A stretch of 61,657 nt of DNA, filler included, from Dugesia japonica (taxonomy: Eukaryota): assembly GCA_001938525.1 (NCBI GenBank). It is 5 parts of 5 records of this genome, joined end to end, with 100 filler letters (N's around TTAATTAATTAA, not from the genome) between each part and the next. Parts side by side here need not be neighbours in the genome. Positions count along the whole stretch, not along the records: positions 1 to 10,389 come from MQRL01549895.1; positions 10,490 to 20,055 come from MQRL01608113.1; 3 more parts are not named here. One strand, given 5' to 3'. The notes under the pieces are model-generated. The model had not been told where the DNA came from, made no database searches, and was given only the letters and a program-made list of their open reading frames with translations. The translations under genes and the position numbers were made by a program. Shown here piece by piece: positions 1 through 61,657 of this stretch (its first letter is position 1; each line of letters begins with the position of its first letter).

Positions 1-305
1 TTTTTTCTTCAGTAAACTCTTTATTTGTAAATAATCGTTTTACTAACTCTTTTACATTTCTAAAATAAACTTGATTTTCTTCATTTCCACGCCTGTAGTT
101 AATCAAATTTTGAAAATCTTTGATAACATCTTTCTGTTTCTCAAATACCATGCGTAAGCGAACCTGAAAACCTTCAGCTTTTTTCAACGTCTTTGCATAT
201 TCTTCCAACAAATCTTCATCTAGCAGACAAGAGATTAATCTCTCCTGTTGTTTCCCATGAGTGATGTTTTTAGCTTCAAAATACAATTTACATCGCTTGA
301 TAAAT
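1..305 (-). mobile_element. Gag-like remnant of an LTR retrotransposon
   Basis: The minus strand reads FIKRCKLYFEAKNITHGKQQERLISCLLDEDLLEEY..., which resembles Gypsy gag N-termini. Truncated by the gap and the window edge. Confidence 0.35.
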
Positions 306-734
306 TTCTNNNNNNNNNNNNNNNNNNNNNNNNNNNNNNNNNNNNNNNNNNNNNNNNNNNNNNNNNNNNNNNNNNNNNNNNNNNNNNNNNNNNNNNNNNN
401 NNNNNNNNNNNNNNNNNNNNNNNNNNNNNNNNNNNNNNNNNNNNNNNNNNNNNNNNNNNNNNNNNNNNNNNNNNNNNNNNNNNNNNNNNAACTAAATAAT
501 AATATTTAGTTATCTCAATTCTTATTGGCTGAAATTAATAATTAATAATTATTTCCTCATAGTTCAAAACGGTTTGATGATGAATAATGAGATCCTTACC
601 GATTTCATGGCTGCTTATATGCCTGTCATCCTCCAATTTCTGAATGATTTGATCCATTTTTTGACATATTGGTCGGGCAGAACGATGTTCATTTTAACGT
701 TAAAATTAATTAATTTGGTCAGATCAATGTAAAC

Positions 735-1214
735 AAAGTTTTTAAGCTTTAAAACGAGAATTAATGAAGGCTCCTATACTTATTTATCCAAAGAATTCAT
801 ACTAGATACAGATGCTAGCTTTGATACAATTGGTGTTATCACAGTTAGAAGAACAAAGCAACGAACGGGTTATAGCTTATGGATTATAAGCAATGAGTAA
901 GCATGAATTAGGTTATTGTATAACCAGAAAACATTTAATATTGGTGACGAAGTTTTAATTAAAAGAAGAAGTTCATATAAAAATGAAAACCAATATGTAG
1001 GACAAATTACAACGTATTAATGGTAAAATAAATAATAAGAAATATTGAATGGCTAAAACACTTTTAAAGGGAGGAATGTGAGATTTAACTAAGAATATTA
1101 TAATATTTTTATATTGCCCTCTAGAAGAACAAATTGGCATATGTATGTGATAATAGGTGAATGAATGATTGACTTTTTGAATTTGTTTGATTGTAGTGGT
1201 CAGACATTATTACA
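735..1214 (+). mobile_element. Gypsy remnant: RNase H fragment fused to integrase C-terminus, PPT and start of 3' LTR
   Basis: Frameshifted LKRELMKAPILIYP..EFILDTDASFDTIG..ERVIAYG..SKHELGYCITRK, then FNIGDEVLIK..RNIEWLKHF*. A polypurine tract AAAGGGAGGAA (1066-1076) is followed directly by TGTG at 1077. Confidence 0.75.
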
Positions 1215-2088
1215 TAACCGATTTCTCAAAAGCTATATATATTTGTTACAGTGTCATTTTGTGAATAAAATATATTTCATGCTAAACTGGTTTCTTGTGA
1301 CTGGATTATATTTGTCGGATCTGTATCCTAATAAAATTTGATATTAACTGGATATAAACATTTGATTAGGTCATAATATTATGTTGTTTAATTATAGTTT
1401 AAAATGATAAACAAACAATATTGGTTATAGGTAAGAAAAAGTCATTAAAAATTATAAATCTATCATTTGCCATTGGAGTATTATTAGAATAAAATCTCAT
1501 GGATGTCCTCACCGAATTTTCAGAACTGGTCAATTTCTTGAAAACTACCGAGGAAAGATTATTGNTGATAATTATTATTTTTATCTCCCGACGCATAGAT
1601 CAATTAAGGATTTATGCATATCTAAGTTTATAATCAACATTGTGATTAATATTTTTCACTTTGTAATGTTGTTGTAATAACTTTGTGTTGCATGTTTGAA
1701 GACTTACTTTTTTATGATTAATGAGTTCATTTACTCTCGTTTTCATTGTTAATCGGTTTGTAGAATTCAAAAGACTTCGTTTTAAAAACCTAAATTTTTT
1801 AAGTAAAAGAATTATATTTCATTACTTTATTTATTCAAACAAAATAATTATTTTATAAAAAACAAATACAATTTGAAAAGGCAATTCTAACTTTCAAAAT
1901 ATTTTTTATTTATAAATTTATCTTCATAAATTATAACGATAAATTTTATGATATTTAAAATTTCCAATATTAATATTAATAACTTCAAAACTATATTTTC
2001 ATTACAAACTTAATTTTTAATTTAATTTAATTCATCAATTTTTAAAAATATTACAAAAATGTAAATATTTAAAATTTGAACTCTTTAC

Positions 2089-2193
2089 TTAATCTTTCGT
2101 TACACTGATTAATTCTGATTATACAAGAAATAGCTGGACTGCTTTCATTGAAATTAGTTATTCCATGAATGTAATTAAAATGAATAACAATCT
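2089..2193 (-). CDS. Candidate host internal exon, unknown protein
   Basis: Polypyrimidine tract with TTTACAG acceptor, 105-nt open frame (IVIHFNYIHGITNFNESSPAISCIIRINQCNERL) and GTAAAG donor. Other GT-AG-bounded candidates lie near 1708-1789 and 2597-2637, but the phases do not join cleanly. Confidence 0.3.
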
Positions 2194-3199
2194 CTGTAAA
2201 ATAAATAATAAAAAAAAAATAATAATAATAATAAACAATTACTTTTTCTAATAACTTTTCTGTGAAACACAAAAGGACAAAATTGGTTTTATTAAAATTA
2301 TTTTTAAATATATTTTGTAGTTTTTATATTTGTATAAAACTTGAAGAACTCCTATTTTATTTTATATTTTATTTTCAACTATGCATATTCGTTGGCTAAA
2401 ATGAAAATTATTTTATTATCTATCAGAACGATTTCCTTTGGAGACATGTAATTTATCTCGGAGGCTAATGTATTTCGGTAATTTTATTTAGTGTCTAGGA
2501 AATCCTATAACATGCATCCATTTTGAGATTTCCAGTATAATTTTCACAATATTGTTTGTTAGTAATTACTTTAGAATAAAATATTTGACAATTTACCTGG
2601 TAGTTGATTTAGTTTTCAAGGTCCCAATGTGCAACATTTTAATTCGTGTTTGAAAATAATCAAAGCAGTAAAAATGTAATTATTAATTTAATATTTTGTC
2701 ATCGGTTTTAATTTATTAGTATAATTGTATGACAAAATATACGAGCGAAGTTATAGTAATTAAAACTACTAACAGTTGTTTCAATTTAATAAGTGATTGC
2801 CTCAATTTAGTAAATGTTTTATTATTAACTTTCTTTGTATTTTTGTTTTTAAGATTTGTATGATTAACTTGAGTTTTAGAATTTAGCAAAGAGAAATAGG
2901 CACTAATGTCATTTCATTGTCATGTTAGGATGTCCATCGGTTTCTACAAGATGTATATCCCGAATTTTATCATAAATCAACTTTTTTATAATAAACTGAG
3001 ATTATCACTTAGTAGATTGAAATATGAAAATTGGGCCTATATTATAACATTTATGTGTATGTATGTTCGCACAAATGTTTTCTATTGCAAGGCAGACCAA
3101 GTATTAAGGTATCAATTCAAGGAAATAAACTCGAATGACTATTAGATACAGGGGCGTGAATTAATGTTATGAGTTTGAGTTGTTTTAATAAATTACGAT

Positions 3200-4010
3200 A
3201 ACTGCATTTAAAAATGAGCGATGGAAGACTGCGTTGTGCAAACGATAGTACTTTTGAAATTATTGAGAAAGTTAGAACCGGAATTATAATTGACAAAGTT
3301 TGGAAAGAGGTTACTTTCTTGGTTACAGGAAAGTGAAACTAGGTCTGATTGGAGGAATAGTTGTGTAGAAGATTTTTGGGGACCAGCTTTTACGAAAATT
3401 TGATAGTGAAACGGATGAAAAAGTTGAAAATTACAATTGTAATATTGAAGCAAAATTTGGGCGACAAATTTAAAAGGCAGAGCGATTGACAAGAGCCTTA
3501 AATACTTTGAAAATTAAAGACGACCAATGGTTATTGAACATAATTGGAAATAAAAAGGTTTTCATGGCAGATAATAAGATGCAAGACGCAAGACATCTGA
3601 TAAAACACAAACTAATTACATATGATGAGCCGATAACCATAAAATTGTACAGGCAACCAATGAACTAGAAGGCTAAAATTTAAGAAGCTATAATGAACCT
3701 TTTTGAGAATAATATTATCCGGAATTGCAAGTCTTCATGATTTTTGTTTCGAAAAAAGAAAATAAAGGCATAGGAATATGCTTAGATTTCAGGCGGTTGA
3801 GTGTAATGTCAAAAATATAACCCTTTCATATGCTTAACGTTGATGAAGTGCTGGACAAATTGGATGGAGCAAAATATTTCAGTTTAATATATTTGTGAGA
3901 TACGTACTATAAAACAGAGTAAGAAGATAAATCTCAAGAAAAATGGCGTTTTCAACAAAGCAATGCAATATTGTTTATAATATAATGCCATTTTAATATC
4001 AAACAGCTCC
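3200..4010 (+). mobile_element. Gypsy pol remnant (protease linker to RT N-half)
   Basis: IKHKLIT..EPITIKLYRQP, GICLDFRRL, LNVDEVLDKLDGAKYFS, IMPF..TAP motifs with many stops and frameshifts. Confidence 0.8.
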
Positions 4011-7000
4011 GCCTCTCATTCCGCGTAAATTTTGATCAAGTTTGTCATTAGGTGATTAGCCTGCCGCAATGATGTTTTGTCGGTTTTTGTGTTGGAGCCG
4101 TTTGGATTCAGATTTACTGTACCTCTGCTTAAGTTTCAGGATTTCTGCTCGCATCACTTGTCGTTCCTTTTTCCACTTCATTTACAACATAAGGAGATCA
4201 TTTTTATCGGTACTACCCTCCTTTTCTTTCGACGCTAAATTAATAATAAACGATAAGCATTCACCAACATTTCACACTACCATTTGACGATATTTCAATT
4301 ACAAATCAAAATTTACTAGTCTGAATTATTGACACGCCCTAGTTGTAATTTAGATTATTGTACTCAATTCTAATTTATTCTCGAATAAATAAAATTAAAA
4401 ATCACTGACATTTTCAGCTAATTACCTCAATATCTCATCATTTATGTCGACTTACCAATTTGATATTTGATCAACATTCAATAATTGGCCTCACATTCCA
4501 CTGTCTCTGCAGTATAACCAAAACCAAATCGATAAGAATAAATAAAAAAATCCAATTGTAACCTACATATCACTTCGGTTTAGATTTCAAGATGGAGGCA
4601 AAACTAAGATTATATATTATATTATAATTTGTTGTCAAATTCATTAATTCTTGTAAAATTTTCAACTGTTTTTCATTTTCTTTTGTTCTGCTAACTCATT
4701 TTTCAGTGCTCGCATAATTTTCTCGTTTGGATCTTGCCCTCATAAAAGTTTCTTTCAATATCGCCTCATAAACATTGTGCATGCAATCATGCTACAGTTC
4801 CATTATCTGGATGCTATTTTTTACTGCCAAATTGTAACTTAACCGTCTCTTATTCAGTTTCCAGGTCCTGCCTTTTTAGGCTACTGTATTATCGCTCCTT
4901 TGTTAACATGACCTAAATTTCTGACCATACGATATAATAGAAAGAATCCTCTTTCAAATATGGCCAAATATAGTTATTTAATTTTCCATAATATTTACTC
5001 AATTCGTTCATCTATTATTTAAATTATTAATTATAGACATCAAACTTGTTTTAGTAGAAATATTAATAACGACTTAAGCAAAAAATTATATTTAAATGCC
5101 GCTTCTTTTTTATTTGCTAAATTTCAGAATGCATCCATTAAGTTTAAATTTAGAAGATTATTATTTAATATAAAAATAAATAAAAGAAAATAAAATAAAA
5201 AGTATTTCTTTAAACAATAAAATTTGAATGATTTATTCCTATTTAACATTATTATTATTAACAGGATTGCCCGTAAATCAAAAGAAAAATAATACTATGC
5301 ATTGATTTAAATTGTAAAATGCATAGGAAATCGACAATGATCGAGCGCCCTTGTATTTATGATCGCGTTAAATTAGTCTTGCTGGTGATTAATCATCTTC
5401 GTCCACTTTTCAATCCATTTCAATCAATTTGTAACCTGACTTTTTATTTCGATGTAATCTCAATTTCGACCAACTTTCAATCAGTATTATTTTATTTCGA
5501 TTCGTTGATGGAACATGATCTTTTCTGACGGTTCCCCGTATTGTCACTCGAATTAATAGTTTAAAATTATAGAAAGTTGAATTAAAATGACTTTTATTAG
5601 TTATTGAGCTTCTCACTAAAGTCACTGTAATTTATACACAAATAAACTCGTTAGATTTCGTAAGATTGTTAAACGGTAATCGCAAAAATAAATTTTTATT
5701 CTACTTTAGCTTCTTTTGACTACTCTTTTGATGAATTCTGGTTTTATCATTTCGCGATAACTGATGAATGTGATCTCATTAGTCTGTCAATCATCTTTAT
5801 ATGGAATTTTGTCAATTACTTATTACACTTATTACGTGCATTTGTGTATCAACCCACTGTGTCAAGCAAGTCTCAACTTGCAATTCAACACCACTCATCT
5901 TATTATTTGGTTAGTGACATGGAATTGGGAAAATCCAAATTCTGTGACTGGCTTGGTAATCTTCTGTCAAATTCTGTATGAATCATATGTCTGTATCTTC
6001 AAGTCTTGGGATTTTCTAAATTTCAGAATGAAGCAAATGCCTAGACCCGTAATAATTTAGAAGTTAATTAAGATAATCGTATAATAAAAATACGAAATTT
6101 ATAAGTAGTACACTGAAAAACAAGATCACAGAGACTATTCTACCTTTATAAGTGAAATAAGTGATGTCTAAAAATATTAGTTGTGATTTGGAAAATTAAT
6201 TACCAATTGAAGATTTACCTAACAATAATAATAGTAATATTAATGTTTGGTTGAAGCACCATAAGAACAAATTTTAAGCAATCAATAATAAAATTAGAAT
6301 TAAAGAAGAAGTCATTCGTAATTAATTTAATAAAAAAATAATCCAAAGAAATGAAAAATAAAGAAAATAAATACAGGCTGTAATTAAAAGATGAAATATA
6401 AAGAACAAAGATCAATTATGGAAGAATTACTATAAAAATTAATTTAATTCCAATGAGATGAGATAAAAAATAAAATATTTAATTAATTAAATTCATAAGA
6501 ACAAAGGACAATTAACGAGAAAAGAATAGAAAGTTAGAAAGAAAGAAAATAAAAAAAGTTCATTTAATGGGAAAATGCTAGGGTAAGAAAAATTGGACAG
6601 GGCCTAATGAAAGTAATCTGATTCGGTTTATTCTATAAGCAAAACTCCCTTAGGAAGGTAAGGAAAGAGGTATCAAAGATGGGCTGATAAAAATTCAGAA
6701 AAAAGAGCAAGAACAAAGAAAAGATTAAGAATAGAGAAATGATAAAAATAAGGACCAATCAGATCGTAAAGAAAGGATGGTACGATCAGCCAGCCAATAG
6801 AAAGGGAGTTAGGGTGCGAAAAGAATGGTAATTAAAAAAACTGAAATTTAGAAGAATGTTTAATTTTGATCTTAATTTGAAGTGAAAAAGTGCCATAACC
6901 CTTTTTTTGAAAATCAAACCGTTGCAGATTCAATTTGAAAAGAAGCAATTGTGTTGTTTATTTTTATGCTATTGTAATCTAATAATAATTATAGATGTAT

Positions 7001-9459
7001 AAAATATTAAATACTTCTTTCCAATTCCATCAAGTGAAATTATCTTTAAAATTTTATCCAGTTAGAAACTGCTATCGAGTTTATTTAGACATATTTTTTC
7101 TTGCTCAACAACCGATTGTCCATTATACATCTTCACACAAAATAACTACGTTGTATTCAAAACAAAATTCTTCCTCACTAATCCTCAATAAAGCCACTAA
7201 CGCAATCATTACACAGTTCATTACTATAGCACAAATATATTATCTTGTTACTCCTAACAATAAGGCTACATTATTATTATACCAATAAAACTAGAACATT
7301 CAGTACTATCTTTAATTTTAGCAGATATTCTCAATTTTCTCATACTTTGACATCACAAAATAGAATTCCTATGTTATCTAAAATTACAATTAATGATTTC
7401 AATAAACTGTCGGTTTGATATTCACCACGGCAAAATGCCGATGAATGATTCTTTACATTGACACGCAGAACTGATAGTTAAGCTAGGATGAGCATGTTCA
7501 TTAAATTTTTTATGACGAACCTAGTCTGCAGTAAGTACTAAAGATAAAATTGTCGTGTTAACTCTCCTAACGAAAATAAGAGAAACCTGTTGAATTCCAA
7601 ACCTGTGCGAGCCATTGAACCTCAACAGGCGTTGCCATAGTCATCTGCTAATTAACTCATTTGTCTACACTGTGATTATATGATCGTTGATGGCTAATTT
7701 TATTAGTGCTAATATTTTGTTATTTGGATTATTAGGATTATTACCATTACACCTACTATTATCATAATTAGCACTACTAATGGCCATCACATAATTATGT
7801 GGAGCATTACCAATTAACAAACTAAAATACTCCACACACCGATGTGACGAACACAGATAACTTTGAAGGAAATTATTACAAGCCATTGAGATTATTCATT
7901 ACCGCGTGTGTTATAGACATTTGAATTTCCTAATTTCATTCATAACTATTTTATGGTTATTATCGAGGAGATTATTAAATTGGTAATTGTTATTGCAATT
8001 ATTATTAATAGTATCGTTGTTCTTTTTAGCTTTATTATTATTGCAAATATTAAGGTTACTCTGATCACCACTGGGATGACAATTACTCCCTTGGCATTAT
8101 CATCATTACTTTTATGATGATTATTATTAGTATTATTATCATTTATATTAGTAATATTATTATTTCCTTATATAATTAATTAAAATGAATATGATGCTGC
8201 AATGCATAGTATCTTATTGAAATAAATTATATTTCAATAAAATGAATCACCCGATTGCACGATTTATAAAATTCACCGTCCGCATCCAGTCAATCTTACC
8301 TTTTAAGAAATGTGGTATAAAACCGACCTAGAAATAGTAATTCGTGCTGAGTAATTTTTTTTTTCATATGGTTAGAGCAATAATAATTTTATGAACAATT
8401 CTTTTGTGGAATTTGATACTTTTCGATGATTAAAGGAAAGATTCGACAATTAATCTACTGGTTATTCTTGTTATTATCAGTACTATTGCCAATAATTGCG
8501 TTACGATTTTGATTATGATTATTACCATTAAACCTGATTCGTGTTCTTATGGTTGGCGTCGTAATTAATTATTACTATAAACGATAAATTTAGAACTATC
8601 CTCATGACCACAAAGTGTTAAAATTTTAGTATTACAGATTCTAAGGAACAAACGCTTAAATCTTGGTTATAAAATGATTCCTACTCTTCGTAATATTCTT
8701 ATTATACAAAACTTTTATTCTTATCGTTAGCATAAGCAATATTCTAATCATTGCGGCCGTTATTACTCTTATTGACGTCTTTAATATTACTGTCGTTAAC
8801 ACCTTTAAAGTCATTATCATCATTATAATAATTAAGAAAATAAGAATTAACACACATATTCGAAATCAAATAATTCATGCTTAATGAGTTTAATTTTCGG
8901 AGAATTGAGACATTCCCAGCTTCCCACATTTAGTTTTCAAGATTATCTATCACGAACTCAAATTAGCTCGGCTCTATCAGTTGTTGATTCATTTGTTATA
9001 CACAAAAGTGGTAGAGCAACTGGTTAAGCAGATTTCGCGGAGATGTTCCCTCCAGACCTATCAACGGAACCGGGATAAAATAAATTAATTGTTATTATTC
9101 AATAAATTTAGTATTTATCTAATTAAATCTTCTTGATTTATTATTTTAAAATATGACCAACCACAAAGAGTATGAATGCTGTTTCCCCTAAAGAAGGGCA
9201 GGAAAGTTTTCAACCGGTGGAAAATTCGTTCAACCGGGATGTTGGCATTCTGGTAGATAGTCAAATACTCTCCCCAAAAGATCAAATCCAGTCGTGATTT
9301 GATCTTTGGTACCTTCGTTTGGTACAGTCGTTTGTAGTGGTACCTTCACTGGTATTGGCGCCGGATAACTATTATATATACCGGCCAGTAGTAGAATAAG
9401 TGCGCATTTGAACAAAGACTCACCCCAGATAGAAATTTGTTTTGCGGCTTCAATCTGAT

Positions 9460-10340
9460 TAACTACACACATGCTTCCTGCGATTAGATTGGTCGAAAAT
9501 TTTAGGTGTGATAACGTAATTGTGGCAGTAATACTTCAATTTGATAAGTCGAAATTGTGTGTGTGTGTTGATGACGTCACAATTATGTAATGATTGCGAA
9601 ATAATTTTTTTAATTGATGGCTTTTTATGATTTTTTTTGTTTAAATAAGGTGTAATTAATTATTTTTCTTTAAATTAAGTTACTTTAATGATTTTTGGTT
9701 AAGTTAAAGGGAATTATTTCTATTTTTGGCTTAATTAGTTGAAATTATTGATATTTTTCTTTAAATTAAGGGAAAATAATGATTATTAAAAGTAAATTTT
9801 ACCCGGGATATATTAATATTTGTCGCACAAAGCAATATTAACATTAAATATTTCTCGGACAATATTAACATTAGTTGCTTGGGTGTCATACAATTAAATG
9901 TTCAGTGGCTCATACTATTAGTTGTTTCAGGGCTCATACTAACAGAATTCTATTGGTTCAAACTCTTGGCTGCACCCGAAATTAGATTCTCCGACATTAA
10001 ATGATCTCTGAACAAACTATTCAATGTTAAACTAATGAATATTAATATTCTTTCAACGAATTAAAGATTTAATGTTTCAGGGTTTATGCTATGAGATGTT
10101 CGTTGAAAACATTAGTTGTTACTGGGTAGCAAACTAGATTTACAAACTAGACAGATACTAGAGGTGTCTATCGGTACGCACTATTGGCTGTAACCAATAT
10201 TAGATGCTCCCTAAAGAAACTATTCAATGCTCCTGACATTAGATGTTCTCAGTTCCATTAATATTAGCTGATCACCCGAAGAAATGATTACTATCCTAAG
10301 GAAAATCATTCTTAATATTTATGTTTAAGTAAAATTGCTC
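9460..10340 (+). repeat. Maverick-type TIR-like sequence (left; extreme terminus not seen) with degenerate subterminal repeat array
   Basis: 9833-9874 CAATATTAACATTAAATATTTCTCGGACAATATTAACATTAG closely matches the reverse complement of 16553-16594. It is also colinear with the second Maverick end at 23276-23810. Repeated ATTAG(A/T)TG(T/C)T motifs run through 9870-10270. Confidence 0.6.
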
Positions 10341-10667
10341 TTCGTCTTAGAATAAATAATGAAATCAGTATATTATTTGTATTCTAAGTNNNNNNNNNNN
10401 NNNNNNNNNNNNNNNNNNNNNNNNNNNNNNNNNTTAATTAATTAANNNNNNNNNNNNNNNNNNNNNNNNNNNNNNNNNNNNNNNNNNNNTTTTATTTTAA
10501 ATGAATTCTGTAAAACGATCAATGGTTATGTTCAACAATTATTCTCGCAATAATTGCAATTGTTTGTTTTTAACATTCTATTTTCAATTAAGTCCTAAGA
10601 AAAACAACTCGATCATTTATACTGCCTAATTCATTATTTCTTTCAAGGTCAAATTATTTCTAAACAA

Positions 10668-10920
10668 TAATGGAATCCAGATTAAGCTTTTTGGAAGAAA
10701 ACTTATTTCAAAATTATATTAGACGCTTGAAAATGTAACTGAAGTACAAAGATAATTTAGGAGGAAGTTTCAAAGACTTAGAATGTTTGAAAAGAACAAT
10801 CTGGATGATCGCTGGTTTTTTTAAAAAAAATCGAAAATCTGAAAGAAACCCATCAAAATCCCAAGCTCAGAAATCTTAATGTTAAAATAAAAATTAAATC
10901 TTCATTTTTGGAACTATTTG
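10668..10920 (+). mobile_element. Tc1/mariner-superfamily transposase N-terminal HTH fragment
   Basis: ENVTEVQR*FRRKFQ motif typical of DUF4817-type transposase HTH; heavily deleted. Confidence 0.4.
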
Positions 10921-11821
10921 GCAACTAGAAATTTTTAAATTGGATTTTTTCTATCCATTATATTGAGTTCAATTATTTATTTGATTATAATAAAAATGAA
11001 GTAAAAATGACGATTTAGTCACATAGCCAGGACAAAAATCGGAATAATTATCATATATGAAAATAATTATTCAAAAATCTATACAACATCCGGAGAAATA
11101 AGGCAAAGAATCTCAATGATTGCACGAATATGAGTAATTGAATCTGAAATTAGAGGAAGATAATATTGACAATTAAATCAGAAAGGTTTCTTTTAATGTT
11201 CCGAGTTTATTGATCAAATAAAGAGAAAGTTGGTTCAATTAATGACAAGATTTAAAAATATAACACTAGAAAATAGTTGGAAAAAAAGATGATGACCAGA
11301 TTTTGGTGCAATTATATTTGTATTATTGTTAGGGTATTAATAAAATATATAATATAATCAAATTAATATTTTCTTTAGATTTACGTATTAATATGACAAC
11401 TTTCAATATTTGGGAGATAGTTTATAATCCTAACATTTCAGGAATTCTGTAATAAAGTTGACAAACACTTTAAACTTTAGAGTTCGTATTTGTTTGAAAT
11501 GGTATCAGAAAGAAAAACTGCATGATTACAGGAGAAAATAATTTAATGCATCATGTTCTTCCAATCCCTGCATTGTCAAAATAATAGTTTAGGCGTTACA
11601 GTGTATTATTAATGGGCATTTAAATCTATCTGATTCTGTTGATTATTTTATAGATTTTATTGATACATCAATAGATGGAGAAATCGATAAATATTTATTC
11701 TTTTTATTCTTTTTTATTCCTAAGGAGTGCACTGCCTTACATACAGTTTTCCTACAAAGTATTGCAATTCTTCCACGGCTTGACTAGTACTATAAAATGA
11801 GATGAAATCTGGATTAGACAT

Positions 11822-12855
11822 TTTTTTTCGAAAATGTAGTGTTAAATGAGTTTTTGAGTCTTAGACAAAATTGATTAAATTTCCGTTATCATCTCGTATA
11901 TTGATTTCAATATTGTTTATACACGATGTGGATATTAGTAAATACATTAGATCTTCAACAATTATTTGGACCACTTGATTATCTTCATACTTTTCCCACC
12001 ATATGGATTTCAACAGAGGAACACTAACATAGCAATAACAAGTTCAACAATGCTACTATAGATGAAAATTTGCTGATGATAATTCAACAATTTCAGTTTC
12101 TTAGGTGCAGTGAATTCAATAGCTCCTTGAGCTGCAATTATATCACCCCTGAAATACCTTTGATTGAATAATCCTACGGTTTTTGTTAGAATTCCATCAA
12201 ATTTTACACTTTAAACATTAACTAACAACGAAAATCTGAATGGTTCATCCTTTTTCAGATAAAGAGTTTTAAATATATCAAAACAATTTTCCGCAAAATA
12301 TTTATGTAACTGTTCCATTTCCATTATGTACAATTCATCTTTAAACTGAATGACATTGACAGTTTCTATTGAATAACATAACTTTATTTTTATGATTTCT
12401 ATTGAATCATCGTTTTTAAAAGTTTAAAAGAAAATAAACGTGTCTGCAATTTCAATGTCGTTATTTAAATTCTCAAATCCAAATCGTTTTGCATCTTCAA
12501 GATTTTCAAATTTCAATTCATTTTCATGATGCAGTAATTTGATATGCAAGTTTTCTTTTTCATATATTTGAATGATATCGTCATCACTGGTACTCAATCT
12601 TTTTTCCTTATTATCAATTGTAAAAAGTATTTTCATCCATTCGTCATTTCCTGATACGTATTCAATATTGGATTTACTATAAAACGGATAAGCTCAATAT
12701 ACAAAAGTGAAATCCATCAAAGCCACTTCCCATTGACCGTCCATATAAATTGGATTCTGAAGTTCGATAATGAAATTACTAGCATTGTTATCCAGATGAA
12801 TAAGCGGACAAATATTACTCTGTAATAGTGTATAGAAATTATTCGTTTTGCTCAT
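11822..12855 (-). pseudogene. Maverick minor capsid protein (penton, single jelly-roll)
   Basis: N-terminus MSKTNNFYTLLQSN..DNNASNFIIELQNPIYMDGQWEVALMDF. C-terminus VPLLKSI..MYLLISTSCINNIEINIRDDNGNLINF..THLTLHFRKK. Both are typical Polinton penton signatures; internal stops are present. Confidence 0.8.
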
Positions 12856-12859
12856 TTTT

Positions 12860-13923
12860 TTCTTCTTTGTTGAATTTACTATTTGAGATGCTGATATCCA
12901 AGTAGGTTTTTGTATCCATGCCATTTTATATATAATTGTTTATAATCTCATGTTCCCTTTAATTTTATAATCCTTTCAATTCTAAATACTATTCTAAATC
13001 TTTCTATTCTAAATATTGGTAGTGAAATTACTTGTAATTCTTATTCATAGAATTTTCCTTGAATGATGTTATCTTCATAGTCTTTAATCGCATACATAAT
13101 TGGATTCTGTTTGGTATTGATTTTCGATATTTGAAACACTTCATCACTCCAATTACTATCAAANTTTTTGATGAATGGTGAAGCTGATATCTTTGAGATT
13201 CTAACATGATCACCAACTTTATATTTTGGTTTATTAATTACTTTCGGTTTTTGTTTCAATAACCATGATTTCATTGAATTTTCAGATGATACATCAACAG
13301 GTCTTGCTCCATTTAATTCATTATGACTTGTATGATTATAGCTATGAATTATTTTTGGTAACACATATATCAATGTTTTATTTCTAGTATGTACAAAGTA
13401 CTTTTTCAATACATTTCTCAATGTTCGATCAAATCTTTCAACATATGCTGTTTTGTATTGAAATATACTGAATAGTGGTTAATCTTGAGATGTGAAATGA
13501 TATTCTTGACTTTAGAGTTGAAAAATTCCTTTCCCAAGTCAGTTAGTAAATTATCAGGATGTCAAACATTAACTTGATTGCATCTTCCATTTCATTTGCA
13601 GATTTTGACTTGACTGNNNNNNNNNNNNCAAATCTGCTAAACACGTCGATACATGTTAAAATGTACTTGTAACCTTTATTAATTTTTGAATAAGGTATCA
13701 TTTCCATCAAATCCATTTGCTATAAATCGTCAATACCAAATGTTTTATACGCTTTTGTTGGAAATCCTTTCAACATTGGTTTGTTTAGACTATACGCTAG
13801 TTGACCCGATAGCCACTTTTGTGTCCTGTCTTTCAAATTTTGTGTTGCTTTCCATAATATTTCCAATCCTTTGAATTTTGCTGGATTTTTTGGATCTGTC
13901 CATATCATCTCGGTTTTGTCCAT
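12860..13923 (-). pseudogene. Maverick retroviral-like (rve) integrase with C-terminal chromodomain
   Basis: WTDPKNPAKFKG..KWLSGQLAYSLNKP; QMDL (D1); YKYILTCIDVFSRF; TDLGKEFFN (D2); YVERFDRTL (E); YNHTSH; KYKVGDHVRIS; NWSDEVF; GKFYE; chromodomain YIKWHGY..PTWISASQI. Frameshifts and stops are present. Confidence 0.93.
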
Positions 13924-14009
13924 TACAACAATTTGATGCAAATCTTAGATTAATTCTTGGTAATGATTCTAAATTTCCCATTGTTTATATCAAATCTGAT
14001 ATATATTGC

Positions 14010-14235
14010 TTTTGCAAATTTTTTAGACCTAATGCAGCAATGTAATAGGTATTAATGCAGCGATAAAGCCACAATGTTGTTTTTATAATATTTTCTTTAT
14101 TAATTTCTTATTCTTGGTAAATACAAGTGGAACCAATGACTTTTTATGTTTTTCCAATTCCTGTTTTCTAACTTTGCTTATAACTACATTACCATGAACT
14201 ATGTTTACAATGATCTCTAGTAAATCGTCATAAAT
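14010..14235 (-). pseudogene. Small conserved Maverick protein (basic, C-terminal QxxGF hydrophobic motif)
   Basis: EIIVNIVHGNVVISKVRKQELEKHKKSL..KKIL*KQHCGFIAALIP matches the small NxLxGNV...QxGGFLxALL ORF that usually sits between ATPase and integrase. Here it is fused to the ATPase end. Confidence 0.6.
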
Positions 14236-14774
14236 AAATTGTGTAAAGTCCATAAAAAGATATCCATACGGATTTACTGTAGCATCTTTGAATGAGTCCA
14301 AAAGAAATTGTCTATTGTTTGGATATGCTTGTCTTGCAAGAAAATCAACAACTGTTTGATCTCTTGGATTTTAAAATAGAACCAAGTATTGTACATTTAA
14401 ATTGCGAGTTCTATGTCCCCCTCCTTGATGAAATAGATTCTGAGTAATAAATATTACAGTCACATTACAATGTCTTCATATCTTTGTGAATAAATTGTTA
14501 AAGTTCTTTTCCTTGTTTGCTTCCCGATATAAATCATCAACAACAATCACATCACCTTTAGTTAATCTCTTGCTCCAATTCTCATCAAAACCGTTTATAA
14601 TTTTCATTTTTATACCACAAAATTCGGATTGAGTTAATTCATGTTTCTTATCATCTCTATGCCAATATATTTTGTTGAATTTGGATTTGATTTCAATAAT
14701 TTACAGACAAATAGAGTTTTTCCACTTCCACTTGGGCCGACAATTTGATAAACAGCATCATTTCTTAATTCCAT
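14225..14774 (-). pseudogene. Maverick FtsK/HerA-type (A32-like) DNA packaging ATPase
   Basis: MELRNDAVYQIV-GPSGSGKT (Walker A); VIVVDD (Walker B); LFTKI*RHCNVTVIFITQNLFHQG; LNVQYLVLF*NPRD; LARQAYP; FKDATVNPYGYLFMDF. It has at least two in-frame stops. Confidence 0.93.
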
Positions 14775-14856
14775 TATTGTTTGTTTTATTGTATCGATTA
14801 AATTATTGTTTATGTAAATGTATATATTCTTTTTTTAAAATTTTATTGACATAATT

Positions 14857-15273
14857 ATGATTGCAAATATTAATTACAGAGGCAAAGTTTCACAAGAGGT
14901 TACAAGAAAAATGAATTTTCTATTTGGCAGGCCATCACAAGTTGTCGAAAAAACTGGAAAATATACTTTAGTTTTCTTCAAATCCAGAAGTTGTAGAATC
15001 ATGGGATGTAAGAAACCCTTGAAAAAACATTTACAATATGATATCGTTATCAATTTTAAATATTCAATCAATTTAAATGATTTAGCAAGAAGAACTAAAT
15101 GCATGTATGAACCTGAATTGTTTCCTTAGTTACGACTAATAAAATTCAACCCAGCCTGTGTAAATGTATTTTAATCTGGAAAAGTAGTCTTTGTAGGAAT
15201 CAAAACATTATATTATCAACCTCAGGTCAATGTTATGATATCTGATTTGAATAATTTAATTATGAAAAACTAA
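14857..15273 (+). pseudogene. Intronless TATA-binding protein (TBP)-like gene inside the Maverick
   Basis: One frame reads MIANINYRG...TLVFFKSRSCRIMGCK (repeat 1, cf. TBP ALIFSSGKMVCTGAK) ...FKYSINLNDLARRTKCMYEPELFP*LRLIKFNPACVNVF*SGKVVFVGIK (repeat 2, cf. [43 protein letters not shown]). Premature stops at 15127-15129 and 15172-15174. Confidence 0.85.
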
Positions 15274-15454
15274 ATCATTGCAGAAGACATGATCAACACA
15301 TGCATAAAGCATGCACATTGCATGTATGAAGCATACACAGTGCAAAACGTGAACAAAGAAGATGACTCATACAAATTTAAATTATAGAAATATATAAACA
15401 AAATGATCATAAATCAAATTTTTAACTATGAGTTACACTATTCAATACAAAGAT

Positions 15455-15820
15455 ATGGATACAGATTTTAGTGATGATGATGGATTTTAAGAACATGATG
15501 AATGCGGTATAAAGAAGATAAATATCATGTTCATGAAATCGATGGAGTAAAAGATTAGTTGATTTAATTCCTTTAATTAATTTACTAATTGGTTTCTAGA
15601 AATTGTTAAAGATATTTTGGAAGAACCATTTTATAATTTAAGAGGCGATTCAGTATATTGAGCTCCTGAAATATATTGTTATCGTATTAAAATGTATACC
15701 GGAGTTGACATAGAAGAAAGCATTAGAATCTACTTTGATGAACCAATCAGTTGCCCATATTCTTGCACATGTTGTCAACTAACGAAACTTAGAAAGATTG
15801 TAAAACAATTTATTAAATAA
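15455..15820 (+). pseudogene. Decayed accessory ORF of the Maverick with acidic N-terminus and Cys-rich C-terminus
   Basis: MDTDFSDDDG... followed by ...IRIYFDEPISCPYSCTCCQLTKLRKIVKQFIK*, with stops and frameshifts. Confidence 0.35.
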
Positions 15821-15966
15821 ATCTTGTTTTCATTGTGTTTATACAATAAATTGTTTTGTATAAAATAATAAGACAACAGTAATAAAATACATCAATAATA
15901 ACTAAAAGACATGTTCAAATTAAAATATTTATTAACCTAACAAATCTATTCTATCTTTTTAATACT

Positions 15967-16373
15967 TTAAACTTTCCATATTGGTGCCACATTGCTATCA
16001 AATATTTTATATCCTAATATTTCTGCTGTAATCATTGTTTTACTCGAATTTTCATATGAGATCTCTTCTTTCAATATGATGAATGATGTATCTGTTATTT
16101 CTAATAATTTGTTGATTCTAGAAAACAATTCATTCAACGTTGATTGATCATCTAAGCTTTTTTCAGTAATGAGAATACTATATGTACATTTCTGAACTGT
16201 AACAGGTTTCTAAATCAAATTAATAATAAAGTAAACGAAAATAATATTACCTGGAAAATATAAATCATAGTCTTCTTGTAAATGTTCATTTCATATTTGT
16301 AGTAACTCTGTGGCTTACCACATTTGATCTCACAAGATGACGAATTATCTTTTGTAAGCGTAATGAATTTCAT
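15967..16373 (-). CDS. Intact two-exon orphan ORF (121 aa) in the Maverick right arm
   Basis: Exon 1 16373-16251 (MKFITLTKDNSSSCEIKCGKPQSYYKYEMNIYKKTMIYIFQ). 41-nt intron 16250-16210 (CAG|GTAATA...TTTAG). Exon 2 16209-15967 in frame (KPVTVQKCTYSIL...NVAPIWKV*). Confidence 0.65.
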
Positions 16374-16410
16374 TTTTTCTAAAAAATGAAAATATTAATA
16401 AAAGATTTGC

Positions 16411-16418
16411 TTTATATA
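16411..16418 (-). promoter_or_regulatory. Candidate TATA box of the spliced Maverick ORF
   Basis: TATATAAAG on the minus strand about 40 nt upstream of the ATG at 16373. The AT-rich background lowers specificity. Confidence 0.4.
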
Positions 16419-16552
16419 GTAGTAAGTATGTGTGTGTAATAAATCTTCATGTATGTTTCCAATTAAAGCAGTAAAACAAACGATTATTAATTTAAATCTA
16501 ATNNNNNNNNNNNNNNNNNNNNNNNNNNNNNNNNNNNNNNNNNNNNNNNNNN

Positions 16553-17048
16553 TTAATGTTAATATTGCCCGAGGAATATTTAATGTTAATATTGAGACTG
16601 AAATATTTAATGTTTATGTTGCCCAGCGGAATTTTTTATGTTAATATTGTCGCGGAGAATTATATTCAATAAATTTTGTTTAATTTAAACAAACATAAGC
16701 TTTTCAATAAATTTTCCATAAAGAGACTCAAAATTAAATTTAAACCAATTGAAACAAATAATCATTAAATCAATTAATTTAAACAAAATAAATAATTTCA
16801 CTTAATTTTAACCAAAAAACCATTAAAAAAACTATTTGAGGCAGTGCACTCATAGGGAATAAAAAAAGAGTATGTGAAGCAGTGCGCTCTTAGGGGAAAA
16901 AGAAGTGATGCGCAAGTATCAAAAAAAGGGGGGACTAAAAGCATGTGGTGTGATGCGCTCCTATCAAAAAAAGGTGTGATACGCTCCTATCAAAAAAGGG
17001 AGAGGGGGGACTTCAAGCATGTGGTGTGATGCGCTCCTATCTACCTAC

Positions 17049-17049
<1 letters not shown>
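16553..17049 (-). repeat. Right terminal inverted repeat of the Maverick with subterminal direct repeats
   Basis: The terminus reads 5'-AGTAGGTAGATAGGAGCGCATCACACC inward (the Polinton AG...CT terminus). GGTGTGATRCGCTCCTATC occurs 3 times (16947-17041) and GCAGTGCRCTCWTAGGG twice (16841, 16879). Confidence 0.8.
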
Positions 17050-17100
<51 letters not shown>

Positions 17101-17150
17101 NNNNNNNNNNNNNNNNNNNNNNNNNNNNNNNNNNNNNNNNNNNNNNNNNN

Positions 17151-17203
<53 letters not shown>
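17050..17203 (+). repeat. (AAT)n microsatellite spanning a gap
   Basis: Directly visible. Confidence 0.95.
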
Positions 17204-17207
<4 letters not shown>

Positions 17208-17229
17208 CGCCATTTGAAATAAAACTTTA

Positions 17230-17270
17230 TTGTTATATATTTCGATGGATAAACCGTCATCATCAGACAA
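17230..17270 (-). ncRNA. Minimal type I hammerhead ribozyme in the Penelope pLTR
   Basis: TTGT-CTGATGA-T-GACGG ttta(t) CCATC-GAAA-TATA-TA^-ACAA: intact core, stem I TTGT/ACAA and a palindromic minimal stem III. Confidence 0.75.
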
Positions 17271-17702
17271 AAATGAAAGCACATGAGTTTATTCAGTCTA
17301 TATTATTTAAACGAAAATTAATGCAATTATATTGAATATAAGACGGCTATAATTCTTAATTTTCAAAAAAATAATTTTTTAATAATATTTTATTAAAATT
17401 ACTATTAACTATACAATCAAAGATGTTTTTTCATAACTATTCAAAATTTTTAATTTTAGATTATATTAAAATTTTTTCAAAACCTTTAAAATAATAAAAA
17501 TTGAAATTTTTTTTAAAAAATAAAATACAAAACCTATAATAAATATAATATATAAAAATAAATTTTTAAATTTTTTTAATTAATTTAGTCGACAGAGCTG
17601 TCTGTACATTTATACTTGGATTATGAAATCTAATCTTTAACGCTTCATACAACACTCTTCCAGTAATTCTCAAATTGTTTAGATAAAATTTTAAAATTTG
17701 AA

Positions 17703-18332
17703 AAGTTCCCGGACACTTTGAACTAAAAATATATAGACAAAGTCATAAAATCATCAAAGTTTTATTCATCAAACTAAATTCCTTTGCTAGATAAGGTCTT
17801 CAACCATGTATCATCTAAATTTTGGATTCCTTTCTGATTCCATTCTGGTGGCTTGGACTGCAAAAACTCGAGGACCTCAATTTTAACATCTACTATTGAA
17901 TTAAATTTCTTGCCAATCAGAAAATGACTCATTGACCGGAGTAAGAGATAATTTGATGTAGCTAAGTCTGGGCTATAAGCTGGATGAGGTATAGTTAGAT
18001 TCCACCAAGCTCTTCTAACTTAGACTTTATCACTTTAGAGTTATGGGCTGGAGCATTATCATGCTGCAGAAATACCCGTTTTCTATTGATTAAAGCTGGA
18101 TAACATCAAAATGTCGCCTATAATACTGGAATTAGCTTCCATTATACAGGACCCTCAAAATTCCACCATATGGATGAAATCACCTTGTATACGAACCTTT
18201 TTTTTAGCTACCGATAAAACCTTTTGAGCTGGCTGAAGCCAGTGCCTTTTGATAACAGGATTTCTGAGATATATCCACTTTTTATCGCCAGCTATGATTT
18301 TTCTCCAGAACCTGTCATCTTTTTTTACTCAA
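17703..18332 (-). mobile_element. Mariner (DD34D) transposase remnant nested in the Penelope element
   Basis: IIAGDKKWIY, FLQHDNAPAH, PHPAYSPDLATSNY motifs. Confidence 0.88.
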
Positions 18333-21177
18333 CCTAGTATTACATTAACGACCAAAACGATTATGCTTTTGAATCCAAGTACAGAGACAACTGGCAGTCT
18401 CTCAAATGTATGTGGCATCACATTCAATACACTTAAATTGATAAACAAGGTAGGAACACAAACCAATTGGTGTATGAGATTTATTAGCAAAGCTATTAAC
18501 GATCTTATGCGAAGTGGAAACAATTTTCAATAAAGAAAGATCCTTAGCAGCTTTTAAAATCTAGTTCTTAAACTTTTTAAAACCTTCAGAATAAGGAATC
18601 GATAAAGCAAATTGACCAATACAGTTGTATAAAGTGTTATCAGGTTCATGATTATTCAATACTTTTTCAGCCGTTTTATTGAAATTAATATTAATATCGA
18701 CTAATATTTTGTATATTGTCTGCGAAGTCAATGAATTTAAAAATTGTTTATTATATTCATTTTCTTGCAGTAACTTTAATAAATGTTCAATACTTTTAAT
18801 GAATCTTGAATAAGTTGAGGACAACGACCGAGAACGAGATACTAAACCCTTTATCATGTTCCTTTTATAAGCAGAATCACAAAAACTATTTGGGGTAACA
18901 AACAAGCCAGTATCACTTTTCTTTCTGTAGATTTCAGTCAAATAATGTGTTGATTTCCTTTCAATTAAAATATCCATAAAAGCCAAAATATCATTTCTTT
19001 CCTTCTCTTCAGTAAATCTAATATTAAGATGTAACGAATTCATAAAACTCTGGAAAGGAAAAACATGTTTACGATTACCAAAAATAAGGAAAACATCGTC
19101 AACATATCTTTTGTAAGTAAGAGGCTTATTCAAAGAATATAAGTTCATTCGTTCTTCAACCTAATTCAATAAAATCGATGCTAATGTCGGAGTTAAAGAA
19201 GAACTCATAGCTACCCCATCTATCTGTTTATACTATTCATTGTTGAACAGAAACAAAACATTAGTTGTTGCAAAAGTTAACAATTCATGAAAGGCAGATA
19301 TACTCAAATTAGAATGATCAATCACATTATTCTTCCAAATATCACAACAAAGATCTATGGTTTCCAGCAAAGGGACATTAGTGAATAAGCTAAAAACATC
19401 AAAAGACACCATAAACTCATCATTATTACTTACAACAGAATTTGAGATAAATTTAAAAAACTCAAAACTGTCCTTAAATTCAAAGTTAAAATTCATTAAT
19501 GGCTACAATTTAGATTCCAAACATTTCGAAATATTATACTGGGCTGTACAAACCATAGATAAAACCGGTCACAAAGGAGTTCCATTTATATGACTAGATT
19601 ATTAATCAATATACTTAATCAATATAAATATTCCTCATCTTTCATTGTTGGTAATTTTTCATTTTTCCGCAATTTATAGATCTTGAAAACTGACCATTTA
19701 AAACTGTTTCCATCTTGGCCAAATAATTAAAATAATTTAAACTCACTGAGCCATAACCTTTGTCAAATTTACAAATATTAATCCCTTTATTCACAATACC
19801 CTTCAACACTTAAAAATCACTAACATCCTGTTTCGAATTCTTATTTATATACTCAGTGGTAGTTTTATTTAACTCATTTTTCCTGGTCATAAATTCTAAT
19901 TTTTTATTCAAGTAATTAGACTTTTTCAAATAAATCCATAAAACAATTCAATAATAGACGGAAATTTAAATTTATCAAACTTTCTACTGCATTATGCAAA
20001 CTTTTAGCAGATATTTTAAAATCACTATTAAAGTTAATTCCGGCACATTTAAAGANNNNNNNNNNNNNNNNNNNNNNNNNNNNNNNNNNNNNNNNNNNNT
20101 TAATTAATTAANNNNNNNNNNNNNNNNNNNNNNNNNNNNNNNNNNNNNNNNNNNNATTATTATTTTTATTATTATTAATATTATTATTTTTATTATTATT
20201 ATTCCACACTCGATTTTATTTTTTTTATAAACCCATAAATTTTATCATACAAAATTAATATGATTATGTTCTTACCTTGCAGAGACATTCAATTCCATTA
20301 TTTTCTCGAATATATTCTCGAAAATTAACACAATTTGAAAATCCAATTTTCTTTGTGAAAGTGATTAGAAAATTCAGACTTTGTTTCTAATAAAAATAAT
20401 ATTTTCTCATCTTTCATTTCTATTAGTCGTTTTAGTGCTCATTCATTTGACAACCACTTTTCTTTTTTAAATAATAAAAGTTGTTCGTAATCCGCTCTCA
20501 TATTCTTACATAGATTTACAAACAAACGAGTAATATTTGTACATCTTTTGATGAAATTTATAAGACGTTTGGCATCATTTAAGACCACATTAAGATCTGG
20601 TGATATTTTAGTTATTGCTTCTCGATGAATGATAAAGTGAGTGAAAATGATATATTCATTTGTAATATATTTAACTTTTTCTACAAATCCGACGAACTAT
20701 CCCTTCATCGCTGCTGCACCGTCAAAACATATACCAATATTATTATCCTTCTTCTTTGAAAAAATCCTTAACTTGTAAAAAAATTATTCATTTCAATTAT
20801 TAATTGGCCGGCAGAACAGTAAATTTTCATGTATATTAAAAGCGTACCTGTATTGAAAACAGACCAAGAGTTTAGCTAAATTCTTTTAATATCTGTCGAT
20901 TTATCCAACTGAATAGCAGATTACGGATTTTCTTTAATTCTTTGTATCAGTTGCAGAATTTGAAATCCTTCTGGTAACTGTATCATTGAAGAAAGGAATT
21001 TTCCACAAATCATCTGCATACTTCCATGAATAGTTTCTGTAATCTGAACTTCTCCAATTTTCTATGGTTTCCTAGACTTTTCTATTATATATGATGCTTG
21101 ATAAGATGCTTATAGATATTTTTCCTGAGTAGAGGTATACTTTTCTAACAAACATTTGCTTTGATTTGATGACCTTT

Positions 21178-21366
21178 ATAAGGAAATAATAATAAATTAA
21201 TAATTAATTCAGCCAATATAAATCGATTAAATTGTAGATAAATATTTTTATGGTTTTATTCTAATAAAATTATATAATTGAGATAACTGAATGAATTGAA
21301 ATAAATTATGTCTAAAAATAGTTGTGATTTTAAAAATGAATTACCAATTGAAGAATTACCTAACAA
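21178..21366 (+). repeat. ~190-bp dispersed repeat inserted in the hAT transposase; other copies at ~495-560, ~6165-6225, ~31995-32150, ~34068-34256
   Basis: Shared ATGTCTAAAAATAGTTGTGATTT...TTACCAATTGAAGAATTACCTAACAA and ATTCAGCCAAT segments. The copy is flanked by duplicated ACCTT and splits the transposase at YFQSLL|RSSNQ. Confidence 0.7.
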
Positions 21367-22169
21367 CCTTAATAAACTTTGAAAATAATCTACTGCTTGT
21401 TTCATTTTGAAATGCCTCATTAATTTTGAAGGCTTCATGCTCTGAATCGCTAAAATATAATTATATAGTAAACATAACGATAGTTTTTCGTCATACATAC
21501 CGATAGAAAATGTAAATCCATATTGTAAATATGATTCATTATACATTCTCTTTTTTTAGAAGCTAGTCCAGATGCTAGTTCTATTTCTATTTTTACTGCA
21601 TCTTTAACAAGATCTTTTGCATCTTATTGCAGCGTTATTTTTCAACTTCTTAAGGAATAATATTCTAAAATAAATTTAATAAATAAAAGTACTTTACTTA
21701 CATTTATTTTGATAAATTATTAAAGAAATGTTTAGTATTAATGTAACCATCTAACTAACAAAAATCGTTCCCTTTTTAATTTCACTTTAACTTCTATTAA
21801 AAATATTTTAATTAACCATATTAAAACAATTTAATTTTAATATTATAAATTCCGAAAATCCTCCTAACAATTATGAAATTTAATTAGTAATTCCTTTACT
21901 TATGGGTCATTATTTTTTCGATTGTTGAAACACATAGAATTTATAGAAGTAAAAATTAGTTTATATATTTTTAATTTCTAGTATTTATAAATATGAATAT
22001 ATAGTAAATTTATAAAATATTTAAAAATATTTTCATCTCAACCGAAGATAAAAAATTTTTAGAAAATAATATTCGTTCTCGTCAATAATATACTTTAAAG
22101 TTAAAAATATGTCTAAAGGCTTCATACGATATACATTTATTCAAATATAATACATAATTATTAATTAAT

Positions 22170-22603
22170 ACAGTTAATGCTATCCGTTATGAACAACAGC
22201 TTATGGGATTAAATGAAGAAATCACTTCGAAACGACCAGAATGTGCTGACAAGCATGGCAAAGTAATATTGCTCCATGACAACGCTCGGTCTCGTGTCGC
22301 AAAAAACTTGGCTGAGGCGATAAAACAGCTGAAATGAAATGTATTACCCCACCCGCCAAACTCTCCAGGTATTGCTCCATCAGATTACTACTTGTTCCGA
22401 TTAATGGTACATCATCTGTCAGAGCACAGTTTCAAAAATTATGAAGATGTCAAAATATGGCTGAACAAAAGTATTGGAACCAAATCAAAAAAATTGTTTT
22501 ATGACGGTATTTATAAAACATTCTTAATAAAACTGCTTTGTTTTTTTTAGAGACTTTTTAAAAAATAGGTAAAAACGGCAAAGTCAAGCTTGTAGACCTA
22601 ATA
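22170..22603 (+). mobile_element. Mariner 3' remnant nested in hAT
   Basis: KVILLHDNARSRV, LPHPPNSPGIAPSDYYLFR; TIR-like end ..CTTGTAGACCTAATA. Confidence 0.88.
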
Positions 22604-23275
22604 AATGTTTTTGATTATCTAATAAATGTTTCAATTCAATAACGAAGTGAACTGATTTTGAGTCACGATTCAAGCATTTTTTTAGTGACCCACTTTTGGG
22701 TCGCGACTCAGTTTGGCAATCATTGGTCTAGAGTACACATCAGTTATTTTGCGAAATTTAAATATTTAACATTATGAAGAAAGTTGTCTCGTTTTACTAA
22801 TTATATAATTATAGTTATGATTATTCTTTGTTCATCAATAAATATGAAATTATATTAATTATTATTATTTATTATAAAAAATAAATATAGAAAAGTTCAT
22901 AAAAATGAAAAATAATTATATTAATTATATAAATAATTAAAATTTTTTTTATAATTTTCCATAAATTATTTTTGTTCTTTTTTCTGACTAGATTCACTTA
23001 ATGATGAAGTTAATGTGGAATTTCATTAACATGACATTTTCATTTCGTTTCATTATTTATCTGTCAGTGCTGACTGCTTTACAAGTTCGTAAAATGTTTG
23101 AAATTTTAAACTGTTTCTGCTAAATTTTAAATATTTTTAGATCACTAGTTTGACCTGATAAATTGAATGTCAGAATTTATTTTTATTTGGACTTTGTTTT
23201 AATGTATAATGCTTGTAGAGTTTTATATGAACAAAATAATCGATATGATGGGATATAGATGGGAAACTTTATTTG

Positions 23276-23810
23276 AGTAGATAAATAGGTGCGCTCTGCA
23301 TCAACACTGCAGGATTTTTTGGTGCAGAATTTGATTGGTCTAAATATTTTTCTTTGTGGAGAAGTTGATTAGTCAAAATTTTGTGTGTGCGTTTTGATGA
23401 CATAATCAACATTTTTTGGTGACATAATCCATGCAAAACCACTGTAAATAGTATTTTTTGTTTAAACTGATGGATTTCTAATTTAAAGATTTAAACGAAA
23501 CTTGTATAAATTAAGAGAAATTAATAAATTTTATGGGTTTTTTCATGAAAACCCGGTGAGAAAACCTATTTTTGTTGAAATTAACCAAAATTATCAAATT
23601 TGCAGATAGTTACGAAAAGTTTCTCTGAGAAATATTAATATTAACATTAGTCGATTCGATGACAATATTAACATTAGTTGCATCATTGATGAAATATGAT
23701 GCTTCTTTCCTGATGAAATATCTGCTCAACCGGATAATTACCTACTGTCTACGATAATAGATGTTCCCCCAAGGAAATTCATTATTAATTTGCATGTTTA
23801 ATAAAAATCA
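23276..23810 (+). mobile_element. Second Maverick-type terminus (solo/truncated left TIR)
   Basis: Begins AGTAGATAAATAGGTGCGC, versus AGTAGGTAGATAGGAGCGC at the 17049 terminus. Shares GATTGGTC, TTGTGTGTG..GATGAC, CAATATTAACATTAGTTGC and AAGGAAA.TCATT blocks with 9480-10330. Confidence 0.65.
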
Positions 23811-24245
23811 TTATCAATGACAAATTATAATTTTAGTGTAAGGCGTTACAATTTTGCGTGATGAATGTAATTTTAGTGTTATGGATTATTATTCTCATAT
23901 GTTTGTTTAGAATGTTTACATGTTGGCTTATAATCTTTCCATGGCGGCTTAGACTTTTGCCGTGTTGGTTTATAATTTTGTATTATTGAATGAATTTTGC
24001 ATGATGGAATGTAAATGTAGTGTGATAGAGTACAAGTGTATTATGTTGGATTGAAATTTGAATGTAAATTTTAATTTGATGGACTATAATAATATTACTG
24101 TTGTCTATTAATTTTTACATGTTGGCTTAGAAGTTTGTATATAATATTAGAATTTGGTGAGAGAATATTATTTTTATTATGTTTGATTGAAACTTATTAT
24201 CAATTATGATCAATGCTATTGGAAATATGAAATCTTATTATCAAT

Positions 24246-24407
24246 TTTATAATTACAATTATTGTGAGAATAATTGTTGGACTTAACCATTGATCGCATT
24301 GGAGATTTCATTAAAATAAGAAAAAGCTTCGATCAAAACAAAATTTTTAAAATTTTTACAAATAAATTTTGTTTTGATCGAAGCTTTTTCTTATTTTAAT
24401 GAAATCT
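24246..24407. repeat. Fold-back copy of a short dispersed element with 40-bp perfect inverted arms
   Basis: 24303-24342 is the exact reverse complement of 24368-24407. ATGAAATCTTATTATCAAT is duplicated at 24227-24245 and 24399-24417. Confidence 0.85.
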
Positions 24408-24759
24408 TATTATCAATGTTTTATGAACTATGAAATTAAGTAAGAATTTATTTTTTATTTAATAGTAATGTTTTATTAAATGGTGATAATTTTTTTAATG
24501 ATGTTTATTAAATGGTAATGCTTTTCTATAATGGTAATGATAATAACTAGTGCTGTTTTTCAATGATTTAATTTAATGATTTATTTATGTCATGAATTGA
24601 ATTGAATTCTTAACCATTTTATTAGACTTTCTAGCTAAATATTGACCATGATGACTAACCTTTTTTATTTTAACCACATATCGGTTAGATAAAGACAGTT
24701 GTGCTAGTGTACATTTGAGACTGAATGTTAATGGTTGGAAACATTGCTGCCAGATATGT

Positions 24760-25467
24760 AAATAATGTAAACGACCTTATCATAGTTAAAACTATGCAAG
24801 TTAATCGATTAGTTCAATTATGGACAGACTTGTTTGGATGCTAATGATCGTTGCGCTTTGCAACCGATGTTGATGTTCTCCGGGATTTACCCATACCCTG
24901 TTACGTTTCGTATTATCAAATTTTGTCAATTTCTCATCTTCTGTCACAATCTTTTATAAGAAGGACTTTCTACACTTAAAAAGGAACCGTCCAGTTCTCA
25001 TTTGTTTATTTTTGTTGGATTGAGTGAGTTCATGAGGTCCCATTTTCTTTCTTTTAAGATCTGTCTTATTTCATGTAGGTGGTAAGAAACAGTTTGTTGA
25101 GTCAGAATCAATTGTTTTGTAAATTAGTTTGTGTCTGTACCAAATTATCAGAGAGTAGTTGTAACATATTGCTCAATGTTTTAGAAGCACCAGGACGCTG
25201 TTTGTCTTTTACACTGACATCACCGCTTTTAATTCGCTTAAAGCAAAGTGTACACACACGACACTACATCTTTGTTGCATTTTTCCTTGCTGAAATTCAT
25301 ACAGAATACAGTGTCGAATATGTGTCTTATCTGTTTCCATGAAGGACACTGCTGTATTAAAATATTTGAAGTTTCCGCTTGATTGTTTCGTAAATTAAAT
25401 ACCATTTTAATATTTTATTTGGAAATTGATTGTAAATTAGAAGAAAAATTAATTTGTATACCTAATA
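24760..25467 (-). mobile_element. Mariner 5' remnant
   Basis: METDKTHIRHCILYEFQQGKNAT, KSGDVSVKDKQRPG; TIR-like ..AATTTGTATACCTAATA end. Confidence 0.85.
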
Positions 25468-25544
25468 TTTATCAGTGGACCGTATCGCAATTTTGATTAT
25501 TATGATTTTTAAAAAATATTAATACAGATTTAATTATATAAATA

Positions 25545-26200
25545 AAACCATTTAAAATAAAACTTTATTGTTATACATTTCGACTGATCAACCTGATGTC
25601 ATCATCAGACAAAACTGAAAAAATGAATATATTCAGTCTATATTATTTAGACAAAGATTAATGCGATTATACTGAATATAAGATGTTGACTATAATTCTT
25701 AATTTTAAAAATTCAAAATTAATTTAAAATCTAATAATAAATTTTTTTACAATAAAATTTTATTAAAATTACTATTTAAACCAATAAATCAAATACGTTT
25801 TTCATAAATATGTGAAATTTTTTACTTTTAAATTAAATTAAATTTTTTCCCGAAAAATTTGAAAATTATTTTAAAAAATAAAATACAAAACCTAGAAAAT
25901 TTTATAAAAAAACATGAAAATATATCAAAATTTCAAAAGATGAAAACTCTTTTTTATATCTAAAATATTTTAAATTTTTTAATCAATTTAGTCGAAATAA
26001 CTGTCTGTTTATTAATGCTTGGATTATGAAATCTAATCATTAGCGCCTCACACAAAACTCTCTTCCAGTAATTCTTAAATTTCTTAGACCAAATTTCGAA
26101 ATTTGAAATTTCAACATTCATATTACATTTACTTTTATTTTTATTTTTATGCTCAGCAATATTACCACCACCACCAAAGCGATTATTATCTCTGTACAAG
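25545..26200 (-). mobile_element. 5'-truncated Penelope-like element (GIY-YIG C-terminus + pLTR)
   Basis: NIAEHK..NFEIWSK..KRVLCEALMIRFHNPSINKQ; colinear with 17205-17700. Confidence 0.85.
25568..25612 (-). ncRNA. Minimal type I hammerhead ribozyme in the Penelope pLTR
   Basis: TTGT-CTGATGA-T-GAC ATCAGGTTGATCA GTC-GAAA-TGTA-TA^-ACAA. Confidence 0.75.
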
Positions 26201-27064
26201 GGTTCAAGAGCATTATTATTAATATTATCATATGTATTATGTAAATAAAAAATATTAATTTAATTATTTAATATTATAAAATAATAAAAAACAATTCTGT
26301 TTGCATTTTTAATATTTCTAAAATAAAAATTTAGACAACTGTAATCAAAACGTCACAACAAATTTTGATTTGTTTTCTTTTAATTTATTCATGAATTTTA
26401 AAAAAATTTTAATATTCGAATTTCAAGTTCATATTTATGACATTCCTTTCGTAATAATCTTCAACTATAAATCATAAATTATAAATTATAAATTATAAAT
26501 TATAAGTTATTGCACTTATAAAAATATATAAAATCTTGTATCAATACACCAAGGCAAATATTTAAATGTTGGCATTTACAATCCATAAATCATCAGTAAA
26601 TAATGACAGATGATTTTTATCATAATTTTAATAATGAAATTTTCTTGATTCAATCTGTGTACTTTTCGCGCATTCCACGACAGGAACATAGAAATTGAAT
26701 TTTCCAGGGATAGAATTGTGTGAATTTAGAATAAAGTTGCATCACATGAAGTATGACATTTGAGATTGAAATTTCCTCATTTAGTCTTACTGTGAGGTTA
26801 GACTTAAAAAATGTGTGCGATTGAAAAGAGGAATTATGAAACATATTTCATAAAATAATTCGATTCCAAACGACATTTAGATATTTTCAACAATACGTTT
26901 TTTATTGTTAATTAAAATGAGACGAGAAATCAAGCAAAACCTACTTATATTCTATAGTAAAAAATCTATCCAATCTTGAAACCTTCTATACACGAAATAT
27001 CACTCAGTTACTTTAGTTCATTGAAACAAAACAAAAAATAAAATTTTAGTATTAATTTTATTTA

Positions 27065-27066
<2 letters not shown>

Positions 27067-27123
<57 letters not shown>

Positions 27124-27173
27124 NNNNNNNNNNNNNNNNNNNNNNNNNNNNNNNNNNNNNNNNNNNNNNNNNN

Positions 27174-27233
<60 letters not shown>
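27067..27233 (+). repeat. (ATT)n microsatellite spanning a gap
   Basis: Directly visible. Confidence 0.95.
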
Positions 27234-27234
<1 letters not shown>

Positions 27235-27400
27235 TTTATTAATATTCTTTCTTAACATTTTAATTATTTTAAAGTAAAATATTTTTCCAAAAATTAATTT
27301 TGTTTGTTTCATCATATATTTAAATATTTTATAGTTTTATAACAAGTTTACATAATTAGAATACATAAAAAATGTATTTTTCTCATGCTAATGTTTATTT

Positions 27401-27682
27401 CAGTGGTGGGCAAATAGAGGTTCGTCCAGACACTTAAATAAACTTTACCTAAACAAAATTATTTTCTTGACGTGTTCGAAGACAAACCCAAAACCTTTCA
27501 CTATGACAAATACACCTAAAAATATTAGCAAGGCTTATTTGTCGTTTTATAATTTAACATTTAATTCAAACATTTAATATAAAGTTAATTCAATTCGATG
27601 TGTATTATTTTTTATATCCGACTCTTCACTTGTCTCTGAATTCACAATGTTGCCCTCAACCCAAAACAATTGCCCACCCTTG
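27401..27682. mobile_element. hAT-type MITE
   Basis: TIRs CAGTGGTGGGCAA and TTGCCCACCCTTG, with a near-identical 8-bp TSD GTTTATTT/GTATATTT. Confidence 0.7.
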
Positions 27683-30329
27683 GTATATTTAATTAAAATG
27701 TACTATTATCATACGATTATCGTGATATTCATATTATGCTGTGAAACCTAATGTAAATAAAAATAGTTTTGACAGAAATTATTTTCCTCCAAATTTAATT
27801 AATTATCTATCAAAAAAAATTTCAATTAAAATTTCAAAAGATTTATGAATTTGTTGTTTTAATATTTCAAAAAATTTATAAAAATCAATTAAAAAACAAA
27901 TTTCTACAAAATGAATGAAAAATATTTATCAAATTTCTATAAATTCTATAAATCAATCAATTCAAACAAATAATCCAAAGGTCAAGTTTTTTTAAACAAA
28001 AAATACATCAAACTAATTTCAGTTTTTTCAATTTTTGTTTTAATGAAGAAAAAAATTTAATCGGCAGAATTTTTTTGTTTAAAAGCCGATTTTATTGATT
28101 TGACAATTTTGTTTATTTGATTTCGCTGCCAAATCTGAGTAGAAAATTATTTGTCAAATTATTAAAAAAAAATTTTTTTTATAAAATTATCTAATTTATT
28201 CATCAACAAAAGCAGTCATTGGTTAGAGAAAAACAACAAAAAAAACTGAAAGCAGTTCTTTCACTCCTGTAGTTTTACATTCAAAATCATTTAAAATTTA
28301 CATATTATTTATAGGTTTATTGTTTTTTGTTTCAATAGTTTTGTTTAATTATTTATTTCTTGGTTAGTTTCTATAAAAACATGTAAATAATACAACATTA
28401 CGCCATTTGTTACAGAATGTAAATATGTTCGGTAAATATTATTCTATCAGCCGTATCAATGTAAACATTTTTGTATTGATTATAAAGTCTAAAAGCTTTC
28501 AATAAAAGTGCATAGTGTAAACCAGGTCTGCTTAATCCCAATTATCTTGCTGGCCACTTTTGAAAAGCATTATAATCCTGCTGGCAGCATGTATTTATAA
28601 AACCTGTGGATGGATATTTAAAATACAATAAATCAGAATTATTTGTTATTATTATTGAAATTTATCGGCCTTACAATATTTATTACAACACTAAAAACCA
28701 AAATAATGTAAAATTTTAAAGATTCTTTAAAAGTCTGCGAGTTGGTCACCTATAATGCAAATCAAAAAATCTTAAATTTTATTATCTTTTCAGTTATATT
28801 TTCCTAGAATTCATTAAAGAATTCTATTGTCGGAAATTAATTTAAATTAAATAAATTAACATTGTAAGCATATGAAAATTTAAAAATAATTTAAATCAGA
28901 AAAATTATTCGTTTTATAGCTATTTTATTTTTGGTTAAGATATGTTTGAATATTGTTGAATAAATTATGTGTGAAAGTAGTTGTGTTCTTATTATAAATA
29001 AATTGTCACCAGACGATTTTTCTAACAACGAATATCAAATGTGTTTTGTTTTCTATTTTATTAATTTATAAGAATAAAAATATATTTATTGAATTTTTAA
29101 CGTAGTTTTTATATGGAATAATTTTTCAATTTATTTATTTATTTTCCTAAATTGTAACATATTGTTTCCCAACCAGGGTGGTCAAAAGTGAATGTAGAGT
29201 TAGTGGGCGATGGTGAGCGATGGTAGATTAATTTTTATAACTTGTATGCAAACTTTGGTTTTTTCGTTCACAGTTACCTCATTCCACTTTATAAGTAGTT
29301 GGATGCTCACTGCAAAAGTGGTCCCAAAAGCACGATGCGATCCTTCTATGGCATTGTTACGTTCCTATTTACCAGTGTGTTACATTTCAATGTTGTACTA
29401 AATGAGTAGAATAAAATAACGAATTTGTATCGATGAGTGATTGAGTCAGTGCAATATGCCGAAAAAAATGCTTGGGAAATACAGTTGTAACCCAATTCAG
29501 AATAATCTAATTTAAATTAATTGTTACTGAATTCGAATTTACAGCAGTGAATACATTTATTTGTTAACGATTTATCTGTTATTTGAAAAAATAGAATTTT
29601 TCTTAAATGTTTAATGTATAAATATTTATCCGTCAATAAACTAAGATGGGTAATTCTTTAATTCAATTATTTGAGATGGCTCTCGATTTTTGTAAATGTT
29701 TCAAAACCTTATTTTAAATTCGATCTGTGTAAGATCTAAGGAAATGATACTCCAAGAACCAACAATGAAAACTTGTATATTTCTTTCAGAAAAGATTTCT
29801 CAAATATTCACAACTCTTTCTATAAATTTATTGTAATCATTCACCAAAAACAAGAAAATATCTGAATGAAAAAATTTGGAATTATGCTTGGAATTAATTC
29901 TCATCAAAATATAGAATATCATTTCTATGTTTATGTATGAATGTGTATAATTTACGTTCTAATTACAGTAGAATTACACCTAATTAGGTCACATTTCTTC
30001 ATTCAATATTTCTTAATGAAAATATTAGAAAATATCGAAATTGAATTACTTTTAAATAATTGATTTTAATTTAAAAGTATTTTTAAATTTTTTCCAAAAT
30101 CAAAAAGTGAGTCAATTATCAAAATTATTCTCTTTAAATAAATGAAAATATGTGTGTATTATGTTAACTATGAATCCGGACCGTTATAAAATATTATCTG
30201 TGAAATTATCAACTCATTTCTTGAATCTATCGTCGAACAGTCCACATAAACAAACCACAATATTAGATTGGATAAATATTAAAGTCGTTTTCTATCATAA
30301 ACAAAATTTATTATCAAAACAATAATGCG

Positions 30330-31310
30330 ACAAATAAATCCAAAAGTTATTCTCCATTATTAATAATGAATCTTTGCCATGTGTTCTTCAAAGAATGAAT
30401 TCCGTTTCTATTAAATTCTTCAAGCTCCATTGAAGGAAACAAGTGATAATTTGGACGATATTGCGGATGAGCAAATCTGTCCAGCTTCTTTTATTTGTTT
30501 TGGTGATTTTTGCAATTTTCAGATATGTTTTGGATTCTACATCCACACGATTGAAGTAGACTACACCATTACTATTCCACAACACAAAAAACATGATCTT
30601 CTTAGGAGTTGGTTTTTTGATTTTCGCCGACATCTAACCACTGTATTTGTTGTATTATTGATTAAAATTTTTATTTTGTCATCTGATGTAACAATGGAAT
30701 TAAGAAATCCGCTGTTCTTAACTTTGTGAAGAAGAATTCCGGTATTTGTCTCTCGTATACTTTTGTTATGGTTACTGAATTTTGGAGGGACCCATGTTCC
30801 GCTGCGATGTATTTTGCCAATTGCATGCAAAGGGTTTTCAGTGATATCTTGAGTTTAACCAAATCTTTCTGCAAGTTTTCGTGTAGTTTAGCACGAATTA
30901 AACAGGATGGCTTCCTTTTCTGCTTTATCATTTATAACTTGAAGACGCCATTGATGTTAGTCGTCTTCAAATCTTCCATCACCATTTTGGAAACAGTGAA
31001 ACTAGCACTAGCTTTTACGTATTACTGAGACATCATCTAAATGTGATTCAGTAGCCACTTGGCCGTGTTTGAAGTCATAGAACATACATAGAACTATATT
31101 TTAGATCGCTATTTTCTGAAATAATTATTAATTCAGAAGTCAATCAATTATAAGTAAAATGTATATCAATTTAATTTAAAAAATAAGGCAGCAAAGGTTG
31201 GCGATTTTGGTATTTTGTTAGACTGGTTTGAATTATTCTATACAAGCCATATGAATTAGTATAACTAGAAAAATACAAATAAATGACAAACAAGTTTACC
31301 CATAATTCTA
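30330..31310 (-). mobile_element. Mariner remnant
   Basis: MHAIGKIHRSGTWVPPK..FLNSIVTSDDK, KKIMFFVLWNSNGVVYF. Confidence 0.85.
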
Positions 31311-34300
31311 TATTTATTCTGTTCTGTATTTATTTGTTATTATCTGGGGAATAAACATTTTCATTCCAATTCTTAAATAATGTGAAAATAGCGTTTTATG
31401 GAACAACTTAAAAAATGACAAAAAATCTTAGTTTTAAAATATTACAATATATACTTTACATCTTAAATTATTTTAAAAAAATGTCTAATACCTATACCAT
31501 ATTTATTGCTTTATAAGGTGGTAAGCATTTTAAAATGTAAAAATTTTACTATTGCTAAGACTATTGATTAAGTCATTTTTTTTGTTACATATCAATAAAC
31601 TGTTTACATTGGAAATATTTTATATGAACAAAAATAGTTCTTCAATTTCAATTATGGCGAGAATAATTGTTGGACGTAACCATTGATTGTTTTTCAGAAT
31701 TCATTCAAATAAAAGCTTTGATCAAAATTTTTTTTTTGGTTTTTCTTAAATTATTAATTTTTTTCCAGTTACTATTTTGATAGTCTGAAGAATAAATTCA
31801 TACAGATAAATTTTTGATGATGTGCATATTGATTTTAATATAGGGGAAATTAAATTAAAATTGTTTTAGTTTCAATATTGGAATTTTGAGCGTAGTATAA
31901 AATTGTCAGTTAAAAAAATTTGTAAATTAAAATTTTCATCTGTTATCAATTTGGAAACATATTAAATTGATTAAATTGATAAATAACTTTGTATATGTTA
32001 GGTAAATGTTCAATTGATTTTTTATTTTCAAAATCTCAACTACTATTTTTAGACATAATTTATTTCAATATTAAAACAGATATCTAAATTAAATTAATAT
32101 TCTATTTAATCGCTTTCTATTAGCTGAAATTATTAATTAATAATTATTTTCTTAATGTATGTAGAAAATATGTATTGTAATATAATGTAAAAAATAATTA
32201 ATTTACTAAATTTTGTAAATGATAGTAGCAGAATAAATTGTGTAAATCTATTGCCTATTTTATTTATTTTTATTTCTCTTTTGATAGTTATCCGGATTTT
32301 TGACTGTTTTCTTCTTCTGGTAACAAACAACATTCTGATCAAAGCTATTAATTTAATGATATTAATTTAATAATATTTTTAAAATTATTTATTAAATATG
32401 GAATTCTAATTGACTCCAAAATTTAAAAAAATTAAAAAAAGATCCCTATTTTAAAATCTTTATAAAAATAATACGAAATATTTATGATATAAACTAAATT
32501 AAAAAGTAAAACTATCAATAAGTCGAACAATGAAAAAAAGAAAAATATAAAATAAAATTGCTTATTAATTTTTTTTAATTGAATTTAATTCAAATTTAGA
32601 TTTAATTTAATTTTAATTAATTAAAATTATTAACAAACAAAATTAGTTAATAATTTCAATTTGGAAAGAATCTATCTTTGAATTTGTTGAATAAATTAGG
32701 TGTGTTAATAGTAGAGTTCTTATTGAAAATAAATTGTTTTCAGACTATTTATCCAACATAATAAATGTACATGAAAGTGCAGAAAATATTCAAAGGAATT
32801 CTTTTTCTTTACATAAAAATATTAATCCACATTTATATTTTTGATTAATACATACAGCTCAATTTAGCTTTCCTATTGTTAATGTTTTTTACTGGTCCCG
32901 GCTATTTTAACACACATCCGAGATATCCAAGGAATGGCAGTGTGTACATTTTTTTATCTATATAAGTTCTATTAAAAAATATTTATTATGTGCAATTCTG
33001 AAACAGTTTTAAGCTCTAGCACAGACAAACTAATTTCTGTTTTTAGAATTAATGACGGTTAGTTCCATTTTAAAATAATTGAAAATTTTCATGTAACTCT
33101 ACCAACAACTATTATTCGCAGTCATTAATCGAATATAATTCTCAAAATAAAAATTCATTTTTTTCTGTTTTACTAAAATTTTAAATAATTCGATATCTTC
33201 TTAAAAATCGACGATTAAAGTATTGAACAATCTAGAAAAATATAAAAAAAACAATTGTGATTTTTGCATTTGGCAACGATGTGAGAGCACTGTTGGTTGA
33301 GTTTGGAAGACTCAACGCATCATTAATATCAAAATTTGAATTCATTACAACACTTTATTAAATAAACAAATCAAAATCCCGTGTTTTCATTGGTGATCAT
33401 TTTTCAAAATCTAAAACTGTAATTTATTTATTTAAAATTTAAATTTAATTTATTTCAAACATTTTATTTATTTATTTAGAATTTAAGGCAATTTCTTTCA
33501 CCTTGAAAATTTTATTTATAAGAATTAACTTTATTATCCAATCATCATTTTTGAATTTTTTAAATTGAACTTAATTTATTTAACATAATTTTAATTTAAT
33601 TTATTTCCAACAAATTTATTTATTTATTTAAAATTAAAATAAATTTCCGTTTACTGAAAAGTTTTAATTTATCATTTAAAATAAATTTTTGTTAATTTAA
33701 TTCTTCATCAAAACTTTAAATCTTTCTTTTAAAACAAAAAAATTTTAAAAATATGATCACCAATCACACAAAAAATTTAACTTGCTTTTTTAACACACTT
33801 AAAAGCACAAAAAAACATTTAAAAAAAAATATTAATTGAATAATATTTAATTTGAATTAATTTATTAAGTCATAAAGTCTTAAAGTTGTGTAGATTGTTA
33901 ATAGAATATAAAAGACAGAAATACTTAAATAAGAAGCTGAAATAAATAAAAAATTATTTTAAAATTATCGAAATAAAATGATGGACCATAATATTAAAAA
34001 CTTATAACATAATATTGAAATAATGAGGACTATAATAATGAAAACCACTGTAATAAAAACAGATCAATTGTTAGGTAATTCTACAATTGGTAAATCATTT
34101 TCAAAATCACAACTATTTTTAGACATAATTTATTTGAATTCAAACAGCTATCTCAATTATATAATTATATTAGAAAAGAACCACTAAAATATTTATCTAT
34201 AATTTAATCGATTTCTATTGGCTGAATTAATTATTAATTTATAATTATTTCCTTATACCAATAATAATAAAATGTATTGAATTATTTCGATGCATTTGAA

Positions 34301-35770
34301 TGTTCTTTTATATTTTGCTCAATATAGCACAATTATGGTTTAATTATGTCGCTTATGAGGCATCATCTGGATTCCATCAATGTTTTGTATTTTAGCTTTA
34401 TGTTCAATTGGAAGTGTACTTGTAGTGAGTAAGCTGTTTCCTGTATTGTAGTAATTATTGTTAGAAATGTTAACTTCTGAAAATTCTTAACCAATAATAA
34501 TTAATTTAAATAAATTATTTTATGGAAATAAAAAACTATCTAGTAAAATACACAAAATAATTCTGATATTTAGTTTAATTCCTCAAAAAAAATATTAATA
34601 TTTCAATCCTTGAAAATTAATATGAAAATGGATCCCTTAATTATTTTGCAATGATTTAAAATTAAACAAATTTATTTGATGCTTCAAAATAGAGAACTTT
34701 CTAAAATTATAGAGGCTATTTAATAGTTTTAAAATCTTTTAATGGAGATTTATTTAATATTGATTTTGTCATTTGCTTTTCTTTTTAACTTAGAAAAGTT
34801 ACATTTATTTTTGATAAAATATTTTCTGCTGGGATTTAATGAAAATAGTTTTAAATGTCAGTAATTAATTTTCCTGCACGAAATCTGATGAAATAAATGC
34901 ATTGTTTAAGGGAAATTAATTTAATTAAACAATAAATTTTATAGGATTAAATTTGATTAAATATTGCATAATAATCTGTAATTGATGAGATCTTTAATAA
35001 ATAACAACAAGATTAATATTTTGTTGATTTTATTGTACATTGTTAGAGGTTTCTTTTTTACCAATCGCATGACCATTAGTGGAGCGATTTGTTTGGTTAA
35101 TTCCGTTAATGAACGAGTCTGACGTTACAGCTAAATAGTACATTTATTTTAAAATATTCAATGCTGACTTCTTAGAAGAATAAATAGCGTTAACAAATTG
35201 AAAAAGAGTAATAGCAGGTCTGTAATGTTCTTATATCTCATGGGCCTCACGCACGATACAATGGCAGTAACAGCGAGTTTAATTCCTAGCTAGAAATGAC
35301 TAGGTAACTTGATTAATGACTATCATGTAAGGAATAGTAGATTGAAATTATTCCACTTGAACGATAAATTTTTAGTAAGTACAAGTCACTTGTTTGTTCT
35401 GATTACGTGCCTGTCTTTTGTACACACTTTGTACATACTTCATACACTCTACTACCGCTACAATAAGAACAATAAACTTTACAATATAAGTAATTTACTG
35501 TTTACAATAAAAACATTATCAATTCTAATTTTAAAAATGACAAAATTCCAAAATCAAGTGGTTATAATACATTCAAACCTTTGGTGTGATTTTTTATGCT
35601 GTCCATCAAAATATTATTCATTTTATTATCACACATAATACATCGCACAAAAACAAGTTTGGTTGTACTTAAATATTCCAATTATCAGAGCGATAGCTTT
35701 TTGAAAAAATAACCGAACACAATATTAAATTTTAATATCACAGATAACTTTACACATTTTAATTTATACT

Positions 35771-35964
35771 TATAAATAATGAGTAGTATATTTTATTTAT
35801 AATTTATAAATAATGAGTAGTATATTTTATTTATAATTTATAAATAATGAGTAGTATATTTTATTTATAATTTATAAATAATGAGTAGTATATTTTATTT
35901 ATAATTTATAAATAATAAGTAGTATATTTCATTTATAATTTATAAATAATGAGTAGTATATTTT
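35771..35964. repeat. 34-bp minisatellite, ~5.7 copies, self-complementary unit
   Basis: TATAAATAATGAGTAGTATATTTTATTTATAATT starts at 35771, 35805, 35839, 35873, 35907 and 35941. Confidence 0.95.
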
Positions 35965-36127
35965 TGAAATTGTTTCTTTATCAATGTTTTTATTTTAAAA
36001 TTATTTATAATTTGTTACTTATGATATATTTATTTAATACTTAATTATAACTATTATAAATTAATATTAATTAATTAATTAATTAATTTATTTATTTATT
36101 TATTTATTTATGTTTTTATTTATTTAG

Positions 36128-36253
36128 ATACACAATAAATATTGAATGGCTCAATAATAAGAAATTTATAAAGCAGTTAGAAAAAGATAATATAGATGTT
36201 GAATTACTAAGAGAGGAGCTGACAAGACAACAGAGAATCAAGAGACATTACAC
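36128..36253 (+). CDS. Host internal coding exon (helical/coiled-coil-like peptide)
   Basis: TTTAG acceptor, 126 nt open frame (YTINIEWLNNKKFIKQLEKDNIDVELLREELTRQQRIKRHY) and GTAAGT donor. Confidence 0.6.
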
Positions 36254-36305
36254 GTAAGTTATTAATATAATTTATATTATTAATTGTTATGTTAATATAA
36301 TTAAT

Positions 36306-36308
<3 letters not shown>

Positions 36309-36365
<57 letters not shown>

Positions 36366-36379
36366 TTAATAATTATAAT
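36309..36379 (+). repeat. (AAT)n microsatellite before a gap; (ATT)n also at 37181-37249
   Basis: Directly visible. Confidence 0.9.
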
Positions 36380-36579
36380 NNNNNNNNNNNNNNNNNNNNN
36401 NNNNNNNNNNNNNNNNNNNNNNNNNNNNNNNNNNNNNNNNNNNNNNNNNNNNNNNNNNNNNNNNNNNNNNNNNNNNNNNNNNNNNNNNNNNNNNNNNNNN
36501 NNNNNNNNNNNNNNNNNNNNNNNNNNNNNNNNNNNNNNNNNNNNNNNNNNNNNNNNNNNNNNNNNNNNNATTATTATTA

Positions 36580-36824
36580 TTTTACAACTGCAATTATTGC
36601 GAGAATAATTGTGGGACATAACCATTGATCGTTTTTTAGAATTCATTTAAAATAAAAGCTTCCAATAAAATTTGATTTTTCGATTTTGAAAATAATTCTA
36701 TATTTCGCATTAATCTTCTTAAAAAGTCAATTCTTGAAGAAAACAAAGTCAAAATATTGAATTATTTTCAAAATCAAAAAAAAGAAATTTTGATTGAAGC
36801 TTTTATTTTAAATGAATTCTAAAA
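36580..36824. mobile_element. Short fold-back element with degenerate hammerhead; family also at ~10495-10562, 24246-24407, 31650-31730, 41220-41420, 44712-44860, 50325-50432
   Basis: Shared GAGAATAATTGT.GGAC.TAACCATTGATCG...GAATTCATT.AAATAAAAGCTT.GATCAAAA blocks, inverted arms, and a decayed HHR at 36728-36764. Confidence 0.7.
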
Positions 36825-37179
36825 TTATTATATCTGTAATAGTATTAATATTCTAAATAATAATAAAATATTATTACTTTTTATTTAAGATGAAATATAC
36901 TAAGATATTTTTATTATTATTATTATTATACTTATGATTATAATTATCTATTGAATCTTGTCATCGCAAAGTGGATCTCAATTCAGATGAAAATGGTAAT
37001 TAAAAATAGAATTATATATGAAGAAATATTTAGATAATTAAGAAAATAATTTGATAGAATATTCTGGAGAATTATTTGTAGTTTTCAATATTTTCCATCA
37101 CCTAATTATATTTTCCGTAAATATTGCCATACGGTTATGTAGGAAATTATCAATCTGCACTTTTGAAAAATTTGGATGT

Positions 37180-37249
<70 letters not shown>

Positions 37250-38149
37250 NNNNNNNNNNNNNNNNNNNNNNNNNNNNNNNNNNNNNNNNNNNNNNNNNNN
37301 NNNNNNNNNNNNNNNNNNNNNNNNNNNNNNNNNNNNNNNNNNNNNNNNNNNNNNNNNNNNNNNNNNNNNNNNNNNNNNNNNNNNNNNNNNNNNNNNNNNN
37401 NNNNNNNNNNNNNNNNNNNNNNNNNNNNNNNNNNNNNNNNNNNNNNNNNNNNNNNNNNNNNNNNNNNNNNNNNNNNNNNNNNNNNNNNNNNNNNNNNNNN
37501 NNNNNNNNNNNNNNNNNNNNNNNNNNNNNNNTTATTATAAAAAGAAAAGTAATAGTAGAAAATAGTGTAATCTTAATGATTAGCTATCGGTCAGCGAGAA
37601 GTAATTTCAAGGAAAATAAATTGAAAATAAATTCCAAAATTTATTGACAACTTTAATAGAGGAAAGCGCAGTGTGAATTTATTTGTCTAAATTAAGTTTC
37701 TTCTAACATTCAACATTGTTTCCGACCGAGCCACTTCATTAAACAATAAATTGTCGATAACAACTAAAATTCTGTGAGAGTTGTTAATTTATTCCATTGA
37801 ATCATTCAGACAATAAGAAATTATTTGAATTCTAATTGATATGGAAAATTATTTTTATCTTTATTTCCAGGACTTTTATAATTTCATTCAACTGATATTA
37901 AGTAATTTAGTTTGTGATAAATAATATTTTACGTAAATATTATGATTTAAATAATATATGTATACAATTTTTATTTTAATGAAATTAATTATAATTATTA
38001 TTATTATTATAATAGTTAATATTGTTAATATCATTACTACTATTATTAATTATTATTATTACTATAATTATTTAGCAACTTTTGCTGAAGTATATATATA
38101 TATATTGTTGTTTCATTAAAATAAAATAAATAATTTTGTGCAGTTAAAT

Positions 38150-39475
38150 GTCATGATCCAGTTCCATTATCTATGCACTGTGTTCCTAAAGATCATAAAA
38201 CAATAATGAAATGAAGATCTATTGTCAATGCTTCTGATAATCCGTCTGCATAATTATGCAAAATTATGGCAGATTATTTGAGATCATTATTGAATTTTGT
38301 TCCAGCACATTTGAAAAATAGTTATGAGTTTGTTGAACGAATTAAAAGTTATGACTGGAATAACGATGATCAATTTGATTCATTAGATGTAACAAATCTT
38401 TATGGATCCATTCCCATTGAAGTACCTGAAATTTTCATCGATATTGTAAGTGATTTCTTTGAGAGATACAAAGAACACACAGATATTCCTGAAATCACCT
38501 TAAATGATTTCCAATATCTTATCAATTTGTGTCTCTTCTATGATAGGATTACTGAACAAAAAAGTGGTCTGGCAATGGGTAACAATTTGTATCCTATTTT
38601 AGCGATGATTTTTATGAACTTCATTGAAAAAAAAATTATTCTCAAAGGTGAGAAGAAGATACATATTTGGTTCAGATATATAGACGATATTTTCTTTGTT
38701 ACTAANNNNNNNNNNNNNNNNNNNNNNNNNNNNNNNNNNNNNNNNNNNNNNNNNNGATATTTTCTTTGTTACTAATTCATCTTTAGAAAATACTTTAGAA
38801 CTAGCCAATAGTATCAATGATAACATTAATTTCACTTTAGAGAAGTCAATTGACTTTCAGATCCCTTTTCTGGACACCTTAATCCAAAAGAAACCTGGCG
38901 AATTATTACTTACCCAGTTGTATATGAAACCATTCTACAGTGGACGTATATTACCATGGAGTAGTAATACTGCCATCAGGCAGAAAATTGGAATAATCAA
39001 AGGTGAAAGAATTGGAGCTGAAAAACTATCTTCAAATGAAGAAATGAGACTGACTTCCTTCAGGTTGATAAAAAATAAATTCTAAATAATGGTTATCCAA
39101 ATAGAATTGTATCTAAATATCTATTCTTAAATAAAGAATTTAATAAAATGAAACAAAAGACAAACACAATTAAACTACAAACATTAATTACAATTATCTT
39201 ATATTAATGAGAAATTTACGCAAATCATGCAAAATATAATAAAAAAAATCAAAACTCAATATAAAAAACCAAGACAGCATTTTTGTGGTCCCAAAGGAAT
39301 CATTTGTGATGGTAGAAATATATGCAATAAGAAAAATATCATCTAAAAATAATATGCACCTTATGTAAGGATACATATATAGGAGAATCATTTAGAACCA
39401 TCCGCACAAGAATTAAAGAGCATCACAAACAGAAAGAAAGTGAAGTCTTCAAACACTTTCAACACAAACATGTTT
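38150..39475 (+). mobile_element. Penelope-like element (RT + GIY-YIG), decayed
   Basis: VPKDHK, SLDVTNLYGSIP, QKSGLAMGNNL, WFRYIDDIF, INFTLEK..IPFLDT, LYMKP; YIGESFRTIRTRIKEH. Confidence 0.92.
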
Positions 39476-40399
39476 ATTTGTTGTTTAAATCAAACTTATT
39501 ATCGAAATAGTTTGTTAGTTAAAATCAAACAAGGAAAGATAAAATAGAAATGTAAAATGTAAATTGTAATTCATTATCAATAAATAAATTAAAAAAGCAA
39601 GTCAAATGTCATAAGATATATAAAATATTCTGTATTTTGAATACATTAATTATTTTGATCGTTAATTTATTAATTTTATTTCTTGTGTACGTCAATCATG
39701 TACGTTCATGTACACATATTTTTTTTAGATGAAATCGATGTTATCTTGCACCTATTTTGTGATATTTAAAAGTGAGGAGTTCAGTAAATTATTCACATTT
39801 TTGTCTAGTATAATATTTATGGAATTATTATAGAAATATGTCGATAAAATCTATGTAAAAAAACGGTTATAATAGGAAATAAGTATTGTTTGTTTGTTTG
39901 AAAATCTTTTAATGAATTCTATAATTCATTTCAGTAGACATCTCCTCCACCACTAACTTGATATTAAATTGTATTCAAATTACTGAATAAGATATTTTCT
40001 AATAATTCATTTCCAAAACTTTTTTCTGTGAGATTTTATCAGTGATCATATTAAATATATTTTTTTTAGGAAATTGAAAAATTTATTATGTTAAATTACT
40101 GGAATATTATGTTTCACATCAGATAGTTCATTTGAATAAATTCGAAATTTTCACAAAACATATTAATAATTATGTAAATAAATAATTATTTGTTTGTTTA
40201 TTTATTAAATATTTGAATATTAAATATTTAACTAATTTTATATTACAAAGTGTGTAATTTATTTGCGGACATCGGTTTCTTGTTATCGCAGACTCCGCTT
40301 ACTCAACAGATGAAAAAACCTGTTGTAATTTTGTTTTCTAGGATGATCTAAAATTGCAAACTTTGTTTCTCTTTTAGTCATCATTTGAATTTATTCAGT

Positions 40400-40900
40400 A
40401 GTATCAATATTGGTGACATTCCCAGAATTCAACTATAAAAGAACTCCGTGTTTCAATTGGAATATCTAGAAATCTTGTATAATACTTATTTCTCATGTGA
40501 TAATAGAAGTACAATATTTGTAGAAAAATAGCTTAATCAGATATCATAGTTATACCCACAAAAGCTTTTTACAATTTTTTTTTGTTTTGAGGATCGTCAG
40601 GAATAAAGGTCTTTTTATGTCATTTTATTTCCTTCCATCAGATCATTGAGTTAATATTGTTGCCCATATTGACTTTCCATAAATATTTGTTATGTCTTGG
40701 ATGAATTATGTCTATAAGGGATGGCTAAACGACCACAGAATTCCTTACATTTGGGCACTTAACTAATTAGATATCAATCCATCCGATTTCGTATTATAGA
40801 ATTAAGTTAAGAGAAAAGACAATAAATTCCTTCATACCAATGCGTGAATCTTCTTTGCCTACCAACATGCTCTGAATACGCGTCCCATTATTTTTCGTTG
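40400..40900 (+). mobile_element. Tc1/maT-like transposase fragment
   Basis: WLNDHRIPYIWALN*LDINPSDF resembles WPPNSPDLNPxD. Confidence 0.35.
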
Positions 40901-41739
40901 TTTATTTTTACTTATTATCAACTTATCATAATCAGATTTCAGTATGTGTAATAATACCAGATTATTTACAAATGCAAAATTAATTTCAAAGAGTTTCTCT
41001 GTTTAAGTTTTAAATGTTTCATTTTGTGACTTATGTAAATAATGTAATAATCACATAGATGACATGCCACCCACCAGCGACGCAGGCTTTGAAGTCTCAC
41101 TTACGTTGGTCCTTTAATATGAATGAAAATTATTGAATTCATGGACATAAAAGATTTAGATTTAATTATAGGAAAATATAATTTATTTCTATCTTCATTA
41201 AATTCTTCATTAATAAAGTTATTCATTAAAACAAAGGCTTCGATAAAAATTTTTTTGTTTTTGATAATATTTCGAATTTTCGACTTAGTCATTGTCAGAA
41301 ATTGACTTAAAAAGACTAAGTCGAAAATTGATAGAAATGTTTCTTTTAATGAATTCTGAAAAACGATAAATGGTTACGCCCAACAATTATTCTCACAATA
41401 ATCATAATTGTAAAATAAAGTTATTACCAGATTTTTATATTATATTCTGAATTTGAACAAACATCAAATTGTCCTCAAATACATTTTGTGTGTATTTGTT
41501 GATTATTTATAATTTTGTTGAAGTAAATTGATTCATCTTCTTTTAGTTATATTTCTTAATAGAATACATTTTAATTTTACTGAAAACTATTTAGTATCCT
41601 TTTATATTATACATTCTTTCTCATAGCAGAGGTTTTGTGTTTTGTGAGATAAGATAATGACTTTAGGATCAGAATATTCTCTTGCTAAAATGCTTTTAAT
41701 TATTTATCACGTGGTAAGGCTAACAAGTAATTAGATTCT

Positions 41740-43006
41740 ATCAGAAATAATGAAATCAACTCAACAAAACTTTTACTAACAATAAATATACATTCATATG
41801 TCTCATTTTTCAACAAAACTCCCGCTTACATTGACTCTTTTTTTCCAGCGGTCAACCATTTTATCATAGCACCTTTCAAAGAAATTTTATCCGTCTGCAC
41901 TTTGTCACGTTGTCCTGCAAATCATCCTTTGAAACAAATTTATGTCTTCTTATTTGTTTCTTCAGATGATTGCACAACCAGAAATCATTTTGTACAAGTT
42001 CTGGACTGTATAAAGGATGATCCAGCTGTTTCTTGTGTTGTCTGGGATGTGTGAATAGGAGCGTTATCATGGAGCAAATAAAACTCCTGACTGAGTGGCT
42101 TACATTGCATGCTTCGGGTTTTAAGTATGACATTACTATAGTAATCCGATTTTATGATTTATCAGTAGAATCTAGCTTCACGATGCAATTTTTATCACGA
42201 AAGACGATCAACATGGCACATTTACGATTTGAAATACCTAGACGCAAGATCTGAATAGCTCCTCATTTTCGTAAATCAATTCCTTTGAACCAGTTTTAAA
42301 GTAAGGAAGGTAGAGGCTCAATAGCGTCTCGCCTGTTGTTATTATATTAAGCAAAAAACTTGGTCCGACTGAACCCAGAAGACAAAGATCCTTTTCATAG
42401 GCTATTTTTTATCTGAGCTGTTAAACTTTTGCCACAAACCTGCTACACAACTTTCAGATTCCCATTTCCTCTAAAAACAGCGTGATGGTTATCTTGCATA
42501 CATTCAACTTCTGAAATATCTGCATTTGAGTGATTTTTCGTACATTTATCACAATAGCTTTCAATTCTTGGGTAATTACTTCACTAATTTTGACAGATCT
42601 TCCACTTTTGGTGGCATTGAAAACATTATTTTATCAAATGAAAATTCCCGGATCCAGTTTGAAATGGTCACCATAAATGGGGCACTTCACCATATATCTC
42701 TTGAAGCTCATTAATAATTTTCTTCTCGTACATTTCATACCTATGAATATGATAATTATTTTATGTGCAAAATTTATTTAAATATCTTCAATATTTCTGA
42801 TAGAGTCGAAGAACCTTTTAGCCATACCACGTGAAGATGACAGATCGTTTGTTTGGAAGATAATGTAGTAAAAACACTTTTAAATAATGTTTAAAATTTA
42901 CCAATTGTTATGTTAACGTCAAAGTGTACATTTAGTTAATCTATATATTCACTAGTTATATTCACTAGAAATTGTACTTAAAAATTGTTTTATTCTGGTT
43001 CGACTA
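41740..43006 (-). mobile_element. Mariner remnant
   Basis: LLHDNAP, LDHPLYSPELVQNDFWL motifs; N-terminal HTH remnants at ~42450-42790. Confidence 0.8.
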
Positions 43007-45272
43007 AATTATTTTTTTAATAGAAAAAACAAATGAAACGTTAGATGAATTACAGTATGCCTGAAATATAAATATATTATATTTAATCAAATGTGAACAT
43101 TTATATTTAATATTTTACTGGTATTTTAATATTAATATTTCGTTTTTAATATGGAAAATAATTAAAATATAAAATATATTTATAGGTTATCATTTTAAAC
43201 AAATAAATTCCTTGATAAAGTTTCAATTTAGGTTTATTAGTACTATAAATATTGAGTTATAATTATTATAGTTATAATAATTATTTTAATTATCAATTTG
43301 TTTATAGTTAGAAATTCTTTTATTGAACAATACATGAACTATTTATCGGAACTTCCATTTGTCAGGAAATTTGAAAATTTAAATCTTCCAGAACTTTTCT
43401 TTTGATAACCCTCTAAAGAAATGAATTGTTTTACATTGAGAGAATTCTGTAAAAATCTGAATAAATAAAAATCAGATGGTGCTAGATCCGGTGAGTATGA
43501 TGTGTGGGATAAGATTTCCCAGCCAAAATGCTACAATTTTGCGAGCAAACCTTTTCAGGCGGTGACACATTCTACGTAAATATTTTTTCGAAATTTAAAG
43601 CATAACGAAAAACATTTATTTAGATTTTTCTTGAAGATGTTAGAAAAAGATATAAGAAAATACAGAAAGTGTAAAAATAAAATCTTTTTATTCTTTATGT
43701 AAGATTGCAAATCAGCGGTAGATCAAGGAATTTTGCATGAGAGAGAGAGGGGGGTGATATAAACAAATTGTAACAATATTTTTATTTCAGTAGATAATTT
43801 AATTAATACATTGAAAATGTTTATTTACAAGAAACACACTTATATATATAATCTTAATAATTATTACACTTATACATGAAACAGTATTATAATTACACTC
43901 GCATACTGTAAGTAGTTTCCTCAGAATCTTCTATTTTGTTATTTGGTTCCATAAAAATTAACACTTGAGTTGTAANNNNNNNNNNNNNNNNNNNNNNNNN
44001 NNNNNNNNNNNNNNNNNNNTTAATTAATTAANNNNNNNNNNNNNNNNNNNNNNNNNNNNNNNNNNNNNNNNNNNNAATAATGATTTGGATTGAAGCTTTT
44101 ATTTTAAGATTAATGCAAATTTAAAAATAGTGCATGCATTATCGTTAATTTAATTATAAAAGAAATAGAGAAAATATATGAAATGCAGTTGTTAACGCCG
44201 AAAAACTGATAGAAAATCTAAATCTTTAATACAAATAATACTCAATTCACTCTTGAACGCTTGCACAAATAAAAATTTTAATAATTTTAATAAGTGTGTA
44301 GGAATTAGCAAATTAATTGTTAACGGATATTTGAATTAGTATGGGANGAAGAAGTAGATCCGATTAACGGTGGGTTTGGTTTGAATTATCGAATATTCAT
44401 TTCAATTAGTCATATTTATTTTTCTGTTTAAAGAAAAGGTCACTTTTATTGGTCTACTATTTTATAAATTAAATAATAAACTATATTTTATTTATATTAA
44501 ATTTTCATAATTAATACAAAGCGAAAAATCTTCAATTTATTATCTTTAAATTTAAATCTAAAAGACATATAGTAACATATTTTTCAATTATTTAACACGT
44601 TGAGTGCCACAATGTTAAAAAATATATTTCATTTTATTGAAATTTTATTTTATTATCCAAAAAAATGAAAATTATTTTGTAAAATTTTCTAATATTGGTT
44701 AATTTAATTAAAAAGTAAAATTGCTGAAAAAGACAACAGTCGAAAATTCTGATGACTACTAAAAAAATAATTTATAAAACCAAAACATTTAATGAAATTT
44801 AAGATTCTATTAATGGTTAAATCCAACAATTATTATCGTAAAATTTGTAAATGTAAAATTGAAATCAGTCATTTTCTTTTAAAGGTATTTAAAAGTAGAC
44901 TTAATGAATATCATGTTCACTATAAAGCTTAAAAATTTATCATTATTTTTTATTCTTCTATGGAGGAATCAGCATTATACACACCTACTTTATTAACGAA
45001 GGATAATATCAATCTTAGTATCAAAATTTTCAAGGGTATTTGGATTTTTTTAAATTAATTCCACATAACATAAATCTTCATTTTTCAACTACATTCTAAT
45101 TTACGAATATAACCACACCATAGGCTTATATTCGGATAAAGCCGCTATGTTTCCTTTTGATTAAAATAATAAATATGGAAAATTCATTACATCGATAGAT
45201 TATTATAGATAATCTTACTACATAATCTTTAATAATAAATATATTATAATATTGTTATTTTTTATATTACAG

Positions 45273-45641
45273 AATCGAGAATTACAATTCCAAAGAATCC
45301 CAGGTGTTCAAACAAAGCAAGGTGTAATAAAATTTAATGCAAAAAAACTTGAATCCTTGTATTTTGAAATCCTAAATTTTAATGAACATAAAGTCGATCT
45401 TTATTTTACCACACCTAGATTACCGTTTGAAAGCACATATAAATACTTGAGATTAAAGTGAGATTTTCTTTATTTCTATCCCTAAATTATTATTAATTAT
45501 TTATATTACAGTTCCTGTACAAGAAATTTTCTTGAAGTTTCTCTTATCAAATATGTTGATGAACCGAAAAGAGATGTCATTGTTGTCTCAGATAATTATG
45601 GAAACTTTCTTGTATTTAGATTGGTTGCATTAATAATTTAA
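45273..45641 (+). CDS. Last two exons of a host gene encoding an ASH/PapD-like domain resembling the CEP192/SPD-2 C-terminus
   Basis: Exon 45273-45457, 54-nt GTGAG..TTACAG intron, exon 45512-45641 ending TAA with an overlapping AATAAA. Peptide: NRELQFQRIPGVQTKQGVIKFNAKKLESLYFEILNFNEHKVDLYFTTPRLPFESTYKYLRLNSCTRNFLEVSLIKYVDEPKRDVIVVSDNYGNFLVFRLVALII*. The exon structure is solid; the family call is tentative. Confidence 0.7.
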
Positions 45642-46867
45642 TAAATGTTTTTTATTGTTATATAAATATAACACTCAAATGTTTATTTGTCACACAAATA
45701 ATATTTTCTTTTATTAAATTTTACTTTATAATGGATAAAATTTTCAACAAAATAATCTAATGATAGATATTTCCTTGATATAAACTCAGGAAATGTGAAA
45801 ATATTGTTATTTTACTCTTCATTTTCGTAATTTTAAGTATTTGTTTTCAAATATCATTGGATAAATCCGAAAAATATAAATTTAAGATAAACAATAAAAT
45901 AAAAGTAAATAAAAAAATTAAAATAAAAACAAAAAAATACAAACGATTAATTAAAATTAAACTATAATAGAGTAGCAAACTATAATAGCAATAAGTAGCC
46001 AACAGTTAGATTGATGTTTGGTGTAATAAAGAATCCATTTGTTTGAATATACCAAGTTATATAGTTAAAACAAGGTTGAGCTAATCAAAGTTCATTAATT
46101 ACAGTATTAATTACTGTGAATTGAATATATATTATATATTCAAAAACATATTGAACAAATTGCTTTGATCTAAGAAAAATGAAAAAACTCAATTTTTTAA
46201 AACATNNNNNNNNNNNNNNNNNNNNNNNNNNNNNNNNNNNNNNNNNNNNNNNNNNNNNNNNNNNNNNNNNNNNNNNNNNNNNNNNNNNNNNNNNNNNNNN
46301 NNNNNNTCCAATAAAACCTATTGCGTATTCAATCCAATAAAATAAGATTAAAATAAATTTAAAGGTGAATGTGTCAATCTGATTATGCAACCAAATTCTA
46401 AAAGCCTCACACGCAATTCTTTAAAAAAAGTTACCAAAACCCCTGTTCAAACTGTAAATTCATTATTACTTATTTTGCTTTTTATATTTGTGCAGCAACA
46501 GGCATGATCTAAAAACCGAACTTTTCCTCCTCAATTGCATATGCTTGTTAAGACGTGTGAAAAGATGACGTTTTGTCTCTCCAATGTACGTAGCATCACA
46601 CCCCTTACAATTTAATTGATAAACTAGGTTAGCTAGCAACACTTTTGGTGTAGTAGATTTGTTGCTTAAATAAGGAGGTTTTCTTTGAAGTGAAAATTAA
46701 TCTAACTTGATTATCATCAAAATATTTCATGACGGAGCATTTTAATGATTTAGATTCTTCTAAGAATGGTATTTTTATAGTTATTTTTTCTTGATTATAT
46801 TTTATTGTTTTCTTCTTGGTCTTTATTTGATGTTGAGCACAGTTTGCTTAGTGTACTTAATATAGTA

Positions 46868-48180
46868 CTACCTCCAAACCATAAAAAAGTGGATTTATTA
46901 TTTTACAGTAAATAAGAAAGAAAAGTTATATTTTCAATATGTATACAACATGATACAACAATAATTGAAGTCATTTATGATTAATATTGACCGCAGCTCC
47001 TCTTGAAGCAGTAATCTGGTTAATGGTCCAAGACTTTGTGCTGAAGAGAGAAGTAAGTATTTTTCTTCGGTAGACCAAAATGTTGTTTGCAGTACGGTCC
47101 AAAATGCATCCAGGTCATTGCACATAGATCTTTGGCTTTGATTATTCAAAGAATGAAACAAGCCGAGATAATTAATGTTTAATTTTGGAGTTTGAGGCGG
47201 CTGGTTCGTAACGGTTGGAATTAAACTATCCACAAAATCATTAAACTTTTGTACGTTGTTTTTACAAACATATGGACGAGCATTATCCATTTGAATAAAA
47301 ACGTTTTTGAACCAGTGCATTTTGTTTGAGATTTCAGGCATGATTTCATTATACACCAGCTTATAAAAGATGGCAGAAGTCATTGTGCAATTGACTTTGT
47401 CAACATAAGCTTTTGTGTGGTTTTTTGAAGATCGCTGGGCTACGTGGTTTTCTTGAATCCTCTAAATGCCGACTAGACCGTTGAAATTATTTTCAGAATT
47501 CGGTTTGGCAACAGCAGTTATTATCATAATTTTAGGGTACGTTTTTCCATGAACTATTCTCATCATATATTTCATGACTGAAGGCATACAATTCGAACCA
47601 TTTTTCATCAATGTCCACATAATTATTCTATGTATTATATCTGTGTGGTTGGCACCATTTCAACCTTTTAACTTTTTGATCATCTGTTAAAAGTGGACAT
47701 GTTTCTCTAGGTACGAATCTGAATTCTTCATCTTTAATTATTCTTTGGACACCTGTTATTGGAATGGCTGTATTTTTTGAAATGTCACAGATGCTACTAG
47801 AGAAACGCTTACGAATGGCATTTTTTACTGCTGCCATCTGTTTTTCGTAGTTTGCAACATAAGGTCTGTTAGAGCCTTGTTTTCTTGCGATTGTTTTATG
47901 TTCAAAAAACTTTTCACGCAAATTTCTAACATAGTTTTTATTGACTTTGAATGTCTGGCATAATTCTTTCGCCGTTGAGTATTCTGGTTCCACCTTTCCC
48001 ATCTTAAAAGGTAATATCTCATCATTTAATAATTAAATCATTTTTTCTTCTTCGGATAGAGTTTACATTTTAAAAGACTTCCTAAAATTGAACATAAATA
48101 GCTAATTATAACAAAATTTAAATGGCTTGATCAAATTTGATATATTGATAAAATTAATAAATCCACTTTTTATGGTTTGG
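46868..48180 (-). mobile_element. Near full-length DD39D-like (Soymar/Guest-type) mariner
   Basis: TIR core CCAAACCATAAAAAAGTGGATTTATTA (46874-46900) is inverted at 48155-48180. The left end is TA|CTACCTCC. Transposase motifs: RKQGSNRP, PLLTDDQKVKRLKWC, IQMDNARPY, QPPQTPKLNINYLGLFHSL. Confidence 0.85.
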
Positions 48181-48189
48181 TTTTTATTG

Positions 48190-49400
48190 TTTTTTGATTA
48201 TATTCATTATATGATAATAGCTCAAAGACTATTATCTAATTTGTTAAGACCATCATCAGCAATCTCAAAGCTTGATTATATACACCACATTTGATGAACC
48301 AAACCTTTTATTAACCCATTCTTATATCGATCATCACAAAAACCTTTAGGAGTGATATAAAGTACTGTTTCTGTTGATAAAGTAAAGTATTATAGTTGCA
48401 ACCCTGTCTACAAACAAGAACATCTAAGAATGGTAGTTTACCTTCATTTTTTACTTCTATAGTGAATTTCATATTTTGATGAAGTCTGTTCATATATTCA
48501 AGGAAAGGTAGTATATTATCTTGGTCTTTAAAAATAAGGAAGATATCATCTATGTATCTTTTTTAATATATGGGTTGATTACCAGAAAAATTAATAATTC
48601 GTGACTCTATTTTAAACATAAATAATGATGTTAATGTCGGTGCCAACGGAGAACTATATATTTTTTGTACAGTCAGATGTACAGAAAATCATAAGAAGGT
48701 AAAGACAATTTGAGAAGTCGAAAATTGAAACGGATTGCTACTTTTCTTGCAAACATTAAAAGTGGAATGTCAAAAGTTGATAAAGAAACTAGAAGATGAA
48801 CAGGACAAGAGTGAAAGAGAAAACGAACATAACTAAATTAAAAGTAGTTCAAAACAAAAACCAAAATCAATAAAGGTTAGGGTTAGGGGTTTGGGTTAGG
48901 GTTAGGGTTAGGTTTAGAGTTTAGGGTAATAATTGGTATTATTTTTCAATACCAATAATTATTGATTATGAAACTAACATCTTTACAGCAAAATTTCCAA
49001 ATTATCTTCATGTCTGTTTATTTAAATATATAGTTTAAATTTGCGTAATGATTTGTCGAGAGATTTTCAAAAATATTGATGGTCTTGTTTATAGTAACAT
49101 TTGTAAACAAACTCACTGTATCAAATGAATCCATAATTTGTTTTTATCTGAGATCAGTGGTTTATTTTTCTCGCAATTTATGAATATTAACGTTTCCTTA
49201 CATTCTCTATCATTACAAATTTATGGTTTAAGCTTTTGTCAAGTACTTTAATAACTTTGTTCTACGCAGTGCTTAATATTACTTTTCGAAAATTCTTTAT
49301 CATTTGGCTAGTGAAGGAGTTCTTCACATATTTTAAAATTTTTAATGCTTGTCACGCAGTCGTATTATGGGTGTACAATTTTACATCTTTTTGATCTTAC
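48190..49400 (-). mobile_element. Penelope-like RT remnant split by a ~280-bp insert
   Basis: SFDTVSLFTNV..NNYWY (49140-48940), then SSPLAPTL, KRYIDDIF, MKFTIE..KLPFLDV (48655-48310). Confidence 0.85.
48875..48927 (+). repeat. Interstitial telomeric (TTAGGG)n, ~8 degenerate units
   Basis: GGTTAGGGTTAGGGGTTTGGGTTAGGGTTAGGGTTAGGTTTAGAGTTTAGGG. Confidence 0.9.
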
Positions 49401-49479
49401 CATAATACNNNNNNNNNNNNNNNNNNNNNNNNNNNNNNNNNNNNNNNNNNNNNNNNNNNNNNNNNNNNNNNNNNNNNNG

Positions 49480-49904
49480 ATATTTCTTCACAGAATGCAT
49501 AACTGCTGTGAAATCAACTGTTAAAGGTCTTCCAGAACGTGACTCATCATTAAGACCTGTACTACCAGAATTGAAATTTTTAACTATTTGATAGCTGCGC
49601 TTTTACTCACGAATTTGGGTCCTTCAACTTCCCATATTTCAACTGCGGCAGCTCTGTCACTTAATTCTTTTTTCCTATAGCGTAGTAATAGTATAAGAGT
49701 AGTATATTTTTGATCAATTTTCATATTATTCTGGACTACTAACAAAAAAATATTAGATCAATATTTTTATTTATAGCATGTTACTTTTTACATATCCTTT
49801 AAAAATAAGACTAAATAAGTTTAATTTATTAAGCTATTTAAGCACTTTAACTTTAAAAATTACACTTTCAAAAAAATTACCACGAACTTTTGGGACGCTC
49901 TAAT
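49480..49904 (-). mobile_element. Mariner 5' remnant
   Basis: MKIDQKY..AAAVEIWEVEG, FNSGSTGLNDESRSGRP; TIR-like ..ACTTTTGGGACGCTCTAATA. Confidence 0.8.
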
Positions 49905-50329
49905 ATATTATATAAATGATAAATTAAGCAAAGTATTTATGTGTTTTCCTATATCAAAAATAAATAAGTACTTTGAAAGAAATAATATATTCTACATTAA
50001 CTCGTTACAAATTTAAATAAAAGTCTTTTTGCAAGCTGCTCGTCAAAGGAGTCAGTTGCACAATAATAAAATTTTAAAAGAGGGAAAGTTAATGCTGAAA
50101 ATCATTGCTATTTATACAAAATTTTATTATTTGTGCACTCATAAAGATAAATATTTATAATTATTATTTGAAATAAAATAAAAATATAAAAATTTTACCG
50201 ACAAATATTTATAAAAAAAACTCCTACAATTGTTTTACCAAATAAAATTATAAATATTTATCAAAGTCTTATAATTTTTTTACAAAATATAAACTTTAAA
50301 ATATAAAATTAATATTTAATAAAAAAAGT

Positions 50330-50366
50330 CAATTCCTGACGAAGACAAGGTCGAAATATCGAATTG
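50330..50366 (+). ncRNA. Ultra-minimal type I hammerhead ribozyme in the short repeat family
   Basis: CAATTC-CTGACGA-A-GAC AAG GTC-GAAA-TA-TC^-GAATTG: perfect 6-bp stem I, intact core and UC cleavage site. Confidence 0.75.
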
Positions 50367-51399
50367 TTATCCAATATCAATATTTAAAACCTAAATTTTG
50401 ATCAAAGCTTTTATATTAAATGAATTCTATAAAATTAATAGTTCAAATAATTAAAATTTTCAAAAAAAATAAGATTACAAAAAAATAAAAATTCTTATAT
50501 TTTTTTCATAAATAGATCCTAATTATTGATTTTTGAATTTCAGTTAACATAAAATAATAAAATTCANTCGATTAATTATAAAGTTCATTAAATTTGCATA
50601 AAAAAATAAAATCGGTTCAAATTTGTACAAAATAGTATTTAAAGGAAATTGTTAATAACAGAATAAAATAATGTTGTCATTTGTCAAAAATATAATACCA
50701 GTATCAATAGATAAGTGAATTTAATCATTAGTTTGCTTGAGAACTTTTCTGAAAATTTTACATTGATTGAGGATATTTATCCGATTATCTGCAGTGATCG
50801 TAAAAATAAAATGTCTATTGGATCATATAATAAAATCACAAATCAAATGTCTGCTGGATCGATTGTTGATTGAAGAGAATTGATAATATTAATTGTTGAA
50901 TTGCATAGAGAGGGGATTGAATTGCATTAGGATTGTTAGTTTTATTAGTTTTCTTCTTCATTTAAATCAATTAAAACAAGACTTTTTATTCAATACTTTA
51001 TTTCAATTACCACGAAATTTACAATTAAATTTACAATTAATTCTTCTTTGAAATTCTTCTTTCTTTTTGAACGCTTCTTTCAAAACTTGTCTTTCCAAAT
51101 TTATATTTTTGAATAAATAATAAATTTAAGCAAATTTATTATATTTATTAAAAATATATTTTTTTAAATCTAAAATTTCGAATTTACATTAATTTAAAAA
51201 ATAAAGCGATAACATTTAATTATTAAAATTTTTTACTAATTATTTACATTAAAAAATTTAAACNNNNNNNNNNNNNNNNNNNNNNNNNNNNNNNNNNNNN
51301 NNNNNNNNNNNNNAAAATATTTGCAAATTTTTAAAATTACCTAACAAGGATAACTGTGTGTATTATATTTGCGTGATTGTACTGTGTTTTGTATGTTAA

Positions 51400-52760
51400 G
51401 TTTATATGCCTCTGTGGGTCACCATCCCAATAACAGTACAGAGCATGTGATACGGTTTAGTTTTCTTCATTTGGGGCACGACATTTTTAATGCTTTCTCA
51501 AATATTTCACTTTTGTAGCCAAACCATTTACTTTCAACTTGTGTATAAAATACCATTTTTCTACCATTAATCATTTTTCTTTCAATATCATCTTATTCAA
51601 TTTGATGTTTATTGCGATGTTGTCAGCTGGTAATCCTTGATGCTTTGAGCCTTTTCAATTTTCAAAATAATCAATTTTTAAAAGCTTATGTAAATATTGA
51701 TATATTTAGTTCAAATTCATCCCAGAAATCTGAAGCTGATTCTCATATATGTTTGATCTNATTTTGCTTCATCCGTCAGAGCGTGTATTTAAGGTTGTTC
51801 CTCTTTTCTAACTAATAGAAACGTTTTGTTGTTTCCACCACCAGCTGTTTCTATTAATATTATTGAAATCTGTTATTTTTTCTATTGCTATATTAAAATC
51901 TAGATATATTGTAACTTTGCATAATTTTTCTCTAGCAAGATTTCTTAGGTTGATATCTTTATAATTTATCAGATTATAGAAGAAGATAAGTGATTGTAAG
52001 TAATATTTATCCAATTGCTCGATCAATTCTCAACCACTTAATTTTGAAGCCGTATAAATTTAATTTTTGTACTACTGGCTGAATTTCTGAAGTGCTGCCT
52101 ATGTTTTCCTTCGTGTAGAGTCTACTTGAAAGTTGTTTAAATATTTAAAAACAAGTTTTTTAAATTTTGAATAAGACCAATTTACTATGAAAGTATGTTT
52201 TATACGTATTTATTTATTGTCATTGATTTAACAAGCTTTTGCTAATTTCTAACACTATAAAGTGTTTCTTTTACATGTATTTTTGATTTTCTATGAACTA
52301 TTCTAAACATGACACAGTACATTTCGATTGAGTTAGATTTAATAGATTGCGTTGAAGTCATAAGACCATATGTGATGAGAATTCTGCTATAATTGGGAAT
52401 TTTTATGTAATTGGTAATGTATTGGACTTTAACCTTCCAAAGATTTTTTATTTACTTCATGCTCCAAAGTTCCTTTTTTGCCTTATTGTCTTTTGTCTAC
52501 ATACGATTTCGTTTACTTGATGCATCTTATGTTCAATATTTGTTTCATTATTTATTTGTATTATTTTAAATATAATTCTGATGCATTTAATTAATGTAAA
52601 TTATGATTTCTAATAAAATGGCTCTTTTACTATTTTTCTTTGTTATCAATGTTATCAACTTTTCTTTTTTTTAATCATTATTATTTCAAGCTTCTTTGCG
52701 TTGACTCCATTTTTCAATAATTTTCAATTTGCTTTTTATTTGATGGAATCCAAAACAAAT
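51400..52760 (-). mobile_element. Non-LTR retrotransposon remnant (linker and RT N-terminus)
   Basis: KAQSIKDYQL...KWFGYK resembles the YRPISL...QxGF region. Heavily decayed; a related piece may lie at ~10990-11300. Confidence 0.4.
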
Positions 52761-53320
52761 TGAGAATACTGAAAAGGGAAATTGTCAAACTTAAAACGGA
52801 TATGATAGTAGCCAGCACACATGCAGTACTCCCCGGATTAGCGATGAAACGAAACTTAATACTAATACATAAGATTAATTTCATCGGTGAAATTCTAGCG
52901 CTTCAATCTGTGCACACTTGATGAAGCATTGGACTGGCTCTCCATCGACACCACCAATCTCAAGTGTTGGTGGTCAAAGGTCCATGACGCAATCGCCTAT
53001 CTTCAAAAGATGGTTCACTTGCAGGTGAAGTTCAAGCGCAATGAGCTTGGAATTTGCATGCAAGTGATTGATTGCGCCGATGAAGGAAACTATTTGATTT
53101 CNNNNNNNNNNNNNNNNNNNNNNNNNNNNNNNNNNNNNNNNNNNNTTAATTAATTAANNNNNNNNNNNNNNNNNNNNNNNNNNNNNNNNNNNNNNNNNNN
53201 NCTAAATCTTTATTGAATGTTTATAATTAATTTGATTTATTAGAGAGATTGCATAATTGTTTACATAATCAGAATGTTTTGTTTGTTTAAATAAAGAATT
53301 TTCAAAAAAAGAATGATTAT

Positions 53321-53363
53321 TGTATCCGAAGATGATAGTTATGCTGTCGAAACATGTAATGCA
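53321..53363 (+). ncRNA. Type I hammerhead ribozyme with a core mutation (CCGAAGA), probable PLE 3' end
   Basis: TGTAT-CCGAAGA-T-GATAG ttatg CTGTC-GAAA-CATG-TA^-ATGCA, followed by (TA)n(TG)n. Confidence 0.6.
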
Positions 53364-53428
53364 GAAATATATATTGAAATGGTGTTTAAAAATTTTTATT
53401 AAAAGATTGCCATTTTTCTTTGATTATT

Positions 53429-53472
<44 letters not shown>

Positions 53473-53593
53473 GTTTAATTGAAAAGCATGTTGTTTCTGA
53501 GACACTATTCTTGCTGCAACATTGTTGTTTCTTTGATTGTTTATAGTATTCTTCAAAGTAAACTTCTCTGTTGATAGTATTTTTATGATATGA

Positions 53594-56500
53594 TGTAAAG
53601 TTTAAGTGTTTAAATATTCAGATTTTGAAGAACATAATTTGAACCGGTTTTATTTGAGTAACAATAAGATAATATTGTTGTTTAAATATTCAGAAATTGT
53701 TTTATAATAAATATTTAAAAAGCGTATTATTATTTCATGTGTCAAGATGGTATTGTAACTGGCGAACACGTCGAAATCACAGTTCTCGCAAAGAGTCAGC
53801 AGCTGATTAAAATTGTAGAATCGTTGTCAAAGAATGTTCAAGAAACAATTTATTCAATAATAAAAAAGTTTTTTGGCTACTAAGAAGAAGATGCAAAAGA
53901 GTGGCTACAATNAATTGAAGATTTTGTAACCATAAATTCTTTAAATTTATCTGCAGCATTTGATTTATTGCTGCACGGTGACATAATTTCAAAACAAATG
54001 TGCTCCGGGAAAGTAAAGAAGTCAATCGCAATAAAACTAGATATGTCCTTGGAAAAAATTAAGAAATTTACGATAAATTTCGAAAGTTCAATGAGTATTG
54101 ATGAAGAGTCAGAAGTTATTGCAATTGGAGATAGCAAAAGAGAACATAGGCCGACNTACGCAGCAGTAACAGGTATTAAAAGGCTAATTAGACACAATAT
54201 ACTACAGGTAATCAAACCATTGGTAAATAATCAAGGGAGACAATATTCCAACTCAAATAGAGGACTGTATGATTTAGAGAGAAGACAACCTGTGGAGAGG
54301 TCGAAAGAATGCAATAAACCCTATAGACCTATGATGTCTTTGAAGCATATAGTAAGAAGAGTATATAACACAGTCAAAGGGTTACCTGAGTCCGAATTAC
54401 GACGACTTCAACCAAGGGAATGTTATTGTTGTGGTGAGTCTGGTCATGTCAGAAACAAGTGTCNATTGAATACGTGTTCTTTGATATGTGATAAGGACAA
54501 TCATATTTTTAATATTTGTAGCTTATTGCAAAATAACACGAGAAAGGTTCAGTGTATTCATGAAAAAAATAATTCAGACGATCTAGCATATATTTATGAC
54601 GATATGAAACATGATGAAAGCAGAGATTTCGAAAAGAAAGAGATTGAAGCTATTATATATGATCAAAACACAAATAGACAAGATCATAATTTAAACGACA
54701 GACTCTCCATGGCATACATTTTGTATGTGGAGTCGTTGAAATAAATGCTGCAAATGCAGGAAATCGAAATGCTATGATGCTCAAGAAGGCAGATGATAGA
54801 TGGTAGAGTTAAGTTGAATGTTGTGGAAAGATGAGATAGATTTTATGGAATATGGGCGCAGAAGTAACGGTGATGTCAGAAGATAAGTTGAGAATATGCG
54901 GAAATCATATCTTATGGCAATCAGACATATCTCTTAGAAAACCATTCGGTGCTAAAGCAATAACATGTTTATGAGAGTTTAAAGCCTTGGTTAGTTGGAA
55001 TGGAATGATTGGGAATATCCACAGTACGGTAGTTAAAGATATAAATCCAAAATTTGTTGGTGGTATGAATATTATTTCTGCTTTTGGATTGAAGCTTTTA
55101 TCAAGGGTTTCAATGAATTCGATAGATTCGGAAGTCTTAAGTTTCATATATCGGGATGAAGAAAGAGGACAAATAGCTTTGAATATTTTTGGATCCAATA
55201 ATTTGTCAAAGTGCACACAGTATTAAAATATGGTACTATTTTTATGGCATTGGATTTCGATTTAGGATGTACAAATCTGGTAACACATTGTAATAAAAAC
55301 GGTAGGGACTCCAATAATTCAAAATCCAAGANGAATGGCAATAGAATCTAAAGAGGATAATATGATCTCAAATTTGTTGAAAATAATTACGAAATGAAAC
55401 TCGTCACTTGTAGTTGTGGGAAAGAAGGACGGAACGATTAGGATGTGTCAGGACTATAGGAAGATTAATGAGGTTACAATGAAATTTAGTTTCCCCATGG
55501 CAGATCCGCAAACCATATTCGATGCGTTGGCAGGAGCTTTCATTTTTTCGTCATTAGATTTAGAAAAAGCTTATTATCAAGTATGCTTGGATGAATCGTT
55601 ACAATTGAAAACAGCATTTTCGTTAAAATGTGCCAGTTTTGCTATAACCGAATGCCAATCGGGTTTTCAATAGCCCCAGCGACTTTTTAAAGTCTCATGC
55701 ATGTATTATTCGAGAGTATCCTTTATAACAGAATCGCGGCGTATTAAGACGATGTCTTGGTTTACGGAACAACAGTGGCAGAACACGATAGAAAAAGAAA
55801 ATAAATTTACCGAATACAAAAAGCTGGATTAAGACTCAATCCAAATAATTGCAGTCTGTATTAAACTGAACTTAGTTTTTAGGTCATAAAATTTCAAAAG
55901 AGGAAATAAGTACTAATAATGGTATGAATAAGAAAATTGCTGAAGCGGAAATTCCAAGGTGCACCAAATCATTACTGTCATTTCTTTGCTTGGCAAATTA
56001 CTACCGTAAATTTGTTTTTAACTTTGCTCAAATTGCCCAATCGAATAAAGAGTGTCAAGAAAGTTTCCAGAAACTTAAACATTCTTTATCAAATACTCCA
56101 GTATTGGCATTCCCAAACAAATATGATTATTTTATTTTAGACACAAATGCATGTTTTAGCGGTATTGGTGCTGTTGTGAAAAGGTTAACGCATATGGATC
56201 GAGGCTTTTAAGTGCTCATGAGAAAGGTTATTGTGTGACACAGAAGGAGTTACTGGCTATATTTGAGTATGTGCTTTACTTCAAGCAATACTTATATGGT
56301 AAGAAATTAGATATAAGTACAAATCACAAAGCACTCAAAGTTTTGAAGTCCACAACAAAACCAATAAGTTAACAATTTCATGCATGATTTAGTGAATTAT
56401 CTGGCAATGATTTTGATCTGAAATATTGAAACGGTGAAAATCATAACAATGCAGAAGGATTATCTAGAATATTATTGAGCATTTGCTCTCAATGTCAAAT

Positions 56501-56785
56501 AAAACACGCAAAAGGAAAAGTAGAGAAGAGNNNNNNNNNNNNNNNNNNNNNNNNNNNNNNNNNNNNNNNNNNNNNNNNNNNNNNNNNNATGGATCATCAA
56601 GCCAAATAAGAGTATCTAGATGGAAGAAAATACAGAAGAATTGAATGACTGAAAGAGTACCTTAAATCTTAAAGAAAGAGAAAGTAAAAATAAGATAATA
56701 TTATTGTTTAAATATTCAGAAATTGTTTTATAATAAATATTTGAAAAGTGATTTATTATTTAATGTGTCAAGATGGTATTGTAAC
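53594..56785 (+). mobile_element. Gypsy LTR retrotransposon with paired LTRs, integrase largely deleted
   Basis: LTR match 53663-53759 vs 56689-56785. PBS TGGCGAACACG at 53760 and PPT at 56671-56684. Gag knuckle CYCCGESGHVRNKC; RT KKDGTIRMCQDYRKIN, LDLEKAYYQ; RNase H FILDTNACFSGIGAV. Confidence 0.92.
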
Positions 56786-56869
56786 TATTTGAATAAAAAT
56801 TACTTTAGTAATTTATGGTTAACATGGCGTTGGGAGCAGAATTTAGTATATTTTTTATCAAATTTATTC

Positions 56870-59800
56870 AACATGGTCCAGTAGCTGCAAAGTTTTTATA
56901 TTGCAGATGATGCTGCAAAACACCTTCATGAATTTAAGAACCACATTCTTAATTTAATTAAATATTTTATTAATTCCTTAGAGCAAGACTCTCAATATAA
57001 ATAATTTTCCTTACCAGATTACCAGAATGTTAAGGATGACTTTACTTTGCTAAGTAATAATTTTGTAGAATTATAGAAAGTTAAAGATTTGAGGATTTCT
57101 CCTATTACCGAACTTTTACAGATTGAGCAAAATGACCTCTCTTTAAGAGAATTCATTGCTGAACTGAGAGTTTATTTATTTAAAAGTCAACCAGAATTGA
57201 ACAGCGAGGACAGAAAAAAGATTATAATATTCGCTTTTTTATTTAGATTGGATGATAAAAAAGTGGCAGCAGCAGTTCAATTTCTTAATCCAGAATCATT
57301 TAAAGAGGCTTATAATTTTATAAAAAAAAGAAGTTAGAAACGAAAGTAAAATTAATCTCAGACAAGTTAAAACATTGCATGACTTATCAGACNAAGTACG
57401 CGCGGTAAAACAGAAAGTCACATAATTGGAACAAAATGATAGTCAGGATGTCTAGAGATATAAAGAACGGAATAAACAGATCTGTAGGGAATAACACAAT
57501 AATTACTAATGAAAGTAGGGATAGAAATATCCAAATTAAAGATATTAAATGCTTTAACTGTGACAGTTTTGGCTATTTTGTATGAGATTATAAATAACCA
57601 ATTGTGTCTAAGAAATGCAAAAAGGTTGGCCATTTAAATTGATTTTGCAGAACAAGAAATATGGAAAAAATCAGATATATTAATGTAAACGATAGTGAAA
57701 ATATGGAATTAGATGAAATCAAATCAACTTCAACGAGATCAAAAATATTCAATCATGCATTGAACGAAATAATTAAGAAAAACGCTAAACCAAAAAAGAT
57801 AATAAAAATAAATGTTATACAAAAGAAGTTATGAATTCAGATCAATACATCGACGGTCAAAGAGCCAAACCAAGGTTTAAAAATAAAGCAAAAACACTAA
57901 GTTTAGAGAATCACTCAGAATTCGCTCAAAATAAGCGATTGGACCAGGGGAGAATAAAACAAAAATGGGTTATGATACTAACAGACAGTTTGACAGAATC
58001 AAATGTAATGGATTATTATTTATTATGTGAATTGATAAAAAGTAACAAACGGATTAAATTTTTCAAAAGAACAGAAAAAATGTACTGTGCAAACGGATTG
58101 CCTACGAAAATCATGGGGGTAGCGAAAGTTGAACAAGTAATTAAAGAAAAAGAATTGACACTAGAATTTAAGGTAGTGGAAAACGTTTTCTCAAAGATTA
58201 TCATTATATATATATTATGTATATATTAGGAATCAAGCTAAACTATTTGTTTCAAAGGTTTGTGATAAAGGAGTGGAAAACCAAAACAAGCACCCATCTC
58301 AGGAGTCATGATTCAGGTTCTATAGAAAACGAGACTCAATGTTGCTTTTTATGCATCGTTTTAAACGAATCTGTAGTTTTAGAAAAGCATAAAGAATGTT
58401 TTGTACGTAGATCAGTTGACAGTGATGAATTCAAAATTAAGGAAGTAATCTTTGTAGTTTATAAAAATAAACTAGAAAATTTGTCAGCTAATTTGATTAA
58501 AAGATTAACATAAATATGCTAACAGATGCAACACGGATATTGTAAAAGACTAAAACATTACATTGTTACTAAAGAACAAGCACCGATTGCTGTTCTATCT
58601 AGTCGAATACCTATAAGACTTGAGGATAAAGTTGATAATTTAGTTGCAGATTTATTGAAAACGGAGATAATCCGGAAAAGTAAAAGCCCATGGAATGCAC
58701 CTTCAGTGGGTATCACTTAAGTAAATGGTGACATAAGATTATGTGTCGATTGCAGGAAGTTAAACTTAGTCATAATCAGACCAATATTTCTAATTTCAAA
58801 AGCTTTTCAGCCTTTTGATATACTGGATGGAGCAAAGATATTTAGCGTTTTAGACTTATTTAATGGGTATTATAATGTCGAAGTAAATAAGGTGGATAAA
58901 CGAAAAACTGCATTTTATACTAGGAAAGGGCAGTATAAATTTAATAGAATGCCATTTGGCCTGAGTTCAGCCCCAGAAAGATTTCGACAACTTATGCATC
59001 TGATATTGCAAAGTAAAAATTGAGAACAATGTCTTATTTATCTGGACGATGTTTTGATAATTGGAAACTCGTATGAACAACATCTCAGTCAATTGAAAGT
59101 AGTTTTAACTAGAATAGCAGAATTTAGAGTTAAATTAAAACTTGACAAATGTAATGTTGTACTTAAGGAGGTTTCATATCTGGGACATAGAATTACGGTA
59201 GAAGGTATAAAAACATATCTAATAAAGATAGAAAAGTTTGAAATTGGTCAAAACTAGTGTGTTACTCAGATCTACATTCATTTATAGTTTTTGAATTTAT
59301 TATAAAAAATTTATAAAAGATTTTGCGTATGTCGTTCAACCTTTAGAAATAATATTAAAACAAGAAAAACAAAAATTAAAGGTAAATACAGCAAAAAACA
59401 AATGATTTGGGATTTTGAAGGAAAGGATGCATTTAAAAAGATACAGGAACTTTTAACAACAGCCACAGTTTTAGCTTATTCTTTTAAAGAAATAATGTTC
59501 ATATTAGACGCATACGCTGGTCACAGTTATATTGTAGGTATCTTAAGCCAAGTTTAAAATGGAGATGTAAAAGTTATCGCATATACATCGATGAAGCTGA
59601 CAAATTTAGTATTGAAATATTGTGTTACTCATAAGGAATTGTCAGCTTTCTATGGTTTTGTGAAACAATTTAGGCATCATTTATTAGGGAGAAGTTTCAA
59701 AATAAGAACAGTATTTTACTTAGATCAGAGAATAAGAGGATTATGATTTTGATATTGAACACCGANCTCGCAGATTACACATAAACGTAGAATATATGAG

Positions 59801-60160
59801 CCAACTGGAATATTAACAATGTGAACTCAGAAATAATGAACCAAAACCAACGAAGAAATGTGAAACTGATCGAAAAAGAAAATGATGAGAAGTCAATTAT
59901 TCGAGCTTTAAAAAATGATTTCACGTTTTAAAGAAAAAATGAAATAATGGAATATTATCATAACATTAAGGGCCACCCAAGATTTATCAAGAGAAAGGAA
60001 TTAATTCAGACTTATTATGACTGAAGAATATGAGTAGAGAGATAAAAACCTTTATTGATAAGTATATGCAATGCATAAATCGAAAGAATGGAATAATTTC
60101 AATCTACATTCCTGAGAAACATTTTGTAGCTAATGAGGCATTTGAAAAATTATGCATATA
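56870..60160 (+). mobile_element. Second Gypsy LTR retrotransposon remnant (gag-PR-RT-RH-IN start)
   Basis: Gag 57089-57337; SKSPWNAP, IRLCVDCRKLN, LDLFNGYY, KFNRMPFGLSSAP, LIYLDDVLIIG, VSYLGHRI; RNase H FILDAYAG; HHCC remnant near 59955-60080. Confidence 0.9.
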
Positions 60161-61172
60161 ATCAAATCAAAAGAGCATTTTAATTTTGTATTTATACTAA
60201 ATGAATATTGAATGCAGAGTAAAAATAATCAACTCTAAAATTTAACTCTTAATTATGTTTTATTAATAAAATATTAAAAAAATTTTACTATAAAATTTAA
60301 TATTTCAAATTTTTACTGTGAGTATTTTTTGAAAAGCGAGTTGAAATCTGTGTGCTTTGGTTGGAAATTATTTGTGTAAAATATTTTTTTTAAAAAATTA
60401 AAAGTTGCCAATTAATTAAGAAATTAAAGTAATTTAATTTAATTTTTTGTACAAAAATTATGAATAGTTAAAGATTAATTTAAATATTTTTTTATAAAAT
60501 TTATTGTAGATGTTTTAGAAATTATAATTTTGCTGTAAAATCTTGGAAAAATTTCAAAATAATGTTTTAAAATTTAGGAAAGATTTTAAATGATATTTAA
60601 AAAACAAATGATCATTTTGTTAAAAAATTTTGTGAAAAATTTTAAAGGTTAGGTTAATAACAAATAATTATTGTAAAATTTTGGGAGAATTTTAAATGAG
60701 ATTTTGATAATAAATAATTGTTTTCTTAAAGTTTTCGAATTATTTTAAAATGAAAGTTTAATCTAAAATTTAAAATTTATTAAAATAATTTTTAATCAGA
60801 GCACGAAGGTTTAATTTGTTTGAATAAACAAATAATGATGGATATAGTTTTTTTTTGTGAATAAATTTTCTATGGAATTGTGTTTTGACATTAGTGATCC
60901 GATGAGTACTTTAAACTCATCGAACAATCAATAACAATATAACTGATATAATAATAACTAATATATATATATATAATTGATATAATTGATAAAAATTAAT
61001 TTAATAAAAAATAAAGATTTTTAAAAAATTTCAAATTAAAAGAAAAATTTCCTTATTATCACGTTTAAGTGATTATTTTAAATAAATCATGTAAATTAAC
61101 GAAAATACATTTCATATTTAAATATAAAATATTAGATTGCTGTACAAACTAATAAATGTAATTTTTCTACAG

Positions 61173-61296
61173 GTTGTGGACGCTGTTGTCATTGTAACAT
61201 CATTCGTAGCAGATATTATTATTGTCAATATTGGATCACAGGAAATATCAGTTATGATTATATTTTTACTTTGGCGAATAGTTCGCGTAATAAACG
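61173..61296 (+). CDS. HVCN1-like: Exon of a voltage-gated proton channel (Hv family), S3-S4 segment
   Basis: CTACAG acceptor and GTAAGT donor. VVDAVVIVTSFVADIIIVNIGSQEISVMIIFLLWRIVRVING aligns with human Hv1 ILDAVVVVVSFILDIV...LLILLRLWRVARIING. Confidence 0.85.
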
Positions 61297-61657
61297 GTAA
61301 GTTAAATTAAAATCAAAAATTTTTTAATTAAATATTAAACGTTAATTTTATTAAAATTACGAATGGAAAAATTAGAAGTAGAAAAAAAATTTAAAAATGA
61401 AAGAAAGTCCAATTGTAAAAACTATTAATTTTTACTTATATTTTAAAAATACATTTTTTCATGAATTTTTAAAATNTAAATTATTCAATATTATATTCGG
61501 ATCCCAAATTTATAATTGAGTGTCTCATGAATAATTTTTTACAAGCAATTATTAATATTAGACCATGATATTTGAGAATTTATAATAATTTATCATGAAG
61601 AAATGGAATAACTAAACTGAGACTTATTCTTTAGATTTTGGTGATATTTTTTATCAT

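Follow-up and report, generated by a model that had tools for sequence, protein, structure and literature searches.

Polintons and the Dugesia japonica locus

Animal Polintons or Mavericks (adintoviruses) have in common with the locus described here, as far as the available text of three studies goes (PMC8097293, PMC8502044, PMC4028283), an rve integrase, a packaging ATPase and an AGT-type terminus. In the same sources their penton gene lies one gene from the major capsid gene, and their copies decay by stops and frameshifts, as this fragment has done. The relatives of the fragment resemble these elements further in having a double-jelly-roll capsid, an adenovirus-type protease and a polymerase, whereas the fragment has none of these three genes and only one terminus. 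Its family also encodes a TBP of ~150 aa, which the vertebrate gene list in the accessible part of PMC8097293 does not include. A TBP-like gene has already been annotated in Polinton-like genomes, the MELD viruses (PMC8502044; 10.1101/697771); in the available portions of these sources the figures concern non-animal datasets, TBP appears by name and a promoter box is not described.

The closest systems are the metagenomic Polintons L007 (14.2 kb), L012 (12.9 kb), L004, L006, L009, L014 and L027, which have the gene order of the fragment from the ATPase to the small pre-capsid gene, integrases and ATPases 50-71% identical to those of the fragment, a TBP, an overlapping MG ORF and the TATAAACA box. 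They differ from the fragment in that their ORFs are intact, that they continue into capsid, protease and, in L007 and L012, polymerase, and that TBP lies on the ATPase strand, while it lies on the opposite strand in the fragment. The complete relatives used for comparison are metagenomic, with proteins 50-71% identical, and are not copies from the same host; no TIRs were seen in L007 and L012.

The window, a stretch of 61,657 nt joined from five records of the D. japonica assembly, contains at 11705-17049 what is very probably half of a Polinton, pseudogenised, with one end only and likely immobile today, from which capsid, protease and polymerase were likely lost in one large deletion.

Extent and gene content of the fragment

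The Polinton fragment proper measures ~5.35 kb (11705-17049) and comprises a terminal repeat, TBP, ATPase, a small QxxGF gene, an integrase-chromodomain gene, penton and, from the gene after it, 27 codons. The features of the fragment and of its host-side flank are as follows.

17050..17203, no strand: (TAA)n microsatellite, flanking the terminus on the host side and containing a 50-N gap
16553..17049, minus strand: terminal repeat and element end, AGTAG-type terminus at 17049, tandem units of 27 nt and 76 nt
15970..16209, minus strand: accessory ORF remnant, weakly like the TBP-adjacent ORFs of L007 and L012 (22-24% identity, pairwise E 0.001-0.002)
14857..15267, plus strand: TBP-like pseudogene (~150-aa family) with 2 stops in frame, in divergent orientation to the ATPase gene
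14161..14774, minus strand: packaging ATPase pseudogene (A32/FtsK-like), 1 frame change, 2 stops
about 14038..14334, minus strand: broken small QxxGF/QxGG gene, at least 1 stop, 41-46% to relatives
13748..13981, minus strand: small Cys-Cys ORF with an MG start and 1 stop, lying across the 5' end of the integrase gene in a different frame
about 12874..13938, minus strand: integrase pseudogene with C-terminal chromodomain, containing a 12-N gap, at least 2 frame changes and 3 stops
11822..12924, minus strand: pseudogene of the penton (minor capsid), at least 1 frame change, 4 stops
11741..11821, minus strand: first 27 codons of a small QxGG pre-capsid gene, cut, 52-60% to L004, L014 and L015
11705..11750, plus strand: subterminal TIR-unit stub, likely deletion junction, inverted relative to 16872-16828, 38/44 identical

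The minus-strand order of ATPase, small QxxGF gene, integrase-chromodomain, penton and a small ORF starting at 11821, which the earlier note had read from the sequence, was matched by tblastn with intact relatives. Every gene of the fragment has stops or frameshifts or is cut. The first piece of the TBP pseudogene matched Pfam TBP (E 0.0011; 23 homologues), the gene was 60-65% identical to P0043/P0048 (tblastn, E 1e-51 to 1e-59), and the family profile matched solved TBPs (E 3e-23). The ATPase was ~70-71% identical to its relatives (tblastn, E 1e-70), which themselves matched Pfam Pox_A32 (E 2e-6 to 5e-6). For the integrase, 73-81% identity to P0001/P0002 was obtained (tblastn, E 1e-140), together with a Pfam rve match on one piece (E 1.3e-4) and 42 homologues; the chromo domain was detected in the relative L007 (E 6.5e-4). 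The MG-start ORF matched the same overlapping ORF in L006, L009, L010, L014 and L015 (E 1e-8 to 5e-6). The penton was recognised by an HMM of the relatives' pentons (iE 2e-36 and 4e-24), and the fold of an intact penton relative was mavirus penton-like (E 1.7e-7). The accessory ORF piece had no database homologue, and a protein atlas search with the L007 protein gave scores <0.9 throughout. Viral contigs were scanned with three queries, the integrase piece and the alignments of integrase and TBP, and no relative turned up. The assignment to the Polintons/Mavericks is based on the rve integrase, the packaging ATPase, the penton and relatives with an adjoining capsid-protease-polymerase block.

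The missing gene block

The earlier note had reported neither polymerase nor major capsid nor protease between 9460 and 17049, and this was borne out by searches with capsid, protease and polymerase queries and a capsid HMM, so that the interval is without all three genes of an intact Polinton. In the whole window, 19 capsid ORFs and 6 exonuclease-like ORFs used as queries gave 0 matches at E<=0.01; the capsid HMM gave no match at E<=1. Three protease queries against the window reached a best E of 0.39, and 9 polymerase ORFs yielded one weak 41-aa match at 46010, 29 kb off.

In the metagenomic loci the major capsid gene came next after the small pre-capsid gene (12/12 informative loci, with >=700 nt after the start of the small gene) and the protease next after the capsid (15/15, with >=450 nt after the capsid), several of these loci being near-duplicates or from the same sample series, which makes the independent counts lower. 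A lineage without protease had been considered, none being found among the ATG-ORF labels, and was rejected on the 15/15 loci. The polymerase followed the protease in L007 and L012, and the distance from codon 27 of the small gene to the polymerase start was 5369 nt in L012 and 6340 nt in L007. The relatives' capsid was a double jelly roll (E 3e-16) and their protease matched Peptidase_C5 (E 1e-7, 1e-5 and 0.024). The L012 polymerase matched a PHROG DNA polymerase (E 5e-20) and had no match among PDB sequences; the long ORF of L007 matched endonuclease VII families only and is presumably the polymerase, judging from its position and from polymerase motifs. The relatives' polymerase carries an endonuclease VII insert. 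Because the missing genes are contiguous in the relatives, where they form one block of 5.4-6.3 kb, a single deletion would likely explain their loss.

The abrupt switch to TIR-like DNA seen previously was placed at ~11745, where a 46-nt stub of terminal-repeat DNA is joined directly to the cut small gene. The score of the stub against the outer TIR was reached by 0/1120 control pieces, and the stub DNA scored 43 against the TIR vs 10-16 against the relatives' genes. It overlaps codons that could also be taken for the small gene running on after a frameshift (4/6 residues like relatives). The outer ~180 nt of the TIR are absent after the stub. With the contiguous block missing and the small ORF fused to a TIR unit, the view of the locus as Polinton-like and internally deleted stands.

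The left arm and the contig gap

The DNA to the left of the fragment consists of four parts.

10564..11650, no strand: single-copy non-element DNA, flank of the fragment, summed depth 15-39, covered by a 1109-nt contig with 0 differences
10490..10563, no strand: one end of an unrelated host repeat with very high copy number (depth 5-7e5), matched at 7 other places in the window
10390..10489, no strand: artificial contig-join linker (44N, 12 nt, 44N), a pattern that recurs 4 times in the window
9387..10389, plus strand: terminal part of a separate Polinton-type element, with its AGTAG terminus at 9387 and TIR-like sequence at 9599-9873, repeated from ~9450 to the gap

The linker pattern is repeated at 20056, 43976 and 53102. 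For the interval 10564-11650, tblastx against 80 loci gave no match. Position 9460 was tried as the left terminus and rejected: the repeat starts near 9450, but the end motif common to three ends is at 9387. The third of these AGTAG ends, at 23276, differs again from the left and the right ends.

A single insertion at 9387-17049, its middle replaced or misassembled and its polymerase and capsid genes hidden in the gap, is very improbable. The left arm is correctly oriented at 1.3-1.8 kb from the break, one 41-nt stretch is 95% identical, the arm enters the gap with rising repeat depth, and the polymerase is the gene adjoining that end in L007/L012. Against this, the two arms have a global identity of 57%, the outer 212 nt are within the shuffle range, the inner part is without a match, and 1.1 kb of single-copy DNA and the TIR stub stand between the gap and the cut gene. 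The divergence of the left arm is far above that expected for a TIR pair of such age. The flanking 6-mers of the left and right ends differ and no target-site duplication is common to both. The left TIR, taken earlier for the element's own end, most likely belongs to an unrelated insertion, with 9387-10389 most likely being where a second element, of a sister family, ends on the neighbouring contig. A single unit of ~7.5 kb with a TIR at either side is not borne out: single-copy spacer, host repeat and linker intervene and the arms differ strongly.

As for the suggestion that the N gap hides missing sequence, the part that directly continues the cut small gene cannot lie there, because 1.1 kb of single-copy DNA intervenes; the linker gap may well hide more of the second element. 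One contig in one of three DNA runs links TIR position 16831 to 10491, likely an AT-rich chance match.

Copy number and mobility

The inner part of the right TIR is repeated and its outer part, 16841-17049, is near single-copy: in three DNA runs the summed depth of the outer right TIR was 32-38 vs 15-39 for the unique spacer, where summed contig depth is not copy number and the 219-nt bins are coarser than the junction. A 50-N gap at 16503-16552, inside the 27-nt array, stands between the right TIR and the genes. Among the X1 contigs, 1771 of 24513 matched the stretch at 99%+ identity, most lying at 90-95%. The X22 RNA reads were mostly <95% identical (33/2650 at 99%+) and thus derive from other copies, so that they say nothing on expression of the fragment itself.

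These depths bear on a non-autonomous, internally deleted Polinton family, copied in trans by the polymerase and integrase of a helper and later decayed, which we regard as very unlikely. The cut gene is joined to a TIR unit oriented as the element's own far TIR would be, the Polinton family is abundant in the host, which means that helpers existed, and some Polintons are known to have lost their morphogenesis genes in concert, according to the available part of PMC4028283. However, contiguous DNA lacks the far terminus and a target-site duplication, the outer right TIR is near single-copy, and no such junction was present among the 15 listed of 581 joints. In place of paired TIRs with AGT/AG ends and a 6-bp target-site duplication, the fragment has one terminus, one stub and non-matching flanks, and a non-autonomous derivative would keep both termini intact in cis. 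Helper mobilisation, one of two proposals of the earlier note, is not supported. The other, a compact satellite-type family with integrase, ATPase and TBP, here taken to hold only these and penton and to borrow capsid and polymerase, is barely credible: those four are the genes present, but all are pseudogenes, the last gene is cut mid-frame, and the relatives continue into capsid (12/12) and protease (15/15).

The preferred reading, a decayed deletion derivative, makes the fragment likely an ordinary genomic fossil and not a new compact, satellite or helper-dependent element. In its proposed history, a complete TBP-bearing Polinton of ~12-14 kb would have integrated beside the TAA repeat by means of its own integrase. 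A deletion of 5.4-6.3 kb would have brought the small pre-capsid gene, at codon ~27, up against a subterminal unit of the far TIR; a word of 5-6 nt common to both sides of the junction would fit candidate microhomology-mediated repair. The far terminus would have been lost as well and neutral decay would have broken all genes; deletion, terminus loss and decay may have come in any order. The parent family would have combined polymerase-driven replication, a double-jelly-roll virion and a chromodomain integrase. The locus itself matters little, truncated and degraded Polinton copies being the rule: such fossils make up 96% of the Maverick loci of vertebrates, as given in the available text of PMC8097293. 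The analysis does away with a false lead, that of a satellite or helper-dependent Polinton, and what is worth keeping is the TBP-bearing parent family with a strand-biased TATAAACA box before virion genes.

TBP and the TATAAACA box

Late transcription in herpesviruses by a TBP mimic uses a TATT box, and NCLDV encode TBP. By analogy, the parent family may pair a viral TBP-like protein with a non-standard TATA-like box on virion genes. The Polinton protein differs from these systems in being a small two-repeat TBP, and the relatives showed no RNA polymerase of their own. Four box positions were located in the fragment.

14807..14814, minus strand: copy of the box with one mismatch, ahead of the ATPase gene
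13982..13989, minus strand: TATAAACA box before the MG/integrase genes
12937..12944, minus strand: TATAAACA box before the penton gene
11914..11921, minus strand: TATAAACA box lying 100 nt ahead of the cut small gene

We give an even chance to a model, built on sequence patterns, in which a TATAAACA box of the lineage's own, placed before virion genes, would serve as a minimal late-gene switch, with the Polinton-encoded TBP of ~150 aa redirecting host RNA polymerase II to it. In this model the box would stand ahead of the genes for ATPase, minor capsid and major capsid and of the small virion genes, and not ahead of TBP itself. Among the papers retrieved, none is evidently a study of a Polinton TBP and its box by title or opening of the abstract, and Repbase entries, figures or supplements may describe a flatworm Polinton TBP. 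If true, the model would show how a nuclear, polymerase-II-dependent integrating virus times its capsid production, and box-initiated transcripts would be a marker for when Polintons make particles. In 8 relatives, TATAAACA occurred 49 times on the gene strand vs 3 times on the opposite strand. It was found <=100 nt from the start of 7/8 ATPase, 6/7 capsid, 5/9 penton and 0/4 TBP genes, against a background of 7% of 100-nt windows.

Gene content and decay of the element

The fragment at 11705-17049 (5.35 kb) belongs to the Polinton lineage and is a one-ended, fully pseudogenised half element. Its integrase piece had 42 homologues (identity up to 79%), with the alignment of which 80 metagenomic loci were retrieved, and the ORFs of these loci were used for mapping by tblastn. 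Outside 11600-16600 none of these ORFs matched at E≤1e-4. On the minus strand, ATPase is followed by a small QxxGF gene, then by integrase-chromodomain, which an MG-start ORF overlaps, by penton and by the opening 27 codons of a second small gene; TBP lies on the plus strand. The mapping bore out the gene order of the earlier note, as well as its statement that no polymerase, major capsid or protease is visible: none was found within 9460-17049. In six-frame translation all open reading pieces from position 11.7 kb to 16.5 kb are short, and every gene is broken.

Table. State of the genes of the element
Integrase, minus strand: pseudogene, at least 2 frame changes, 3 stops
ATPase, minus strand: pseudogene, 1 frame change, 2 stops
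Penton, minus strand: pseudogene, at least 1 frame change, 4 stops
TBP, plus strand: pseudogene, 2 stops
Small genes, minus strand: each with a stop or a cut

The MG-start, Cys-Cys small ORF (13748-13981) overlaps the integrase start in another frame, an arrangement conserved in six relatives (L006, L007, L009, L014, L022, L028); it may be lipid-anchor-like.

Polymerase and integrase define a Polinton, which as a rule also carries ATPase, protease and two capsid proteins; its TIRs end in AGT or AG and it is accompanied by 6-bp duplications (PMC6431247; PMC8097293); the penton typically lies one gene from the capsid (PMC4028283, in part), the same spacing as here. The fragment is not an intact element, its termini are not those of a non-autonomous family, and it does not have the intact genes of a satellite. 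Among vertebrate Maverick loci, 96% are degraded (PMC8097293, in part).

The missing block in relatives

Two complete metagenomic relatives, L007 (14.2 kb) and L012 (12.9 kb), share the order TBP ... ATPase, small gene, integrase, penton, small gene, major capsid, protease and inverted polymerase, with a 154-aa gene between the last two in L007 only. To check the gene labels, relatives with intact genes were used. The model of the L012 penton (pLDDT 88) matches the pentons of mavirus, Sputnik and adenovirus, and that of the L012 capsid (pLDDT 86) the double-jelly-roll capsids of iridovirus and PBCV-1; the L012 polymerase matches a PHROG DNA polymerase, the relatives' proteases match Peptidase_C5, and their TBP lies above the Pfam cut-off and matches solved TBPs. 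Among the 80 loci, which include some near-duplicates, the capsid came next in 12/12 with the second small gene and at least 700 nt past the gene start, and the protease in 15/15 with at least 450 nt past the capsid; TBP was present in 7, a polymerase match in 8 and both in 2. The polymerase start lies 5369 nt (L012) or 6340 nt (L007) from codon 27 of the second small gene. On this order and these distances, the missing genes form one contiguous block starting exactly at the break, and fragment and block together amount to about 12-14 kb.

Tandem penton genes, two each, were seen in L001, L003, L007 and L068. Host-like cargo (Pfam: ubiquitin-conjugating enzyme, dual-specificity phosphatases, TRAF/MATH protein, RING finger, C2H2 zinc fingers) was located at L007 225-719, L009 952-1260, L022 190-702 and 1545-2729, L004 1710-2168 and L035 1754-2236. 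Two adjoining imperfect palindromes (90 and 74 nt) lie between divergent-looking genes at L007 794-957.

The break, the left arm and the origin of the fragment

9387-10389: left arm
10390-10489: gap
11705-11750: stub, joined to the cut gene
16553-17049: right TIR

The 46-nt stub is an inverted match to the subterminal unit of the right TIR (38/44). Against the outer TIR it scored 43 (control maximum 27; 0/1120 control pieces reached it), and against the whole TIR one of 1120 control pieces, AT-rich, reached its score. The identity of 86-88% to the right TIR fits the 90-95% likeness to this copy seen in the majority of related contigs. The outer ~180 nt of the TIR and the AGTAG terminus are absent beyond the stub. 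It is probable that a complete Polinton integrated here and that, in whatever order, a deletion of 5.4-6.3 kb fused the small gene with the far TIR, the far terminus was lost and neutral decay took place.

A single insertion with its core genes inside the gap is improbable. The left arm is a true repeat from about 9450 up to the gap, and 9599-9873 is TIR-like (82% of aligned columns in a gap-rich alignment; 68% by blastn). Global identity between the arms is 57%, the outer 212 nt of the left arm score within the range of shuffled sequences against the right arm, and nothing on the right matches the inner part of the left arm. The termini at 9387 and 17049 have different six-base flanks, and the gap is a standard linker with four occurrences in the window. 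Therefore, from the 57% identity, the differing flanks, the closer match of the stub and the linker gap, the left arm most probably ends an element from a sister family, contrary to the ~7.5-kb unit of the earlier note. The gap, where the earlier note suspected missing sequence, may hide more of the left-arm element; it does not hold the continuation of the cut gene.

About as improbable is a deletion family mobilised in trans. Summed depth in contigs of three DNA runs, read only as unique versus repeated, was 900 to 340,000 inside the element and 15-39 at 10709-11584; a 1109-nt contig covers 10540-11648 with 0 differences. The bins of 219 nt are too coarse to separate the junction. Because depth over the outer right TIR (16841-17049) was 32-38, the right end is not common to a large family of near-identical copies. 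A compact satellite is very improbable with every gene broken. Of the previous interpretation the deleted derivative is supported; the mobilised family, in view of the termini, and the satellite family, in view of the broken genes, are not.

A candidate promoter box

In the 8 relatives with the longest close loci, TATAAACA occurred 49 times on the gene strand versus 3 on the opposite strand. The 100 nt upstream of the start contain it for ATPase in 7/8, the small genes in 5/7 and 6/7, penton in 5/9, capsid in 6/7, integrase in 1/8 and TBP in 0/4, against 7.4% of all 100-nt windows; this enrichment is no independent test, since the motif had been spotted by eye in these very upstream sequences. 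In the window copy it is kept upstream of MG/integrase, of penton and of the cut gene, with a one-mismatch version before ATPase. The box is a candidate promoter and a putative target of the element's TBP. Two further boxes in the accessory region, 15393-15400 (+) and 15836-15843 (-), face small degraded ORFs.

TBP-like genes are named for MELD viruses in figure legends (PMC8502044; preprint 10.1101/697771; both in part), and the portions consulted of PMC10748475 and 10.1101/2025.02.07.637071 make no mention of TBP or TATA. No study of a Polinton TBP with a promoter box was found in the open-access article text searched.

Other repeats in the window

The DNA is eukaryotic and AT-rich (GC about 25%), with TAA microsatellites, numerous N gaps and transposon relics. 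Remains of decayed retroelements, with RT/RNase H pieces recognised by Pfam (RVT_1, RT_RNaseH_2), and part of a Tc3-like transposase lie at 53884-59023, 47628-48032, 18561-19160 and 38254-39085. Two further RT-like ORFs look Penelope-like; the one checked against Pfam had no match. Planarian genomes are rich in Mavericks (10.64898/2025.12.11.693146; PMC8532177; both in part). AGTAG termini occur in the window only at 9387, 17049 and 23276, the last belonging to a third Polinton-type end (23276-23884), whose TIR-like part aligns locally with the other two at 72-75% and behind which no genes were detected. A 41-aa stretch at 46010-46132, 46% like the C-terminal part of the L007 polymerase (E 0.001), has a stop, adjoins an N gap and is a possible polymerase relic. 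A very high-copy short host repeat, in which RNA reads are also rich, was found in both orientations (10490-10563, 24251-24319, 31643-31714, 36584-36657, 41340-41411, 44809-44854). Moreover, an inverted repeat pair of 190 nt, 92% alike and 12.7 kb apart, is located at 21177-21366 and 34068-34257.

What the first reader, a model, noticed from the sequence alone, without database searches (positions are those of the whole stretch)
14857..15273. A Maverick/Polinton carrying its own TATA-binding-protein (TBP)-like gene
Seen in the sequence: reading through two premature stops gives a ~138-codon intronless ORF with both TBP core repeats (LVFFKSRSCRIMGCK, and YEPELFP.LRL....VNVF.SGKVVFVGIK). It lacks an N-terminal extension. 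It sits inside the element, head-to-head with the packaging ATPase only 82 bp away, and is decayed to a similar degree as the viral genes. It is far more diverged from canonical TBP than a recent retrocopy would be. Established: TBP homologues are encoded by some giant viruses, but TBP is not among the usual Maverick genes (pPolB, integrase, ATPase, protease, MCP, penton); I know of no description of it in Mavericks. Inference: this is a lineage of endogenous Polinton-like viruses with a captured, compact TBP. It could drive or repress the element's own promoters (e.g. a late structural-gene switch), bind its AT-rich TIRs, or act as a decoy for host TFIIB/TFIIA.
Basis: partly seen in the sequence, partly recalled or inferred. 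Interest (0 to 1): 0.93.

Follow-up and report, generated by a model that had tools for sequence, protein, structure and literature searches.

The report
Polinton element's own compact TBP gene
A broken copy of a small TATA-binding-protein gene sits in a decayed, truncated Polinton/Maverick-type virus-like element; intact relatives in metagenomes show that this compact TBP is a regular, conserved gene of that virus lineage and may be its own switch for the capsid-gene promoters.

Summary
Bases 14857-15273 (+) read as one 138-codon frame with two in-frame stops, 82 bp head-to-head from a packaging-ATPase pseudogene. It is a real TBP homologue. Its longest open piece finds 24 metagenomic proteins of 94-155 aa (best 64-65% identity, E 3e-32), 22 of them carrying Pfam TBP. 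The family profile hits solved TBPs at E 4e-21. An AlphaFold model of the closest intact relative (pLDDT 94) matches only TBPs in the PDB.

The fold is compact: a full second repeat plus a shortened first repeat that lacks its long helix. All ten fetched loci with at least 3.8 kb of contig (ten contigs, six samples or assemblies) pair relatives of this gene, or of the lineage's capsid gene, with Polinton hallmarks (A32-type ATPase, rve integrase, double jelly-roll capsid, C5 protease, protein-primed PolB). The two closest loci repeat the window's head-to-head layout. A host retrocopy is excluded.

New here: a strand-specific word, TATAAACA, lies about 30-50 nt upstream of the virion-module genes in relatives (37 of 112 upstream regions, about 1 expected). 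It is never found upstream of the TBP or PolB genes.

The window copy is a fossil: every gene is broken, and capsid and polymerase genes are missing. Starrett et al. 2021 already labelled a TBP gene in related viruses, so novelty is moderate.

The parts
14857..15273 (+). Compact TBP-like gene, pseudogene in this copy (2 in-frame stops, 1 in-frame deletion of about 10 codons)
   Evidence: 60-65% protein identity to intact 151-153 aa relatives P0001/P0006. The family is Pfam PF00352 and has a TBP fold.
14775..14856 (.). 82-bp divergent intergenic region between the ATPase and TBP genes. It holds the late-type word ATAAACAA on the minus strand (14806-14813, 39 nt before the ATPase ATG) and a TATA-like word on the plus strand (14821-14828, 36 nt before the TBP ATG).
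14173..14774 (-). A32/FtsK-type packaging ATPase, pseudogene (1 frame change, 2 in-frame stops)
   Evidence: 81-82% identity to the L006/L009 ATPases. The L009 protein scores 25.8 bits on Pox_A32 (cut-off 22.8).
14038..14310 (-). Homologue of a conserved 106-aa ORF of relatives (1 in-frame stop). The neighbouring 84-104 aa ORF of the closest relatives has no counterpart here.
12859..13923 (-). rve-type integrase, pseudogene (3 frame changes, 4 in-frame stops, two N runs inside). The late-type word lies at 13981-13988, 65 nt upstream, as in L006 and L009.
   Evidence: Pfam rve on the relatives' proteins.
11825..12855 (-). Homologue of a conserved 346-373 aa protein that sits where Polintons have the minor capsid (penton) gene; pseudogene (1 frame change, 4 in-frame stops). 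Its identity as penton was not tested. The late-type word lies at 12936-12943.
11741..11821 (-). First 27 codons of a conserved 125-aa ORF. Homology to relatives ends here, so the capsid gene and everything beyond it are absent from the piece. The late-type word lies at 11913-11920.
15940..16373 (-). Remnants of two small ORFs (83 and 82 aa in L009/L007) that also follow the TBP gene in the closest relatives. Both are broken: the 83-aa ORF has 1 stop; the 82-aa ORF has 1 frame change and 2 stops.
18561..19809 (-). Neighbour, not part of the element: remnant of a Penelope-like retroelement (reverse transcriptase region)
   Evidence: relatives of the 195-aa ORF carry RVT_1 and GIY-YIG domains.

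Best explanation
SHOWN: 14857-15273 is a dead copy of a gene that belongs to a lineage of Polinton/Maverick-type virus-like elements. The lineage has protein-primed PolB, rve integrase, A32-type ATPase, C5 protease and a double jelly-roll capsid protein. The gene encodes a minimal TBP of about 150 aa. Its C-terminal repeat is complete and canonical, including the acidic stirrup and both DNA-facing phenylalanines. Its N-terminal repeat keeps the strands of the saddle but has a shortened first helix and no long second helix. The window copy sits in a truncated, thoroughly decayed element and cannot make protein. INFERRED for intact relatives: the gene is transcribed from an ordinary TATA-type promoter, like an early gene. 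Its product then binds a variant box, the word TATAAACA, often followed by A and T. This word stands about 30-50 nt before the start codons of the ATPase, integrase, capsid, protease and small virion-module genes. It is absent before the TBP and PolB genes. Through its conserved C-terminal stirrup the protein would recruit the host TFIIB and RNA polymerase II. The element would thereby switch on its morphogenesis genes independently of host TFIID and of regulators that use the missing helix surface. In canonical TBP the N-terminal repeat reads the 3' half of the box. Here both the N-terminal repeat and the 3' half of the box are the parts that deviate. Confidence split: identity and membership in the element about 0.95; activator of the variant-box promoters about 0.45.
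For: Identity: 24 homologues, 22 with PF00352. Intact relatives score 46-66 bits on Pfam TBP. The family profile hits 35 solved TBP sequences at E 4e-21 to 3e-12. The AF2 model has pLDDT 94.2 and pTM 0.83. The top 44 Foldseek PDB hits are all TBP, with TM 0.67-0.75 over both halves. BFVD hits are giant-virus TBPs. Membership in the element: synteny in L001-L003, L006, L009, L010, L012-L014. The window layout is identical to L006/L009. The 408-aa neighbour is a double jelly-roll MCP. Selection: dN/dS is 0.13-0.40 among 8 intact copies. Among 103 compact family members, F41 is kept in 99%, M49 100%, E98 98%, F100 99%, N114 100% and F116 100%. Promoter pattern: TATAAACA occurs in 37 of 112 upstream regions, against a mean of 1.0 (maximum 5) in dinucleotide shuffles; its reverse complement occurs in 1 of 112. 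The position peak is 30-49 nt before the ATG. By gene class: MCP 6/6, ATPase 6/7, rve 5/7, 346-aa 4/5, C5 1/1, against TBP 0/9, PolB 0/3 and TRAF 0/1. The TBP genes themselves have TATAAAT/TATATAA-type words 35-50 nt upstream in 8 of 10 cases. The window keeps four late-type words at the same distances from gene starts as L006/L009. No other transcription-machinery gene was seen in any context.
Against: No binding, expression or timing data exist, so the link between protein and word is a correlation within genomes. Host TBP could probably bind the same word. By a weak internal alignment (hhalign E 0.03), one of the four DNA-kinking Phe positions in the first repeat is Lys or variable (K 36%). 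A protein with only three of the four Phe could bind DNA differently or more weakly. The host or hosts are unknown, so the polymerase involved could be nuclear Pol II or a helper virus enzyme. In the window itself the gene is dead, so nothing is at work here.
Confidence: 0.6

Rival explanations
1. Decoy or shut-off factor. The minimal TBP does not activate the element's promoters. It titrates host TFIIB/TFIIA or occupies host TATA boxes, and so represses host or rival-virus transcription.
For: The first repeat lacks the long helix and probably one intercalating Phe. The TFIIB-side stirrup is invariant, which a decoy would also need.
Against: A decoy does not explain the strand-specific, position-specific variant TATA word that marks exactly the virion module. 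The DNA-facing residues F41, F100 and F116 are 99-100% conserved, which argues for DNA binding.
Confidence: 0.2
2. Virophage-like dependence. The word is a late promoter of a helper giant virus, and the small TBP plugs into that virus's cytoplasmic transcription machinery rather than host Pol II.
For: The nearest viral structural matches are giant-virus TBPs. Many Polinton-like viruses replicate only with a giant virus and share its promoter motifs (papers listed). One relative comes from a Tara ocean plankton metagenome.
Against: The elements have rve integrases (two with a chromodomain) and occur integrated beside retroelements, which fits a nuclear life. The TBP gene itself carries an ordinary TATA-type word. 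No giant-virus sequence was found linked to any locus.
Confidence: 0.15
3. Non-transcriptional DNA bender. The TBP fold is used to bend or mark the genome ends or a packaging/replication site. This would explain its place beside the packaging ATPase in the closest clade.
For: The head-to-head pairing with the ATPase is conserved in the window, L006 and L009.
Against: In L001-L003 and L010 the gene is separated from the ATPase by one to five ORFs and lies on the same strand. In L012 it lies beyond the capsid and protease genes, and in L014 it lies near PolB. Adjacency is therefore not general. The termini of the elements were not defined, so nothing supports binding sites there.
Confidence: 0.05
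4. Neutral retrocopy or chance fragment of the host's own TBP that landed inside the element.
For: The gene is intronless, short and broken in this window.
Against: There is no A-run or target duplication around it. It is 60-65% identical to element-borne relatives but only about 17-24% identical to cellular TBPs. Synteny is conserved on nine other contigs. Intact copies are under purifying selection.
Confidence: 0.01

Closest known systems
Cellular and archaeal TATA-binding protein (Pfam PF00352; e.g. PDB 1mp9, 2z8u, 3eik, 1ytb)
   Same: Same fold and same repeat sequence signature in the C-terminal half, including the acidic stirrup and the two phenylalanines. There is no N-terminal extension, as in archaeal TBPs.
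   Different: About 150 aa instead of a core of about 180 aa. The first repeat has a short first helix and no long second helix. HMMER does not recognise the first repeat. Identity is about 17-24%. The gene is carried by a mobile virus-like element.
TBP gene labelled in midsize eukaryotic linear dsDNA (MELD) viruses with adintovirus-like PolB (Starrett et al. 2021, PMC8502044, Fig. 5)
   Same: A TBP-like gene in integrase- and pPolB-bearing small dsDNA viruses. The same figure legend also lists a TRAF-like gene, and L010 and L011 have a TRAF/MATH gene directly beside the TBP gene. This is probably the same or a sister lineage.
   Different: That paper only labels the gene in a figure legend. 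It gives no family, fold, synteny or promoter analysis. I could not see the figure, so identity of the lineages is not verified.
TBP-like proteins of giant viruses (Nucleocytoviricota; e.g. Heterosigma akashiwo virus, Aureococcus virus, mimivirids)
   Same: Virus-encoded TBP fold. These are the best viral structural matches (E 2e-8 to 1e-3).
   Different: They are larger (about 190-500 aa), belong to viruses that carry their own RNA polymerase, and share only about 10-18% identity.
Herpesvirus viral TBP mimics (BcRF1 / UL87 / ORF24 family), which read a variant TATT box of late promoters (established knowledge)
   Same: This is the functional analogue for the proposed mechanism: a virus-coded TBP-fold protein dedicated to a non-canonical box on late genes. 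Weak fold matches appear (ranks 32, 34, 37, 50).
   Different: Very large multidomain proteins with no detectable sequence relation. They contact Pol II directly. Membership is not claimed.

Membership tests
TBP family (Pfam PF00352) | Sequence match to the TBP repeat above Pfam's gathering score | tested here: met
   Intact relatives score 45.7-66 bits against a cut-off of 22.9. The window's longest open piece alone scores 19.3 bits, below the cut-off. It is assigned through 60-65% identity to those relatives.
TBP family (Pfam PF00352) | Two tandem repeats forming one saddle (S1-H1-S2-S3-S4-S5-H2, twice) | tested here: inconclusive
   The model of P0001 aligns with whole TBP cores (TM 0.67-0.75, 169-179 columns). 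The first repeat has only a 5-residue H1 and no H2. Its sequence relation to the second repeat is weak (hhalign E 0.03). It is therefore a saddle with a trimmed first half.
TBP family (Pfam PF00352) | Two pairs of DNA-kinking phenylalanines | tested here: inconclusive
   The second repeat keeps both (F100 99%, F116 100%). The first repeat keeps F41 (99%). By the weak internal alignment, the fourth position is K25, which is variable. There is no residue-level structural alignment.
TBP family (Pfam PF00352) | Acidic C-terminal stirrup used for TFIIB/Brf contact | tested here: met
   E96 (91%), P97 (83%), E98 (98%), L/I99 (96%) and F100 (99%) align with the corresponding stretch of solved TBPs. 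That this stretch contacts TFIIB is established knowledge and was not tested here.
TBP family (Pfam PF00352) | Binds TATA-type DNA and nucleates a pre-initiation complex | not testable with these tools
   The only evidence is the genomic correlation with the TATAAACA word.
Polinton / Maverick | [quoted passage not shown] | tested here: met
   PF03175 is present in L001-L003, L010, L014 and L015. It is absent from the window piece, where the copy is truncated.
Polinton / Maverick | Retrovirus-like rve integrase | tested here: met
   Window 12859-13923 is 75-76% identical to the rve proteins of L006/L009; the gene is broken. Two relatives carry a chromodomain.
Polinton / Maverick | A32/FtsK-type packaging ATPase | tested here: met
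   Window 14173-14774. The L009 protein scores 25.8 bits on Pox_A32 against a cut-off of 22.8.
Polinton / Maverick | Double jelly-roll major capsid protein | tested here: met
   The relatives' 408-aa protein models at pLDDT 89.6 and matches iridovirus, PBCV-1, mavirus and Sputnik MCPs at E 3e-15. It is not present in the window piece.
Polinton / Maverick | Minor capsid (penton) protein and adenain-type protease | tested here: inconclusive
   Protease: Peptidase_C5 at 28.2 bits in L012; none in the window.
Polinton / Maverick | Long terminal inverted repeats and 5-6 bp target duplication | not tested
   The only candidate is a 41-nt, 80% inverted repeat that brackets the remnant. The ends of the relatives were not defined.
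Processed retrocopy of host TBP | Poly(A) tail, flanking target duplication, close identity to the host gene, no conserved linkage to element genes | tested here: not met
   and the synteny.

The most novel reading that the evidence does not exclude
A widespread lineage of Polinton-type viruses carries a self-contained two-tier transcription programme. A minimal TBP of about 150 aa, made from an ordinary TATA promoter, reads a variant box (the word TATAAACA) that marks the whole virion module. Its trimmed first repeat would have co-evolved with the deviant 3' half of the box and escaped the host regulators that dock on the missing helix. This would be the smallest known two-repeat TBP and a small-virus counterpart of the herpesvirus late-gene TBP mimic.
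Probability: 0.4. Interest if true: 0.8.

Novelty: new variant of a known kind. Interest (0 to 1): 0.6.

Why it matters
It is largely unknown how Polintons/Mavericks and their free-living relatives time their gene expression, or whether they depend on host or helper-virus transcription. A conserved element-encoded TBP, together with a sharply defined promoter word restricted to the virion module, gives a concrete hypothesis that can be tested by description alone. It also offers a natural minimal TBP for studying which parts of the saddle are dispensable. For annotation, the gene and the word are useful markers of this lineage in genomes and metagenomes: at least 100 clusters at 50% identity were seen. 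For this particular window the practical meaning is modest, because it is a fossil copy.

Tried and rejected
(1) Alternative genetic code. The two stops in the TBP frame are TAA/TAG types, which suggested a ciliate-type code. However, the ATPase frame also holds TGA, and every gene needs frame changes to align, so this is decay and not recoding.

(2) Single-sequence PDB search with the window's longest piece gave only noise.

(3) Sequence searches of the 346-aa and 408-aa proteins against the PDB found nothing. Only the fold search identified the capsid protein.

(4) Rfam and tRNA scans of the piece found nothing.

(5) Copies that encode identical proteins in different samples (L006-L008, L003-L005) differ by 0-1 nt, so they carry no information on selection. 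dN/dS had to come from distant pairs with near-saturated dS.

(6) A literature search for the word TATAAACA led only to an unrelated Entamoeba promoter study.

(7) Host identity was not resolved. All family members come from metagenome or run assemblies without organism names. The Penelope-like neighbour is compatible with an animal genome but does not prove one.

(8) No phylogeny against host and viral TBPs was built, because the comparators returned carry no taxon labels and the domain is short.

Steps left out on purpose:
- Read-through, joined or consensus sequences. The pieces were searched apart.
- Filling the four N runs.
- Bulk fetching of more relatives.

Full report
THE OBSERVATION. 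The piece (10490-20055) has about 25-30% G+C and holds no long standard ORF. Bases 14857-15273 (+) translate in one frame to 138 codons plus a terminal stop, with two in-frame stops. The ORF starts at an ATG, and no A-run follows it. On the opposite strand, 82 bp away, a gene starts at 14774 with a P-loop.

IS IT A TBP? On its own the window copy is marginal. Its longest open piece scores 19.3 bits on Pfam TBP, below the cut-off of 22.9, and gives only noise against PDB sequences. The same piece, however, finds 24 proteins of 94-155 aa in metagenome and run assemblies. The best are 64-65% identical (E 3e-32), and 22 of them carry a precomputed PF00352 hit.
- Intact relatives score 46-66 bits on Pfam TBP.
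- A profile of the family hits 35 distinct solved TBP sequences at E 4e-21 to 3e-12, archaeal ones first.
- An AlphaFold2 model of the closest intact relative (P0001, 151 aa, 20-sequence alignment) has pLDDT 94.2 and pTM 0.83.
- Its 44 best Foldseek matches in the PDB are all TBPs, aligned over both halves (TM 0.67-0.75, 17-24% identity).
- In the viral structure library the best matches are giant-virus TBPs.

The fold is a trimmed saddle. The second repeat is complete (S1-H1-S2-S3-S4-S5-H2). The first repeat has the strands, a five-residue H1 and no long H2. HMMER sees only the second repeat. An internal profile comparison aligns residues 17-53 with the matching part of the second repeat only weakly (E 0.03). 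'Both core repeats' is therefore only partly right.

HOW BIG IS THE FAMILY? A full HMMER scan of 1.84 billion cluster representatives gave 2961 hits at E<=1e-3, 580 at <=1e-10 and 50 at <=1e-30. Of 183 fetched proteins, 103 match the profile in one stretch over at least 125 of 148 positions, with a median length of 160 aa. In these, F41, R47, M49, G50, E98, F100, N114, F116, G119 and G125 are kept in 98-100%. Every cluster member inspected is metagenomic. JGI names one cluster 'TATA-box binding protein'.

DOES IT BELONG TO THE ELEMENT? I looked up the contigs that encode relatives. The sources were metagenome and run assemblies of ENA, JGI and Logan, plus one NCBI assembly of unnamed organism. 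None is a named virus and the hosts are unknown. If the operators hold that these look-ups fall under the bar on fetching viruses of animals, the calls concerned are 21-26, 43-45 and 65.
- In L006 and L009, the closest relatives (73-75% nucleotide identity to the window), the TBP gene lies head-to-head about 90 bp from a Pox_A32-type ATPase. Two small ORFs, an rve integrase, a 346-aa protein, a 125-aa protein and a longer gene follow.
- In L001-L003 and L010 the TBP gene lies on the same strand as the ATPase, one to five ORFs upstream. It is followed by rve, a 369-442 aa protein, a protein of about 100 aa and a protein of about 408 aa, with a pPolB gene (PF03175) on the opposite strand.
- In L012 it lies after the 409-aa gene and a Peptidase_C5 gene.
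- In L013 (a Tara ocean sample) it lies with an rve-chromo integrase and a capsid homologue.
- In L014 it lies two genes from a 1004-aa pPolB.

The 408-aa protein, modelled at pLDDT 89.6, is a double jelly-roll major capsid protein. It matches iridovirus, PBCV-1, mavirus and Sputnik capsid proteins at E 3e-15 and below. This is therefore a genuine Polinton-type lineage, and the TBP gene is one of its regular genes. Among eight intact copies dN/dS is 0.13-0.40, although dS is near saturation, so these are rough upper bounds. A host retrocopy is excluded.

THE WINDOW COPY. tblastn with the relatives' proteins maps the following genes:
- ATPase, 14173-14774 (-): 1 frame change, 2 stops.
- 106-aa ORF homologue, 14038-14310 (-): 1 stop.
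- Integrase, 12859-13923 (-): 3 frame changes, 4 stops, two N runs.
- 346-aa gene, 11825-12855 (-): 1 frame change, 4 stops.
- First 27 codons of the 125-aa ORF, 11741-11821 (-).
- TBP gene (+): 2 stops and one in-frame deletion of about 10 codons that removes two family-invariant residues.
- Two small broken ORFs, 15940-16373 (-).

One small ORF between the ATPase and the 106-aa ORF, the 229-aa ORF downstream of TBP, the rest of the 125-aa ORF, and the capsid, protease and polymerase genes have no counterpart in the piece. A ciliate-type code does not rescue the frames. To the right lies a remnant of a Penelope-like retroelement, whose relatives carry RVT_1 and GIY-YIG. The N runs were left as they are.

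A PROMOTER PATTERN. In 112 upstream regions (60 nt each) of called genes in eight relatives' loci, the word TATAAACA occurs in 37. About 2.4 were expected from random windows of the same loci, and dinucleotide shuffles gave a mean of 1.0 and a maximum of 5. ATAAACAA occurs in 38. The reverse complements occur in 1 each. The word starts 30-49 nt before the ATG in 26 of 50 cases.

The word marks a block of consecutive genes. Within 100 nt upstream it is found for MCP 6/6, ATPase 6/7, integrase 5/7, the 346-aa gene 4/5 and protease 1/1. It is found for TBP 0/9, PolB 0/3 and TRAF-like 0/1. The TBP genes instead have TATAAAT/TATATAA-type words 35-50 nt upstream in 8 of 10 cases, the window included.

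The decayed window still has ATAAACAA on the gene strand before the ATPase, integrase, 346-aa and 125-aa genes. The distances are 39, 65, about 88 and 99 nt, close to those in L006/L009.

HOW IT MOST LIKELY WORKS (inference). The element has two promoter classes. Its own TBP belongs to the class with an ordinary TATA word, and the virion module has a variant word.
- From established knowledge of TBP-DNA complexes, the C-terminal repeat sits on the 5' half of the box and the N-terminal repeat on the 3' half. Here the C-terminal repeat and the 5' half (TATA) are canonical. The N-terminal repeat and the 3' half are the deviant parts.
- The acidic stirrup that cellular TBP uses for TFIIB is 91-99% conserved.
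- No other transcription gene is seen in any context.

The best reading is an element-encoded TBP that nucleates host Pol II initiation at the virion-module promoters, free of regulators that need the missing helix. The rivals are a decoy or shut-off factor, coupling to a helper giant virus, and a non-transcriptional DNA bender. None is excluded. The variable position of the gene relative to the ATPase argues against the DNA-bender reading.

WHAT IS KNOWN. Virus-encoded TBP homologues are known in giant viruses, and herpesviruses have TBP mimics for late promoters. For Polinton relatives, Starrett et al. [quoted passage not shown] 5, which shows MELD viruses with adintovirus-like PolB found in non-animal eukaryote datasets. 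L010 and L011 have a TRAF/MATH gene beside the TBP gene, so this is probably the same group. TBP genes were also mentioned in unrelated mirusvirus-like elements of Cymbomonas. I found no paper that analyses the family, its trimmed fold, its synteny or the promoter word.

VERDICT. The finding is real and the core interpretation is supported. Novelty is moderate: the gene was flagged before, while the compact architecture, the breadth of the family and the promoter dichotomy appear new. In this window the gene is a fossil.

- Pieces of broken genes were searched apart.
- Scripts printed counts and outer bounds only.
- I did not bulk-fetch further relatives from the viral or metagenome collections.

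Noticed in passing
window 11710-11750 and 16826-16866: A 41-nt inverted repeat, 80% complementary, brackets exactly the retained 5.1 kb of the element. The left arm lies where homology to relatives stops. It could mark the ends of a deletion derivative, or it could be chance.
   Followed up: no
window 16553-16660 and 16883-17039: Tandem arrays (27-nt unit; 76/26-nt units, richer in G+C than the surroundings) lie just right of the element remnant. Their origin is unknown.
   Followed up: no
window 17050-17203: A (TAA)17 run and an (AAT)17 run lie on either side of a 50-N run.
   Followed up: no
window 18561-19809 (-): A 195-aa ORF and neighbouring ORFs are a remnant of a Penelope-like retroelement; relatives carry RVT_1 and GIY-YIG domains. 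This shows a repeat-rich eukaryotic setting but does not identify the host.
   Followed up: partly
window 17774-17932 (-): A 52-aa ORF looked transposase-like to me by eye only. Pfam found nothing, so this is unverified.
   Followed up: partly
L010 10001-10478, L011 1135-1612: In another lineage the TBP gene is split into a 94-aa ORF and a 56-aa ORF, identically in three assemblies. It lies beside a TRAF/MATH gene in an otherwise intact-looking element that abuts an LTR retroelement. This is a second, independent case of TBP decay in an integrated copy.
   Followed up: partly
L012 1705-2760, L013 3-1046: The integrases of two relatives carry a C-terminal chromodomain, as in chromoviruses. This hints at chromatin-targeted integration.
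   Followed up: no
window 15394-15401 (+): A fifth ATAAACAA word lies on the plus strand, downstream of the TBP gene and directly before a short ATG-started frame. No homologue of the relatives' 229-aa downstream gene is found there.
   Followed up: no
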